Below, one piece after another: positions 1-64,000 of a DNA stretch of 64,000 nucleotides. This DNA is from a phage. The stretch lies in the NCBI GenBank assembly GCA_026683435.1, contig GCA_026683435.1_4866.1; one strand, 5' to 3'. How positions within the stretch are numbered: position 1 is the first letter of the stretch; each line of letters starts with the position of its first letter. The notes below the pieces were generated by a model. It made no database searches, was not told the origin of the DNA, and saw only the letters and a list, made by a program, of their open reading frames with translations. The position numbers were made by a program, and so were the translations under genes.

Positions 1-1443
1 GATATAGATTAAGAAGTAACGGATGTAGTATTTTTCAGGACGACACACCGCGATGTAATAACGGCCTTCGGGTTCTTTAATACGGTTGATTTCCGTACGA
101 GACGGAATATCAATACCACGCGTCAAAATAACCGAGACAGGTCGTTTACCCATCGGAAAGTCAATCTTTAACGTTATTGACTTATCGACGCTACGGTAGT
201 ATTCCTTAACAGGCTTACCTTTGTCATCGAACAACAAGTCAGTAATATCATTTAAGACATAACCCTTTTCCTGATGCAGAACATCACGCAACGTTGTAGC
301 GAGTTCGTCACGAATATCCAGCGCACGGTACGACAATAAGGGCGGGCGAAGCATTCTGGAGATGGCCAGGTCTTCAAAGAACCAGACATTGGAATCTTCT
401 CCACTGAAATGCATCTTGTCTGCCGGTAATCCATCACCTGCCACGTCAACGAACTTCTTACGTTTAACGAACTCATTGTTAACAACACCGATTGGATCAT
501 ACTGCCGCATCTTCGGTGTATCTTTCCATGCCAGGGCGGCGTGGTTGTTTACAATCGTGTAGATGTTATCCCACGGTTGTTTAGTGAACATTACGGAAAA
601 GTGTGCATCAGGAATCATTTTCCCAATAAACACCAAGTCGTCCTTGTTCTTTGCATGGTTGCCACCAAACATGTAATAGAAAGTTTCATCTTTCACTTTT
701 ACAGTAGGATGGTCCTCGTTCACCAACGGATAGCAATATTTAACCGTACAAATCGGCGGATATGCCGCAAGGTTCATCCCAGCGGCGATGGGCTCGGGTT
801 CCGCGGATGCAGGCAACTCATCCTTCGACCAGTACGGCTGATATGGAACGCCGTCGTTGGTCGCTGTGATGGCTGAACCTTTTCTAGCCAATTCGTCCGC
901 CCGGTCGTTACCGTAGTGGCCGGAGTGTCCTTTGATTTTGATAACCTTAACACCCCGTCCTTCTTTTTTCATCTGCTGTTTGATTTCCCAGATACGAACA
1001 ATAAGTTCTTTGTTCGCCAGCGGAGTACCGTCAGCACGAACCCAACCGCGTTTATGCCAGCCGTCTATCCACTCGTTAAAAGTGTTTACAACGTAACTGG
1101 CATCCACGTAGATGATATAGTTCTTCGCGCGGAAGGGCGCGTTCTCAAACAACGTGATGAAGGCGATTAACTCGCCCACATCTGAGTAGAACTCTTTCGG
1201 AACGGGAATAACGGCGTCGACAAATTGAACGGTGTCCGGCAACTCCGGACACTTCACATCCTGCGGCACTTTTTTGTATCCAACAGTGGTAATCCGTTCT
1301 GAAACACCCGGATGGCTATAAGCCTGACTGTCTTCCAAATCTCCGTTGTTGAATAAATAACCATGAATACCAGCCCCCGAACCTTTCGGGGACTCAGTAT
1401 GACTACCATCGGTATAAATAACCGCTACGTCGACGTCTTTCAT
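1..1443 (-). CDS. RNase HI-like domain protein with long C-terminal extension (partial, continues past window start)
   Basis: Own translation of minus strand from ATG at 1441-1443: MKDVDVAVIYTDGSHTESPKGSGAGIHGYLF..., then ...KIKGHSGHYGNDRADELARKG about 150 aa in; fits RNase HI catalytic signature (DGS near N-terminus, HSGHxxNDxAD). No stop before position 1, so it is missing from the ORF track. Start overlaps stop of upstream gene (TAATG). Confidence 0.6.
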   Translation of the reverse strand, partial: MKDVDVAVIYTDGSHTESPKGSGAGIHGYLFNNGDLEDSQAYSHPGVSERITTVGYKKVPQDVKCPELPDTVQFVDAVIPVPKEFYSDVGELIAFITLFENAPFRAKNYIIYVDASYVVNTFNEWIDGWHKRGWVRADGTPLANKELIVRIWEIKQQMKKEGRGVKVIKIKGHSGHYGNDRADELARKGSAITATNDGVPYQPYWSKDELPASAEPEPIAAGMNLAAYPPICTVKYCYPLVNEDHPTVKVKDETFYYMFGGNHAKNKDDLVFIGKMIPDAHFSVMFTKQPWDNIYTIVNNHAALAWKDTPKMRQYDPIGVVNNEFVKRKKFVDVAGDGLPADKMHFSGEDSNVWFFEDLAISRMLRPPLLSYRALDIRDELATTLRDVLHQEKGYVLNDITDLLFDDKGKPVKEYYRSVDKSITLKIDFPMGKRPVSVILTRGIDIPSRTEINRIKEPEGRYYIAVCRPEKYYIRYFLIYI

Positions 1444-2162
1444 TATTCTCCTCGCAACTGCGGTGGAATGTATTCACCTGTGCACATTTCGCGGTGGGCT
1501 TCTAACATGCGTTCGAAGCCGTACGTACGCGCAACCAGGGCCAAATGATAGATGCGTGCCGTAGAATACGCTTCCTTCGCAGCATCAAAGCTAGCGTTAT
1601 GCTCGTACGCTTCTTTGCCACGGGTCCAGTGGTGCGCTTCTGCGTGCCAGTTCGGTTCCAGACCAAACGCATATGCAATACGTTCTGCAGTCCGGTCAGA
1701 GTCCAATATAGAAAACTTGCGGTACTTGCCCGGCGGGATATCGCACTGCGCGAACGCGTTCATCAGAATTGGAGCATCGAAATCGGGACCGCGCATGGTG
1801 ATAACCATTTTCACGTTGCCCAGATCATCCAACCATTTTTTAGCCGCCCACAGTGCTTCTGGCAGTGGAGTGGTCCCAGAAAACGCTTCAATGCGTGCTT
1901 TCTCGCTCGGTGCGTATTCGGGGTCGCCTTTACCTTCCCAATAACCGACCGTTTGTGGATCGATGTAGAAGATTTCTTTTGCTTTTGCATCGTTGGGGTC
2001 GATTTTGTGGTAACATGAACCGATCATTTTCATTGTCGGAACATCGAATGCCACGTTTGCCAACGTTAAGATGTAGGCATCTGGACGTAAAGCCAGGGTC
2101 TCTAAGTCCGTCCCAACAACAACGGTGGGCGTTAAAACAGGCAGAATTTTAGGATAGGTCAT
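1443..2162 (-). CDS. DEDDh-type 3'-5' exonuclease (DnaQ/DexA-like)
   Basis: 239-aa ORF; motifs VVGTDLETLA (Exo I D-x-E), GPDFDAPILMNAF (Exo II), HNASFDAAKEAY (Exo III H-x4-D); SD GGAGAG upstream of ATG at 2160-2162. Confidence 0.55.
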   Translation of the reverse strand: MTYPKILPVLTPTVVVGTDLETLALRPDAYILTLANVAFDVPTMKMIGSCYHKIDPNDAKAKEIFYIDPQTVGYWEGKGDPEYAPSEKARIEAFSGTTPLPEALWAAKKWLDDLGNVKMVITMRGPDFDAPILMNAFAQCDIPPGKYRKFSILDSDRTAERIAYAFGLEPNWHAEAHHWTRGKEAYEHNASFDAAKEAYSTARIYHLALVARTYGFERMLEAHREMCTGEYIPPQLRGE

Positions 2163-2250
2163 TTCAACTCTCCACGAGATTATATATCACACTATTGACT
2201 ATTAACGTAAAAAAGGAAATCCCCTCTTACCCGAAGGTAAGAGGGAGTTT

Positions 2251-2730
2251 TCATTGCACAAGGCAACTACTTTTGTGCCGTTCGTAGGCACGATTAAAAG
2301 ACTCTCTGTCTTCGCGATAGCTGCGAATGAGAGACTTAATCTGTCGTGACAAATCACGACTAATGTCTTGAGGGCTACGAGAACCAGGGTCGAGATATAT
2401 CCCGGAGGGTATACCATGAAGAGTGGGGCGAATAAACTCTTCACAAAGCGGTGCGGTCATCGGGGTGTGCCACCCTTTAGCTTCTGCATAGTTGTTTACT
2501 GACTTAGCGTACAGATAAACGTAATAAGCATAAGCGTTCACATCCGCAACAAACATTTTCCCTGCCAGCTTTTTCGCCTCAGGACTGTTCCCACCGTTAT
2601 ATACTGGTGGGTGTTCTAAAGGACGAAAAGGCCAATCTCCGGTTGAGGAGTAATCTGGGTCTACGTGACGGATGACCCCAGGGCATCCTGTCAACAATAG
2701 CACCAGTATCGCCACCAAAAATAACTTCAT
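2251..2730 (-). CDS. lipoprotein (possible o-spanin)
   Basis: N-terminus MKLFLVAILVLLLTGC has signal peptide and lipobox LLTGC; lies 9 nt downstream of a membrane-anchored protein gene on the same strand. Confidence 0.5.
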   Translation of the reverse strand: MKLFLVAILVLLLTGCPGVIRHVDPDYSSTGDWPFRPLEHPPVYNGGNSPEAKKLAGKMFVADVNAYAYYVYLYAKSVNNYAEAKGWHTPMTAPLCEEFIRPTLHGIPSGIYLDPGSRSPQDISRDLSRQIKSLIRSYREDRESFNRAYERHKSSCLVQ

Positions 2731-2739
2731 GTATGCTCC

Positions 2740-3249
2740 TCATGGATTATTAAGCGTACTGATAATCTCCTGTCGGAAATCGTTTGCCGCCTGCGACCCC
2801 ACTGGGCGAGAAGCTGCCTGGTGTTTCTTGGCAGGCGGGCTAGACGGATTTAACGGTGCCTGTGGTGTTACCGGCTTGAGTTCTTCAGGCGGAACCGCGG
2901 CCCCAGTGCCTGTCCCTGTTGGAGATTTGGTACCATCATATGGCGATCGAGAACCCAGGCATGTGAAGAGACGATCGTACAGCTTATTGTTCTCCACTTC
3001 GCCATGATCGGACTTCTCTTTTAGCTCCTTATAGGATATCTCCAGATACTGAGTACGCGATTGGACGCTAACCAGTGTGTGGTATTGAACAATGTAGGCA
3101 TATGAGACAAATGCAGAGAACGCGATCAGTGCCACTATCACTAGTGTCACTATTTTCCCGGCTCGTGTTACTTTCTCCCCCTCGCCCGGTTTAAATGCTT
3201 CCCACAGAATCTGTAAGAATGGAAGCAGTTTGAAAACTGATGCTATCAT
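2740..3249 (-). CDS. membrane-anchored protein with Pro-rich C-terminus (possible i-spanin)
   Basis: ORF track 2740..3255 begins at GTG; first ATG at 3247-3249. Hydrophobic helix IVTLVIVALIAFSAFVSYAYIV, charged helical segment, then Pro/Ser-rich tail; immediately followed by the lipoprotein gene. Confidence 0.4.
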   Translation of the reverse strand: MIASVFKLLPFLQILWEAFKPGEGEKVTRAGKIVTLVIVALIAFSAFVSYAYIVQYHTLVSVQSRTQYLEISYKELKEKSDHGEVENNKLYDRLFTCLGSRSPYDGTKSPTGTGTGAAVPPEELKPVTPQAPLNPSSPPAKKHQAASRPVGSQAANDFRQEIISTLNNP

Positions 3250-3273
3250 GCTCACCTCGGAGAGTTTTTAATT

Positions 3274-4653
3274 ATGTATGATTTACAAGGCTTTATTCAA
3301 ATAGCGGCTCTGATTGATAATGGCCCTGGCAACACCGCTCCGGTAGGTGAGTTGTCTGAGCTGTCATATTCGTTCGCTAAAAGCAAGCAGTATTTTACTA
3401 AAGAAAATCTGCAGGTGGAACTGGTTGCTTTTACTTCTAAACGTGACGAGTTGCCTATTAAGACCCCGGCCGTCTTTAGCGACCACGTTCTTACTGTTTC
3501 CCAATGGATCTACCAACAGTCTATCCTGGGCAACTTAAGAAACGACGAAGTTGAATTCCAGCGTTTGCTGTTGGGGCAATTTAATAGTGTCATCAGCGGT
3601 GTTCAGTCTGGCGCGATGATTCAGACTAACAGTAACTGGTTCCCACGTTGGGTCAGTTGGAAACTTGAAACCACAGCAGATAAAGTCGAAGACCCGTCTG
3701 ATGTAAATAACCAGATTATTCTCTGGTTTGCTGATGAAGATTTCAATCAGGACTATACTGGATTTGAAATTGAAGTCCAAATGCCGATATTACCGGTTGA
3801 TACTTTCTTGGCTGTGAAATCTGTAGTCGAAAAGGCAATGGAAGGGTTCAACCTTCCGGATCACCATAATAAGATTAACGAATTAGCTGACGGTTATCCG
3901 TACACTAGCCTGATTACTAACATCTATACTTGGCACGACCAGGAAGACTTTGACTCCACCTTACCGATACCGATGTCGGCTATCATCTACGGACGCGCGG
4001 GTCGTAACCCGAGCAGGATTAAACAAGCGTTACGTGATTACATTTTGGCAAACTCCAGTTTTACTGTGGCGTTGGGTGTCAAAGTGTTCCCAGAAATCTT
4101 TACGACCACCAAGTTCACAATTGTTCCCGGTTGGTCAATTCGTGGGATTCCAAATGAGGAAGATGTTGCGGCATTATACTCGCCGATTCTCCCATATGAT
4201 TTCTGGGTCAAAGCAATCTCCCGATTTGGGGAGTGGACTGTTCAAACCATTACGGAAAAAAATAGTGGAGCGATCTCGATTCCAACTACCGATGTAACGG
4301 ATTTACCGTCCATCTATAAATCGTTGAACGCCGTGGTTATCGCTGGCCCTGAAAACGATTCACGCAAAACGACCCTGCATGACACAATTCCTGACTACGC
4401 ATTAATCGGCACTAATAATGCGGATATTGCGAGAATGTCGAAGAAAACCACCGAGTGGTTGGATCTGTTCTTCCAGGCGTTAATTGCAGCCGAAGAGTAC
4501 CATCCGCACTCCACCCCGTTGGATATCGTGAAGCTCGTAGACGACGTTGATCCTAACGTTTACTTCTACGTCTTCGAATTCGATAACGTGGAATATCGTG
4601 TCTTGGCCCGTAAGGCCATTTGGGATGTTCCTGCGGTAGAGCCAAAAGCCTAA
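3274..4653 (+). CDS. hypothetical protein (459 aa)
   Basis: Long ORF with ATG start, 18 nt divergent from the neighbouring minus-strand gene; no motif recognised. Confidence 0.6.
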   Translation: MYDLQGFIQIAALIDNGPGNTAPVGELSELSYSFAKSKQYFTKENLQVELVAFTSKRDELPIKTPAVFSDHVLTVSQWIYQQSILGNLRNDEVEFQRLLLGQFNSVISGVQSGAMIQTNSNWFPRWVSWKLETTADKVEDPSDVNNQIILWFADEDFNQDYTGFEIEVQMPILPVDTFLAVKSVVEKAMEGFNLPDHHNKINELADGYPYTSLITNIYTWHDQEDFDSTLPIPMSAIIYGRAGRNPSRIKQALRDYILANSSFTVALGVKVFPEIFTTTKFTIVPGWSIRGIPNEEDVAALYSPILPYDFWVKAISRFGEWTVQTITEKNSGAISIPTTDVTDLPSIYKSLNAVVIAGPENDSRKTTLHDTIPDYALIGTNNADIARMSKKTTEWLDLFFQALIAAEEYHPHSTPLDIVKLVDDVDPNVYFYVFEFDNVEYRVLARKAIWDVPAVEPKA

Positions 4654-4663
4654 GGAGGGTTAA

Positions 4664-5287
4664 ATGGCACAACTGTTGCCTAACACGCCTCAGGTTAACC
4701 TTGAGGGGTTGTTCAAGGTTAAGACACCTTATACGTTGCCAGATAAAGTGATTTACCGTGTTGACGCGGTACAGAACTTTCCGAAACTCCAACGTAATAA
4801 TATTGACGTTTATAACAAGTATTATAAACCTGTCGGCCTAACTCGTGACGACTATATCAGCGACGCTAATGTCGAAGCCTCGATTGTAACATTAAAGTCG
4901 AGGGACGGTCAAGTCTACGAGTTGCCTGATACGTACATTGAGACGTATCCTGGACTGAACGGGTTAAATTATAGACGCAATGTGGTGGTTATTGACCTGG
5001 CATTAATACCCGAATACGTCGATGTCACACTGCTAACGAACGACCTGAAAAGCATCTTAGAACGCGGTTTAGGAATCGAAGCACGTGTGGACATCACATC
5101 GATGGATTACGAAGGGACGGTGACGGAAGAAGAACACTTGCAAATGGAAGCGGTGCGTAAAGCCAAAATCCGTGAGCAGGTTCCTCTGACAGAACAAGTT
5201 GCAACACTCACTAAGCAGAATCAAGAACTGCAGGCGTTGAATGATGCGATGTTGAAAATCCTGAAAGATAACGGGTTAACAAATTAA
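4664..5287 (+). CDS. hypothetical protein (207 aa), coiled-coil C-terminus
   Basis: ORF 10 nt after previous gene; C-terminal heptad-like LTEQVATLTKQNQELQALNDAMLKILK; followed by a strong terminator. Confidence 0.6.
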   Translation: MAQLLPNTPQVNLEGLFKVKTPYTLPDKVIYRVDAVQNFPKLQRNNIDVYNKYYKPVGLTRDDYISDANVEASIVTLKSRDGQVYELPDTYIETYPGLNGLNYRRNVVVIDLALIPEYVDVTLLTNDLKSILERGLGIEARVDITSMDYEGTVTEEEHLQMEAVRKAKIREQVPLTEQVATLTKQNQELQALNDAMLKILKDNGLTN

Positions 5288-5302
5288 AGAAAAAAAAAGA
5301 AC

Positions 5303-5340
5303 TACCTACTCCCTTGGGAGTAGGTAGGCTTTTATTTTTA
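5303..5340. terminator. bidirectional rho-independent terminator
   Basis: Stem CTACCTACTCCC / GGGAGTAGGTAG flanked by an A-tract upstream and TTTTATTTTT downstream, between convergent genes 4664..5287 (+) and 5346..6503 (-). Confidence 0.7.
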
Positions 5341-5345
5341 TCGCA

Positions 5346-6503
5346 TTATTTACCGATGATATCACGGACCATTGCTTTGATTGTGGCAACAGTACGTTTC
5401 TTTTTCGGCAGCTTGCGGATTTCTGCGTACAGTTTATCCAGGTTCAGCGTTTTCTGTACCTGCGCAACAATCTGCATTTGCTCTTCGTCGATCTTCACTT
5501 CGACGGTTTGTTCCTGCATTTTGCCCAGTTCCTGAATCACACTGGAAACCGATACCGGATAAGCTGTTGATTTTGGACGTTCGATACCGAGGGTAACAAA
5601 GATTTCGTCGTCAATAAACACATTTTCGATATCAACCAAGTTTTCCAGAATGATTTCATCGTGGTCTTCATCTTCCGACGCATTCGGGTATGGACGTTTG
5701 TAGGTGTAATCCCACACGTCATAACCGAGTTTATCTGCGAGTTGTACGAAACCTTCCCAGGTTACTTCGCCGGGGTTGATAGTCTGACCACGGAAACCGG
5801 GGTTGGCCGTAAAGACTTTCACCCAGTCGATGTTCGCGATGTTACGACACTCTTCCAGCGGCGCGTAACGATCTCCCACTTCGTCATTGTCAGTCTCTTC
5901 AACATGCTCTGCTTCACAACGCTCGAAAGTAACTGAGTGTGGTTTACCGTCACCGAAGATAACGGAGGCAGCACGCCAGTCTTCGATAGTCCACTGGACA
6001 TGAGTCAATTCAATGTAACAATGCCCAACCTTAACACGACCATGTGGAGCACTTACTGGTTTAATCAGCTCACCTGGTTCGAAGAAGAATTCGTCAGAAT
6101 GTGCAATGGCATACCAGACACCATCAACACCTTCAACGAGAATAGACCAGTTATAAGGCGCGTGGCAATTTTGGAAAGCTACGCCCAGCATACTTCCCCA
6201 ACGGTCATCTGGCGAATATTTCAGTGGCGGCAGGTTATCAAACTGAAGAGTTTGAGAAGAAAGGCACAACTTATTACGCAGGTGCGGCAGCGGCAGATAA
6301 GCCTCCACATTGTTATCGACCAGCGCATTGTAAAGATCCGGGTTGATAACACCGGTGCCAGTGACGTGTTGTGCAATCAGAGCTTCTGAATATGCACGAA
6401 TACCTTCGTAGCTAAGCACATACGCACGGTCACGTACTACACGAGCCATATCTTCGATTACGGAAATTGGAAATTTCATGTTAATAGTCCTTATAAAAGT
6501 CAA
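5346..6503 (-). CDS. hypothetical protein (385 aa)
   Basis: Long ORF; no recognisable motif. Confidence 0.55.
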   Translation of the reverse strand: MTFIRTINMKFPISVIEDMARVVRDRAYVLSYEGIRAYSEALIAQHVTGTGVINPDLYNALVDNNVEAYLPLPHLRNKLCLSSQTLQFDNLPPLKYSPDDRWGSMLGVAFQNCHAPYNWSILVEGVDGVWYAIAHSDEFFFEPGELIKPVSAPHGRVKVGHCYIELTHVQWTIEDWRAASVIFGDGKPHSVTFERCEAEHVEETDNDEVGDRYAPLEECRNIANIDWVKVFTANPGFRGQTINPGEVTWEGFVQLADKLGYDVWDYTYKRPYPNASEDEDHDEIILENLVDIENVFIDDEIFVTLGIERPKSTAYPVSVSSVIQELGKMQEQTVEVKIDEEQMQIVAQVQKTLNLDKLYAEIRKLPKKKRTVATIKAMVRDIIGK

Positions 6504-6539
6504 TGGTATTTTCAGATGATTAGTTACTGCTGTAAAAAA

Positions 6540-6806
6540 CTAGTTACGGTCGGAATTAAAGACGTGCCAGGTACTACGCCAGCGGAAGAATCGGGTTATG
6601 AAACCACGTATGTGGTAGCCTGAGAACAACATCCAGATCGTGAGAAAAAGCTGCGCCCATGGAGTGGTGAGTTCCATCAAATGCGCGACTATCGCACCAA
6701 CTATCAACATTACCGTGGAGAATAACAAACTATACATCATCGGAATGTTGTGGCTATAGCGTTTCTCCATCCAGTAGAGAAAATTTATTAAACGTTTCAC
6801 GAACAC
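6540..6806 (-). CDS. small membrane protein (88 aa, two predicted TM helices)
   Basis: Hydrophobic stretches SLLFSTVMLIVGAIVAHL and LFLTIWMLFSGYHI. Confidence 0.45.
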   Translation of the reverse strand: MFVKRLINFLYWMEKRYSHNIPMMYSLLFSTVMLIVGAIVAHLMELTTPWAQLFLTIWMLFSGYHIRGFITRFFRWRSTWHVFNSDRN

Positions 6807-6814
6807 ACATCCAA

Positions 6815-6852
6815 GAATTAAATAAAAGGTGGTCAGACCCGAAGGTCTGACC
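6815..6852 (-). terminator. rho-independent terminator
   Basis: Stem GGTCAGACC / GGTCTGACC with loop CGAA; on minus strand followed by ACCTTTTATTTAATT; sits after stop of 6858..7451. Confidence 0.6.
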
Positions 6853-6857
6853 GTTAA

Positions 6858-7451
6858 TTACGCATCGGCCTCAAAGAACGGCTGGTTTGGTACCACTGCG
6901 TATTCGAGCACGAACAGATGTTCTGGGGCATCTTCTGCTCGCCACAGTTTGTGGCACGTTGCCAGTTTTTCCAGGATGGTCAACCAGCTGAGCTGGCAGA
7001 AAGCACGGTCGCCGAAGAACAGTTTCTGCAGTGCAATCGACACATCCATATACGCCTGTTTGAAGTCGAGTTCTTTATCGTAACCCGCCGACTGTCGCCA
7101 CGTCAGCACGAAACCTGCTTCGGTTTCGTTAATTGCTGGACGTAAACCACAAATCCACATCAGTGCCAGATTAACGTTCCAGTCGAATTCGATACCTTCG
7201 TCTTCGTCATCACCAAACGCCGCGTTTAACGCATCGTAGAAACCGTGGTTCTCTGCGAACCATTCGCCGTACTCAACGTAGACCGGTGCTTCGACAGCTT
7301 CCCCATCGACTTCACCGATAGGACGCTCTACATAGTTCGGGTTGGTTTGAACGTGTTCCGCACCCGCGCGAATTAATTCGTAGACATCTTTGGCGGTGAT
7401 TTGTGCGGCTGTTTTAAGACCTGGATACCAGGGGCGTGTTACGAGTGTCAA
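6858..7451 (-). CDS. hypothetical protein (197 aa)
   Basis: ORF; acidic protein, no motif recognised. Confidence 0.5.
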   Translation of the reverse strand: MTLVTRPWYPGLKTAAQITAKDVYELIRAGAEHVQTNPNYVERPIGEVDGEAVEAPVYVEYGEWFAENHGFYDALNAAFGDDEDEGIEFDWNVNLALMWICGLRPAINETEAGFVLTWRQSAGYDKELDFKQAYMDVSIALQKLFFGDRAFCQLSWLTILEKLATCHKLWRAEDAPEHLFVLEYAVVPNQPFFEADA

Positions 7452-8170
7452 AGCAATGCTCCTTTCATGATAGTGTTATTTGCCAGTAGTGTACCGGCCG
7501 CAGGTGATATTTTGGTGTACAGCGTATCCCAGATTTTCTGAAGCTCAGCGACGCGTTGGTCGCGGTCTTCCTTCGCAAAAGCAAGCTGACGTGTTTCAGC
7601 TTTCGGTGGCGTCATTTTCGCACCGTAGAATGCTGCGTCTTTTCGGTAGCTGTCCATCCAGCGTTTCCCGACCGATGATTTCTTTTTAATCATCGCAACA
7701 GCAGCGCTCTCACCGAAGCGGTAGCCTAATGCAATTTCGGCTGTGCTCGGCTTGCGTTTGAGTTGTTTTGTCAGATGATCCTCGATGTGTTTCATGTAAA
7801 CAGCAGCAAGCTGTACAGCATATTTCGGTTTATTAAGGTCTGCGTTCTTTGGGATGTTAAGTTGTTTCCCATACAGACGTATCATGGAGCGTTTAGTACC
7901 TGTCGTCATTTGGACAACACTACTAGCACTGCTCGATTTATTCTTACCCACGTTTTTATTAAAACGGGATTCGCGGTAAATGGTGGTCGCAAGCATCCCG
8001 GCATGTACACCTTGCTTTTGAGATGCAGAGACGATGAGAGGTTTAATCTCATTGAACTGGTCCTGGATAAGGACAAATTCTTTTTGATGTTTGTTACTGG
8101 TGGACTGGTAAGAAGCGTTGCTGTTGAATGTGGTCACTGCTACCAGAAGAAATAAAATGGTGCGAAACAT
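7448..8170 (-). CDS. secreted protein, possibly lytic transglycosylase (SLT)-like
   Basis: N-terminal signal peptide MFRTILFLLVAVTTFNSNA; segment YRESRFNKNV...SASSVVQMTTGT loosely resembles the SLT ES...S..GA.GLMQ motif. Confidence 0.35.
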   Translation of the reverse strand: MFRTILFLLVAVTTFNSNASYQSTSNKHQKEFVLIQDQFNEIKPLIVSASQKQGVHAGMLATTIYRESRFNKNVGKNKSSSASSVVQMTTGTKRSMIRLYGKQLNIPKNADLNKPKYAVQLAAVYMKHIEDHLTKQLKRKPSTAEIALGYRFGESAAVAMIKKKSSVGKRWMDSYRKDAAFYGAKMTPPKAETRQLAFAKEDRDQRVAELQKIWDTLYTKISPAAGTLLANNTIMKGALL

Positions 8171-8269
8171 GGATGTATCTCCAAACGGATTTATACTTTT
8201 CCGTTCCCAATCCGGGAAGACGGCGCGGACGGCATTGTGCTCCTTTGTAATGTGCCCTGATGATAATAT

Positions 8270-8770
8270 CTATTTGAAACTTTTTGGGATGATTTTCTCT
8301 GCTTCCCTCAGCAGGGTGTCTGGTAAATAGAATCGATAAGTCTGCTCCGTGTGCTGTAGTCGTTTCTGTAAGTGTATAAAGATTTCCAATCGCTCATGGT
8401 AACGTAACCAGCCGTTAGCCATCCCTAGGGGCGGTATCGCAATCCCTCCTTCTAAGTCTTCCCCTAGTCGCGCCAGCGCATCAATGCCGGACGTGACATA
8501 GTAAATCTGCGATTTATAGCGAAAATGGGTTTTAGTAGGAAGGAGTATTACCCCTTCCTCAGGATAACAATAGACCTCACCAATAACGATTTGCTCTTTA
8601 CGGCATTTCTGGCGATAGTCATTATAAAGCGATGGGAAGCGTTCTCGGCACGCCAAAGCAATGCCCCTTCCCATTGCACCAACACAGTTAACTGTAACGA
8701 CCTTGAAGCGCTCAGGCGCGTTAAACAGGTCGTGGGAGATAATAGCCTCGTCGATCAGTTCTAGTGGCAT
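8270..8770 (-). CDS. macrodomain protein (TARG1/DarG-like ADP-ribose hydrolase fold)
   Basis: VVTVNCVGAMGRGIALACRERFP and IAIPPLGMANGWL align by eye with the TARG1/OARD1 and DarG macrodomain core (C-x-D-C-RMGAGIA...F and P-R-IGCGL); size 166 aa fits a single macrodomain. Confidence 0.55.
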   Translation of the reverse strand: MPLELIDEAIISHDLFNAPERFKVVTVNCVGAMGRGIALACRERFPSLYNDYRQKCRKEQIVIGEVYCYPEEGVILLPTKTHFRYKSQIYYVTSGIDALARLGEDLEGGIAIPPLGMANGWLRYHERLEIFIHLQKRLQHTEQTYRFYLPDTLLREAEKIIPKSFK

Positions 8771-8969
8771 CTATTGCCATACCCCATTGTGAAATAACCG
8801 GAGACTGAAGCAACGATTCCAGCTCAGTAAGAACTCTGGCTTTTGCTTCTTCGCGCAACTTACGGACTTCCGGATCGGGTTTACCTGCGCCTAAATATTG
8901 GGGTTCTGTTTGTGGGGTAGGGAAACCACAGAAAGAACTAACCATTATTCCGATGATTGTTTTTTGCAT

Positions 8970-9392
8970 TTAGCTATTCCTTCTCACCCAGGTTTGTACC
9001 GCTGACTCGAAACCTTCGTGTTCGATACCGAGTCGTTTCATTGCCAACATAGTGTTGAGGCTATTCGTAATTTCTTCACGGTAGCGATGGTCGTCCATCT
9101 TACGCCAACACTTCTCCGGGTCAACACCTAAGCGTTGGAGTAGATACGCCTCACGCACCATACCAGGCCGCCAGAATTTAGGGCGGGTAATCGCGATTTC
9201 AATCATGGGTGTCATGTCCAACGTGTGCGCGAGAATACTAACCGGCGTTTCCCCAACTTTATCACGTAACGCTAAACGTAACCACCACTGAACGTTTGCT
9301 TTGGTTTCAGGTAACAGATCGTAGAATAAGGCTGTTTCTTCTTCTGATAAATGATCGTATAGTGATTTTGTTTCGCGAATAGCGGTAACCAT
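8970..9392 (-). CDS. hypothetical protein (140 aa)
   Basis: ORF only. Confidence 0.45.
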   Translation of the reverse strand: MVTAIRETKSLYDHLSEEETALFYDLLPETKANVQWWLRLALRDKVGETPVSILAHTLDMTPMIEIAITRPKFWRPGMVREAYLLQRLGVDPEKCWRKMDDHRYREEITNSLNTMLAMKRLGIEHEGFESAVQTWVRRNS

Positions 9393-9410
9393 TTTAATGC
9401 TCCTTTAGAT

Positions 9411-9929
9411 TTAATCAATCTCGCGTTTAGGGCTCCTGTGAAACTTCACTTCAGGATTATCCTTAAATGTTTCCCAGATAAGGGACGCACCACCAAGCTC
9501 TTTGGTTTTCGTGGTGCGCAGGTGTGAGTCGCCGAGCATAACAGCACAACGTCCTTTTGCCATATACTTTTTAATTTTTTCAACCATTTTAGCTTCACGA
9601 ATATAAAAAGAACGGCTAAAGTTTACAGCCATTCCCTTTTTATCCTTGATATCTTTAGCGTAGGTTGCGTCGCTCCAGTCATCGATCCCAATAGCAGGGA
9701 TGCCGAGTTTCTTAGCCAACTCCAGCCCCATGGGCCCAATAGAGTACATCTTCTCCTTTAATGCCTTATCTTGCGCTTTTGCAGTGTGATATTCATACGG
9801 CCCCAGTTCTTCACACAGTAAAAAATCGTATGGTTTTTTCCGATGGTTATCGATGATCGCCCATTCAACACGATTACGATCGGCCGTGGTATGAATTTCC
9901 CCATATATGTCAACACGAATGTCTGTCAT
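9411..9929 (-). CDS. hypothetical protein (172 aa)
   Basis: ORF; its start overlaps the stop of 9926..10135 (ATGA). Confidence 0.5.
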   Translation of the reverse strand: MTDIRVDIYGEIHTTADRNRVEWAIIDNHRKKPYDFLLCEELGPYEYHTAKAQDKALKEKMYSIGPMGLELAKKLGIPAIGIDDWSDATYAKDIKDKKGMAVNFSRSFYIREAKMVEKIKKYMAKGRCAVMLGDSHLRTTKTKELGGASLIWETFKDNPEVKFHRSPKREID

Positions 9930-10135
9930 TTTAATTCCTCAAAAACTATAGACGCCGGCAGCGTACCAAGCGCTGCTTTAATACACGTACTCAGCGGAGT
10001 ATCATCGAACGCAACACGACCGATAGTACCCACGTTGATGTGTTTTGGATTTACGGGTAAGAACTCCTTCGCCCGTTCGTACTCAGCCCAACAGACATCG
10101 GTGTTTAAAGCTGAAAACCCAGGACGGTGAAACAT
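9926..10135 (-). CDS. hypothetical small protein (~69 aa)
   Basis: ORF track 9926..10171; internal ATG at 10133-10135 has SD GAGGGG about 9 nt upstream, whereas the first ATG has none. Confidence 0.4.
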   Translation of the reverse strand: MFHRPGFSALNTDVCWAEYERAKEFLPVNPKHINVGTIGRVAFDDTPLSTCIKAALGTLPASIVFEELK

Positions 10136-10206
10136 AAATAGCACCCCTCGCGTAAAAAATACCCCACTCATAGTGAGGCATAATCGTAAGGAGTGCTAAA
10201 ACAGGA

Positions 10207-10695
10207 CTATGCTACCGCAGTCCTTAAAGGATCATCTGCTTCCGCAGGAACCTGCTTCGTAAATTCAAGCCATTGTCCGTCTGTAGAGACGGTCTTGTCA
10301 AAACCGCGAGCGGTAAAGAACGCAATACCAGCTTCCTGGCAAGCGTATATTCCCCCATGCGCACTGGTGAACTTTTCATTCACATCAAGCGCATCAAAAA
10401 TCTGCGTCATCGTTTTGCGACGGCGTGCCATTTCGGACACGAACATCGTACGAATCTTCAGAACCCCAGCGATTACGCGATAGAGACAGTAACCAACAGG
10501 GGTACCCCCTTCCAGAGCAACACAAGCACGGTTCCCCGCCAACAGTTTCTCCAGAGTGAGGTTCGGAATCTCACCTTTTTCGATATGGAGTATGGTACGT
10601 TGGTGGTTCAGAAATTTATAATGCAGCCCCAACAGCTGTTTATTTTGTGCTTCCGTTAAATCTGAAGATGAGGAAAGAATGACAATTTCGGCCAT
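10207..10695 (-). CDS. hypothetical protein (~163 aa)
   Basis: ORF track 10207..10722; likely start MAEIVILSS at 10693-10695. Confidence 0.45.
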   Translation of the reverse strand: MAEIVILSSSSDLTEAQNKQLLGLHYKFLNHQRTILHIEKGEIPNLTLEKLLAGNRACVALEGGTPVGYCLYRVIAGVLKIRTMFVSEMARRRKTMTQIFDALDVNEKFTSAHGGIYACQEAGIAFFTARGFDKTVSTDGQWLEFTKQVPAEADDPLRTAVA

Positions 10696-11348
10696 GAGCT
10701 GAATTCCTAAGTGAGCTTTCACCTGCGATGAAAGCGAGTAACGAAGAATTGCGTTTGTGTTTTCTTAAGTTTACCGGTAAACTTAAGCGGTGTATACCGC
10801 TGCAGGTAAAGACCAGTTCTCTATCGGAACCGTGTCTTTGATCAACAACGTCGTTGAAAACGCTGCGATGCTGAGGTAACCTTCCGTCGCCACATTCGCT
10901 CATGGCGCTTCTGATTACCACGCCAGTCTTCCCCGACTGTACGTGAAACTGCAAAATCATCCGGCCCGCAGACTTCCGCGATGTCTGCTAGAAGGTTCTT
11001 TGAAGACCCTATAGCCATCCCCGCGCTCGAAAGAACGATACGCCGGGTTGGCACGGCCGCCCCTGAACCCACGACCACGGGATCAGAGACTGTTTCACTG
11101 TTACATGATACTTCTCCCACTTCGTAATTACCCTCCTGTTAAAACCAACCTTGCGTCAATGCAAGGATTGCGCCTAGGGCGTATGCGCCTGCTCCTAGTA
11201 CCAGACTACAGATGATACACCCAACCCACTTCACTAAAATAACCATGATGCCAGAAATGCTCCGATTGCACAGATGATAATCGTAATGCCAAGGTCTGTC
11301 CAGGTGGCACCATCATACGCACCTGTTGCAATCATCGCCGCGTTGACA

Positions 11349-11552
11349 CTATTCACGACTGTCATAAGCCGGGTCCCTTAAACGCGGGGGCTTGCTCCAC
11401 AGATTACCGAAGTAAACCCCTTCTAAGAACACCAAAACAACTAAGCCCCAAAAGGCAGGCGTAGCGCGAGACATGAAAATACCGAGTAGCACCACAGTGT
11501 GCATTACCACAACTGCCCAAAACTTTAAACGACCAGGTTTACGTCTTGCCAT
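11349..11552 (-). CDS. small membrane protein
   Basis: Likely start MARRKPGRLKF, followed by hydrophobic WAVVVMHTVVLLGIFM and FWGLVVLVFLEGVYF. Confidence 0.35.
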   Translation of the reverse strand: MARRKPGRLKFWAVVVMHTVVLLGIFMSRATPAFWGLVVLVFLEGVYFGNLWSKPPRLRDPAYDSRE

Positions 11553-11639
11553 GGAATGCCCATCCTTTCGTGCGGATAATCCAACCCCAGGCACCACGAA
11601 TCAACCACAGTGCAATACCGGTTAATACGATACCTTCAA

Positions 11640-11831
11640 TCATGTCCGTTCTCCTATATCTCGCCACTCACAACGCGTGTCGAACAGACGTTCTTTAAGA
11701 GCAGCAGCTAAATAAACGACCGCAGCGATAACCACTACGGTTGCACAAAAGGAGAGGTACAGTACCATCACAACAAACTGAAGGAACTGAAAACCCCACC
11801 AAGCCCATAAGCGCCAACCGTTATGATGCAT
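11640..11831 (-). CDS. small membrane protein (63 aa)
   Basis: W-rich N-terminus then hydrophobic FVVMVLYLSFCATVVVIAAVVYLAAAL; its start overlaps the stop of the SbcC-like gene. Confidence 0.35.
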   Translation of the reverse strand: MHHNGWRLWAWWGFQFLQFVVMVLYLSFCATVVVIAAVVYLAAALKERLFDTRCEWRDIGERT

Positions 11832-14331
11832 ATTTGATTATTACCCCTTCGTTATAAACCGGTGGAAGCGTTACACCTTCTGGCTCCACGACACAGTAGG
11901 TGGCTTCGTTAAGTTTAGAATGAACTTCCGCTTCATGCGAAACGACCAGCAATTGAGAAAACTCTCCCGACAACGCCAACGATTTAATGAAGTTGACCAG
12001 TCGATTTTTGTGTTCTTCATCCATGCCTTCAGAGGGTTCATCCAATAACAAAGGATAGTTTTGTAAACCAAGCGCTTTATACGCTGTTAAACGAAACATC
12101 ATGTTAAAGATAATACGCTGTGCCTTCGAACCTTTCTTCACATCCGGCACCAGTTCTTCATGGTCTTTTAATCGCACCGGGAAAGTATAATCCAAATCCC
12201 CGTCGGTTAGATCGCATGGAATAACCTGCATCGGATATGCCCATACCGTTTCGATATACCGATTCATTAAATCCATGATGCGGGTAATCGCAGCATAAAA
12301 GTAACGACGCAATAATCCCTTTTCGGGTGAGACGGCATTGATAATCAATCTGGCATGATGGTGTTCTTTGAGCAACTCAGCTTGCTCTTTTTCCAATTCC
12401 GCTAAACGTGCAATAGCCCCTTCCATTTGACGAAACCGTTCACGAGCGGAAGTGTACGCATCGAGCTTCGCTTCGCGTCGGTTTAACAACTCGCGAACCA
12501 CGACGTTGTTAACGGAGATGTTCATTTCCGATACCAGATGTTCGTAGCCTTTTTGGAAACGTTCGATTGCTTCTTTGGTTTGTTGCAGTTGGGTGGTTTC
12601 GCGTTCCAGCACATTGGCTTGTCTGCGGTATTCTATCAGTCGACGGTTAGCCCCGTCCAGTTGTGAACGGATATGTTCAATTTTCTGGCTCAGCGCACCA
12701 TCAACGTTACCTACTGCGGCAACAGCCTCTTGCCATTCCCGTTCCGCTGTTGCAAGCTTCTCCGATTGACGCAGATACATCATGGCCGAATCTAGCTCTT
12801 CAGTAAAGGCACGTGCAATGGCACCGTAACGATCCCGCGCCATGGTGAAGATATCCAGCTCCTGCAGTTTACGGAAAAACAAACCGACAACGGGATGGTT
12901 GGAATACGACATGACGATTTCGCGAATCGTACGTAAGCTACGGACGTCCTCTTCAATCTCTTTGCGGTCACGCAAAAGACTATCCATTTCGTCTTTCAGC
13001 TGCTTCTTCCAACCTTCATTATCGTTGATGGCCTTTTCAATTTCAGGTAACGACTTACGAATCCCAGGACGGAAACGGTGGTTACACTGTGGACAATCAA
13101 CTTCTGCAGTTTCTAAGAAGTGTTGACGGTCGTGGTATAAACCGTGTAGCACATTCTCACAACGTTGCAGCTTTTCAGATAGACCCGCAGAGGTTAAATC
13201 CATACCCTGTAAACGCTTCTCTAACGCTCCCAGGCGCTCTGTTGTCTTTAACTGGTCCAGATGCATGGACAACGGTAAATTCCAGTTACAGGCATCGTTT
13301 AACGCGTTCTGAATGCTATCCACATCGATGCGGGTGCCTTCAAACAGAGCCGGGAACATCCAGTTCTGTTGGAACGTTGCCAGTTCCTGTTTTAAGCTGT
13401 CGATTGTTTGTTTTAGACCGGTATGGTTGCGCATCAGATATGCTTGACGCGACTCCTCATCCAGTAGCTGTGACAACTCTTTATTGTACATGTTGCATTC
13501 AGTTTCAGCAGAGGCCGCTTGCTCACGCCAGGCAACCACACGACTTTGAAACTCGTTAATCAGTTCGTCAGAAGGCAGAACGCCATAACGTTCCATAATG
13601 AGTTTTACAGCCGGTTGCAACGAGGCAATGCGTTTCCGGATACTATCAACCGAAACGGCGTTATCTAAACCGGGTCTCGCTTCAATGGTGCGGTTTAGTT
13701 CCTGAAGCTCAACGTCCAGTTCTTTCAAACGAACTTCTAAACGTGCACGATCTTCTTCATCGTCCACCACGCGCATTTTTGCCTCACCGATTTTACGGCC
13801 GGTGTGCTCAATGGCCCCACTTAAACTGGAAGCGAGTTTACGCAGACGACGATAACAACCAACGACGTACGTCAGATCAGATTCTGACATTAACGTAAAC
13901 CATTTACGACGAACTTCAGTGGTAGCGTCTGTTAATAAGGTTTCACCGTTAATTAACTCTTTGATTTCTTTGGTGATCCCGGTTAACTGTTCCACCATGG
14001 AGTTGTAAACTTTGGCGTTTACCGAGTCTACGACGGAGACACCTTTAGTGATGTTGAAGATACTACAAGACAGAGAAGAGCCACGACGCAGGACTTCAAA
14101 CTTAAGACGGTCGTCCCCAACTAACGCGTAGTTAGTGTAGGAACCACCTTCACGGAATTCTGATTTTGCTGGAGCTAAGGGGAGAAAAACAGATAGGAGG
14201 CTTGTTTTACCGCAGCCGTTGCCACCGAGGATGATGGTAACGGTTGACTTAAGGGTGAAATCAAACGTTTCGATTTCATGTAACCCCATGCCGGTAAATC
14301 CTTTCAAAATGATACGTTCGACCTTGAGCAT
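11821..14331 (-). CDS. SbcC/Rad50-like recombination ATPase
   Basis: N-terminal Walker A GGNGCGKTS; long central coiled-coil with CPQC zinc hook near its middle; C-terminal Walker B LLLDEPSEG and H-loop VVSHEA. Confidence 0.75.
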   Translation of the reverse strand: MLKVERIILKGFTGMGLHEIETFDFTLKSTVTIILGGNGCGKTSLLSVFLPLAPAKSEFREGGSYTNYALVGDDRLKFEVLRRGSSLSCSIFNITKGVSVVDSVNAKVYNSMVEQLTGITKEIKELINGETLLTDATTEVRRKWFTLMSESDLTYVVGCYRRLRKLASSLSGAIEHTGRKIGEAKMRVVDDEEDRARLEVRLKELDVELQELNRTIEARPGLDNAVSVDSIRKRIASLQPAVKLIMERYGVLPSDELINEFQSRVVAWREQAASAETECNMYNKELSQLLDEESRQAYLMRNHTGLKQTIDSLKQELATFQQNWMFPALFEGTRIDVDSIQNALNDACNWNLPLSMHLDQLKTTERLGALEKRLQGMDLTSAGLSEKLQRCENVLHGLYHDRQHFLETAEVDCPQCNHRFRPGIRKSLPEIEKAINDNEGWKKQLKDEMDSLLRDRKEIEEDVRSLRTIREIVMSYSNHPVVGLFFRKLQELDIFTMARDRYGAIARAFTEELDSAMMYLRQSEKLATAEREWQEAVAAVGNVDGALSQKIEHIRSQLDGANRRLIEYRRQANVLERETTQLQQTKEAIERFQKGYEHLVSEMNISVNNVVVRELLNRREAKLDAYTSARERFRQMEGAIARLAELEKEQAELLKEHHHARLIINAVSPEKGLLRRYFYAAITRIMDLMNRYIETVWAYPMQVIPCDLTDGDLDYTFPVRLKDHEELVPDVKKGSKAQRIIFNMMFRLTAYKALGLQNYPLLLDEPSEGMDEEHKNRLVNFIKSLALSGEFSQLLVVSHEAEVHSKLNEATYCVVEPEGVTLPPVYNEGVIIKYAS

Positions 14332-14379
14332 GTTTGCCTTCTAATGAGAAAGTATTAGTCGTTCATATCCAAAAGGTCA

Positions 14380-14416
14380 TGCGTAAAAAAGAAGAAATGG
14401 AACCCCGAAGGGTTCC
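14380..14416 (-). terminator. rho-independent terminator
   Basis: Stem GGAACCC / GGGTTCC with loop CGAA; minus strand continues ATTTCTTCTTTTTTAC. Confidence 0.6.
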
Positions 14417-14427
14417 AGAGAGGAGAG

Positions 14428-15054
14428 TTATTGCGGAATAAACTTACGGTGTCCGAGTGATTCCCAAAAACTATCGGTGCGCTCTTTGGTTAATTCATAC
14501 CACGCCCGCCCGGCATCAGAATCGACAACCTTTAACGTTTCAGTAAGCAGGAATTTGAACAGTTCGGCACTACGACCGGGTGCCACGCCGTCGAGATATA
14601 TCGGGATTAAATAACCGGTTTTGATTTCTTCGTACGCTTGCGATTGGTGCTGGCCAACAACCCAGGCATCAGCAGCGCTACCGACCAAAGTGGTGTTTAC
14701 AGTCAACTCATCAGAAATCCAGTTAACTGTATCAGCCATTATTGAATCGCCATTGACGTAGAAGAAAACCAAACGCTTAGGTTGCTCCACCGAACCAGCC
14801 AAATCTAATGCGGTGGTTCCGGTAAAGATCGTATTGTTAGGGTTACGTTCTGCAATAGGTAGAGCAAACCACGCTTCTAGCTGTTCCCAGCTACGCGGCA
14901 GTGCTTCTTTAAACCACTTCACCAATCGCGGGTATTCCAGAAACCCTTCTACCTCTTCTTCCATCAGATTGATACGCAGTTTGGTATCCCGACGATTCGC
15001 TTTCTGACACGTCACCATGTCGTCGATGAAACGAATCAGGGTAATCTCGTTCAT
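14428..15054 (-). CDS. hypothetical protein (208 aa)
   Basis: ORF flanked by terminators; no phosphoesterase (Mre11/SbcD) motifs seen. Confidence 0.5.
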   Translation of the reverse strand: MNEITLIRFIDDMVTCQKANRRDTKLRINLMEEEVEGFLEYPRLVKWFKEALPRSWEQLEAWFALPIAERNPNNTIFTGTTALDLAGSVEQPKRLVFFYVNGDSIMADTVNWISDELTVNTTLVGSAADAWVVGQHQSQAYEEIKTGYLIPIYLDGVAPGRSAELFKFLLTETLKVVDSDAGRAWYELTKERTDSFWESLGHRKFIPQ

Positions 15055-15065
15055 GTTTAATCCTT

Positions 15066-15100
15066 CTTCAACAAAAAAAGAAGGTAGCCCGTAGGCTACC
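15066..15100 (-). terminator. rho-independent terminator
   Basis: Stem AGGTAGCC / GGCTACCT with loop CGTA; minus strand followed by TCTTTTTTTGTTG. Confidence 0.65.
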
Positions 15101-15108
15101 TCTCGTAT

Positions 15109-15609
15109 TTACAGCCCCATATGCATAAGGGAAATGATTGGGACCTTATGGCCACGAATCATTGCATACGGTTCGTACATTTGTGCGTTGGTTTCGAATA
15201 ACTCACAGGCCGGAATACGGTCACCGGTAGAGAGTTGTAAGACCTCAATTTGGTCGCCCCAGAAGTTATTCACTAATACGTGGTCGACGGTGTTGTCTTC
15301 ACGACCTTCAGGGGTGCTACGATAGGTGGCTGCATCGTACCAACCTTTGCGGTATACTTCATATCCCGCGTGAAGCATCCGGTAGTACGGACGTAGCTGT
15401 GGGGCATTCAACGCAGCATCTAACCATTCGCTGTGGATGCTGTTAATCAGTACAGTTGCTTCTGCTGGCCAGTCGGTGCGATTGAGGGTTAACTCGCCTA
15501 ACAACTTCAACTTCCAACCAGTAGAAAGAATAGCACGGGTACGTTCAGGGTTAACGTTCATCTGAGTAAAGAAAGAAGAACGGGTATCGTCGAGAATGTT
15601 CATGTTCAT
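15109..15609 (-). CDS. hypothetical protein (~166 aa)
   Basis: ORF track 15109..15675; ATG at 15607-15609 is preceded by SD TAAGGAT. Confidence 0.5.
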   Translation of the reverse strand: MNMNILDDTRSSFFTQMNVNPERTRAILSTGWKLKLLGELTLNRTDWPAEATVLINSIHSEWLDAALNAPQLRPYYRMLHAGYEVYRKGWYDAATYRSTPEGREDNTVDHVLVNNFWGDQIEVLQLSTGDRIPACELFETNAQMYEPYAMIRGHKVPIISLMHMGL

Positions 15610-15629
15610 TTGCTTAATCCTTACGGGTA

Positions 15630-15639
15630 ATAGTCGATT
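15630..15639 (-). promoter_or_regulatory. recurrent AATCGACTAT motif (1 of 3), candidate promoter element
   Basis: Minus-strand AATCGACTAT 21-30 nt upstream of ATG 15609; the same 10-mer recurs at 16578-16587 and 17459-17468. Confidence 0.25.
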
Positions 15640-15709
15640 AAAAAGGACCCTGCGGCTAAGTGTTGGGGAAATCACCGCAGGGCCAAAGTGAGATGGGTCG
15701 TCATCTCAC
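15636..15709 (-). terminator. tandem hairpins, probable terminator
   Basis: Inverted repeats GTGAGATG..CATCTCAC and GACCCTGCGG..CCGCAGGG downstream of stop at 15739; minus strand then TCCTTTTTAA. Confidence 0.4.
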
Positions 15710-15738
15710 GTTATAACATCTGTCTGAAAACTTTTCGG

Positions 15739-16122
15739 TTACTGGTCGAGCGCTATTGAACCACGCACTTCGCCTTGTTGTTCAATAACCAGGAGGCGCT
15801 GTTTGGTTTTCGTATTGTAAGCGAGCGACGCGCGAAGCGTCGGGTCGCACGTTATTGTCTCTACTGGCACAATCTCTTGTGCCTTTGAGTTCAACAGAAA
15901 GTAATAACCTGCCGGACAAGTTTCCTCGCCCTTTGCGTGGACTAGGATGTACTCGTCGTGCCGGCTGACTTCTTCACATCTACCATCGTCGCCAGTACAG
16001 ACTTCGAACGAAGGCGGGTTGTACTGATACGGTGTGCCTGGTAGTAAATCTTCTACGCTGGTTGTAGCTGAAGCAGAAGCGGTCAAGAACACCGCCGCGA
16101 TAATACCCATAAATCCACGCAT
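15739..16122 (-). CDS. secreted small protein (signal peptide, Cys-containing)
   Basis: N-terminus MRGFMGIIAAVFLTASASA; six Cys in the mature part. Confidence 0.5.
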   Translation of the reverse strand: MRGFMGIIAAVFLTASASATTSVEDLLPGTPYQYNPPSFEVCTGDDGRCEEVSRHDEYILVHAKGEETCPAGYYFLLNSKAQEIVPVETITCDPTLRASLAYNTKTKQRLLVIEQQGEVRGSIALDQ

Positions 16123-16135
16123 GTTGTTTCCTTAC

Positions 16136-16546
16136 TTAAAAGTCGAGTTTATTGATGCCCACGTTTTTCTTAATCGTAGGGTCGTACATGATAACCGTCA
16201 GGGCATTGTCGCCTGGGTCGCGAGTAAACTCGGCAACGGCTTCACCACTGCAGGCTTGGTTATCATTATAGTTCATGGATTCGGCTTGCCCGGTTGCCAT
16301 GTTAATGACCCCGTATTCAGGGTCGCCACATGCGACACCGCCCATCGTTTTCACTAACAGATAACGGTTGTTATCGGACATCGCAACGATCTGGCAGCTA
16401 CCGCCTTGTACGTCAGAGTTCTGGCACCAGAACTCTCCGCCGTATTCGTGATCGTTAACAACTTTTGGTAACTCGATACTTCCAGCACGAGCGAAGAAGC
16501 TAATGGCCAGAGTAGCAAGTAAAACTGGTAATAAAAAATGTTTCAT
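16136..16546 (-). CDS. secreted small protein (signal peptide, Cys-containing)
   Basis: N-terminus MKHFLLPVLLATLAISFFARA; SD GAGGTG upstream. Confidence 0.55.
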   Translation of the reverse strand: MKHFLLPVLLATLAISFFARAGSIELPKVVNDHEYGGEFWCQNSDVQGGSCQIVAMSDNNRYLLVKTMGGVACGDPEYGVINMATGQAESMNYNDNQACSGEAVAEFTRDPGDNALTVIMYDPTIKKNVGINKLDF

Positions 16547-16568
16547 AATAGCACCTCAATTTTTTGAG

Positions 16569-17060
16569 TTATTCTGAATAGTCGATTGTTTTGATGGTTT
16601 CCATACCGTAGTACATAGCGATGGAGGCCAGAGTTTTGGTATCCGGTCGCTGTACAAAACCGGCCCTGAAATCTTTGCTGCAAATTTTCTCCACTGATAG
16701 TTCATCACGATTAGGGATAAGCCATAACGCGTCACCGTTGTGACGGTCGACTGCACCCCACCAACCTCCTGGGCAATCTTTATCGCCCGGACGGTGTACG
16801 ATAGCGACACGACCGTTGAAGGATATGTCAACTACACGACACTGTTTCTTAAGCAGCTTACGCGCATTGCACCAGAACGGCTTATCATTAAGATTGATGG
16901 TGCGGGTATATGCTGGAATGCTGCCGTTAATACTGCCCTGGAACCCGCTGAATTCGTCAGCGCGTGCCTTAGAAATCCGTAGCCCAACAACAACTGCCAT
17001 CAACAGCACAGTAAAAAGCACCACTTTGGCCAAGTGGCGATTAACGTTATTGCATTTCAT
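16569..17060 (-). CDS. secreted or membrane-anchored small protein
   Basis: ORF track 16569..17105; likely start MKCNNVNRHLAKVVLFTVLLMAVVVGL (signal/anchor) at 17058-17060 with SD GGAGAT. Confidence 0.5.
   Translation of the reverse strand: MKCNNVNRHLAKVVLFTVLLMAVVVGLRISKARADEFSGFQGSINGSIPAYTRTINLNDKPFWCNARKLLKKQCRVVDISFNGRVAIVHRPGDKDCPGGWWGAVDRHNGDALWLIPNRDELSVEKICSKDFRAGFVQRPDTKTLASIAMYYGMETIKTIDYSE
16578..16587 (-). promoter_or_regulatory. recurrent AATCGACTAT motif (2 of 3)
   Basis: Lies in the 3' end of 16569..17060, 32-41 nt upstream of ATG 16546. Confidence 0.25.
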
Positions 17061-17448
17061 TTTTGATATCTCCACGAATGAGGGTGATGCGACCAACGAG
17101 CACATCGTTGTGATAAAAACTCACAGCAACCAGATCTGGTAATTCCAACGGTGATACGCTGACCGAAGTGACTTTTGGTTGATCGCACGATATGTCGATT
17201 AACCGCTGATACATTTTCAATTTCTTATCAGCGATAACCAGCCCTGTGCAGTTCTTACCGTCCGTCAGTCTGTAGATTTGTAACTGTTCGACCTCACGCA
17301 TCAGTTCCGGTTTTTCATTCGGCGCAATGCCATAATCCGAATCAGCTGATGTGTATTCAGTCACGTCTGGCTTATCGAAAGCATAAGTTGCTGCAATGCC
17401 ACATGCGGCCAGAACTACTACTGCTTGTAAGAACTTCTTGATAGTCAT
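17047..17448 (-). CDS. putative lipoprotein
   Basis: N-terminus MTIKKFLQAVVVLAACG with lipobox-like LAAC. Confidence 0.5.
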   Translation of the reverse strand: MTIKKFLQAVVVLAACGIAATYAFDKPDVTEYTSADSDYGIAPNEKPELMREVEQLQIYRLTDGKNCTGLVIADKKLKMYQRLIDISCDQPKVTSVSVSPLELPDLVAVSFYHNDVLVGRITLIRGDIKNEMQ

Positions 17449-17458
17449 GTTTTACTCT

Positions 17459-17468
17459 ATAGTCGATT
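17459..17468 (-). promoter_or_regulatory. recurrent AATCGACTAT motif (3 of 3)
   Basis: Between terminator 17471-17502 and ATG 17448; minus strand reads CAATCGACTATAGAGTAAAACATG. Confidence 0.25.
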
Positions 17469-17470
17469 GG

Positions 17471-17502
17471 TTTAAAAAAGAATAGGCTACCCGAGGGTAG
17501 CC
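17471..17502 (-). terminator. rho-independent terminator
   Basis: Stem GGCTACC / GGTAGCC; minus strand followed by TATTCTTTTTTAAA. Confidence 0.65.
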
Positions 17503-17553
17503 AGTTGAGTTAATCTCTTAACTCTCACCTAGGTAATATATATCTGAGATATT

Positions 17554-18141
17554 TTACAATGTGAACGTTGTGTTAAGAATACGAAAACCCAACGCACGCT
17601 TAGCGATTTGCATATTTGCAGGCGTAAAGTCCACCAGTTTGATTTGAACGATCGATAAATCGTAAAGCTTGTGAAGCACTTCGATTTTGTGTCGCCAATC
17701 TGTTTTTTGGTGCAGCTCTATCGTCGTTGGTATCTCGCCTAGTCTCGGCAACTGTGCTCCAAGTAAACGATGGTGGACTTTACCGTTTATAGTTGGAGTG
17801 CCTTCCGTGACCATCAGCCGCGCATCGATGTAGTTATTTCGCTTAGCGTATTCCATAAAAGTTTTGACGTTTATCTTTTCCTCGTATAGAATGCTGCGAA
17901 AGTATTCGTAAATGATGTGTCCCGCCACCTTACCACTTTCCGAGTCCGGAATAACCTTATCGATGAAAATCGCAGAGACCACTTCGCTCCCACGCGAATG
18001 CATTGTAATGACCCTATCCCCGTGCTGTGCGGCAGTTAATAATCCACTCACATCAAGCCCCACCGGAAACAAGCCACGACTACGCATTACGTGCAGGTCT
18101 TCTAACTTGTTCTCTTGCAGTCGTAAAATACGTTCTGTCAT
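17554..18141 (-). CDS. hypothetical protein (~195 aa)
   Basis: ORF track 17554..18150 starts at GTG; ATG at 18139-18141 with SD GAGGTG 7 nt upstream. Confidence 0.5.
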   Translation of the reverse strand: MTERILRLQENKLEDLHVMRSRGLFPVGLDVSGLLTAAQHGDRVITMHSRGSEVVSAIFIDKVIPDSESGKVAGHIIYEYFRSILYEEKINVKTFMEYAKRNNYIDARLMVTEGTPTINGKVHHRLLGAQLPRLGEIPTTIELHQKTDWRHKIEVLHKLYDLSIVQIKLVDFTPANMQIAKRALGFRILNTTFTL

Positions 18142-18170
18142 ATACCACACCTCAAATTAATTTGAGTTAA

Positions 18171-18215
18171 GTGTAAAAAATAAGAGGACTCCAGTAACCC
18201 TCGTGGTTACTGGAG
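18171..18215 (-). terminator. rho-independent terminator
   Basis: Stem CTCCAGTAACC / GGTTACTGGAG; minus strand followed by TCCTCTTATTTTTTAC. Confidence 0.7.
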
Positions 18216-18220
18216 ATAAA

Positions 18221-18748
18221 CTACACACTCAACGTTTCAATGAATTTGATGCGCGCTGGGTGAAATGTGTGATAAACAGTTACCGGTGCGTGCGGGCCTT
18301 CGGCTGCGTGTATTGCGCCATCGTATCCGCTCAGCAACAGATGGTCATATATCGCACCACAGTTATACGCCACTGATGCCCATAGTGGTAACTTGTCAAA
18401 CTCTTTAGGGTGTTGGTGGTAAACCTCCATCAAACCCTTTTCAGGATGACGCTCTTGGATACGCTCCCACTCATTTGTTTCAATGAGCAAGTTCCCTTTC
18501 TTCTGTGCAACTGTCTGGTATTGATGCGGGGAAAGAATCTCGCGGAAATTACCGATATCGACGAACGGGTCAGTAGGATCGTCGATAAACGGATTGGTGA
18601 TTTCCAAAGAAACGTGGTTGATTAGCCGGCTGGGATTCGCTTTAACAATTTCAGCAGGGACGTCGATGTCTTTATAGACAACTTGAGAACGTGAAAGGTT
18701 AGCCTCAACAAACGGCTTATCAGTAACAATATAACCTTCGAGTTTCAT
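18221..18748 (-). CDS. hypothetical protein (175 aa)
   Basis: ORF only. Confidence 0.5.
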   Translation of the reverse strand: MKLEGYIVTDKPFVEANLSRSQVVYKDIDVPAEIVKANPSRLINHVSLEITNPFIDDPTDPFVDIGNFREILSPHQYQTVAQKKGNLLIETNEWERIQERHPEKGLMEVYHQHPKEFDKLPLWASVAYNCGAIYDHLLLSGYDGAIHAAEGPHAPVTVYHTFHPARIKFIETLSV

Positions 18749-19311
18749 TATAAGGCTCCTTTAAAGTGGTATGTCATGCTTTCTACGAGGTGAGAAGTCT
18801 GGCTTTCAAAGAAGTGTAAAACGGGTTCGAGCGGCACACCACCGAGATTATAAATAGTGACGTCCTGCTTTAATCCCGCATTAACTTCACTAAGAAAAGA
18901 CTCGATTGCCTGTTCGCTGTTCGTTGTGGAGAGGGTGATCATTGTTTCACCATCTTCGCTAAAGCCTGACGCATCTTGTAAACGTAAAACGCTTGGCACA
19001 GTTTTACTAATACGGATGTCTGGCGGAAGGACGACCTCCAATTGTGGCGTACGTACTTTACGCGCAAGGTAATTAACAAACAGATTGACATCAAGCTCAC
19101 TGACTCCGCAGCAAATGCAGTTTAGAACTGTTGCCAAACTCGTTGTCTTCCGTTCAAAAATTCCCTTGATCTGTTTAGCTTTATCGCTGTAAAGGAACAC
19201 CAGTAGTTGGTCGGGATTATCTGGTAAATCCTTTTCCACTCCCTCCCATTCCGGATCGTCGCGGATATGTTCTTGCCAGATATCGTTACGTATTTCTAAC
19301 AAGCGGAACAT
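18748..19311 (-). CDS. hypothetical protein (187 aa)
   Basis: ORF; stop overlaps the start of the downstream gene. Confidence 0.5.
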   Translation of the reverse strand: MFRLLEIRNDIWQEHIRDDPEWEGVEKDLPDNPDQLLVFLYSDKAKQIKGIFERKTTSLATVLNCICCGVSELDVNLFVNYLARKVRTPQLEVVLPPDIRISKTVPSVLRLQDASGFSEDGETMITLSTTNSEQAIESFLSEVNAGLKQDVTIYNLGGVPLEPVLHFFESQTSHLVESMTYHFKGAL

Positions 19312-19320
19312 ATACCCTCC

Positions 19321-19902
19321 TTACGCAACGTAAACCGCGCGATGGTTGCGGAAGCCGTGTTCTTCGGTAAGGTGGCGGGCGTAGGTGTGTTCAATAGACG
19401 GAGTATAACAAAGCAGATGCAGTTCCTGCCCTTCAGCTAGGCCAGGCAACATCACACTCAACCAGTCCATTCCACCGTTCTGTTGAAGCATGTCTTGAGT
19501 TAGCGTTAACGGTTGAACGATATGTTCCGGATTGCAATCGTCTTCACTTTTTGTAAAACGAAGAATTCCCGGACGAGAACCCTCCACCAGTACCGTGCGC
19601 GGTAAGTCAAACGCGACCACTTTCGCTTTCTGTTCGTAGGACGATTTATAACGACGTAACAGTCCAATATCGGTATCTAGTACGGTAGCCATCACGTTAT
19701 ACAGCATCACTAGACGGTCGTCGTTATCGGTGGTGACGTGTTTTACGAACACCAACATCGGAATACCTTCGCGTTGGAATACCACGAAGTCTGCTTCTTT
19801 GTATTTCTCGCAACCTTCTACTACCCGTGGGGCTTTCACGCGATAGCGGCGGGTCAGTTCTTCGTAGTTCATTTCATGTTGTTCAATAATTGGTTGTGGC
19901 AT
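19321..19902 (-). CDS. hypothetical protein (193 aa)
   Basis: ORF; SD AAAGAG upstream. Confidence 0.5.
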   Translation of the reverse strand: MPQPIIEQHEMNYEELTRRYRVKAPRVVEGCEKYKEADFVVFQREGIPMLVFVKHVTTDNDDRLVMLYNVMATVLDTDIGLLRRYKSSYEQKAKVVAFDLPRTVLVEGSRPGILRFTKSEDDCNPEHIVQPLTLTQDMLQQNGGMDWLSVMLPGLAEGQELHLLCYTPSIEHTYARHLTEEHGFRNHRAVYVA

Positions 19903-19920
19903 GGTTAAATACTCTTTACG

Positions 19921-19952
19921 GTTAAAAAATAAGAAGGGGGTACAAGACCCCC
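19921..19952 (-). terminator. rho-independent terminator
   Basis: Stem GGGGGT / GACCCC with loop ACAA; minus strand followed by TTCTTATTTTTTAAC. Confidence 0.6.
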
Positions 19953-19962
19953 GATGGCGAGA

Positions 19963-21201
19963 TTACAGTAAACGCAAATCTGCGACAAACAATAGTTGAC
20001 GGCCGTACTTAGTCACTTCTTTCCAGCCATTGTTAACACCCCATTTGATGATAGCGTCGTAATGCCATTGTTTCAGTTCGTTGGTACCCCACGCATCCCG
20101 TACCGCCTTCGCCGACATCAAATAAGCAGGTTCGGCAACGGAGCGCATTTCAGAATCTGGCAGGCGAGAAACAACATAACTGTTCACACGCTGCAGCTTT
20201 CCTGTCACCTGTATCCAGAACGCAGGCGATATTGTATTTGTCGGTCGGCAGTCAAATACCCACGCCGTGTCATTTTCACTGGCCGGGGTCTTGCGTTTAT
20301 AGATGCTTAACAGTATTTCTGACTGGATAACTTCGCGGAAAACAGCAAGAAGAGTGAGGACTTTCTCATTAACCACCTCATCCTTTTCGACCTTATAGTA
20401 ATCTTTAAGGTTTCCTGGCTCTGTTATCGGCATTACTGACCAAACATCGGCGTCTAACATCTCACCGAAATAATGGTTAGCGTTTTCATCAGATGTCCAG
20501 AACATCATATTGCTATCATTGGCTATGGTGACTAGATCACGCAGTGCTTCCTTGGTGTCTTCGTCAATTTCCACAGGTTTGGCTGCTTCACGCGGTGCGT
20601 TTTTCGTGTAGAATCTGCGCTTGCTTACCGCTCTATTCCATACGGTAGTAATTTGGTACGCAGTGAATTCGGGGAACTGCTGCACCAACACTTCCGCATC
20701 AACATCAAGCCGCTCTGAATTAAAGTTTTGTAATTTCTCATTAAACCCTGTATTCAGCTCTCCGCCAATCCACCAGTTGCTATCGCTTAGTGCAGGCATG
20801 TCAGGTGTTAACTCGAACACCGGTTTACCGGTCAGCAGAGTAAGAATGTAGTGCACCCACATTGTGTTACCCTCAGCAATGGCGCGTCCGATGTTTTGAT
20901 TACCCGATAGGTAAGCTACCCGCGAATCCCCTTCGAATGTCATGGTTAATTCAACCCACGGCGCTAAGTCAGAGACGTGGTGGCCTAAACGGCACTTTAC
21001 TTCCCCTTTGTCAAGCAGACGCTTTTCGACAACGGTTGAGAGCTTTTGTGGCAGGCACGCACAATCCTGCCACGTTACGTCGCTGTAAGCCATACTCCGA
21101 ATATTGAACTGCATTCCCAACAGTACAATTGAGTTAGTAATTACTGCATTAAAGAATGCTTCTTTCGGTGTCTGGTAAACTAATTCGTATTCGTTATACA
21201 T
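19963..21201 (-). CDS. hypothetical protein (~412 aa)
   Basis: ORF track 19963..21237; ATG at 21199-21201 is preceded by SD AAGGAAA. Confidence 0.55.
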   Translation of the reverse strand: MYNEYELVYQTPKEAFFNAVITNSIVLLGMQFNIRSMAYSDVTWQDCACLPQKLSTVVEKRLLDKGEVKCRLGHHVSDLAPWVELTMTFEGDSRVAYLSGNQNIGRAIAEGNTMWVHYILTLLTGKPVFELTPDMPALSDSNWWIGGELNTGFNEKLQNFNSERLDVDAEVLVQQFPEFTAYQITTVWNRAVSKRRFYTKNAPREAAKPVEIDEDTKEALRDLVTIANDSNMMFWTSDENANHYFGEMLDADVWSVMPITEPGNLKDYYKVEKDEVVNEKVLTLLAVFREVIQSEILLSIYKRKTPASENDTAWVFDCRPTNTISPAFWIQVTGKLQRVNSYVVSRLPDSEMRSVAEPAYLMSAKAVRDAWGTNELKQWHYDAIIKWGVNNGWKEVTKYGRQLLFVADLRLL

Positions 21202-21322
21202 TTGGTATTTCCTTTTAAAGTACACTAAAGTGACCAAAAACTGTTACTAAAGAACAGTTGGTGTTTAAGCGACTGTGGGTTTATACACAATGCTCACTAA
21301 GATGACATCTATCTGTAAAAAC

Positions 21323-21640
21323 TTAGTATACGACCAGTACGATGCAGTCATCGATAGCCAGATTCAGTAATGAGTAGTCGTTACTTAACCGCTGGTAACG
21401 CATCCCTTTTTCAAACTGACTTAATTGTTCAGTCGGCATGACGTATACCGCGCTTTGCACTACTCCCGTAAACAGTTCGTCGTAGAACTGGTCTACTTCC
21501 CCGACTTTGTAAAAGCGCATTCTTTGATTGTTAGCAAAGACGCTGTCTAGCTTCCCGTTACTGGCTTTCTGTAACGCAGTAAAGGCACTGTCTGCATCAT
21601 TACGCTCTAATGCACTTTTAATGGTTTGAAATAAAGACAT
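21323..21640 (-). CDS. hypothetical protein (105 aa)
   Basis: ORF with SD GAGGAG 9 nt upstream. Confidence 0.5.
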   Translation of the reverse strand: MSLFQTIKSALERNDADSAFTALQKASNGKLDSVFANNQRMRFYKVGEVDQFYDELFTGVVQSAVYVMPTEQLSQFEKGMRYQRLSNDYSLLNLAIDDCIVLVVY

Positions 21641-21824
21641 GGTACTGCACTCCTCGTTAGGTTAGAAGTCAAGGTCAACTACAAAACAAAAGGATGTCGG
21701 TATCCTACGGATACCTCCGTTTATGTTCGCATCCAATACATAAACCCCCTTACCCCCGTACTCTCCTCGATTGTCAAACGATGAGATCGAAACGTAAAAA
21801 AGTGTAGTATGAGAGGAGGGTGGT

Positions 21825-22757
21825 ATGAATAAATCTAAGTCAGGGTTGCACATCTTCTCGATAGGTATCGTCGCGGAAGATAAACCTCGTGGTGCCACTC
21901 GAGTTAAAGTCATCCCTATCGAAGTTAACTTTATTAATCCTACAGCTGTCGATGCAACAGAGACACCTGTAGAGAAGCAACACAACAGTTTAAGTGGTAC
22001 TGACAACCTTACTGTAAAGCAAGGTAATGCCATCACTGCAAAATGGATGAAGTCCAACAGCAACCGGGTTAACCCTCCGGATGTGAAAAAAGAAGACTAT
22101 GTAAGAATCTGGCGTATCGGTGAAACCGATATGTACTTCTGGGAAGATTTAAACAACAGTAACGTTAAGCGACTGGAAGATGGGGTATATGCCTGGTCTG
22201 CTGACCCAGTAAACCAGATGGCCGATGACCTCTCTAACGCCTACGTACTGAATGTCTCCCCGATGGATGGTCACGTTACTTTACGCACCAGTATGACTAA
22301 CGGTGAGAAAAATGCGTATTTGCTCCAGCTGAATACCCGTGACGGGTTTTGCCAGTTAGTGGATGACGAAGGGCGTAAGTTCTACCTCAACTCTCCAGAG
22401 GATGACTTAGGGTTTGAAAACGCCTGCCGGTCGAAGATTAATATCAATAAAGAGGACGCTTTCATTTATGCTAAACGTTCTATTAATCTCGAGACAAAGA
22501 CGATTAACGAGAAGTGCGAAACTCGCAACTCTACAGCGTCGAAAAACATGGCATGGACGACTGAAGACTGGAAGACCACATGCCCAACGAATCTATTTAC
22601 CGGTAACCTGGAAGTAGGTAAGGATTTCCTCTATAATGGCAAGGGTGAAGGTAAGGGTACATTCACAGTTACCGAATCGGTTATCGGCGGCATCACCTTT
22701 AGTCTTCACTTGCATACTGGCCATGGTCCGGGCAACGACACCAGTACACCGCACTAA
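21825..22757 (+). CDS. hypothetical protein (310 aa), His/Gly-rich C-terminal tip
   Basis: SD GAGGAGGG upstream; C-terminus ...FSLHLHTGHGPGNDTSTPH. Confidence 0.55.
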   Translation: MNKSKSGLHIFSIGIVAEDKPRGATRVKVIPIEVNFINPTAVDATETPVEKQHNSLSGTDNLTVKQGNAITAKWMKSNSNRVNPPDVKKEDYVRIWRIGETDMYFWEDLNNSNVKRLEDGVYAWSADPVNQMADDLSNAYVLNVSPMDGHVTLRTSMTNGEKNAYLLQLNTRDGFCQLVDDEGRKFYLNSPEDDLGFENACRSKININKEDAFIYAKRSINLETKTINEKCETRNSTASKNMAWTTEDWKTTCPTNLFTGNLEVGKDFLYNGKGEGKGTFTVTESVIGGITFSLHLHTGHGPGNDTSTPH

Positions 22758-22918
22758 TTTAATTACGTGTGAGCTGTATATTGTGACAATAAACCTCCTA
22801 ACTGTAACGATAACCCAAATCGCTTGTACACGGTTAGCCACTTTTTTCGCACAAAAGCCGGTTTATTGTCAACTAATTTACGAGACGGGGCAGTTAATAT
22901 GCCTCGAAGTACAAGTAG

Positions 22919-22946
22919 TTGAACATAGGGTTCTTCTGCTATCATT
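22919..22946 (+). promoter_or_regulatory. candidate sigma70-like promoter for the BhsA-like gene
   Basis: TTGAAC (22919-22924), 15-16 nt spacer, TATCAT/ATCATT (22940-22946), about 20 nt upstream of ATG 22966. Confidence 0.25.
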
Positions 22947-22965
22947 TGTTAATGGAGATAAGTAA

Positions 22966-23175
22966 ATGAGCATTCGTGAAATCACCGCAGGCAGCGACGT
23001 TTCTGGTCTGGTAGAAGCAGGCACTGTTCAGGTTTCTGGACTGAGCACCGTTACCGAAGTTACCGAAGCGCTGGCTAAGAAAGCCGAAGCTGAAGGCGGC
23101 GTAGCATTTAAAGTTACCGCTTGTGGCGGCAACAACAAAATGTTCGGCAACGCCATCTATTACGTAAACGCGTAA
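22966..23175 (+). CDS. DUF1471 (BhsA/YdgH-like) domain protein without signal peptide
   Basis: AGTVQVSGLSTVTEVTEALAKKAEAEGGVAFKVTACGGNNKMFGNAIYYVNA parallels the enterobacterial BhsA C-terminal domain (VGTISA..LEEQLAQKADEMGAKSFRITS...GTAVIYK); an in-frame stop sits directly before the ATG, so no signal peptide; SD GGAGAT. Confidence 0.55.
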   Translation: MSIREITAGSDVSGLVEAGTVQVSGLSTVTEVTEALAKKAEAEGGVAFKVTACGGNNKMFGNAIYYVNA

Positions 23176-23189
23176 TCGGCCTGCAGGCA

Positions 23190-23249
23190 AAAAAAAGATA
23201 TAGGTACCCTACTCCCAACGGGAGTAGGGTTTACCTTTTATTTTTTTCG
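23190..23249. terminator. bidirectional rho-independent terminator
   Basis: A-tract, stem ACCCTACTCCC / GGGAGTAGGGT with loop AAC, then TTACCTTTTATTTTTTT; overlaps the stop of minus gene 23238..24500. Confidence 0.7.
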
Positions 23250-24500
23250 TGCTTTGTAGCGATGCATTTCAACAAATGGCTTACCCCAAGCCCCGAAAGG
23301 CCCGACGATCGCCTGCGCGTCGTTTACCAAATTCTGGTTATACCAACGCGCGTTCCCCAACAAAAAGTTTTCCCGGTCGAAGAATGTGGTATTAAAGACC
23401 CACTCCCCTTCTTCCCAGGTCGGCCAGTACCCTACACATTTACCAATACGGTTAAAGATAGGACCTAGCGTCTTCTTCCCATCTGGGTCAGTCGGGTCTT
23501 TTAAATAGAACCGGCCCCAGATAGCGTTGTGGCTTATTCCGTGAATCTCTTTTTCGAGATACGGGTTGTCTATCGTAAAGATAAACGAGGATTCGTGCGT
23601 CAGCAACGCTTTTAACGTTTCTGAGTTACGAATACGTTGAACGGACGTAGGCGTACTTAAATCACCTACACCGATGGCGTCCCAATCGTAATAGCGACGG
23701 GTTTCCAATACAATCTTCGCCACGCTAAGGTTTGGCAGACTCAGCATAATCGCACGGTCGCTGAAATAGCCCTGCGGTGGCAACCAATGCAGAATACCCC
23801 CGATGACGAACCCAACGGTTTTCCCTGTAATGGAATCGGGTAAGGTCAACATTAACGAAGAATAGTAATCTCGCGTAGTATCGAGTTTGTTCATCGTTAA
23901 ACCGGATATGGGGTAAGTCTTCACTTTACCAATATTCGCCATCACTAGACAGCCGATGTCGGGTGTGTTGGCTCTCCGCACGATGTTACCAGCGCCGGTT
24001 AAGCGAACACCCACTGGGTCAGATTGGTGCGGTACCCATTGACCGTTGATGTTGTACAGTACCCCGGTACGGTATTTCTCTTTCCACTCATCGTCGCAGA
24101 CTACAACAACGTCGTGTGCATCATCAGGATTGAAGTCCTGAGTGTAGTGGTACCCAGGAGGGCACAGGTGCGTTTCTACGGGCACATCTGCATTAATAGA
24201 CTGGTAATGTGCCTCAACGAATTCGAGCTTCGGTAGGCCCTTCCCAAGCGTTGGAATCGCGATTCCTGACTTGGTGTTTAACCAATCTTGCAACGTGTCC
24301 GTACGGTTTTGTAAATCAGCCAGGTGATACTGGCTATAGAAGGTATATTCGGCACCTAGTGCTTCTAGTCCTACTTCGAAAAAGTGGTAGTTAGCACAAA
24401 GGGTATTTAAGGGCTGCGTGACATCGATGGTTCCCCAAGTTCGGGTGTCTCGAGAGAAGCCAAAAGCGCTGTCGGCCCGCACTTGATAAGCAGTAGTCAC
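23238..24500 (-). CDS. hypothetical protein (420 aa)
   Basis: Long ORF divergent from the fibre genes. Confidence 0.55.
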   Translation of the reverse strand: MTTAYQVRADSAFGFSRDTRTWGTIDVTQPLNTLCANYHFFEVGLEALGAEYTFYSQYHLADLQNRTDTLQDWLNTKSGIAIPTLGKGLPKLEFVEAHYQSINADVPVETHLCPPGYHYTQDFNPDDAHDVVVVCDDEWKEKYRTGVLYNINGQWVPHQSDPVGVRLTGAGNIVRRANTPDIGCLVMANIGKVKTYPISGLTMNKLDTTRDYYSSLMLTLPDSITGKTVGFVIGGILHWLPPQGYFSDRAIMLSLPNLSVAKIVLETRRYYDWDAIGVGDLSTPTSVQRIRNSETLKALLTHESSFIFTIDNPYLEKEIHGISHNAIWGRFYLKDPTDPDGKKTLGPIFNRIGKCVGYWPTWEEGEWVFNTTFFDRENFLLGNARWYNQNLVNDAQAIVGPFGAWGKPFVEMHRYKARKK

Positions 24501-24567
24501 TGGCTGTTTCCTCTAAGGATTCGGGTCATAGTATGAACTCGACGCCCTCAGAGAAAAGGAGTGTAAA

Positions 24568-27500
24568 ATGGCTGTCGTCCCTGACCCGCACTATCAAGAA
24601 CCGGGGAATATGCAGACCGGTGAAGCGGTAACGCCGATCGGTACTAAGTACCGGATGCTGTTCCCCGCACACGCCCCCTTTTATACCACATCCCTGGTGG
24701 TCAAGAGTGGCGGCAAGAAATTAACATTAGGTGATGATTACGTCATCACCCATGCGTACGTTACGGGCATGGCCCGCACTGGTCATGTTTGTCACGGCGG
24801 CGTGTGGATTACCAACCCGAAATACCAGAGTGGCTTTACACTCGATTACCATGCAATTGGTATCGGCGAAGCCACTGCAGAAATGATCGCCGCAGAACGA
24901 GAAGCGAATAAAGATCGGTATCCCGTAGACTGCCAATGGGATAACGTCATTGGGGATTTATATTTCCCACCGGTCGATATTAAGTTCGACTGGGAAAACT
25001 GGCGTGGCGAATCCGAGTTGATGGAAGCCATTGTTGCGGTTGGTGCTAAGCTCGGTGAAGCGATCAGCCGCGTTGACCCGATTGCTCGTAACACGTTAGA
25101 CCTTCAATATCGCGCCGGCGTCACGCTTATCACATCCGAGCAGTATGCGACGTACGACGGTACTGGCGGCTACACGTATAACGCGTCACGTCGTCGTTAT
25201 TCGTTATCTTACCAGAATACGACATTCGATGCGTATTCGTTAGCGGTAAAATACCGTTTACCGAGCATTCCACCGGAAACAACGTTGAATCCAGGCGAGT
25301 TGATCGATTGGATGCTCTGTTACGCAAACGGTGGGGCAAGTATCCTGCGTCTTCAGTTGAAGCAACGCGCGATTTATCTTACCTTAACGACAGCGATTGG
25401 TTCCGGTTCGTCTAATTACAGCTATACGTTGACGACTGGCCTGACCGATACCGAGTTGGCGGGTGAGGTTGAGTTTAGCGTGGTCAGACGCGAAGGTAAC
25501 GGCATTTACGACATCACCGTTAAAACAAGCAAGCAAACCGTTAACTACAGCTTTAACGTTGACAACCCACCGAGCGAATTTGCGCCAGGGTATCAGAAAA
25601 CTAATGTCGCAAAATGGTTGAAGTTTAAATCGGGCGTCAACCTAAACTGGTGGGCAGGTGAGAACGATTACGTCCAGATTCGTTCATTACCAGGCGCACC
25701 GGCACCTGACGTTAACAATGACGTGTACCAGCTGCTGGTAAAATATCACCAGATTGTCGATAAACTGTACCGTGATGCACCGGCACACACACACGTGCCG
25801 CGCAAGGATAACCCGCATCGCGATTCGTGGGGCGCAATCCGTGCTTTGGAGAATAACGGTATTGCTTCGGACGCGACACTGGTATACGGAAAAACGCAAC
25901 CGCAGCTGACAGATTACGTTAACAATCTGTTGCCGAAACTGTCAACGCTGGCGAATAAGCTTTTACGCTTACCGACGGCTGCACAGTCTATCAACGGCAC
26001 GTTCGGCATGAAGCCTGGCCTGACTTCAATAACGTCAGCAGTGGGTACCGATGAGTCTGAAGGCGTGGGTGCACAATTCACGGTTGACCCGAGGGTTATC
26101 CGTTTTATTGGACGCGATTCGCAAACCGTTAACGCCGGGAACAATCCGATTACATGGCAAGGTGGGGCTAACCAGCTCATCCTTTATCCGGATTCCCGTG
26201 GATTGGAGTTCAACGGTAAGAAACTGTTGGACCCTACTACGGTCGGGCCGTACCTGCCGGGTAACGAATCAGGTGGTGATGGACTGTTTTACGGAGCATC
26301 CACAGCTACTGTAACCATTAACGGTAACGGTATTCAGTCGGTTCCGTTCATTTGTACTTTTGTTCCACCGGAGTCCGACGACCTTGGCCTGATGGCTGTC
26401 CGTTTGTTGGCTACTGAATTCGGTGATCGTGAGGACTTGGCCGCAACGCCGGCACTCATCAAGAAATTGGATCAGCAGTTTACGGGCAAGTTGGTTGCCG
26501 TTAAATCGTACATCAACGACATGCCACTGACGAGTTCTATTTACATCGATAAAACTAACTTCGGCTTATCGAACGTACAGAACATCCCAGATGTACAATT
26601 GCCGATTTCCCCGCTCCAACAAGCTGAGCTGGACAAGTATGCAGTCGTCGGTCACAAACACACTTCTGCCGCGTTCGGGATTAAGCGTGCAACAACGACG
26701 GAGTTCGGTTTAGTACAGTTCGGCACCGCGGTTGACGATGCCACGCTGGCATTAGACGGCGGTGAGGTCATCCGACAGGCGGACGCCATCACAGAGATAG
26801 TGAAGGTTGCGAAGACAGTCGACTCTGGTGCTTCAATCAACATTATTCGTTACGGTTTACCCGGCACGGATATCATTGAAAACGGCATCACTTACACCGA
26901 CTGGATGGTTACTATTAAAGCGAACGATTATTTCGTTGGTCGCGAGTACAAAGTACCTCTCTCCACATTTAACTTGGCGGAGCTATTCCCAGCGACGCAC
27001 GAAGATGCCGAGTTTGGCGTGTATGTTGACGCGGCGGGCGATGATGGCAAGTACATTATCTACGAAAATCCAAATACGGCAGAAACTGAGACGATGACTA
27101 AAATAGGTTCCATCGTCACCAGTGAAACCGGTGTGGTGTTTGTAGAAATCCGCAACGTGACGCGTTTAGGTGAGTTTCGTGAATTAGGCGAGCATATCGA
27201 GGATGATAACGCCCATATTCGTCGGGGCATGACGCAAGCTGAATTCGGATTTACTTACGGTACCGGCGGGCCTGTGTGGTCCACGGGTGCACCGGGTACA
27301 AAACGTATAGATGCCGATTGGCGTTACGCGCAGGCTAGCAGCTATACGCCTATGTTGAAAGCGGACTACGATCCGGCTGCTGATAAATGGACGTTTAAAA
27401 CAACCGGTTTAACTGTAGCCGATTATCGTTTTGTCCACAACACATTCCCAATGTTCCAGAATAACGGCATTACCGCGACGTGGACACCTTTAACCGCAAC

Positions 27501-28281
27501 AGCGGACAGTGTGCTAGAAACGGTAATTGGGTGTTGCCATCACTCGGCCACGTTCATGCACCGTATTTCTGTACTCGTCGTACGCACCGCAGGGCGTATT
27601 ACCACTCCAGGCGGCGTGAGCACGTATGCGGGAATCGCGGTTAACTACGGACGTGCTGCTCAGGTTGTTATTGGCTTGAACGGTGTTACTGGTTCCGGCC
27701 ATGACTGGACGGCACTTAATCCATCGGTGCGTTTCAGCCACACGCGAACAGCGGACGGTATTTCGTTCGAGGGAACGATTAACATCGATTCCAAAACGAT
27801 TAACTTTGAGCTGACGCTAACCGCGACAACAAAGACGCTGAAATACACCTTGCAGTCGACCGGAGAGTCGTGGACTGAGGATTTGTCTACCCGTCTCCGT
27901 CCTGACTATATCGACTTGACGAAACTGATTACCGATCCGAGTACGCCGATTTATCACGGCGTGGGTGGTTTGTTTAGTTCCGACACCGAAGTGCGTTTGA
28001 CTTACGCTAACCTGAACACGATGCCGACAAAGAATCGTTATTACGCCACGTTCCTTGACTATGCGATTAACTATTCCGGCTTAAACCGCGCAAGATTCTT
28101 TACTGGCGTGGTGGATGCAGGTTCAACGATTAATGAGATGAACAGCGCGATGTGCAACTATTCATACAGTTCGTTCCGACCAGTGGATACAGGTAAAATT
28201 CCACTGGTGGCACACCCATCCAAGATGATGACGTTCAATCCGAAAAACACGTCAGCTCGAACACTTATTATTCGTGATTAA
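24568..28281 (+). CDS. putative tail fibre protein (1237 aa)
   Basis: SD AAGGAG; N-terminal domain (APFYTTSLVVK...LTLGDDYVI) shared with the next three genes; internal VVGHKHTSAAFGIKRATTTEFG motif paralogous to those in the next two proteins. Confidence 0.55.
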   Translation: MAVVPDPHYQEPGNMQTGEAVTPIGTKYRMLFPAHAPFYTTSLVVKSGGKKLTLGDDYVITHAYVTGMARTGHVCHGGVWITNPKYQSGFTLDYHAIGIGEATAEMIAAEREANKDRYPVDCQWDNVIGDLYFPPVDIKFDWENWRGESELMEAIVAVGAKLGEAISRVDPIARNTLDLQYRAGVTLITSEQYATYDGTGGYTYNASRRRYSLSYQNTTFDAYSLAVKYRLPSIPPETTLNPGELIDWMLCYANGGASILRLQLKQRAIYLTLTTAIGSGSSNYSYTLTTGLTDTELAGEVEFSVVRREGNGIYDITVKTSKQTVNYSFNVDNPPSEFAPGYQKTNVAKWLKFKSGVNLNWWAGENDYVQIRSLPGAPAPDVNNDVYQLLVKYHQIVDKLYRDAPAHTHVPRKDNPHRDSWGAIRALENNGIASDATLVYGKTQPQLTDYVNNLLPKLSTLANKLLRLPTAAQSINGTFGMKPGLTSITSAVGTDESEGVGAQFTVDPRVIRFIGRDSQTVNAGNNPITWQGGANQLILYPDSRGLEFNGKKLLDPTTVGPYLPGNESGGDGLFYGASTATVTINGNGIQSVPFICTFVPPESDDLGLMAVRLLATEFGDREDLAATPALIKKLDQQFTGKLVAVKSYINDMPLTSSIYIDKTNFGLSNVQNIPDVQLPISPLQQAELDKYAVVGHKHTSAAFGIKRATTTEFGLVQFGTAVDDATLALDGGEVIRQADAITEIVKVAKTVDSGASINIIRYGLPGTDIIENGITYTDWMVTIKANDYFVGREYKVPLSTFNLAELFPATHEDAEFGVYVDAAGDDGKYIIYENPNTAETETMTKIGSIVTSETGVVFVEIRNVTRLGEFRELGEHIEDDNAHIRRGMTQAEFGFTYGTGGPVWSTGAPGTKRIDADWRYAQASSYTPMLKADYDPAADKWTFKTTGLTVADYRFVHNTFPMFQNNGITATWTPLTATADSVLETVIGCCHHSATFMHRISVLVVRTAGRITTPGGVSTYAGIAVNYGRAAQVVIGLNGVTGSGHDWTALNPSVRFSHTRTADGISFEGTINIDSKTINFELTLTATTKTLKYTLQSTGESWTEDLSTRLRPDYIDLTKLITDPSTPIYHGVGGLFSSDTEVRLTYANLNTMPTKNRYYATFLDYAINYSGLNRARFFTGVVDAGSTINEMNSAMCNYSYSSFRPVDTGKIPLVAHPSKMMTFNPKNTSARTLIIRD

Positions 28282-28293
28282 GGAGATTTTTGA

Positions 28294-31200
28294 ATGAAAA
28301 CGTATCCTTACGATCCTCGGGGTGTAAATCCTGAGTGTCACTTCATCGAGGAACGTATCATCGACTCCGACAATCCTAACGATCGGGTGGTGATGCTAGA
28401 TCATCGCCCGTTTTTCGAAGGATTGGTGGTAAGGCTCGCCGGCTCGTCCATACCGCTTACCCGCGGGACGGACTATGAGCTGGAGTATGCTTTAACACCG
28501 TTGGACGACTCGGTGACGACCCCGGTGTTTTGCGGGGTGCATCTTATTAACCCTAAACTGCGTGGTGCGGTGGTCTTTGAAGGCCAGATGCTCGGGGGTA
28601 CGTTTTACAGTGGTTTGATTGAGATGTTGGATGAGCTAATTAAGGCTCTCAACAATCCAACGGCTGCAGATTGGCTGCTTTTAGGTAATCGACCCTCCCT
28701 GTACCCAGCCACCCCTGCAGCGGTAGCTTGGTCAGACATGCTGAATAAAAAGTATGTTGCCTCTGCAGTGCATGATGTGGAGTTAGATGCCGGGGCGGCC
28801 AACGAGCAGATTCGTGAAAAGCTTACTGAGCTGAAAGATGCGGTTTTGGGCTTAGGAACTGAAATCGCCACATTTAACTACCCCGGACACATTGCGTCGA
28901 CTAACCCCCATGGGACTACCGCGGCGCAGGCCGGTGCGCATCCTGTCAACCTGAAAACGCCAGATACTTTCCTGGCGTATGGAAAGACGTTGCGTCAATT
29001 AACCAGCGAGGTCCGTGCACTGGGCCTGCAACAATCGGATATCGACAAGTACATTTCTAAATGGGTATCGAAAGAATCCAAAGGGGTGTTTAACGCGACG
29101 ATATCCGGTACTCGTGCCCTGTTCCGTTCTCCTGCTGGTGAATCCGAAATTGTGTTCTCTGCTGAGGCATTCACTCTTAAATCTAATGGCTCTGTTGTGT
29201 TGGCGTGTGGGTATGCCGACACTACTGGAACCGTCCGGTTTATGGAGTGGAAAGCAGGCATCAATACATTACGTATTGAGTCGACTGGCAGTGCCTTGGG
29301 GATGGATAAGCTGACGCTTAATGGTACGACGTTACTGACCACAACTGCTCTCATGGGCTATCAACAAGACCCTGGTACCGGCGGTGGTACCGTTGACCCG
29401 GATGACAACAAACTGTACATTAGCGGGGTGAACGGCATCACTTTCACGGGTAAAGGGTCAAAAGCCGATCCCGTCACCGGGAAGGTCACAGCCAAACCCG
29501 CGACGACCTCTGAACCTGGCGTTGTGACGCTGACTGATAAGCCGAGCGATGTAGTCAAAGGGCAAGCAGCCACCCCGTCGGCGCTTTTGCCGTATGAGGG
29601 CGACCTGTCTTCGTACGTCAGGAAGACAACGCTGCTGAATAACCAGCCGATGAACACTGGTAGTCGAACGCTGACGAAAAAGGATTTAGGTTTAGACTTG
29701 GCTGATAACACAGCTGACGTCGATAAACCACTTTCTGATGCGTTGGCAGAAGCAGTTACCGGTCTTAGTGATAAAGGTCACCATCACAACTTCGCCGATT
29801 TACAGATCCCAACGGCTTCTCAAACAGTTCCCGGTATCGCTCGATATTCTACCAACCTAAACGGCTTGTCGGGTAATCGCGGCGTTACCCCGAACGTTCT
29901 GAACGATTTGTCAAAACGTTTAGACGTAGTTGCAGCTGCGCTAGCAAACGCGAAAGAGGATTCCGTGACCGATTTTGCCGCTGTGCGTGGTAAGACTTGG
30001 ACTGTGGGATCTACACGTACCACCCTCGCCGTAACGGATTTGAATTATTTCTATCTGTTAAATGGTGCACGTAAAGAGGGGACGGTATCTGGTTCGATAG
30101 ACCTGCAAACCACCCCGATGTTCCAGTGGTTCTCTCCAGATAACCGTATGGAAAGAACGTGGCAGAACGCGGTAATTAATATCGGTGACGGTATTGATTT
30201 TAGTGGGTTTGAGGTTGCCGTCCCGGAAACGAACTACGGTGCGCAGATTGGGTTAACGGCAACCGGCATGGGTGACTTATCGGTTGTTAACCTTTTAGCA
30301 AAAACGTGGGTTCGTTGCGATACAGGTAAACTACGTATTTGGGTTCGTGGCGGTGGTGCTGTTTCTGTTTATCTGGACGGTGTAATTATCGGTGCGGGTA
30401 TTACAGAAGCGGGGTATCTGGAGGCGACTGTCAAAGAGGGGTGGAAGCAACATTGCCTGGCGTTTCGTGCGGAATGTAACAATAGCGCGAAAGCAGCTGC
30501 TATACGCTTCACCATTTACGATGGTGATTACCCGGTTGCGGTGTCGGACAAAAACACCAAGGTCGCCCGTTTGCAGGAGTTTGTTAAGACCGCGAACGGT
30601 TTACGACATTATCTTTACGTGAACATGATAACCGACGCATTGTATTCACGTGCGGAACCCATTGTGGACACTGAAGGTATTAACCTGGAGCGTGGGTACA
30701 TTGGTTACATTGATGTACCCGAGACGGGATTGGTTGCAGGTACGACTTACGAGTTTGAAACGACGTTTGATTTTGGCATGGCGTCCGAACTTAAACGACA
30801 CTTCGAAACACGTCTGGCGCACGGAGTGAGTAATGCCGACTGGTCGTTGACGGATAACCCAAAAATGTTACCGCTAAACAAAGTCGATCCGTTGCCTAAA
30901 CAGTGGCTTTATGCGTACCCTAATAGTCCAGTTTCTGGTAACCACTATATTCGATTAGACCGAGGGTTATTCGATTATAAATTTGATAGTACCATTTCAA
31001 GCCTAGTGTTTGTTGGAGCGGTTGTCTCCACAGAAAGCGCATCACCGTACTGCTGGTTTACACCAAGCAACCCGAAAGAAAAAGGGATGGCGACGTTTGA
31101 AGGTTCTGTGGTGGTCGATGTTGATTTGTCGGAAGCACAAACAGTTCGCGTTCGCGATATCACATTAAACTTCATGGCCCCGTCTGCAGATGATAAAAGC

Positions 31201-32424
31201 AAGACTAGGGTACTGAGATGGAGTGGCAATCGTCCAGAATTGAATTGTGGCTTCATCACGTCTCCTTATAACCAAGCAACTGGAGGCATCATCTCGACCA
31301 CGCAGGGCAGTGTTACAAATAAGGTGCTTGAAAATCCGAGGGTAATTAAAAACCTGACGAGCCAATCTACCGAGTGTTTAGATTTTCTTTCGGTTCATAC
31401 CGATAGTGAGCCTGCGCCGCTTGGAGATCGTTGGCTTGTACGTTATCGATACATTGTTGATACGCAGGTACTGCGCATCTCAATGGTTTCTAAGTTGATA
31501 GCCAATCCGCTGGTGCAGGTTTACGAAATGGAATACGACATTCCGTTTGATGCGATCGATTACTTTAAAGGTGGGGCGCTAGCCATCCACGTTTCCGGTA
31601 TTGAAACTGGAGACAACGTGACTATTAACCACGGTTTGATGCAGCCGATCATCTCAGATGTGGATATAAATCGTTTCCATTATTTACGTTCACTGTTTGA
31701 GTCGTATATTGAAAGGACACCAGATAGACAGTCTTCCGGCCACGAGGAGATGACAGTAACAACGGTACCTTTTGCGTCATTTGGAGATAACGTTGATCAC
31801 CCGGTTACGGAATACATCACGATGTCTGCTGCAAGTGAAGGTTATCCGGAACTTGCACCGAACGGTAAACTCCCCGCGCCGTTTTATAAAGGGCTGCAGA
31901 AACGTGGTGCTCCGCTACTTGAGTCGGCTCCTGCCGACTATACGGCTAACGGTGGTGAATGGAAGAACGGCTTTATGCGGGCCTATCGCCCAACTCAAAC
32001 TGAGCGTTTTGTGTCGGTAAATGGGACAATGCTCTCTAACTACCCTGGATATATCATCGTGGGCAGTGAGAAAATTCCGGGTAATGTTATACCTTTCGGT
32101 GCGTCGACAACAGCTGTTCAGATATCCAGGACTCTTGCCCGCACGAAACCGATGCAGCCAATTCACATCGTGTTCGTGCCTCCGGAAGGTTCTGTGCCGC
32201 CGTTGCAAGCGAAGTTCACTATTAATGGCGTAGGTAGTAGTGGTAATCCGATGTTCGTGATTACTGAAACGTCACCGATTGAACTTCGCACTGGAGGCGA
32301 GACGATTCTCATTGAGAAGCGTAATCCATTCCACATCCCCACCAGGACATGGGATTGGATTTTACAAACGTTAGATACTGAACGTAGAAACGAAGGCAAC
32401 AACTCGGGTGAGTGGGCCTCTTAG
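28294..32424 (+). CDS. putative tail fibre protein (1376 aa)
   Basis: Shared N-terminal domain (RPFFEGLVVRLAG...LTRGTDYELEY); GHHHNFADLQIPTASQTVPGIARYS motif. Confidence 0.55.
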   Translation: MKTYPYDPRGVNPECHFIEERIIDSDNPNDRVVMLDHRPFFEGLVVRLAGSSIPLTRGTDYELEYALTPLDDSVTTPVFCGVHLINPKLRGAVVFEGQMLGGTFYSGLIEMLDELIKALNNPTAADWLLLGNRPSLYPATPAAVAWSDMLNKKYVASAVHDVELDAGAANEQIREKLTELKDAVLGLGTEIATFNYPGHIASTNPHGTTAAQAGAHPVNLKTPDTFLAYGKTLRQLTSEVRALGLQQSDIDKYISKWVSKESKGVFNATISGTRALFRSPAGESEIVFSAEAFTLKSNGSVVLACGYADTTGTVRFMEWKAGINTLRIESTGSALGMDKLTLNGTTLLTTTALMGYQQDPGTGGGTVDPDDNKLYISGVNGITFTGKGSKADPVTGKVTAKPATTSEPGVVTLTDKPSDVVKGQAATPSALLPYEGDLSSYVRKTTLLNNQPMNTGSRTLTKKDLGLDLADNTADVDKPLSDALAEAVTGLSDKGHHHNFADLQIPTASQTVPGIARYSTNLNGLSGNRGVTPNVLNDLSKRLDVVAAALANAKEDSVTDFAAVRGKTWTVGSTRTTLAVTDLNYFYLLNGARKEGTVSGSIDLQTTPMFQWFSPDNRMERTWQNAVINIGDGIDFSGFEVAVPETNYGAQIGLTATGMGDLSVVNLLAKTWVRCDTGKLRIWVRGGGAVSVYLDGVIIGAGITEAGYLEATVKEGWKQHCLAFRAECNNSAKAAAIRFTIYDGDYPVAVSDKNTKVARLQEFVKTANGLRHYLYVNMITDALYSRAEPIVDTEGINLERGYIGYIDVPETGLVAGTTYEFETTFDFGMASELKRHFETRLAHGVSNADWSLTDNPKMLPLNKVDPLPKQWLYAYPNSPVSGNHYIRLDRGLFDYKFDSTISSLVFVGAVVSTESASPYCWFTPSNPKEKGMATFEGSVVVDVDLSEAQTVRVRDITLNFMAPSADDKSKTRVLRWSGNRPELNCGFITSPYNQATGGIISTTQGSVTNKVLENPRVIKNLTSQSTECLDFLSVHTDSEPAPLGDRWLVRYRYIVDTQVLRISMVSKLIANPLVQVYEMEYDIPFDAIDYFKGGALAIHVSGIETGDNVTINHGLMQPIISDVDINRFHYLRSLFESYIERTPDRQSSGHEEMTVTTVPFASFGDNVDHPVTEYITMSAASEGYPELAPNGKLPAPFYKGLQKRGAPLLESAPADYTANGGEWKNGFMRAYRPTQTERFVSVNGTMLSNYPGYIIVGSEKIPGNVIPFGASTTAVQISRTLARTKPMQPIHIVFVPPEGSVPPLQAKFTINGVGSSGNPMFVITETSPIELRTGGETILIEKRNPFHIPTRTWDWILQTLDTERRNEGNNSGEWAS

Positions 32425-32459
32425 GACGGACTGCCTGCGGGCGGGTAGTCCGTAGGTAA

Positions 32460-32503
32460 ACCGCCCTTCCGTTATTGGGAGGGCGGTCTCCGTTTTATTA
32501 CAG
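32460..32503 (+). terminator. hairpin with T-tract (terminator/attenuator) between fibre genes
   Basis: ACCGCCCT..AGGGCGGT stem followed by CTCCGTTTTATTAC. Confidence 0.4.
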
Positions 32504-32519
32504 ATTAGGAGTGTTTGCA

Positions 32520-35500
32520 ATGCCGAGAGAAGATGCGGCGCAGTTTAACGGTACGCTCAGTACCGCTACTTACCCGAACCGTTATTCGGCGGTCATTCCC
32601 GTCGAAGCACCGTTCTATCGCATCGGGTTAACGTTAACCGTTACCGATAAAACAACCGGAACCAAACGCAAGTTAATAGAAGGTCTCGATTATTTCTTAG
32701 GACATTACTTCCAGGAATTAGCCGAGGCTGAGAACGATGCAATATACGGCAGCATAATGCTGCTGAACGCCACAGAGGTAGAATACGAGTTACTGTCGGT
32801 TGGTCGACAGTATCGCATCCCTGCTTCTGAAATCGGCAAGTATCTGGTTAAGACAGATATGAAAGACCCGCGTAACTGCGATTGGTCTGAGCTGATGAAA
32901 TATCCGCCGATTATCTCGCCAATCGACCCGCCAAAAGACCTCGAAGAAGCGATTCTTCACGATGAAATCGTAAAGGCGTTGGAAGATATCCGTCTGGGTA
33001 TTTTAGAGCGCGCCCACGAGCTGGATGAGGCTTTTGCCGAAGTTACCGATTTGATTTATCAGAACGGTAAGCAGGTGTTTGATGACGAAATGTATCAACA
33101 CCACCTGATTAAAAATGCACATGGTTACACCTGCGGTGACATTGGCGCTCTCCCGGTACTCGGCAAAGCCGTAGATGCGACTAAGGCATTCGGACGTACC
33201 CTGGCAGAGCTAGTGACGTTAATGTCTACCAGCGGCATCCAACAGAAACACGTTGACATGCTTCTGGATAATACCCTGGGTGATTTACTGGGCCGTATGC
33301 GTGTTCTGAATAACGACGCGATTACGTTCCAAACAACGTCTGGTCACGTTATCAGCATGAAGGGTGAGAAGTTCATCATCACCTCGACAAAACCGCTGGT
33401 ATTAAAAGCTGACCAGGATAACAACGAACCGGGCATCGCTACGGAGTTCAGTGCTGGTCTGAACACGCTTTGGGTTCACTCGGGTAAAGCAGGTGACAAG
33501 TGGGGCGCTTATGATGCAGGTGTGCTTGCACCTGTGTATAACAGCGTGTATCTCGTTACGCCGGATATGGTTAAGATGTACTTGACCTCGGTGAAGATAC
33601 TTCCAGCAAACGCCTACTTCAAGTCCAGCGACACGTTGAAGATTTACGGCTCTGGTAAAGAAACAAACAAACTTTACATGAATGCGGAGCTGCCTGCAGC
33701 AACCACAACTGTGCAGGGTTTGTTTGCGATTACTAACCTTTCGGCGTCCGCTGCAGCATCCACAGCGATTTCCCAAAAAGCTGTTACTGACTTGAAGAAC
33801 AAACTCGACGGATATGCGGACGACACGTATACAGTCAACGGTAAAGGGTTTGTGTTAGACGAAAACGGTCAAATGCATTTAACCTTAACCGCGTCGGATT
33901 TCGGTATTGAGAAGATGAACAATACCGGGCCGCTGGAGAAACCGGTTACTAACGCGTTGCGCACCGTTCTATCAGGCAAAGCGCTTACAACGCACACCCA
34001 CACCATTGCCGATCTCGATAACGTGCCGTACGCATCCACGTCTGTTACAGGTTTGGCTAAACTGTGGGATGCTATTGACACCACAACAGATAAGATGGTT
34101 ACTGCCCGTCAGGGTTTCTTGCTCGAACAAAAGATCGGTACACTGAACGACAAGATTGCTACGTTATTACCGGCGTGGACTGTCGGCGGATCATCGTACG
34201 GCAACAATAACTTCTTGCCTATACCTGTCCAGGGGAACTACGAAGGGTATACCAAAAACCAAACCTGGCAGAAAGGTTTGGCGCGTTACGAGTCTGGTAA
34301 GGTTTACTCGCTCCGTAACGGTTCTAACGGGAACCCACCTGGTGACTGGGCTATCTATTACGCCTATGCTGATGTGTCGCCAAGCAATACGCTGGAAAAT
34401 ATGCAGCAGACGTCCGTACGTTATCGACCCGCTGGAATGTCGGCGTATCCTGGGGTGAATCTGGTTGCTATTGTGATTACCGGTACCGATGCAATGATCT
34501 GCTTAGGCAGTGACGGTGCGTACTACTTGGTCATCTTCGATGGGACGATTGACCATGCAAAACATCATCGTGTTGTTAAAGTGGTGTTGGGTGATTACAA
34601 GAACGGTAATGGTGCGGGCACAGTAACGACAGCACCGTGGGCTCCAAACGCTTCTACAGACGATTTGATTGTTTGTAATGAACGTGTCTACCTGTTGCGT
34701 ACGGTGCTTACCTCCGGTAACTATTTCGTGAGTATGCGTAGCATCGCACTCAACGAACTTAATCCGGGTGGTAGCAACACGTTTGTGGCGGATGCGTTAA
34801 CAGGCGGGATATTAACGTCGGGTGAAAACGTTTATCTGCGACAGGGACAGAAACGTGCACCTTCCGATGCGCTCCCAGCACCAGTTACACAGATCTACGC
34901 AGACGCGTTAGCGAAGTGGAACAATGCAACCAACTTTGTACATGGTCCTGAGTGTAATCACGCGATTGGTGTTGATGGGCTGAGCTTTCGTGTTGGTTTA
35001 ACGCCAACGGTTTGGTTTGCTTCTACTACAGGGCAAACTATTAACTTTAAACAATGGGTGTCAAGCTTTGTTGTCGACTGTAGCGCATTAACGGTAACGC
35101 TGGAAGGTGCTGATCGATTCCCTATTGTGGCTGATCTTACCACGGTTCGTTATAACGGTGGTACTGAGATTGGGATTCCAAGCCGGAAGTGGGGCGAAGG
35201 TCAAGCTAATAACCGAACCTTTGCAACATCGCAAGACAAGTATATCGTTTCGCAAGGACATGCAGGCGATCGCGACCTAATGCCGATTGTCACGATTACC
35301 ACGTTAGACGACGGTGTGAGTTGGTACGAGTACCTGTCGTGCGACTACAACTTCACTGCCAGAAGGTTTAGTGCGGTAACGTTAAACCAAGGTCGTGGTT
35401 CTATCTACGAGCTGGGTATGGCGTATCCACTGACTCTGGGAGCGAATTCCAGACTTATCTGGTTGTCACAGCCACGTTCCCGTTTGGCAATTGAGGTTGA

Positions 35501-37703
35501 GTTTGATCCGAACACCACTTACTCAGGTAAAGCGGGGTATGGCCCAACTAACAATCGACGTGTAGTGGATTCTACCACGTACGAGAATCTGTCGCAGATG
35601 TGCCACATTGTTACACCGGCGTCGCCTGGTACAGAGTTAAACGGCTGGTATTGCACAGGACCAGAAACATTCCCTTACCACAACGTTTCTGGCACTTTCA
35701 CGATTCATGCCGATCGGTTGACGCTGTCACAAGCCGAATGGGATAAGATGAAGCAGATGATCATCGACGGTGCACCGGCAGGCGCTGCGAATGGTTATGC
35801 TTCGGAATTTATCCTTGCCGCAAATAACGCAGGAAAGGCATTGTTCTCCGTTTGGTTCATCGGCATTGGTACGGCCACACCGCTCACGTTAGCACAAGTA
35901 GCATGTACGCGTACTGTGAACAACGTTAACGTGTTGGATATCTACTACTTTACACTGAAACCAACAATCAGCAACGGGCAGGTAACATTCCCCGCAGCGA
36001 TATTGGCTTTGTTTGACTTCTATAACAACCTCGACTATGACTTGAACTATGCTACGTTGGGAGAGATAACGGGAGGAAAAACACGCCGGCCGGGACAACC
36101 TACCATGGTGTCGGTAGATGGTACGCAGTTCGGGTTGTATCTTCCACACACGTTAACCTTGCGCCAAATTGGCGACTTGGGTGCGCTTAACTACGCTGTT
36201 GGTCTTACGTTGTCTAATGGTACCTGGACGCGTTCTTCTGCTCCACACGGCGTTGGACGTATGGCACCGTCACACACTCCAGTCAGTCCAGCTTATCTGG
36301 CACATCGCGATCAAGTGATGTTACACAACTCATCTCTCGACTACGTCTATTGTGGTGGTATCGCAACGTCGTCGAGAGATTTTGTCGCGGCTCCTAATTT
36401 TAGTGGCCCGACTGAATCGGTTGTCATTGCTGGTGTGGAAACAGCTGAAGGTTGGCTGGTATATGTGACTGAGGAAGTTGACCTGCGTTTCGGCTCGAGC
36501 ACTTATAAGCTGCCTACGTGGTATATTGACCTCAGCGCAGCATTTCCAACAAACCATCAGAACCGGACATTCTACCTGCACGCCAAGGTAGAAAATGGTA
36601 CACCGAAGTACGTAATGGACGTGATTCAACATCCAGACACTGAAACGGAACTCTATATCGGGTATGTTAAAACGGGCTCGTCGCGAGTCGTCGAGACTAA
36701 CGTCGAACATGCTAAGCGATTAGGGGCGGTGAAACAACTGTTGGAACATGCGGCGGTTGAGAATAAGCATGATGTGGAAGTGGGAAGGGACGCAGCAACG
36801 GGCAGACTGGCACCATTGCGTAAAGAAGCGATGGGTCCTTTGTCGATCGATGCTACGAAAGGCTATCTGGATAGTCAGTTGCTTTATACCGTATCTGACG
36901 CACAGCGTCGCGGTAAACCGATGGTCTCCAAACGTTTCGAAGGCTTGAAAACTTTGCCGGCGTTTACTCAGGCAAACAAGTCGGGGGCGTTTTGGAAACA
37001 TCCTACAACAATTGCGACGGTAACGGCCGATGAGAACGGTGAAGCGGCATCGTTGGGAATGGAGTGGGTAGGTATCCCTACGCCTGCTTTCTCTCCGACC
37101 TCAGGAACGATGATAGTGGTGATACAAAGTAAATTCGTCGTCCCAGGTACACCGGGAGTAGAAACGACCTTTAATGTTCACGTTGCCCCATGGGAGGCGG
37201 TGGACGGCTTTTTCTACAACATCGAGGCGGAAGGTACGGATGTTAACATTGACGAAAATCCAGAAGTGTTATTGCCGTCACCACATACCGTGCACCACAA
37301 ACAGCACTCTCTGCCAGCAGGCGTGCCGTGCACCTTTACATTTGTCGCGGCGGTAAGTTCTTCAGCGCTCGAAACAGCTAACCAGCATATTTGCTCTTGG
37401 CTTTTCACGGACGCTGGGGGTCTACCAATCACCACCGATCTTTCGGATAGTAAGATTCAAATCTTACCAGCGGCGGGAGAGACCAACGGCACACCAGTTG
37501 TTCTGAACAGTCGTAGCTACACGTTTACGAATGTGACAGGTGCAATCCCGGTTGTTACCACGGGCGCTCAGGGTTTATTCCCACCACCGATCGTGGCGTG
37601 GGATGGCGATGATCTTACGTTAACGATTGCGCACGATTGGGTGAACGAGAGAGGATGGCAACAGCCTGATATTATCCAGGTCAATCTTATGTTCCGTACC
37701 TAA
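32520..37703 (+). CDS. putative tail fibre protein (~1727 aa)
   Basis: ORF track 32475..37703 starts at TTG inside the upstream hairpin; ATG at 32520 has SD AGGAG. Shared N-terminal domain (APFYRIGLTLTV...IEGLDYFLGHYF); THTHTIADLDNVPYASTSVTGLAKL motif. Confidence 0.55.
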   Translation: MPREDAAQFNGTLSTATYPNRYSAVIPVEAPFYRIGLTLTVTDKTTGTKRKLIEGLDYFLGHYFQELAEAENDAIYGSIMLLNATEVEYELLSVGRQYRIPASEIGKYLVKTDMKDPRNCDWSELMKYPPIISPIDPPKDLEEAILHDEIVKALEDIRLGILERAHELDEAFAEVTDLIYQNGKQVFDDEMYQHHLIKNAHGYTCGDIGALPVLGKAVDATKAFGRTLAELVTLMSTSGIQQKHVDMLLDNTLGDLLGRMRVLNNDAITFQTTSGHVISMKGEKFIITSTKPLVLKADQDNNEPGIATEFSAGLNTLWVHSGKAGDKWGAYDAGVLAPVYNSVYLVTPDMVKMYLTSVKILPANAYFKSSDTLKIYGSGKETNKLYMNAELPAATTTVQGLFAITNLSASAAASTAISQKAVTDLKNKLDGYADDTYTVNGKGFVLDENGQMHLTLTASDFGIEKMNNTGPLEKPVTNALRTVLSGKALTTHTHTIADLDNVPYASTSVTGLAKLWDAIDTTTDKMVTARQGFLLEQKIGTLNDKIATLLPAWTVGGSSYGNNNFLPIPVQGNYEGYTKNQTWQKGLARYESGKVYSLRNGSNGNPPGDWAIYYAYADVSPSNTLENMQQTSVRYRPAGMSAYPGVNLVAIVITGTDAMICLGSDGAYYLVIFDGTIDHAKHHRVVKVVLGDYKNGNGAGTVTTAPWAPNASTDDLIVCNERVYLLRTVLTSGNYFVSMRSIALNELNPGGSNTFVADALTGGILTSGENVYLRQGQKRAPSDALPAPVTQIYADALAKWNNATNFVHGPECNHAIGVDGLSFRVGLTPTVWFASTTGQTINFKQWVSSFVVDCSALTVTLEGADRFPIVADLTTVRYNGGTEIGIPSRKWGEGQANNRTFATSQDKYIVSQGHAGDRDLMPIVTITTLDDGVSWYEYLSCDYNFTARRFSAVTLNQGRGSIYELGMAYPLTLGANSRLIWLSQPRSRLAIEVEFDPNTTYSGKAGYGPTNNRRVVDSTTYENLSQMCHIVTPASPGTELNGWYCTGPETFPYHNVSGTFTIHADRLTLSQAEWDKMKQMIIDGAPAGAANGYASEFILAANNAGKALFSVWFIGIGTATPLTLAQVACTRTVNNVNVLDIYYFTLKPTISNGQVTFPAAILALFDFYNNLDYDLNYATLGEITGGKTRRPGQPTMVSVDGTQFGLYLPHTLTLRQIGDLGALNYAVGLTLSNGTWTRSSAPHGVGRMAPSHTPVSPAYLAHRDQVMLHNSSLDYVYCGGIATSSRDFVAAPNFSGPTESVVIAGVETAEGWLVYVTEEVDLRFGSSTYKLPTWYIDLSAAFPTNHQNRTFYLHAKVENGTPKYVMDVIQHPDTETELYIGYVKTGSSRVVETNVEHAKRLGAVKQLLEHAAVENKHDVEVGRDAATGRLAPLRKEAMGPLSIDATKGYLDSQLLYTVSDAQRRGKPMVSKRFEGLKTLPAFTQANKSGAFWKHPTTIATVTADENGEAASLGMEWVGIPTPAFSPTSGTMIVVIQSKFVVPGTPGVETTFNVHVAPWEAVDGFFYNIEAEGTDVNIDENPEVLLPSPHTVHHKQHSLPAGVPCTFTFVAAVSSSALETANQHICSWLFTDAGGLPITTDLSDSKIQILPAAGETNGTPVVLNSRSYTFTNVTGAIPVVTTGAQGLFPPPIVAWDGDDLTLTIAHDWVNERGWQQPDIIQVNLMFRT

Positions 37704-37750
37704 CAGATAGCGCTATGGGGCAAGGAAGCCCCAATCAAAGGAGTTTGGCA

Positions 37751-38953
37751 ATGGCCGAAATCATTCATCAGTACCCGCTCGACCTTACCGGGACATTAAC
37801 GTCGAACGCCGTTACACGGCGTATTACGTTAGGTTCTGGTAAAGTTAACCGGGCTTTTGCTTTTCCTGACGGAGCTTTCTACGCGGATACCTTCCGCTTG
37901 GCAGCTGCGAATAAACCAGGTGTCTACCCGTACAAACGCGGTACAGACTACGAACTGATTTTTGCACATACTGCATATCAGAAAATGACCAAGAACCGTG
38001 AAGTGGTCATGGGTGTGGTGGTAACTAACTCGGCCATTCCTACTGATATCGAAGTCTCTGCGCAAGTCGTTGGTGGTTTTCAGTCTGCGAACGTCGAAGG
38101 CATCCGACAAGCGATTGCGTCGTTGAAAATTGAAGACCGTGTGGTGGACTTCAAGGATCTTCGAAACGTACCCGATACGTTCCCGTCCGCCCCGACGTAT
38201 AAAGACCTTGGCGATATCTACGGTTTTGAGTATATCATTACCGTACTCGCGGGGATTAAAGATGCGATTAACTCCGGCTCTGCAGTACAGCTGGAAGAAA
38301 TTAAAGGTATTCTGGATGGTCTGAAAAACGACTTCCTCGACGCCTTAAATACCCACATCAACGCCGAAGGTAACGTACACAATCTCGACATTCATCAGGT
38401 TAATGGCCTGACGGAGACGGAGATTCGTGCCCTGATTCAAAGTGTACAGACTGCCATTGACGCCACTATCAAAGATATCGGCGACTTAAGAGCAGCAGAC
38501 ACAGCGTTGGGGCAACGCATCGATGCAATTGTGGCTTCGTTAGCCGCGTGGAACGACCAGCTTAACGTGGTTGCTCAAAATTACCAGAAAATGTCGTTAG
38601 CATTAGCTAACCTTAATTCTCTGGTGTTGCAATTACAGAAGATGGTTAACGATCTTCAGTCTGCACTGAATAAAACAAATCAGCGCGTCACGGATCTTGA
38701 GAATCAGGGCAAAGACTTCCAACAGCAAATTGATAACCTGCAAGGACAAATCAACAGTCTTAAAACTCAGGTTGTAAATAACACCAACGCAATTTCGCAG
38801 GCAAACCAGAATCTGGCGAACCATGCGGCTGCGGATAACCCACACCCGAATTACCTCCATAAACAGTATGGCGGTGTTGTGCAGGCTGCTGTTCACGTCA
38901 ACAACAGCCTCACCTCGCGCGACGATGTTCAAGCTGAAGCGGGTACTAAGTAA
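37751..38953 (+). CDS. fibre-associated protein with C-terminal coiled coil (~400 aa)
   Basis: ORF track 37715..38953; ATG at 37751 with SD AAGGAG; shared N-terminal domain (GAFYADTFRLA...KRGTDYELIF); long Q/N/L-rich heptad region; ends ...NPHPNYLHKQYGG. Confidence 0.5.
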   Translation: MAEIIHQYPLDLTGTLTSNAVTRRITLGSGKVNRAFAFPDGAFYADTFRLAAANKPGVYPYKRGTDYELIFAHTAYQKMTKNREVVMGVVVTNSAIPTDIEVSAQVVGGFQSANVEGIRQAIASLKIEDRVVDFKDLRNVPDTFPSAPTYKDLGDIYGFEYIITVLAGIKDAINSGSAVQLEEIKGILDGLKNDFLDALNTHINAEGNVHNLDIHQVNGLTETEIRALIQSVQTAIDATIKDIGDLRAADTALGQRIDAIVASLAAWNDQLNVVAQNYQKMSLALANLNSLVLQLQKMVNDLQSALNKTNQRVTDLENQGKDFQQQIDNLQGQINSLKTQVVNNTNAISQANQNLANHAAADNPHPNYLHKQYGGVVQAAVHVNNSLTSRDDVQAEAGTK

Positions 38954-38960
38954 CTTGTTT

Positions 38961-39007
38961 ACGAGCCGGACTATGTTTATGGACATAGTCCGCTCGTTCT
39001 ACTTTTT
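38961..39007 (+). terminator. rho-independent terminator / regulatory hairpin directly upstream of Cys-rich gene A
   Basis: ACGAGCCGGACTATG / CATAGTCCGCTCGT stem (one bulge) followed by TCTACTTTTT, then SD AAGGAAG and ATG 39019. Confidence 0.6.
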
Positions 39008-39018
39008 AAGGAAGCGTA

Positions 39019-47834: not shown

Positions 47835-47866
47835 AAAAAGAAAGCCTCTTCCCCGTGGGGAAGAGG
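47835..47866 (-). terminator. rho-independent terminator
   Basis: CCTCTTCCCC / GGGAAGAGG stem, loop GTG; minus strand followed by CTTTCTTTTTA. Confidence 0.6.
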
Positions 47867-47912
47867 GCATGGATTATCTTTAGGCTTTAAACCCGTCAAG
47901 TTCCTCGTTAAA

Positions 47913-50090
47913 TTACGATAACGGTATCGTTGGCCGCACCCACGGTTTAGGGGCAGATTTGGTATACGGATTACATTCCATCATTTTACCGAGATACGCA
48001 TCGTAATACACGAAGCGATCGACGTAGAACTTCTCCACCGGTGCACTACTGGTAGCCGATTTCACCCGGTTGCGTTCCACAGCGAGGCTAATCGCCCCGG
48101 TAGGTGCGGGTTTTAGCGTGAACATCACCGCGCGGTTGTAACGCCAAGTGTCGTGCACAATATCAAACTCCGATACACAGTGTGCCATGATACCAAACAA
48201 TGTGGTGGCTGGTAAGTTGGCTACAGCATCGCCGTATGGTGTTCCCACCAAACCGCCGGGTATGTTTTGCTTTTGGAACAGCGTACCTGAAATAATCGTA
48301 CCTAAGAACTCCACAACTACAGGCTTGGTTGGGTCGGTGACTTTATCTATCCCATCCGCACTGGCCAATCGGTTGGCATCTAAATCTGCGAGGTAGTCGA
48401 GGAACTCTTGGTACTCGTTGGTGACATTCGGTTTCACCGTTCCGACGGATACCCAGTTGACGATACTTTTATTCCCACCGACGGCTTCGCCTGCCATCCC
48501 AGGGCGAGTCCATGACATCCCGTCTTCACGACCGTAGACATAGATCGGCGAGCCGGTAGCCGGGGTGTTCCATTGCTCGAACGCTGTATATCGTCCCGGC
48601 TGGCCCCAATCCCCACCCGGACCGCCATAGTAGCGACTCTGGTAGCCGGTAAATTGTGCGACGACTAACTGAGTAGCACCGCCTTTGTCACGGGACCCAG
48701 CTAAGCCGTTACGGTTATTGGTGCCGCTGGGCACCACCGCGCCTGTCCCGAGTGGCGCACCACCAGCTCCACCGATCTTGGTGGTGCTAAACGCATAGTA
48801 GTCGCCCCCACCCCCACCTCCGGCGATGGTGCCGTAGTTTTCGATGGTGACTTTGCCACGGAAGGCATCGGTAATGTGGATTGCGTCAGCTCCGTCTGCT
48901 GATGTGTTCGCAGGCAGAGAATAGACCATACCCGAACCACCACGACCAAGAATGGTTCCCCGGTTAACGAAGTTCCAAACCACCTCGCCAATTTGCGGCA
49001 ATTCGTCGATAACGAACGTCGGTTTCAGGTTGCTGTCGCGATAAACGAAAGCCCCCGCATCTACGGTCACGTTAACAAACAAACGCCCGCACGCCGCATG
49101 GTTGGTCAACGTCGTGGCCCAGTAGCTGTCCGAAACTTGCGACGTAGTTGTGTAGTTCAGGTTAAGGGTTTGCTCGTTATCTTGATAGCGTGCCACATTC
49201 AACGTGGCACTGCCCATGACTTTGTACGAACCCTCCACGGGTGCCAATTGCACTTGTCTTGGCCACTCGCCTGTCAAGTTCTCTACAGGAGCAATTTCGT
49301 TTACATCAAAAACACTCCGAATGCCGAGTGTCTCGATGGCCAGAGCATCGTGCAGGCTACCGGTGAAATCATCCGGGACGTATGTGGTTTTGCCTGCATA
49401 TGTCTCGAGTTTGTTACGTGAAAAGAACACATACTTCGTTCCAAACATCCCGCTCCCCGGTCTAGCGGTCAAAGCTACGACGCTGTTATACGCAGAGGTT
49501 TGGCCTATATCCTCCGGGGACATAGGGGAGCTGACATCGACTTTATCAAGATCCACGATCCGTTTGGTTGCATTAGAGTAGAAGTTAATCCACTGCTGTT
49601 TATTCGCAGCCTTTAGCGTGAGAATGATGTTGGTAACAGTGTAGACGGTGTTGATATCCACGTCACCGTTTATCACATCTAGCGTTTGGCTGCCGTACCA
49701 GATAAGACTTGTCTGTTTCGTCTGGAACGTGATGCGCGCAGCATTGTTTGTCCAAGTGATAGGCAGGTCTTCAAAGTCGTCAGTTAAAAAGGTAATCCCT
49801 AGTAGAGTGTCTAAATGCGGCAACAGTTCGTGGATGGACGCACAAGTGGGAATGGCATCCAACTTAACCTTGGCGAAATAATCAGCAATATTTTGCTTCG
49901 TGACTTGGGCCGTAATTTGACCGTAATTTGAATACCCCGGACCCCCTGTCAGTGTGACGTCTAGGGTTTTTTCGTCACGATGCGCCACGGACACCAGGCG
50001 TACGTTAGCGGGGTCTACTGCTTTGGCGACCGCGTTTTTACGGTTGAGCGACCGAATCACGGTCGCCACTAAATCAGGAGTGTAGGACAT
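47913..50090 (-). CDS. N-module family protein (725 aa) with Gly-rich central tract; putative receptor-binding/adhesin protein
   Basis: Shared N-module; central GGGGGGDYYAFSTTKIGGAGGAPLGTG...YYGGPGGDWGQPG; C-terminal PYTKSAPKPW shared with 50105..51424. Confidence 0.55.
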   Translation of the reverse strand: MSYTPDLVATVIRSLNRKNAVAKAVDPANVRLVSVAHRDEKTLDVTLTGGPGYSNYGQITAQVTKQNIADYFAKVKLDAIPTCASIHELLPHLDTLLGITFLTDDFEDLPITWTNNAARITFQTKQTSLIWYGSQTLDVINGDVDINTVYTVTNIILTLKAANKQQWINFYSNATKRIVDLDKVDVSSPMSPEDIGQTSAYNSVVALTARPGSGMFGTKYVFFSRNKLETYAGKTTYVPDDFTGSLHDALAIETLGIRSVFDVNEIAPVENLTGEWPRQVQLAPVEGSYKVMGSATLNVARYQDNEQTLNLNYTTTSQVSDSYWATTLTNHAACGRLFVNVTVDAGAFVYRDSNLKPTFVIDELPQIGEVVWNFVNRGTILGRGGSGMVYSLPANTSADGADAIHITDAFRGKVTIENYGTIAGGGGGGDYYAFSTTKIGGAGGAPLGTGAVVPSGTNNRNGLAGSRDKGGATQLVVAQFTGYQSRYYGGPGGDWGQPGRYTAFEQWNTPATGSPIYVYGREDGMSWTRPGMAGEAVGGNKSIVNWVSVGTVKPNVTNEYQEFLDYLADLDANRLASADGIDKVTDPTKPVVVEFLGTIISGTLFQKQNIPGGLVGTPYGDAVANLPATTLFGIMAHCVSEFDIVHDTWRYNRAVMFTLKPAPTGAISLAVERNRVKSATSSAPVEKFYVDRFVYYDAYLGKMMECNPYTKSAPKPWVRPTIPLS

Positions 50091-50104
50091 GGTGACACCT
50101 TAGT

Positions 50105-51424
50105 CTATAGCGGTGGATACCAAGGGACCGGGGCGGTTTTGCTATATGGACTGTAGACCATATAGCCGCCTTTGCTTGGGTCGTAATAGATGAAATAGTT
50201 ACAGTAATTCGAGTAGAGGCTCGTCATTTGTTTGGATTGGTATCCGTTACGGTATAGTCCCTGGTAAGTAGTAGCTGATGTCGTGGTGGTGTAAGCAGTG
50301 TGGTACAGTACCCGACGCCGGTTAGCAATACTTTCTTGGAACATCTCTTCGGTCGGAAACGCGTGTTGCATCAGCCGTCGAATACTCCCGGTACAGTATC
50401 GAGTGCCATACGGGGAACCCGTTAAATCATCCGCCGTTTCAGGCGATTCTGCCCGAGTCAACACGTACTCGTTTTGATACAACGTGACGCTCATCGAATT
50501 TGGGCTGGTTTCCCGGAAACTCATGTAACGCGCATAACGTTCGACGTCCTCTTCCTGCGCCAAATAGGCCACGTTATTTTTCGGACCAAAGTGCAAGAAG
50601 AACGGACGACGGAGATTACCCATATCCTCAGGTGGCGTCAACTTCACGCAGTAATTGTACTCCCCACGCATATCAGGGTCTAAGCCTGGGTTGTTATTGC
50701 GTGTAGCGACATACCCATAGAGGTCATACGGGTTATCAGTAGCAGCATTACCGATAGTGAACGGGATGCCCGACCATGCCGACAGCGCCGCGATGAACTG
50801 GGTCATGTACGAGTTACTGTTTAGTCGCAGCGGGGTACCCATTGGAATATTGATTATCTGTTGGGTGTACATGCTCCAGTCGAGTCGATAGACCGTGCTG
50901 TAAACATCCATGGGTTCCCAAGCCCCGGTTTCGGTGGTGTGGTACAAGTCGGCAAAGCTGGGCTCTTCACGAATAAAGCTAATAGGAATGTGACCCGTGA
51001 ATGCGGGGTTATCCGATTTAATCGCCACCGTCCGATCGCCCGTTGCCACAGTGATCATTGCAAACTGGCTGTCGGGATACGTTAAATCGTCAGCAGTAAG
51101 CACCAACCCACAAGCTGCGGAAATCCGGTCGATGATGTCGCGGTAGGACGTCGCCCGATAAGGTACTTTAACCGGTACGCTGACGCCTTTAAAATACTGC
51201 GAAAGGTTTAAGCGGTCGTAGTAGATGTCCATCTTACCGCTGTAACCACCACCCTGTAATCCGTTTACCACTATACGGCTGTTGCGGCCATCGCGCAAGG
51301 CATTGGTTAAAGGACCTTGTAATAACGCCACGTTTGTTGCGTTGAGTGGTTTCTTGAGCTGCGGGTTATCACGATTAATCTGATCCCAAACCAGCTGCAT
51401 GACAGGTTTGTTATAGTTGATCAT
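50105..51424 (-). CDS. N-module family protein (439 aa)
   Basis: N-terminus MINYNKPVMQLVWDQINRDNPQL...GRNSRIVVNGLQGGGYSGKMDIYYDRLNLSQYF; C-terminal PYSKTAPVPW. Confidence 0.55.
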   Translation of the reverse strand: MINYNKPVMQLVWDQINRDNPQLKKPLNATNVALLQGPLTNALRDGRNSRIVVNGLQGGGYSGKMDIYYDRLNLSQYFKGVSVPVKVPYRATSYRDIIDRISAACGLVLTADDLTYPDSQFAMITVATGDRTVAIKSDNPAFTGHIPISFIREEPSFADLYHTTETGAWEPMDVYSTVYRLDWSMYTQQIINIPMGTPLRLNSNSYMTQFIAALSAWSGIPFTIGNAATDNPYDLYGYVATRNNNPGLDPDMRGEYNYCVKLTPPEDMGNLRRPFFLHFGPKNNVAYLAQEEDVERYARYMSFRETSPNSMSVTLYQNEYVLTRAESPETADDLTGSPYGTRYCTGSIRRLMQHAFPTEEMFQESIANRRRVLYHTAYTTTTSATTYQGLYRNGYQSKQMTSLYSNYCNYFIYYDPSKGGYMVYSPYSKTAPVPWYPPL

Positions 51425-51432
51425 TGCAACGT

Positions 51433-51470
51433 CCTAAAAAAAGAAAATAGGCCCTTCGGGGCCTATTTTT
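51433..51470. terminator. rho-independent terminator (bidirectional)
   Basis: AATAGGCCC / GGGCCTATT stem with loop TTCG, flanked by an A-tract and a T-tract. Confidence 0.6.
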
Positions 51471-51498
51471 AGCTGTTATGGTGAAGTACGCTATCCCT

Positions 51499-51591
51499 TT
51501 AACTCCAGCTGATTCGACCTGCGTGTTGGGGATTATCCCGCTGAATGAGCCGACACAACAGCTCAAGTGCAGTGGATGAGTAAAACCCCAT
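51499..51591 (-). pseudogene. 30-codon relic of an N-module gene
   Basis: MGFYSSTALELLCRLIQRDNPQHAGRISWS followed by a stop, own SD GGAGC; matches residues 1-30 of 53991..55409 (MGLYTEPSMELLCQQIVRDNPGLAGKITADS). Confidence 0.5.
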
Positions 51592-51602
51592 ATTAGCTCC
51601 TG

Positions 51603-51743
51603 TTAGCTAAGAACCAATTCGATAACGTGGACTACCGACGCGCTACTGTTCGAAGAGATGTACGATGGTGAGTCTGGATAAGTGGCGCGATAATACCACG
51701 TGTTGGCGTTGCCAGCGATTTGATAGGCGCGTCTACCGACTGT
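51603..51743 (-). pseudogene. C-terminal relic of an FN3-like/GPGP-family gene (X family)
   Basis: Encodes ...NTWYYRATYPDSPSYISSNSSASVVHVIELVLS, aligning with the C-termini of 52090..52989 (WYSRPPYPESPSNGRY...SIAVLELVLP) and 55423..56346; an in-frame stop lies about 46 codons upstream. Confidence 0.45.
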
Positions 51744-51844
51744 ACACTGCTATCAGATAACCAAACACCGTATAAATCACGTAGAGCTGGGAGAAGATCC
51801 CGCACGGTCTTGGCCGTTTGTGGTACGTAGACGCGCGGAGCTAT

Positions 51845-52078
51845 TTAAAATAGATCTGATAATGTTAAACGGTCGTAATAAACCGTGCACTCCCCAGAGA
51901 AACCTTTACCGGGTTTACCTACCAACGTAATTACCGTGTTACGACCATTCTTAGTGGTCTCGGCAGGAATACCCCTCACCCCAATCGAATCAGCGCTGAT
52001 TCTTCCTGCGAGTTCAGGGTTATCCCTTACAACCTGTTGGCAGAGCAGTTCCAGTTCGGGTGCGCTATACAATCCCAT
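51845..52078 (-). pseudogene. truncated N-module gene (77 codons, N-terminal module only)
   Basis: MGLYSAPELELLCQQVVRDNPELAGRISADSIGVRG...ECTVYYDRLTLSDLF then stop; near-colinear with the first 77 aa of the 472-aa gene 53991..55409; SD retained. Confidence 0.55.
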
Positions 52079-52089
52079 GAAGTCTCCTG

Positions 52090-52989
52090 TTAAGGCAGAA
52101 CGAGTTCAAGTACCGCAATAGAACGTATTGTATCGGTTTCGTATCTACCGTTCGACGGCGACTCTGGGTAAGGTGGACGGCTGTACCACTGATTGTAAAT
52201 GTCAGACATAGTCGCAAAGAGTGCAGATTGCGGGGCAGTAGTCGAATCGGTTGGACCGACCGGAAGGTCGTCAAAGCGCGGCAACTGCCCACTGTAGTTG
52301 TACAGGCGCGCGAAAGTGTTAAACCACTCACCGTCGAGATACAGCTCGGTCTTACCGCTTCTAACGTTAGTCGTCCAGAATCTGTAGTCGAACAAATACG
52401 GCAAACGCACCACGTATTCGTAACCGTTCTTCGCCACCGTGCGGCGTTGGTTACGTGCAGTGGCCCAGCTCGGTACAAATCCATTGCCATCCTGGCCGTA
52501 CATCAGCCCCTGGTTATAAATGAACTGCGGGCTAGCGTATATTATCGCGTTATCGGACATAAACAGAATACGGTTTTTGTAAATGAACTTATGCCAGGCA
52601 CCAACGGCGGAACTGAACATATTCACCACGAGGCTGTTCAGTTCCGTGTTAGTGAATAACTCTGTTGGCGTTACTGTTCCAAAGTATCCAGCGTGCCAGT
52701 CGCCGTATAACAGCTTCTGGGGGCCAGGCCCGGTGTCTAAAAAGAACCCTTGGGCGGTAGGGGTGTTGAAGACACGCTCACCGTCTTTAACCGCAGCTAT
52801 CCAATAACGGTAAGTGGTGTTGTTTTCCACAGCGTTGTCTTCGTACGATGTAGCGTCACCCGGAAGGGTTGCCAGAGGCGTTCCCGGTGCATTAACATCA
52901 ATGGTGGCGTTGCCCGGCGTCTTGCGATAGATTTCGATGCTATCGAGCGCCTGTGGCTTCCGTTGTGCAAAGTTTAATGTAATAGGCAT
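52090..52989 (-). CDS. X-family protein: FN3-like N-terminal segment plus GPGP domain (~300 aa)
   Basis: ORF track 52090..53025; ATG at 52987-52989 gives MPITLNF..., colinear with paralogue 55423..56346; motifs IEIYRK, TTYRYW.AAVKD.ER, DTGPGPQ, GYFGTV, C-terminal ELVLP. Confidence 0.55.
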   Translation of the reverse strand: MPITLNFAQRKPQALDSIEIYRKTPGNATIDVNAPGTPLATLPGDATSYEDNAVENNTTYRYWIAAVKDGERVFNTPTAQGFFLDTGPGPQKLLYGDWHAGYFGTVTPTELFTNTELNSLVVNMFSSAVGAWHKFIYKNRILFMSDNAIIYASPQFIYNQGLMYGQDGNGFVPSWATARNQRRTVAKNGYEYVVRLPYLFDYRFWTTNVRSGKTELYLDGEWFNTFARLYNYSGQLPRFDDLPVGPTDSTTAPQSALFATMSDIYNQWYSRPPYPESPSNGRYETDTIRSIAVLELVLP

Positions 52990-52991
52990 GA

Positions 52992-53978
52992 TTAATCCTC
53001 GATAAGCTCGATTACTGGAATCCAAACACCGCCCGCGGTCGCACCAGCGACATGTTGTATACGCTGGAGGTTATCCACGGTATCAGTGGAACCCGCCGCC
53101 GTTCCGCGCGTCAGCCCCAACTTACGGTCTGGGTCAAACTCCTGACAATGCGCCCCGCGGCCACTCACCGCCGATCCACTTCCGAATATGCTGGTGTTCG
53201 ACCACTTTATCAGGGACATCACTTTTTTCTTTTCTGGGAACCAGCTACTTATCCCATAGATGAGTCGGTTGTATTCGCTATCGGCAGTATACGGTGACGC
53301 GTCATGGAGTTTACCGTCCCACTGTGCATCGAGTGTCATGACCGGGCTTTCACTGTCGAGTGTTAAACCGCGCAGCAGGCGCATCCGATAGCGGTCACCC
53401 AACCACGTAAACTCCCCAGCCTGGTCAACGTCAGGTAAATCACCATGACCGCCTTCCGGACCAGGTCCCGCCACACCGTACAGCAAACCCGCGTTATAAA
53501 TCGCATCACGGCTATACAGCGTGTTGCCGTTCACACGAAGACCACTAAACAGATACAGAATTTTACCGTCTAGCTGGAACTTCATCAAGCCCGGCTTAAC
53601 AGTTGGGTCGTATCCAGAAAGGGCCACAAACCCTGGCGGATAATCAGCCGCGCTAGGCAATTCACCGTACGCCACATACCCGTAATACGCAAAGCGGTCA
53701 TCACCGTACTGTGGAGCCACGATGCCGATACCGCGACGGTTCTGAATTAGAATTGATTTCTGCGGACTGAACAGTGTCCGACTTCCCACTGTCACGGTGG
53801 TCATGTAGTAATACGTTGTCCCCAGTATCGCTGTTCGGTCAGTATACTCAGTTTCCCCGTTAGTGAACGTTGCCAGGGGTTCAGGTAATGCCGTACGCAC
53901 CAGAGGTTTGGTGTCGCGGTACAGCTTCACGGTCGAAGCCCCAGGGTTATTGTTCGTCCAACGAATTGTAAAAGCCAT
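52992..53978 (-). CDS. Y-family protein: FN3-like N-terminal segment plus GPGP domain (328 aa)
   Basis: Paralogue of 56356..57354 (MAFTIRWTNNNPG...KLYRD vs MSFTLRWKNPNVIP...KIYRD); GPGPEGGHGDLP; C-terminal IELIED. Confidence 0.55.
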   Translation of the reverse strand: MAFTIRWTNNNPGASTVKLYRDTKPLVRTALPEPLATFTNGETEYTDRTAILGTTYYYMTTVTVGSRTLFSPQKSILIQNRRGIGIVAPQYGDDRFAYYGYVAYGELPSAADYPPGFVALSGYDPTVKPGLMKFQLDGKILYLFSGLRVNGNTLYSRDAIYNAGLLYGVAGPGPEGGHGDLPDVDQAGEFTWLGDRYRMRLLRGLTLDSESPVMTLDAQWDGKLHDASPYTADSEYNRLIYGISSWFPEKKKVMSLIKWSNTSIFGSGSAVSGRGAHCQEFDPDRKLGLTRGTAAGSTDTVDNLQRIQHVAGATAGGVWIPVIELIED

Positions 53979-53990
53979 TGTCGTTACCTC

Positions 53991-55409
53991 TTATTGGAAT
54001 CCATCCAACTCACCGTTAGTATCGCCCAGAGTAATTTTTGAAGGTTGGGCGATTTGGTCAGTCGTGAGAATAATCGGTCTAATCTTAACGCTAGCCATGC
54101 CTGTTACCGCGACGGAATATGCACGTTCATCATTGTCCGTCGTGGCAAGCAGAGGACGTGGATTCGCTGCAGCGGAGGTTTCCGTAATAGGCACCACACG
54201 AAGCGATTCGTTTTGGTCGATGTCTGTCAGAGTAACCACGGACGGTGCCCATGTCAGTTCTGCACCTTCGTCAATCAACGGCACAGGTTCATTGGCAACA
54301 TCAAACATCTCCAGGATTGGCCAAAAGCCAGAAGAGGTGTGGATGTATGTGTATGAACGATAGCTCCCACTGATAGACTGGTAATACGCTTGGTCGGCAC
54401 CGAACTGGTGTCGTAACCACACGTAATCCAGGAAGTTAGCATCAGTCGTGCTAAGAGTTCCCCATTCCCCATATACGTTCACCGACCCCAATTTGCTGGT
54501 CAGTGACAGGATAGAGGTGATTGACGGCGGTTTACTCCAATCAGGCGCGGCGGCGTTCTCGGTGTAATACGGGATAGACATTCTGAAATAATGCGTTCCT
54601 TCATCATCCCGTTTTACCATGTATTTCAACTGTTCAACATCGACAGGTGTGTAAGTCGACTTCGGGCGAGGTCCTGCGTCTCCGGAATCAAATATTGCAC
54701 CCTTGTTGTACAGGTCTGCCCAGGTAACGTTGCAAATCGCACGGGTCGGAACAAACACTACCGCCCCATTCAGAAAGAATTTGAGCCACTTGATAGCGTA
54801 GCGGTTAGGCCAGTTGGTGCCGTTATAGAGGGCATACACCATTTCATCAGATGTGAATAACTCTTCCGCGCTTACCAACCCAAAGAATCCGTATAACTCA
54901 TTACCGGCCATTAATCCTTTTGGCCCAGGACCCGATTTCGGATACATCGCAATCGGTTCGTAAACATAGGTCATCTTGCATGACCCGGTATAACACAAGG
55001 AGTTAGCGTGCGCCGTCAGAGTTACAGTTTCCGGCGTAGCGTATTTCATTAATGCAACGTTTGGACTGGTGATGTCACTCGCGGTTAAGTTCAACCCGTT
55101 CAATTCATTGAACGCCGGTAACGCTTCCGCATGGGTTTGTGCGCTACGTGGAATACTCACCATATTCGGGCCAGACTTGAACAGACTGGCCAGATTCAAC
55201 CGGTCGTAATATACCGTTATTTCCCCAGCAAATCCTTTACCGGGTTTTCCTACCAACGTAATCTGTGTGTTTCGTCCGTTAACGTTTTTCGCAACAGGAA
55301 CACCCCTGACCCCAATGGAGTCAGCGGTGATTTTTCCTGCTAAACCGGGATTGTCACGCACAATTTGTTGGCAGAGCAGTTCCATTGAAGGTTCTGTATA
55401 CAACCCCAT
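53991..55409 (-). CDS. N-module plus GPGP-domain protein (472 aa)
   Basis: Shared N-module; SGPGPKGLMAGNELYGFFGLVSAEELF; C-terminus ...GDTNGELDGFQ; paralogue of 57366..58778. Confidence 0.55.
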   Translation of the reverse strand: MGLYTEPSMELLCQQIVRDNPGLAGKITADSIGVRGVPVAKNVNGRNTQITLVGKPGKGFAGEITVYYDRLNLASLFKSGPNMVSIPRSAQTHAEALPAFNELNGLNLTASDITSPNVALMKYATPETVTLTAHANSLCYTGSCKMTYVYEPIAMYPKSGPGPKGLMAGNELYGFFGLVSAEELFTSDEMVYALYNGTNWPNRYAIKWLKFFLNGAVVFVPTRAICNVTWADLYNKGAIFDSGDAGPRPKSTYTPVDVEQLKYMVKRDDEGTHYFRMSIPYYTENAAAPDWSKPPSITSILSLTSKLGSVNVYGEWGTLSTTDANFLDYVWLRHQFGADQAYYQSISGSYRSYTYIHTSSGFWPILEMFDVANEPVPLIDEGAELTWAPSVVTLTDIDQNESLRVVPITETSAAANPRPLLATTDNDERAYSVAVTGMASVKIRPIILTTDQIAQPSKITLGDTNGELDGFQ

Positions 55410-55422
55410 GGTATTTACTCCA

Positions 55423-56346
55423 TTACGGTAAGACTAATTCAAAAGCAAAGAACATCGTGGCCGAGTTCCCGACACCTGAGGTGTTACTAATCCCCATAGG
55501 CGCATAACCGTACGCATAAGCGAAAATGTTGTTGCTCCATAAAGGAGCTAATGCAGCAGCACCTGTTTCGTTAGGCTGGTAAGTTGAACCTTGCGCCGGT
55601 ATTGAATCGATGGCACCAAGACCAATAGGCGGGAACTGTGAACCGACAGGATACAAACGGCCCATTGTGTTTCGCCATTCACCGTTGTTGTAATCCTGTC
55701 CTGAGAGTGCCGCGTCGTACGGGACTGCGTAAGGTAACCGGATACGGTACGTACGACCATCCTTCGTGACCTTACAATCTTGTTTGGTCGCCGTGGCCCC
55801 CAGCGGAACAATACTTCCGTCATCATCGGTCCCGTACATCATGCCGTACTGATACGCCATTTGTACCGAGTTGCTTTTCGAATGCATCGTCGCTGGGAAG
55901 AAGACAATTCGCCCACGGAAAATAAACTTGTGCCATTCCTGAGGGTCGTAAGTAAACATGTTTCCCTGCTGCGCGGTTAACATGAGTTTTAACTCGGCAG
56001 TATTAAAGAACTCGGTATTAGATACCGTACCGAAATAGCCTGACGCCCAATCGCCACGCAAAATAGTTTGTGGCCCCGGTCCAGTGTCCGGATAGAACCC
56101 TTGCGTAATCGGATTGCCGATAAGTCGTTCATTATCTTTCACAGCAGCTACCCAGTAACGATAAGTTGTATTCTTCGTCAGGGTATCGATATTATCTACG
56201 AACTCTACCGCGCTACCGGATAAGGTGGCGTGGGGTGTACCTGGGTTGTAAACGTCGATTGTTGCGTTCCATCCTTCCTTGCGGTAGATTTCAATCGCGG
56301 TAAGACCTTTGCTGGCTTGGGACGGCCAGCTTAACCGTATAGTCAT
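55423..56346 (-). CDS. X-family protein (307 aa)
   Basis: Paralogue of 52090..52989; IEIYRK, DTGPGPQ, C-terminal FELVLP. Confidence 0.55.
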   Translation of the reverse strand: MTIRLSWPSQASKGLTAIEIYRKEGWNATIDVYNPGTPHATLSGSAVEFVDNIDTLTKNTTYRYWVAAVKDNERLIGNPITQGFYPDTGPGPQTILRGDWASGYFGTVSNTEFFNTAELKLMLTAQQGNMFTYDPQEWHKFIFRGRIVFFPATMHSKSNSVQMAYQYGMMYGTDDDGSIVPLGATATKQDCKVTKDGRTYRIRLPYAVPYDAALSGQDYNNGEWRNTMGRLYPVGSQFPPIGLGAIDSIPAQGSTYQPNETGAAALAPLWSNNIFAYAYGYAPMGISNTSGVGNSATMFFAFELVLP

Positions 56347-56355
56347 GACTGCCCC

Positions 56356-57354
56356 TTACTCGACCAGTTCAAAGATAGGGTAGTAGCGCCCTTTCGTGGT
56401 GGGTGATAAATAGTTTATACGCTGAATCGTGGATACGGGTGTTCCACCGGCATTGTTAAAAATACCACGATGGAGCACACGGTCTTCCGCGGTATCGTGT
56501 TCCATACAGAGAACACCACCGCCGAAATACTGTGCCAAGGTTCCCAAAGTACCCTGTCCCAGATAAGTATAACCGATTGTTGCCCAGTTAGCCCAACGCT
56601 GTTTCTTCGGCACCTCGTTAACCATCGTGTAAAGTAAATCGTTATACTCACACGGGTTGGTTAGAGAAGCGATTTCATCATGGGTTTTCCCATTATAGTC
56701 AGCTACGAAAGGATACGCAGGAGGCTCGCTAGACGTCGTCAGGCCGCGAGGAAGACGCATAATGTACGTATCCCCTTTGTGGACTATCTTAGCGTCTTGT
56801 GGAGTGGCCGGTAGCGTTCCATGGCCGTTCTCTGGGCCAGCATCGCCCGTACCATAGACTAAACCAGCTTGATAGAGGGAAGCCCAGTCCACAGGCGTAT
56901 TCGGGAACTGCGACGTGTTAGATAGCATGTAATAGATCTTCCCGTTTCGGGTAAATTTATACAACGCCACACGATCGGTTAGTAGGTTAGGGAACATCGC
57001 CAAAAATGCAGGTGGCATTTGCGACGGAAGCCACTGTTCGTCGTAAGGAACCGCACCCATAAACCCTAAACGGTCGTCACCGTTTAGAATAGTCATTGGG
57101 CCTATCCCGCGTTTTACCTCAACAGTATATTTCTGGCTAGACGATGCCACTGTTTTACCGTTGGCGGTTACCGTCAGAAGGTAATAATAGGTTGCGCCTG
57201 GTGTGGCGGTGGTATCACGCCATTCTGTCTCGCCATTTGAGAGCGTTGCAATCGGTTCAGGCAAAGCGCCTGGTGTGATATCTTTAACATCACGGTAGAT
57301 TTTTACTACCGTAGGGATTACGTTTGGATTTTTCCAACGCAAAGTAAAAGACAT
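56356..57354 (-). CDS. Y-family protein (332 aa)
   Basis: Paralogue of 52992..53978; GDAGPENGHGTLP; C-terminal FELVE. Confidence 0.55.
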   Translation of the reverse strand: MSFTLRWKNPNVIPTVVKIYRDVKDITPGALPEPIATLSNGETEWRDTTATPGATYYYLLTVTANGKTVASSSQKYTVEVKRGIGPMTILNGDDRLGFMGAVPYDEQWLPSQMPPAFLAMFPNLLTDRVALYKFTRNGKIYYMLSNTSQFPNTPVDWASLYQAGLVYGTGDAGPENGHGTLPATPQDAKIVHKGDTYIMRLPRGLTTSSEPPAYPFVADYNGKTHDEIASLTNPCEYNDLLYTMVNEVPKKQRWANWATIGYTYLGQGTLGTLAQYFGGGVLCMEHDTAEDRVLHRGIFNNAGGTPVSTIQRINYLSPTTKGRYYPIFELVE

Positions 57355-57365
57355 GGATGATACCT

Positions 57366-64000: not shown

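Follow-up and report, generated by a model that had tools for sequence, protein, structure and literature searches.

The question raised by this locus is whether a glycine-rich tract inside a 725-residue protein of a jumbo phage marks a receptor-binding protein. How nucleus-forming jumbo phages (Chimalliviridae) recognise their hosts is poorly understood, and reports on the receptor of seoulviruses conflict, flagella having been reported for SPN3US but O-antigen for SPFM phages. To our knowledge, a receptor-binding protein has not yet been assigned in this group. The window analysed here, that is, the whole 64-kb stretch of phage DNA, is 97-98% identical to Seoulvirus genomes, and its source is an SPN3US-like Seoulvirus, a giant Salmonella phage. 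The gene carrying the tract is the orthologue of SPN3US_0155 (gp155, AEP83988), with 97% nucleotide identity to SPN3US 133169-135346, and PHROG 19313 covers its product (hereafter the gp155-like protein) over the full length.

The glycine tract and the Gp38-type domain

The first-pass annotation had reported a 725-residue open reading frame with three glycine-rich runs, and all of these strings were recovered exactly in the translation (Table 1). The open reading frame is on the minus strand, which the annotation had left unstated. Within the glycine-rich span 48590..48965 (aa 376-501), 32/126 residues are glycine (25.4%) compared with 38/599 (6.3%) outside it (Fisher p = 4.6e-9). A search of the DNA under this span for tandem repeats or a slippage origin found none, and the local GC peak of 0.62 is attributable to the GGN codons. 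The tract forms no more than the core of a domain of about 245 residues (Table 1). At the edges of this domain two more conserved glycine blocks were recognised, NRGxIxGRG, which overlaps the span at its start, and PGxxG, which lies outside the span.

Table 1. Positions of the gene, its domains, glycine blocks and variable segments, and the upstream neighbour in the 64-kb window
Feature	Residues	Coordinates	Strand	Evidence or remark
gp155-like gene	725 aa + stop	47913..50090	minus	ORF list, translation
DUF7941 N-type domain 1	11-154	49629..50060	minus	PF25613, 61 bits alone
DUF7941 N-type domain 2, weaker internal duplicate	176-301	49188..49565	minus	PF25613
Gp38-like adhesin domain	about 310-555	48426..49163	minus	Pfam, profile, AF2, Foldseek
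Glycine block 1, VNRGTILGRG	375-384	48939..48968	minus	Column entropy 0.8-1.1 bits
Glycine run GRGGSG	382-387	48930-48947	minus	Exact string in translation
Variable segment 1	385-409	48864..48938	minus	Entropy about 2.0-2.2 bits; indels in <=8/14 sequences
Glycine block 2, FRGKVTIENYGTIAGGGGGG	410-429	48804..48863	minus	Aligned with S16 Gp38 INNQGWICGGGGGGG
Glycine run GGGGGGDYYAFSTTKIGGAGGAPLGTG	424-450	48741-48821	minus	Exact string in translation
Variable segment 2	430-439	48774..48803	minus	Entropy 2.3-2.5 bits; indels
Glycine block 3, GGAGGAPLGT	440-449	48744..48773	minus	Aligned with S16 Gp38 GGGGGRPLGAGG
Variable segment 3	450-486	48633..48743	minus	Entropy 1.8-2.5 bits; indels in <=9/14 sequences
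Glycine run and conserved glycine block 4, YYGGPGGDWGQPG	487-499	48594-48632	minus	Exact string in translation
Variable segment 4	500-529	48504..48593	minus	Entropy 1.6-2.6 bits; indels in <=11/14 sequences
Glycine block 5, PGMAGEAVG	530-538	48477..48503	minus	Followed by conserved W546, G550, P554
C-terminal domain, common to the neighbouring 439-aa protein	556-725	47916..48425	minus	phrog_6409, phrog_19313
Upstream neighbour, orthologue of SPN3US gp154	439 aa	50105..51424	minus	DUF7941, 93.9 bits

With Pfam, this domain was matched by the GP38 family (PF05268) at 65.9 bits (E 5.9e-18; envelope aa 373-553), far above the curated cut-off of 25 bits, and eight more orthologues scored 57-88 bits, several of them spanning profile positions 2-214 of 218. 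The first-pass annotation had proposed a comparison with adhesin tip domains, and the Gp38 structures were matched both by sequence profile and by predicted fold. A profile built from 14 orthologues retrieved PP01 Gp38 (9v85, E 3.7e-16) and S16 Gp38 (6f45_D, E 1.6e-14) from the PDB with collinear motifs, and the HMM matches of the glycine domain were exclusive to Gp38. Structure prediction, for which a domain-only AF2 model replaced the full-length model in this region, gave a pLDDT of 87.2 and a pTM of 0.84, the predicted fold being a beta-helix connector plus a three-layer polyglycine-II sandwich. When this model was compared with the PDB by Foldseek, only Gp38 structures were returned (E 1e-13 to 2e-10, TM 0.59-0.71; TMt 0.71 to 9v85_C and 0.62 to 6f45_D), the next match having an E-value of 0.39, and the BFVD structure matches were likewise Gp38 or Gp38-domain proteins. 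The tract thus belongs almost certainly to a Gp38-type fold. Collagen-like, RTX-like and generic beta-helix repeats were considered as candidates and rejected, since the Foldseek and HMM matches were to Gp38 only.

Homologue searches recovered a limited set of sequences. When phage genomes were searched with the domain by tblastn, only seoulviruses were found, with the low-complexity filter masking T-even Gp38; word-indexed searches yielded 4 matches with the domain alone and 13 with the full-length protein, and a search with the alignment profile added none. As the family is small, the alignment was not deepened by these searches. The attachment domain Gp38_N (PF21721) was absent from the gp155-like protein and from every 700-755-aa orthologue in the Pfam scan, in which a genuine 282-aa Gp38 (P0026), serving as the positive control, was matched. 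The earlier proposal that the tract is adhesin-like is therefore borne out as regards homology to a tip adhesin, fold and the layout of glycine and variable segments, while a role at the tail-fibre tip is unproven, Gp38_N being absent.

Block layout and flanking domains

Gp38 is defined by five conserved glycine-rich motifs with four variable segments between them (PMC12032242). As in Gp38, the alignment of 14 orthologues (22-82% identity) contains five conserved glycine blocks separated by four variable, indel-rich segments. In block 1, N376, G378, G382 and G384 are invariant, and the block aligns with 'IYGRGG' of S16 Gp38; in block 2, invariance extends to N418, G420, I422 and G424-G429, with an entropy of 0 across aa 425-429. 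Block 3 has invariant G444 and G448 (G441 and G443 being at least 90% conserved), and block 4, invariant at G492, G493, G496 and G499, aligns with YAGNGGDVGNPG of S16 Gp38 and YYAGGGGEVGQPG of PP01 Gp38. The block 5 region, in which G534, G550 and P554 are invariant and W546 is at least 90% conserved, aligns with 'PGAAVAG...TW' of PP01 Gp38. That the blocks stay constant while the length and sequence between them change at greater divergence suggests that the loops may be free to adapt. Among eight close orthologues (94-99% identity), inter-block hypervariability was sought and none was found (6/71 versus 11/111 sites, p = 0.8, in a comparison where ambiguous bases in the Lh1B record inflate the apparent variation). 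Given that the inter-block segments are not enriched in changes at this distance, there is no sign of short-range hypervariability driven by host range.

Upstream of this domain, the PF25613 profile (cut-off 27 bits) matched the whole protein at 79.8 bits, although the match was confined to the N-globular part of this profile (positions 12-166 of 276). The second, weaker copy reached 29.2 bits (E 8e-7) when aa 156-330 were scanned alone, and two orthologues (P0024 and P0025) have their best DUF7941 stretch at this second position. Confidence of the N-domains in the full-length AF2 model was moderate (pLDDT about 60-85). This model, built from 8 sequences with an overall pLDDT of 68.6, was of low confidence over aa 446-472 and 512-527, variable segment 3 being its lowest-confidence part, and matched 9xqd_0 by Foldseek (E 2.4e-5, TMt 0.53). 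The matched chain was checked and is phiKZ gp127, itself a DUF7941 protein. DUF7941 was also sought in the phiKZ outer-baseplate proteins gp26, gp27, gp139 and gp157 and not found; only gp143 matched weakly.

Downstream of the sandwich, the C-terminal 170 residues gave no Pfam match even at E<=10 and form the most variable domain among orthologues. They are shared with the upstream gp154-like protein: phrog_6409 covers aa 556-719 of the gp155-like protein and aa 312-436 of this neighbour, which phrog_19313 also matches at aa 328-438. Among the paralogues that lack the adhesin insert, the gp154-like protein, with a DUF7941 N-domain and the same C-terminal domain, is the closest. The window contains at least 12 other DUF7941 open reading frames, a multi-paralogue set of Chimalliviridae. 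Scanning of 14 other open reading frames of the array gave DUF7941 only, DUF7941 with other sequence, or no Pfam match, leaving the gp155-like protein as the sole carrier of a Gp38 domain and, as had been supposed, the most adhesin-like member.

Proposed function, virion location and alternatives

Based on the homology and the models, the gp155-like protein is a strong candidate for a host-recognition protein, and on balance it probably acts as the adhesin subunit of a DUF7941 filament system. Head-to-tail polymerisation of DUF7941 modules into long flexible filaments has been reported in a preprint whose model is partly AlphaFold-based and whose electron microscopic evidence concerns Goslar gp22 only, filaments of which were visible by negative staining (10.64898/2026.04.21.720040). 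Through its two DUF7941 domains, the gp155-like protein would be incorporated as a low-copy subunit within such virion-attached filaments or at their end; published spectral counts relative to the portal give a rough estimate of about 10 gp155 copies per virion. The five glycine blocks would build the compact polyglycine-II sandwich, with the four variable segments as the loops between them, the element that contacts the receptor in T-even-type Gp38. Displayed on exposed filaments, the domain would provide surface binding for an initial, probably reversible, capture of the host, with LPS/O-antigen, an outer-membrane protein or the flagellum as candidate targets, and the point of attachment to the virion may be the baseplate or the head/neck. 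The 170-residue chain that follows the sandwich, unlike in Gp38, could leave the tip partly covered. Other receptor-binding candidates in the window are the phiKZ gp131-like giants at 24568-37703.

Association with the virion is known from published proteomics (PMC10052503 Table S2). In wild-type virions, SPN3US gp155 was represented by 626 PSMs, and DNA-full tailless heads purified twice on CsCl retained it at 0.89 of the wild-type level. The DUF7941 'paralog family B' of SPN3US also persists in tailless heads, and the authors assigned both it and gp155 to the head. On the structural side, phiKZ gp127 sits in the outer peripheral baseplate (PMC13250141), so that the proteomic and structural placements of the family are contradictory. 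Retention in tailless heads would not be expected of filaments anchored at the baseplate alone, and an internal location is possible. If the DUF7941 filaments of seoulviruses, including the Gp38-type subunit, were instead or additionally borne on the head/neck, the tailless-head proteomics would be reconciled with the adhesin fold, and first capture via O-antigen or flagellum could precede engagement of the tail. We regard this variant as rather doubtful, but if true it would represent a capsid-borne T-even-style adhesin on long flexible filaments, a new deployment of the polyglycine-sandwich adhesin.

Several alternatives to an adhesin on filaments have to be weighed. Both the high glycine content and the low-confidence stretches of the full-length model, which was based on a shallow alignment, would fit a disordered low-complexity linker. 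The first-pass annotation had allowed for this outcome, but structure prediction returned a confident domain whose fold matches exclusively Gp38, the glycines are invariant across distant orthologues and the PF05268 score is far over its cut-off, making such a linker extremely improbable. A folded polyglycine sandwich might still serve only as a rigid block or junction devoid of receptor specificity. The lack of excess inter-block change among close orthologues, whose phages have Salmonella, E. coli or Proteus as hosts, accords with this view, and the tip could lie buried under the extra C-terminal domain; nevertheless, the inter-block segments vary in length and sequence at greater divergence around invariant blocks, and the domain has no known non-adhesin role, and a purely structural spacer is thus unlikely. 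It is less likely again that the protein is a classical tip adhesin at the distal end of phiKZ gp131-like fibres, in the manner of T2/S16 Gp38 on gp37. The Gp38 homology and predicted fold, the automatic annotation of one GenBank record (SPFM19) as 'Phage tail fiber adhesin Gp38', and the fibre candidates and 'tail assembly chaperone' PHROG nearby in the window favour this role. However, the Gp38_N domain by which genuine Gp38 is attached is missing, the gene lies inside the DUF7941 array instead of adjoining fibre genes, and gp155 is kept in tailless particles, in which the levels of the fibre proteins gp168-170 fall more than 10-fold.

The same retention, together with the assignment to 'Head' and the label 'Head ejection?' given by the SPN3US authors to related DUF7941 paralogs, would fit a protein that is packaged inside the head and perhaps ejected, its Gp38-like sandwich having been co-opted for a role within the capsid or the host cell. 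This is slightly more plausible than a mere spacer but still improbable. gp155 is not among the nine listed proteins processed by the prohead protease, the Gp38-type domains characterised so far are all extracellular adhesins (PMC12032242), and the pattern of conserved blocks and variable loops is typical of a binding surface. Furthermore, filament formation by DUF7941 proteins is seen in vitro, phiKZ gp127 occupies the exterior of the baseplate, and two abundant Goslar virion proteins (not DUF7941) that were tested were not injected. CsCl preparations also capture large non-virion assemblies, according to the Goslar authors (10.64898/2026.04.21.720040).

Comparison with known adhesins and DUF7941 proteins

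Gp38 of T2/T6/S16/PP01-type Straboviridae (PF05268; 6F45 chain D, 9V85) is the homologue in both sequence and predicted fold, its GRM1-5 being collinear with the five glycine blocks and likewise separated by four variable segments. The two differ in context: Gp38 is a monomer of about 260 aa, encoded next to the distal long-tail-fibre gene, that docks via Gp38_N on the gp37 fibre tip, whereas the gp155-like protein has 725 aa, belongs to a DUF7941 array, lacks Gp38_N and carries about 300 aa before and 170 aa after the domain. Also unlike Gp38, SPN3US gp155 occurs in tailless-head preparations, and its close orthologues lack short-range hypervariability. Fusion of a Gp38-type domain to a DUF7941 filament module would appear, from sequence and models, to be a new architecture of a known adhesin fold. 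For phage engineering, it indicates that the Gp38 binding module can be embedded in a far larger protein and be flanked by sequence at either end.

In Goslar, gp86, gp92 and gp161 of the proposed 'DUF7941 fibre cloud' similarly combine an N-terminal DUF7941 module with a downstream domain linked to host recognition (10.64898/2026.04.21.720040). These fusions and the gp155-like protein share a Chimalliviridae-specific module and a low copy number beside very abundant short DUF7941 proteins, SPN3US gp141 and gp160 corresponding to Goslar gp22 and gp23. The payloads differ, those described in the Goslar preprint being carbohydrate-binding, glycoside hydrolase and LRR domains, while the gp155-like protein has a Gp38-type adhesin domain and a duplicated DUF7941 N-domain; Gp38 and SPN3US go unmentioned in that preprint. 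The gp155-like gene connects structural work on the Gp38 polyglycine sandwich with the proposed fibre cloud and represents a concrete, testable receptor-binding candidate, for which amber-mutant genetics already exists in SPN3US. The N-domain of phiKZ gp127 (9XQD chain 0) is of the same Pfam family and similar in predicted fold, but that protein has 290 aa without an adhesin domain, and its baseplate site contrasts with the head assignment of SPN3US DUF7941 proteins.

At least two genera of phages share the four-part domain architecture. Two Derbicusvirus proteins, gp144 of Cronobacter phage CR5 and gp145 of Erwinia phage Phobos, are full-length orthologues with 38-40% identity and the same four parts, and their genes directly follow the gp154-like gene, as in Seoulvirus. 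In all three, the gp155-like gene is part of the DUF7941 array or closes it: the Seoulvirus gene stands at the array end, flanked by a DUF7941 paralogue and an endolysin gene, whereas the CR5 and Phobos genes are mid-array, and the inter-block segments of their products differ from the Seoulvirus ones in both sequence and length.

The glycine tract and its Gp38-type domain

The 725-aa ORF, the orthologue of SPN3US gp155, is real, and the three glycine runs quoted for it by the first-pass annotation are exact. Glycine accounts for 32/126 residues of the tract (25.4%) versus 6.3% elsewhere in the protein (Fisher p = 4.6e-9). A search for a DNA tandem repeat under the tract found none, and the GC peak of 0.62 at this position derives from GGN codons.

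Pfam GP38 (PF05268, 'Phage tail fibre adhesin Gp38') matches aa 373-553 with 65.9 bits (cut-off 25), and PHROG 2056 ('tail fiber protein; host specificity') matches aa 370-553. In several orthologues the GP38 match extends over profile positions 2-214 of 218, so the domain is present in full, with connector and sandwich, at about aa 310-555. A profile built from 14 orthologues (22-82% identity) recovered the solved Gp38 structures of PP01 (9V85, E 3.7e-16) and S16 (6F45 chain D, E 1.6e-14), with collinear motifs GRGG, I-N-x-G-x-I-x-GGGGGG, GGGGxPLG and Y-x-G-x-GG-x-x-G-x-PG. In the alignment, five glycine blocks alternate with four variable segments (column entropy about 2 bits or more, indels in up to 11/14 sequences). 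Gp38 adhesins are defined by this same layout, with four hypervariable segments set between five glycine-rich motifs (PMC12032242).

The predicted fold is ordered. A full-length AF2 model (8 sequences) was of moderate confidence (pLDDT 68.6) and matched Gp38 structures and phiKZ 9xqd chain 0, while a model of aa 300-560 alone (15 sequences) reached pLDDT 87.2 and pTM 0.84. In a Foldseek search of the PDB, the domain model matched 9v85_C (E 1.2e-13, TM 0.61/0.71), 9v85_A and 6f45_D (E 2.4e-10, TM 0.59/0.62), with no non-Gp38 match below E 0.39. In BFVD, its top match was a 719-aa protein (TMq 0.77); the hits ranked next were Gp38 proteins about 250-280 aa long and proteins of other phages that carry a Gp38 domain. 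The comparison with adhesin tip domains agrees across Pfam, profile and Foldseek, and the tract is almost certainly the core of an adhesin domain with a polyglycine sandwich of Gp38 type. A disordered linker was rejected on the confidence of the domain model and its Gp38-only fold matches, and retains a negligible probability.

Features of the 725-aa protein and of the surrounding window
Feature	Protein position	Window position	Strand	Remark
725-aa ORF		47913..50090	-	
DUF7941 (PF25613) domain 1	aa 11-154			Pfam match
DUF7941 N-type domain 2	aa 176-301	49188..49565	-	weaker, diverged; 29.2 bits, E 8e-7, scanned alone
Glycine-rich tract	aa 376-501	48590..48965		
Glycine run 1	aa 382-387	48930-48947	-	exact match
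Glycine run 2	aa 424-450	48741-48821	-	exact match
Glycine run 3	aa 487-499	48594-48632	-	exact match
Block 1 invariants	N376, G378, G382, G384			14-sequence alignment
Block 2 invariants	N418, G420, I422, G424-429			14-sequence alignment
Block 3 invariants	G444, G448			14-sequence alignment
Block 4 invariants	G492, G493, G496, G499			14-sequence alignment
Block 5 invariants	G534, then G550 and P554			14-sequence alignment
Variable segments (four)	aa 385-409, 430-439, 450-486, 500-529			between glycine blocks
C-terminal domain, 170 aa	aa 556-725	47916..48425	-	PHROG 6409/19313 similarity
Same domain in 439-aa neighbour		50105..50500	-	gp154 orthologue
Triplets		55423..58778; 52090..55409	-	
gp148 homologue		53991..55409	-	gap at ~54154..54161
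~2.87-kb deletion site		51425..52090		junction near 51698-51714
77-aa ORF		51845..52078	-	orphan gp151 N-terminus
182-aa DUF7941 protein		44473..45021	-	SPN3US gp160 orthologue
Downstream genes		46287..46928, 45762..46277, 47217..47870	-	
Downstream gene		43721..44392	+	
Three giant ORFs, 1237/1376/1742 aa		24568..37703	+	no Pfam match

Architecture and relatives of the 725-aa protein

The second DUF7941 N-type domain indicates that the filament module is tandemly duplicated ahead of the adhesin domain. The C-terminal domain, which has no Pfam match, recurs at the end of the 439-aa protein encoded upstream. In many orthologues it ends in a conserved LSxxxGELDGF motif, missing from the window and SPN3US versions. 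Compared with Gp38 proper, the protein differs in size and gene context, and the Gp38_N docking domain (PF21721) was not found in it; on these three grounds it is not a Gp38 family member in the strict sense, but a homologous Gp38 domain set in a new architecture.

The gene is 96-98% identical in DNA to its counterparts in 33 Seoulvirus genomes, including SPN3US, the SPFM and SPLA series, SEGD1, EC001, Lh1B and Proteus phage 7. It corresponds to SPN3US_0155 (RefSeq ACQ60_gp111), annotated 'hypothetical protein'; a single record, SPFM19, was labelled automatically as 'Phage tail fiber adhesin Gp38'. With the domain as query, phmmer run exhaustively against 1.84 billion representatives recovered 13 proteins, nearly all of 700-755 aa with the domain in the same position, and one a genuine 282-aa Gp38 with Gp38_N. 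Full-length orthologues include Cronobacter phage CR5 gp144 and Erwinia phage Phobos gp145, both immediately after a gp154-like gene in mid-array, and others on metagenomic contigs of up to ~240 kb. One metagenomic protein (P0009, 423 aa) joins aa 1-250 straight to the C-terminal domain, and so lacks the Gp38-like domain entirely, together with the latter half of the middle region; this natural or assembly variant resembles the gp154 type.

Virion location and possible function

DUF7941 is reported to be specific to Chimalliviridae, with purified Goslar gp22 assembling into filaments that reach hundreds of nanometres and AlphaFold predicting head-to-tail oligomers; three Goslar members bear carbohydrate-binding, glycosidase or LRR domains, and the family has been proposed as a host-recognition 'fibre cloud' anchored at the peripheral baseplate (10.64898/2026.04.21.720040, a 2026 preprint that mentions neither Gp38 nor SPN3US). 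In the literature searched, a single further paper names DUF7941. phiKZ gp127 (9xqd chain 0), itself a DUF7941 protein (97.5 bits), has been modelled beside the outermost gp139 dimer of the outer peripheral baseplate (PMC13250141).

gp155 (78.3 kDa) is firmly virion-associated, with 626 PSMs in SPN3US virions (PMC10052503); normalised by mass and set against the portal (12 copies, 849 PSMs, 72.3 kDa), this count would correspond, as a rough estimate, to about 8 gp155 copies in each virion. In tailless but DNA-full 255(am107) heads, purified twice on CsCl, its normalised ratio was 0.89, giving a head assignment, and tail proteins including fibre candidates gp168-170 fell more than 10-fold (PMC10052503); an earlier dataset is consistent with this result (PMC5694885). 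The whole SPN3US DUF7941 set, 'paralog family B' (gps 83, 138-154, 161, 237; gp155 was left out of the count), behaved alike. DUF7941 filaments may co-purify with or stick to heads, and CsCl-type preparations also pick up large non-virion assemblies according to the Goslar authors (10.64898/2026.04.21.720040). Alternatively, Seoulvirus filaments may be attached at the head or neck, or the family may be internal.

For the protein as a whole, we lean towards a low-copy adhesin subunit borne by the virion DUF7941 filament system. An internal head protein would suit the tailless-head ratio and is unlikely beside a domain of Gp38-type sequence and fold. The first-pass comparison with adhesin tips held for that sequence and predicted fold. 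Among eight close Seoulvirus orthologues, from phages whose isolation hosts were Salmonella, E. coli and Proteus, amino acid changes were not concentrated between glycine blocks (6/71 vs 11/111 sites, p = 0.8), and the C-terminal domain varied most. A structural spacer lacking specificity, with which such a pattern is compatible, is slightly less likely still, the segments, unlike the blocks, changing in length and sequence among more distant orthologues. A classical fibre-tip adhesin, the role of Gp38 itself, is the least likely of these three, with the docking domain not found, the gene lying in the DUF7941 array and the protein retained in tailless particles.

The three giant ORFs, corresponding by size to SPN3US gp170/169/168 (135, 149, 188 kDa), are candidate rival receptor-binding proteins, as 'paralog family C' or phiKZ gp131-like baseplate/tail-fibre candidates; the second and third align to the SPN3US locus over their whole length, the first at its 3' end. 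Seoulvirus receptor reports disagree: flagella are reported for SPN3US (PMC11428620), whereas SPFM phages, which share 98% identity with the window in this gene, plated with EOP 1.0 when flgK or btuB was mutated and with EOP 0 when rfaL was (PMC8777603).

Array and neighbouring genes

The description of this protein as the most adhesin-like member of the array of DUF7941-type genes is borne out, with GP38 in 0/14 other ORFs scanned; these carried DUF7941 only, DUF7941 with other sequence, or no Pfam match. The gp160 orthologue, among the most abundant SPN3US virion proteins, parallels Goslar gp23, likewise a short DUF7941 protein of very high abundance. The genes immediately downstream of the 725-aa ORF encode a GH108 + PG_binding_3 endolysin, a DUF1353 protein that falls in the PHROG 'tail assembly chaperone', and another endolysin-like product (phrog_894), with a DUF4376 protein slightly beyond. 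DUF4376 is frequent on fibre-assembly proteins.

The array consists of repeating triplets of ~470 aa (DUF7941 N-domain + phrog_3589), ~330 aa and ~307 aa, the latter two with phrog_1062 and no Pfam match; SPN3US proteomics assigned all triplet proteins to the head. Relative to SPN3US, the window lacks ~2.87 kb (SPN3US 128679-131545, most of gp151 and all of gp152 and gp153), that is, one 480/332/300-aa triplet, leaving two triplets versus three. A DUF7941-like start persists in the 77-aa remnant. The gp148 homologue is 472 aa, compared with 498 aa in SPN3US, through an in-frame deletion near its C-terminus (blastn gap of ~78 nt, 26 codons).

Follow-up and report, generated by a model that had tools for sequence, protein, structure and literature searches.

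Probable debris of two gene losses in a tandem array of DUF7941-family virion genes of a Seoulvirus phage

In phage loci that encode tail fibers and receptor-binding proteins, such as those of T4-type and multi-tailspike phages, short direct repeats give rise to deletions, and modules are exchanged at conserved N-terminal anchors. In phage SPN3US, "paralog family B" (gp138 to gp154) is a 17- to 20-member paralogue family of virion proteins (PMC5105663, PMC5694885), the members of which were identified by virion mass spectrometry (PMC5694885). Its gp151, gp152, and gp153 are annotated in the GenBank record as putative virion structural proteins 17 to 19. Proteins with the domain DUF7941, including those of phage Goslar, have been proposed to attach to the peripheral baseplate and to form head-to-tail fibers for host recognition, with the N-domain of one protomer binding the linker/C-domain of the next (bioRxiv 10.64898/2026.04.21.720040). 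This conflicts with the placement of the family in the head by the SPN3US laboratory (Thomas), which found it in a tailless mutant (PMC5694885). The array studied here probably consists of virion genes that serve in host recognition.

The array and its intact cassettes

The window, the whole 64,000-nucleotide stretch of DNA that was analyzed (contig GCA_026683435.1_4866.1), belongs to a Seoulvirus, an SPN3US-type jumbo phage of Salmonella/E. coli. Positions 50000 to 53100 match 34 phage records at 95 to 99% identity, almost all of them Seoulvirus. The minus strand carries all genes around a 665-nt gap (52089-51425). Read 5' to 3' on this strand, several full-length DUF7941 genes (276 to 303 aa) come first, followed by two three-gene cassettes upstream of the gap (470/332/307 aa and 472/328/299 aa). 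Downstream of the gap lie a 439-aa DUF7941 gene, a 725-aa gene that combines a DUF7941 N-domain with a T-even Gp38-type adhesin domain, and lysis-related genes. In SPN3US numbering, the region reads gp143/144, gp145-147, gp148-150, gp154, gp155, and gp156-158, with gp151-153 belonging at the place of the gap. The paralogous N-modules are about 75% identical to each other, which makes the region repetitive.

The A, Y, and X genes of each cassette have a common core domain of about 215 aa, with 13 positions invariant among six paralogues. This core is preceded by a DUF7941 N-domain in the A gene and probably by an FN3-like domain in the Y and X genes. For the latter, the first ~80 residues of an X-protein model built from a 6-sequence paralogue alignment (pLDDT 62) match FN3 weakly (Foldseek E ~2e-3). 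The X-gene family (gp147/gp150/gp153) can be described accordingly as an FN3-like N-domain plus the ~215-aa core, ending in ...ELVLP/S.

The N-module of the A genes is better defined. Intact paralogues match Pfam DUF7941 over positions 1 to 150 with E values of 1e-22 to 1e-87, above the gathering threshold, and an AlphaFold model of the first 165 residues of the 472-aa protein (pLDDT 82.7, pTM 0.72) shows a single alpha/beta domain spanning residues ~8 to 150. Searched by sequence against the PDB, the 472-aa protein had no match. In the fold search, which alone led to this entry, the only significant PDB match of the model was a 150-residue chain of the phiKZ outer peripheral baseplate (9XQD; E 7.7e-6, TM 0.61/0.66, 155 columns).

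Other kinds of gap content were considered and rejected. Scanned on both strands against Rfam, positions 51200-52300 returned one sub-threshold chance match only, and an RNA gene in the gap was dismissed for want of a match above threshold. On the plus strand, the ORFs of the gap (33, 31, 36, and 78 aa) are shadows, read in antisense, of the minus-strand remnants described below. A scan for sigma-70 promoters found sites no more frequent than in shuffled controls.

Remnants of gp151 and gp153 and their carriers

An earlier note on this DNA, made from the letters alone, had described the gap as holding three coding fragments left by the deletion and decay of a further cassette copy. The fragments are real: homologies to gp151, to gp153, and to the N-module were all recovered on the minus strand, and chance accounts for none of them. 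As a whole, the gap very probably represents non-functional debris of two gene-loss events in a tandem array of DUF7941-family virion genes.

The larger remnant, at 52078-51603 on the minus strand, corresponds to the third cassette of SPN3US minus 2,882 nt, and on alignment to its relatives it is the two ends of that deleted cassette. Window positions 51698-52300 align at 93% to the end of gp150 and the first 127 codons of SPN3US gp151, and positions 51300-51714 match, at 96%, the stretch that runs from the last 37 gp153 codons through the 178-nt spacer into the start of gp154. The segment lost relative to SPN3US comprises the C-terminal three quarters of gp151, the whole of gp152, and gp153 except for its last 35 codons. 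The claim that a further cassette copy was deleted is thus borne out by the relatives, as SPN3US and phage 1252, both of which were inspected, keep intact gp151-gp152-gp153 genes between their gp150 and gp154 homologues. In all, about 26 Seoulvirus records match the stub inside a long annotated gene, a count read from hit tables alone except for these two phages. The comparison with related phages that the note had called for accordingly found intact genes at the locus in SPN3US and 1252 and no conserved small gene.

The spacer after the stop codon of the cassette-2 X gene (52079-52089, minus strand; CAGGAGACTTCATG) is identical to the region 5' of intact SPN3US gp151 and contains the Shine-Dalgarno sequence AGGAG (52088-52084). 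It is followed by a 77-codon ORF (51848-52078) that equals codons 1 to 77 of SPN3US gp151, the first half of the DUF7941 N-terminal domain. Its product, MGLYSAPELELLCQQVVR..., is identical to SPN3US gp151 residues 1 to 77 and 74% identical to the N terminus of the window's 472-aa protein, with 75% nucleotide identity over 213 nt. The ORF ends at a premature TAA (51845-51847), where intact gp151 alleles have AAA (K78*): the first base is T in the window and in JN03 and A in SPN3US and 1252. An N-module ORF of 77 codons cut by a stop had been reported, and this stands; the gp151 homology also continues in frame past the stop, now untranslated, from codon 79 to about codon 126 (51844-51701), differing from SPN3US gp151 by I83V and one synonymous change. 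Over its 127 codons, the gp151 part is 98% identical to SPN3US gp151 at the nucleotide level.

The deletion junction lies at 51699-51711 in a microhomology, AACGCCAACACGT, and was placed by a three-way alignment, by the comparison with SPLA5c, and by alignment offsets. Both parental sequences read AACGCCA.C.CGT at 51711-51699, matching at 11 of 13 positions, and the window tracks gp151 up to ...AACACGT and gp153 from CGTGG... onward. Because 2,882 nt is no whole number of codons, the gp151 and gp153 stubs are in different frames. The stub comprises the last 35 codons and the stop of a gp153-type X gene (51603-51710, stop 51605-51603; NANTWYYRATYPDSPSYISSNSSASVVHVIELVLS). The C-terminal X-gene relic (YPDSPSY...VIELVLS) had been recognized correctly, but at 35 codons (51710-51606) it is shorter than the roughly 46 first assigned to it, and with neither the FN3-like domain nor a full core it does not represent a member of the X-gene family. 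Below the junction, the stub shows no differences over 97 nt from the 3' end of the intact gp153 of SPLA5c. Compared with SPN3US gp153, 13 of these 97 nt differ, and the count is 16 of 110 when the full compared segment, junction included, is taken.

The term "decayed" overstates what happened to this remnant. Besides the deletion, its sole disabling change is the nonsense substitution K78*, and the scar is identical to that of JN03, with 0 differences across 545 nt (51572-52116). The features are those of a deletion remnant: an intact syntenic orthologue exists, the lesions are disabling, and the truncated ORF is not conserved among carriers.

The presence of this junction in other genomes also bears on whether the gap could be an assembly artifact, a collapse or chimera between repeated cassettes. 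The region is repetitive, with N-modules about 75% identical, and such errors might be expected there; paralogues this divergent are nonetheless unsuited to collapse, and the junction lies away from any repeat boundary. The identical junction occurs in the GenBank phage JN03, in a JGI metagenome contig, and in at least 23 long contigs from ENA, NCBI, and Logan samples, so that the probability of an artifact is close to nil. The contig from the JGI metagenome scan was the only one there with the junction, and a search of IMG/VR with the junction 32-mer gave no match.

The exact 77-aa product is encoded on these at least 23 long contigs (61 index blocks), nearly all of them JN03-like, and K78* is the commonest form among carriers of the scar (35 contigs). 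The product's 90% cluster also includes a 148-aa protein (P0006) that consists of gp151 residues 1 to 126, with K78 intact, and the out-of-frame tail GIIAPLIQTHHRTSLRTVARR. This is the ORF expected directly after the deletion, so the deletion preceded the nonsense mutation. A 114-aa form (P0008/L018, metagenome contig SKDY01006708.1) has the same junction and likewise retains AAA at codon 78, as does P0006; here, a 1-nt deletion leads to ...SVQW and a stop. Further carriers have truncations at 57, 63, and 76 aa, along with several missense singletons; the truncations seen as singletons stem from Logan read sets that were assembled automatically, and assembly or sequencing errors may be among them. 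A fusion ORF cut at different places in different lineages is the signature of a pseudogene, and the variable ORF lengths indicate neutral decay rather than a conserved small gene.

Polarity is read from sequence. The reverse direction, with the short arrangement as the ancestor and an insertion that brought the interior of cassette 3 into SPN3US, has no specific support and appears extremely improbable. In the scar, the exact 5' end of one intact gene and the exact 3' end of another meet out of frame at a microhomology, and an insertion would have to recreate both reading frames along with an entire middle gene. In addition, the 148-codon fusion form that predates the nonsense mutation exists, and the same type of stub-to-stub junction arose independently in contig L016 (see below).

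The 77-aa ORF matches PHROG 3589 (E 3e-37) and PHROG 1037 (E 6.5e-14), and the identical product has PF25613 on record. Its translation signals, the Shine-Dalgarno sequence and the start codon, are preserved, as the earlier note had observed, and the ORF starts 11 nt past the preceding stop; it is probably translated, given these signals and this position. The further suggestion that it could be expressed as a free N-module did not hold up. Ending at residue 77 drops one helix and three strands of the modeled ~150-residue domain, so the product would be about half of a single domain, and other carriers have ORFs of 148, 114, 76, 63, and 57 codons. If translated, the peptide would most likely be an unstable half-domain without function.

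It is very unlikely, but conceivable, that the 77-aa ORF (perhaps also the 30-aa ORF described below) is a maintained small gene, the partial N-module of which caps or competes in DUF7941 fiber assembly. Such a role would fit the intact Shine-Dalgarno sequence and ATG, a position that permits translational coupling, the occurrence of the exact sequence on many contigs, and the proposal that N-domains bind the linker/C-domain of the next protomer (bioRxiv 10.64898/2026.04.21.720040). It would also fit the five differences from SPN3US within the 77 codons, all of which are synonymous. However, intact gp151 of phage 1252 differs from the stub at three of these five sites and shares the window's variant at the other two, and the four sites that vary within the 77 codons among scar carriers are all among the five and carry SPN3US-type bases. 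The variation therefore looks like imported allelic variation rather than new mutation. Synonymous-only differences were rejected as evidence of selection, since the varying sites carry bases of intact gp151 and a sample obtained by exact-protein look-up is biased. Truncation at residue 77 of a ~150-residue domain, together with the variable ORF lengths and several missense variants among carriers of the same scar, makes a maintained function unlikely; moreover, the ORF is absent from SPLA3, EC001, and SPLA5c, and SPN3US has the full gene.

As a separate observation, the synonymous-only pattern within the 77 codons, alongside the K78* allele being the commonest, is of a kind that constraint could in principle produce.

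A second relic and the history of the array

The third fragment has a different origin from the one first proposed. Downstream of the gp153 stub, an 11-nt spacer with a Shine-Dalgarno sequence (CAGGAGCTAAT; 51592-51602, minus strand), identical in SPN3US, 1252, SPLA5c, and JN03, precedes a 30-codon ORF (51591-51502; 51499-51591 with its stop). The ORF has its own AGGAG and resembles the N-module of the window's 472-aa protein (50% identity), as the earlier note had stated. However, SPN3US and 1252 both carry an identical, unannotated ORF between gp153 and gp154, beside an intact cassette 3, so the ORF lies outside that cassette. Its signals for translation are intact as well, and at 30 residues it too falls short of the complete ~150-residue DUF7941 domain.

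Judged from its homologies, the segment 51591-51459 is an independent, older relic of a full-length gp144-like DUF7941 gene, of which the ORF retains an N-terminal stub of 28 codons. In SPLA5c, the same relic persists as a 91-codon in-frame version, annotated as a "virion structural protein," whose C-terminal 60 residues align to the C terminus of the window's 276-aa gp144 homologue (52% identity, E 4e-17). The SPN3US and window versions lack 140 nt between the imperfect repeats GAATCAGC and GAAGCAGC. This loss shifts the frame, so that the ORF ends in ...AGRIS|WS and a stop and the C-terminal remnant, AGVKGIAYFTITAKNRP (51459-51509, minus strand), is out of frame and runs into a hairpin. With only 10 codons left in EC001, the relic forms a graded series of 91 codons in SPLA5c, 30 in SPN3US and the window, and 10 in EC001.

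The hairpin and its T-run (51435-51469, minus strand) lie upstream of the gp154 homologue and have the makeup of an intrinsic (rho-independent) terminator, with an 11-bp stem (AAAATAGGCCC/GGGCCTATTTT) and a 4-nt loop found by terminator scan and folding. At 51469-51444, the stem is kept and the loop alone varies in SPN3US, SPLA3, SPLA5c, 1252, and EC001. The fold z-score of the whole 76-nt stretch is only -1.85, and the element is regarded as a putative terminator.

In JN03, the stub's first ~22 codons open an intact 504-aa gene, the head of a different third cassette that stands in place of gp154/gp155. Left of about position 51527 the window resembles JN03, and right of it SPN3US; the change from one to the other falls within the 30-codon stub.

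Taken together, the comparisons give the following, very probable history. An ancestor with three cassettes (gp145-147, gp148-150, and gp151-153) lost 2,882 nt through short-homology (illegitimate) recombination between AACGCCA.C.CGT in gp151 (codons ~122 to 127) and its copy in gp153, 35 codons before the end. The product was a 148-codon out-of-frame fusion ORF, which in the lineage of the window and JN03 later gained K78*, leaving 77 codons. The second event is older and common to SPN3US: successive deletions between short direct repeats reduced a gp144-like DUF7941 gene just upstream of gp154 to a 28-codon N-terminal stub and a 17-codon out-of-frame C-terminal stub. The present arrangement unites a JN03-like left part, with the cassettes and the gp151/gp153 scar, and an SPN3US-like right part, with the older relic, gp154, and gp155. 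Since the switch point falls within the first ~22 codons of the stub, the conserved 5' ends of these genes serve as crossover sites. We infer that the phage's own recombination machinery made the deletions.

The array contracted repeatedly. Relative to SPN3US, we found four independent contractions, of which two ran through homology between repeated modules. In SPLA3, 32 nt of homology between the 5' ends of N-modules link gp151 codon 28 to the stub, and in SPLA5c, gp149 is joined to gp152 by homologous recombination between Y paralogues. In EC001/Lh1B, gp151 codon 7 is joined to sequence downstream of the stub, and in the window and JN03, gp151 codon 127 is joined to gp153 codon 265 at the microhomology. 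Recombination between repeated modules, as envisaged in the earlier note, thus operates in the array, whereas the window's own deletion went through the 11/13-nt microhomology. Contig L016, without the JN03-type cassette, has codon 113 of the 504-aa gene joined in frame to the last 11 X-gene codons at a 13/14-nt match, and the window's 472-aa gene lacks 26 codons of gp148 between two PRPL repeats. Short-repeat deletions and crossovers in conserved module ends are thus routine at this locus.

A selective reading of the stubs can also be formulated, in which they are homology "landing pads" where co-infecting Seoulviruses could re-insert or swap whole receptor-binding cassettes, and a translated half N-module might also interfere with DUF7941 fiber assembly. 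We consider this very unlikely. If either part were true, the retention of the stubs would be selected and not neutral. The landing-pad idea has its basis in what the stubs retain, namely the conserved sequences that begin (MG.YS..ELLC...RDNP) and end (..ELVL.) cassette genes. The window itself looks like a recombinant of JN03-type and SPN3US-type phages.

Comparison with known systems

Under the reading of the gap as debris of two gene losses, the remnants are an ordinary kind of feature, gene loss in a recombining paralogue array, though one that appears new to the literature: searches there turned up no account of the remnants or of variation in cassette number in the array. No new principle is added, and the value of the analysis lies in annotation and in a record of how a receptor-related array evolves. 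The 77-aa ORF, deposited as a hypothetical protein in Salmonella assemblies (NCBI, UniRef), and the 91-aa "virion structural protein" of SPLA5c are better treated as gene remnants. The cassette gp151-153 is dispensable although its products are virion components in SPN3US, having been lost at least four separate times by homologous and short-homology recombination. The junctions also provide a natural breakpoint map for host-range study or engineering in Seoulvirus or other chimallivirus phages. Where related isolates differ in this region, with insertions and deletions that include a "virion structural protein" region, they also differ in sensitivity to O-antigen glucosylation (PMC10949491), which suggests that cassette content may affect host range.

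Among described systems, the closest is the SPN3US cassette gp151-153 itself. The gap holds the 5' end of gp151 and the 3' end of gp153 in the same place between the gp150 and gp154 homologues, but unlike in SPN3US, the genes are destroyed by the loss of 2,882 nt, an out-of-frame fusion, and a premature stop. The intact paralogues share their N-domain with the DUF7941 (PF25613) proteins of chimalliviruses, such as Goslar gp22/gp23 and phiKZ gp126/gp127 (PDB 9XQD). In contrast to those proteins, the N-domain in this array is fused to a different core of about 215 aa, and the 77-aa and 30-aa ORFs of the gap are truncated pieces of the domain. As in tail-fiber loci, the array has junctions at imperfect direct repeats of 8 to 14 nt, crossovers in conserved 5' ends, and a cassette number that varies by isolate. 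Nothing fundamental sets it apart from them; what is unusual is that several stages of decay are found side by side in a 240-kb genome and its relatives.

Deletion and recombination in the cassette arrays

Contig L016 (NCBI GCA_010876105.1, contig AAOVXM010000003.1) carries the same gp151-gp153 deletion scar as the window and has, in addition, lost the JN03-type third cassette, the three-gene unit headed by an intact 504-aa gene. In the fusion region (positions 6488-6922), the last 11 codons of its X gene are joined in frame to codon 113 of the 504-aa gene through the short match GTTGACTGCA(G/A)ACG. The fusion forms an ORF of 124 aa, directly followed by the endolysin.

A further short-repeat deletion, also in frame, is present in the 472-aa gene of the window (53991-55409, minus strand). 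Compared to this gene, SPN3US gp148 (498 aa) contains 26 additional codons, and the indel (54154-54161) is assigned to this deletion type because it is flanked by a direct repeat, PRPL...PRPL. The short form of the gene is also found in SPLA5c.

The SPLA5c array (L006) contains a 91-aa ORF (WNT48651.1; 11457-11732), annotated as "virion structural protein," which is a gp144-like full-length DUF7941 gene with an internal deletion. It represents an earlier decay stage of the 30-codon relic in the window, the N-terminal stub of an older, lost DUF7941 gene. In the second cassette of SPLA5c, the Y gene (12650-13724) is a gp149/gp152 hybrid annotated as two ORFs of 196 and 132 aa, which therefore indicates a frameshift or duplication at the recombination joint.

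Domain content of the cassettes and adjacent genes

The three genes of each of the two cassettes in the window (52090-58778) have a core domain of approximately 215 aa in common, with the pattern GPGP..YFG..ELF..KF..YG..P..Q..RLP..GEW..ELV. The fold predicted for this domain is of low confidence and has no match in the PDB. The Y and X genes probably start with an FN3-like domain.

The anchoring module of the cassettes is also that of the gp155 homologue (725 aa; 47913-50090, minus strand), whose N-domain matches DUF7941 (E = 3e-22). Besides this N-domain, the protein carries a tail-fibre adhesin domain of the T-even Gp38 type (PF05268; E = 5.9e-18), a combination that makes it a strong candidate for receptor binding. 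A 30-aa ORF (46936-47028, minus strand) with a hydrophobic stretch, MQYDNDDWPKGLMPILLGLMVLTMLVRYMT, is flanked by the DUF1353 gene and the gene for the GH108-type endolysin. The annotations of SPLA3, SPLA5c, and phage 1252 list this ORF as a gene, and its product may be a small membrane protein that belongs to the lysis module.

Virion location of the DUF7941 proteins

Published sources conflict on the site of the paralogue family B/DUF7941 proteins (window ~50105-64000). Family B was assigned to the head upon its detection in a tailless SPN3US mutant (PMC5694885, PMC5105663), whereas the Goslar preprint (10.64898/2026.04.21.720040) and the phiKZ structure 9XQD present DUF7941 proteins as fibres on the peripheral baseplate. 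The modeled fold of the N-module matches the phiKZ chain located in the baseplate (9XQD), which supports the homology of the two.
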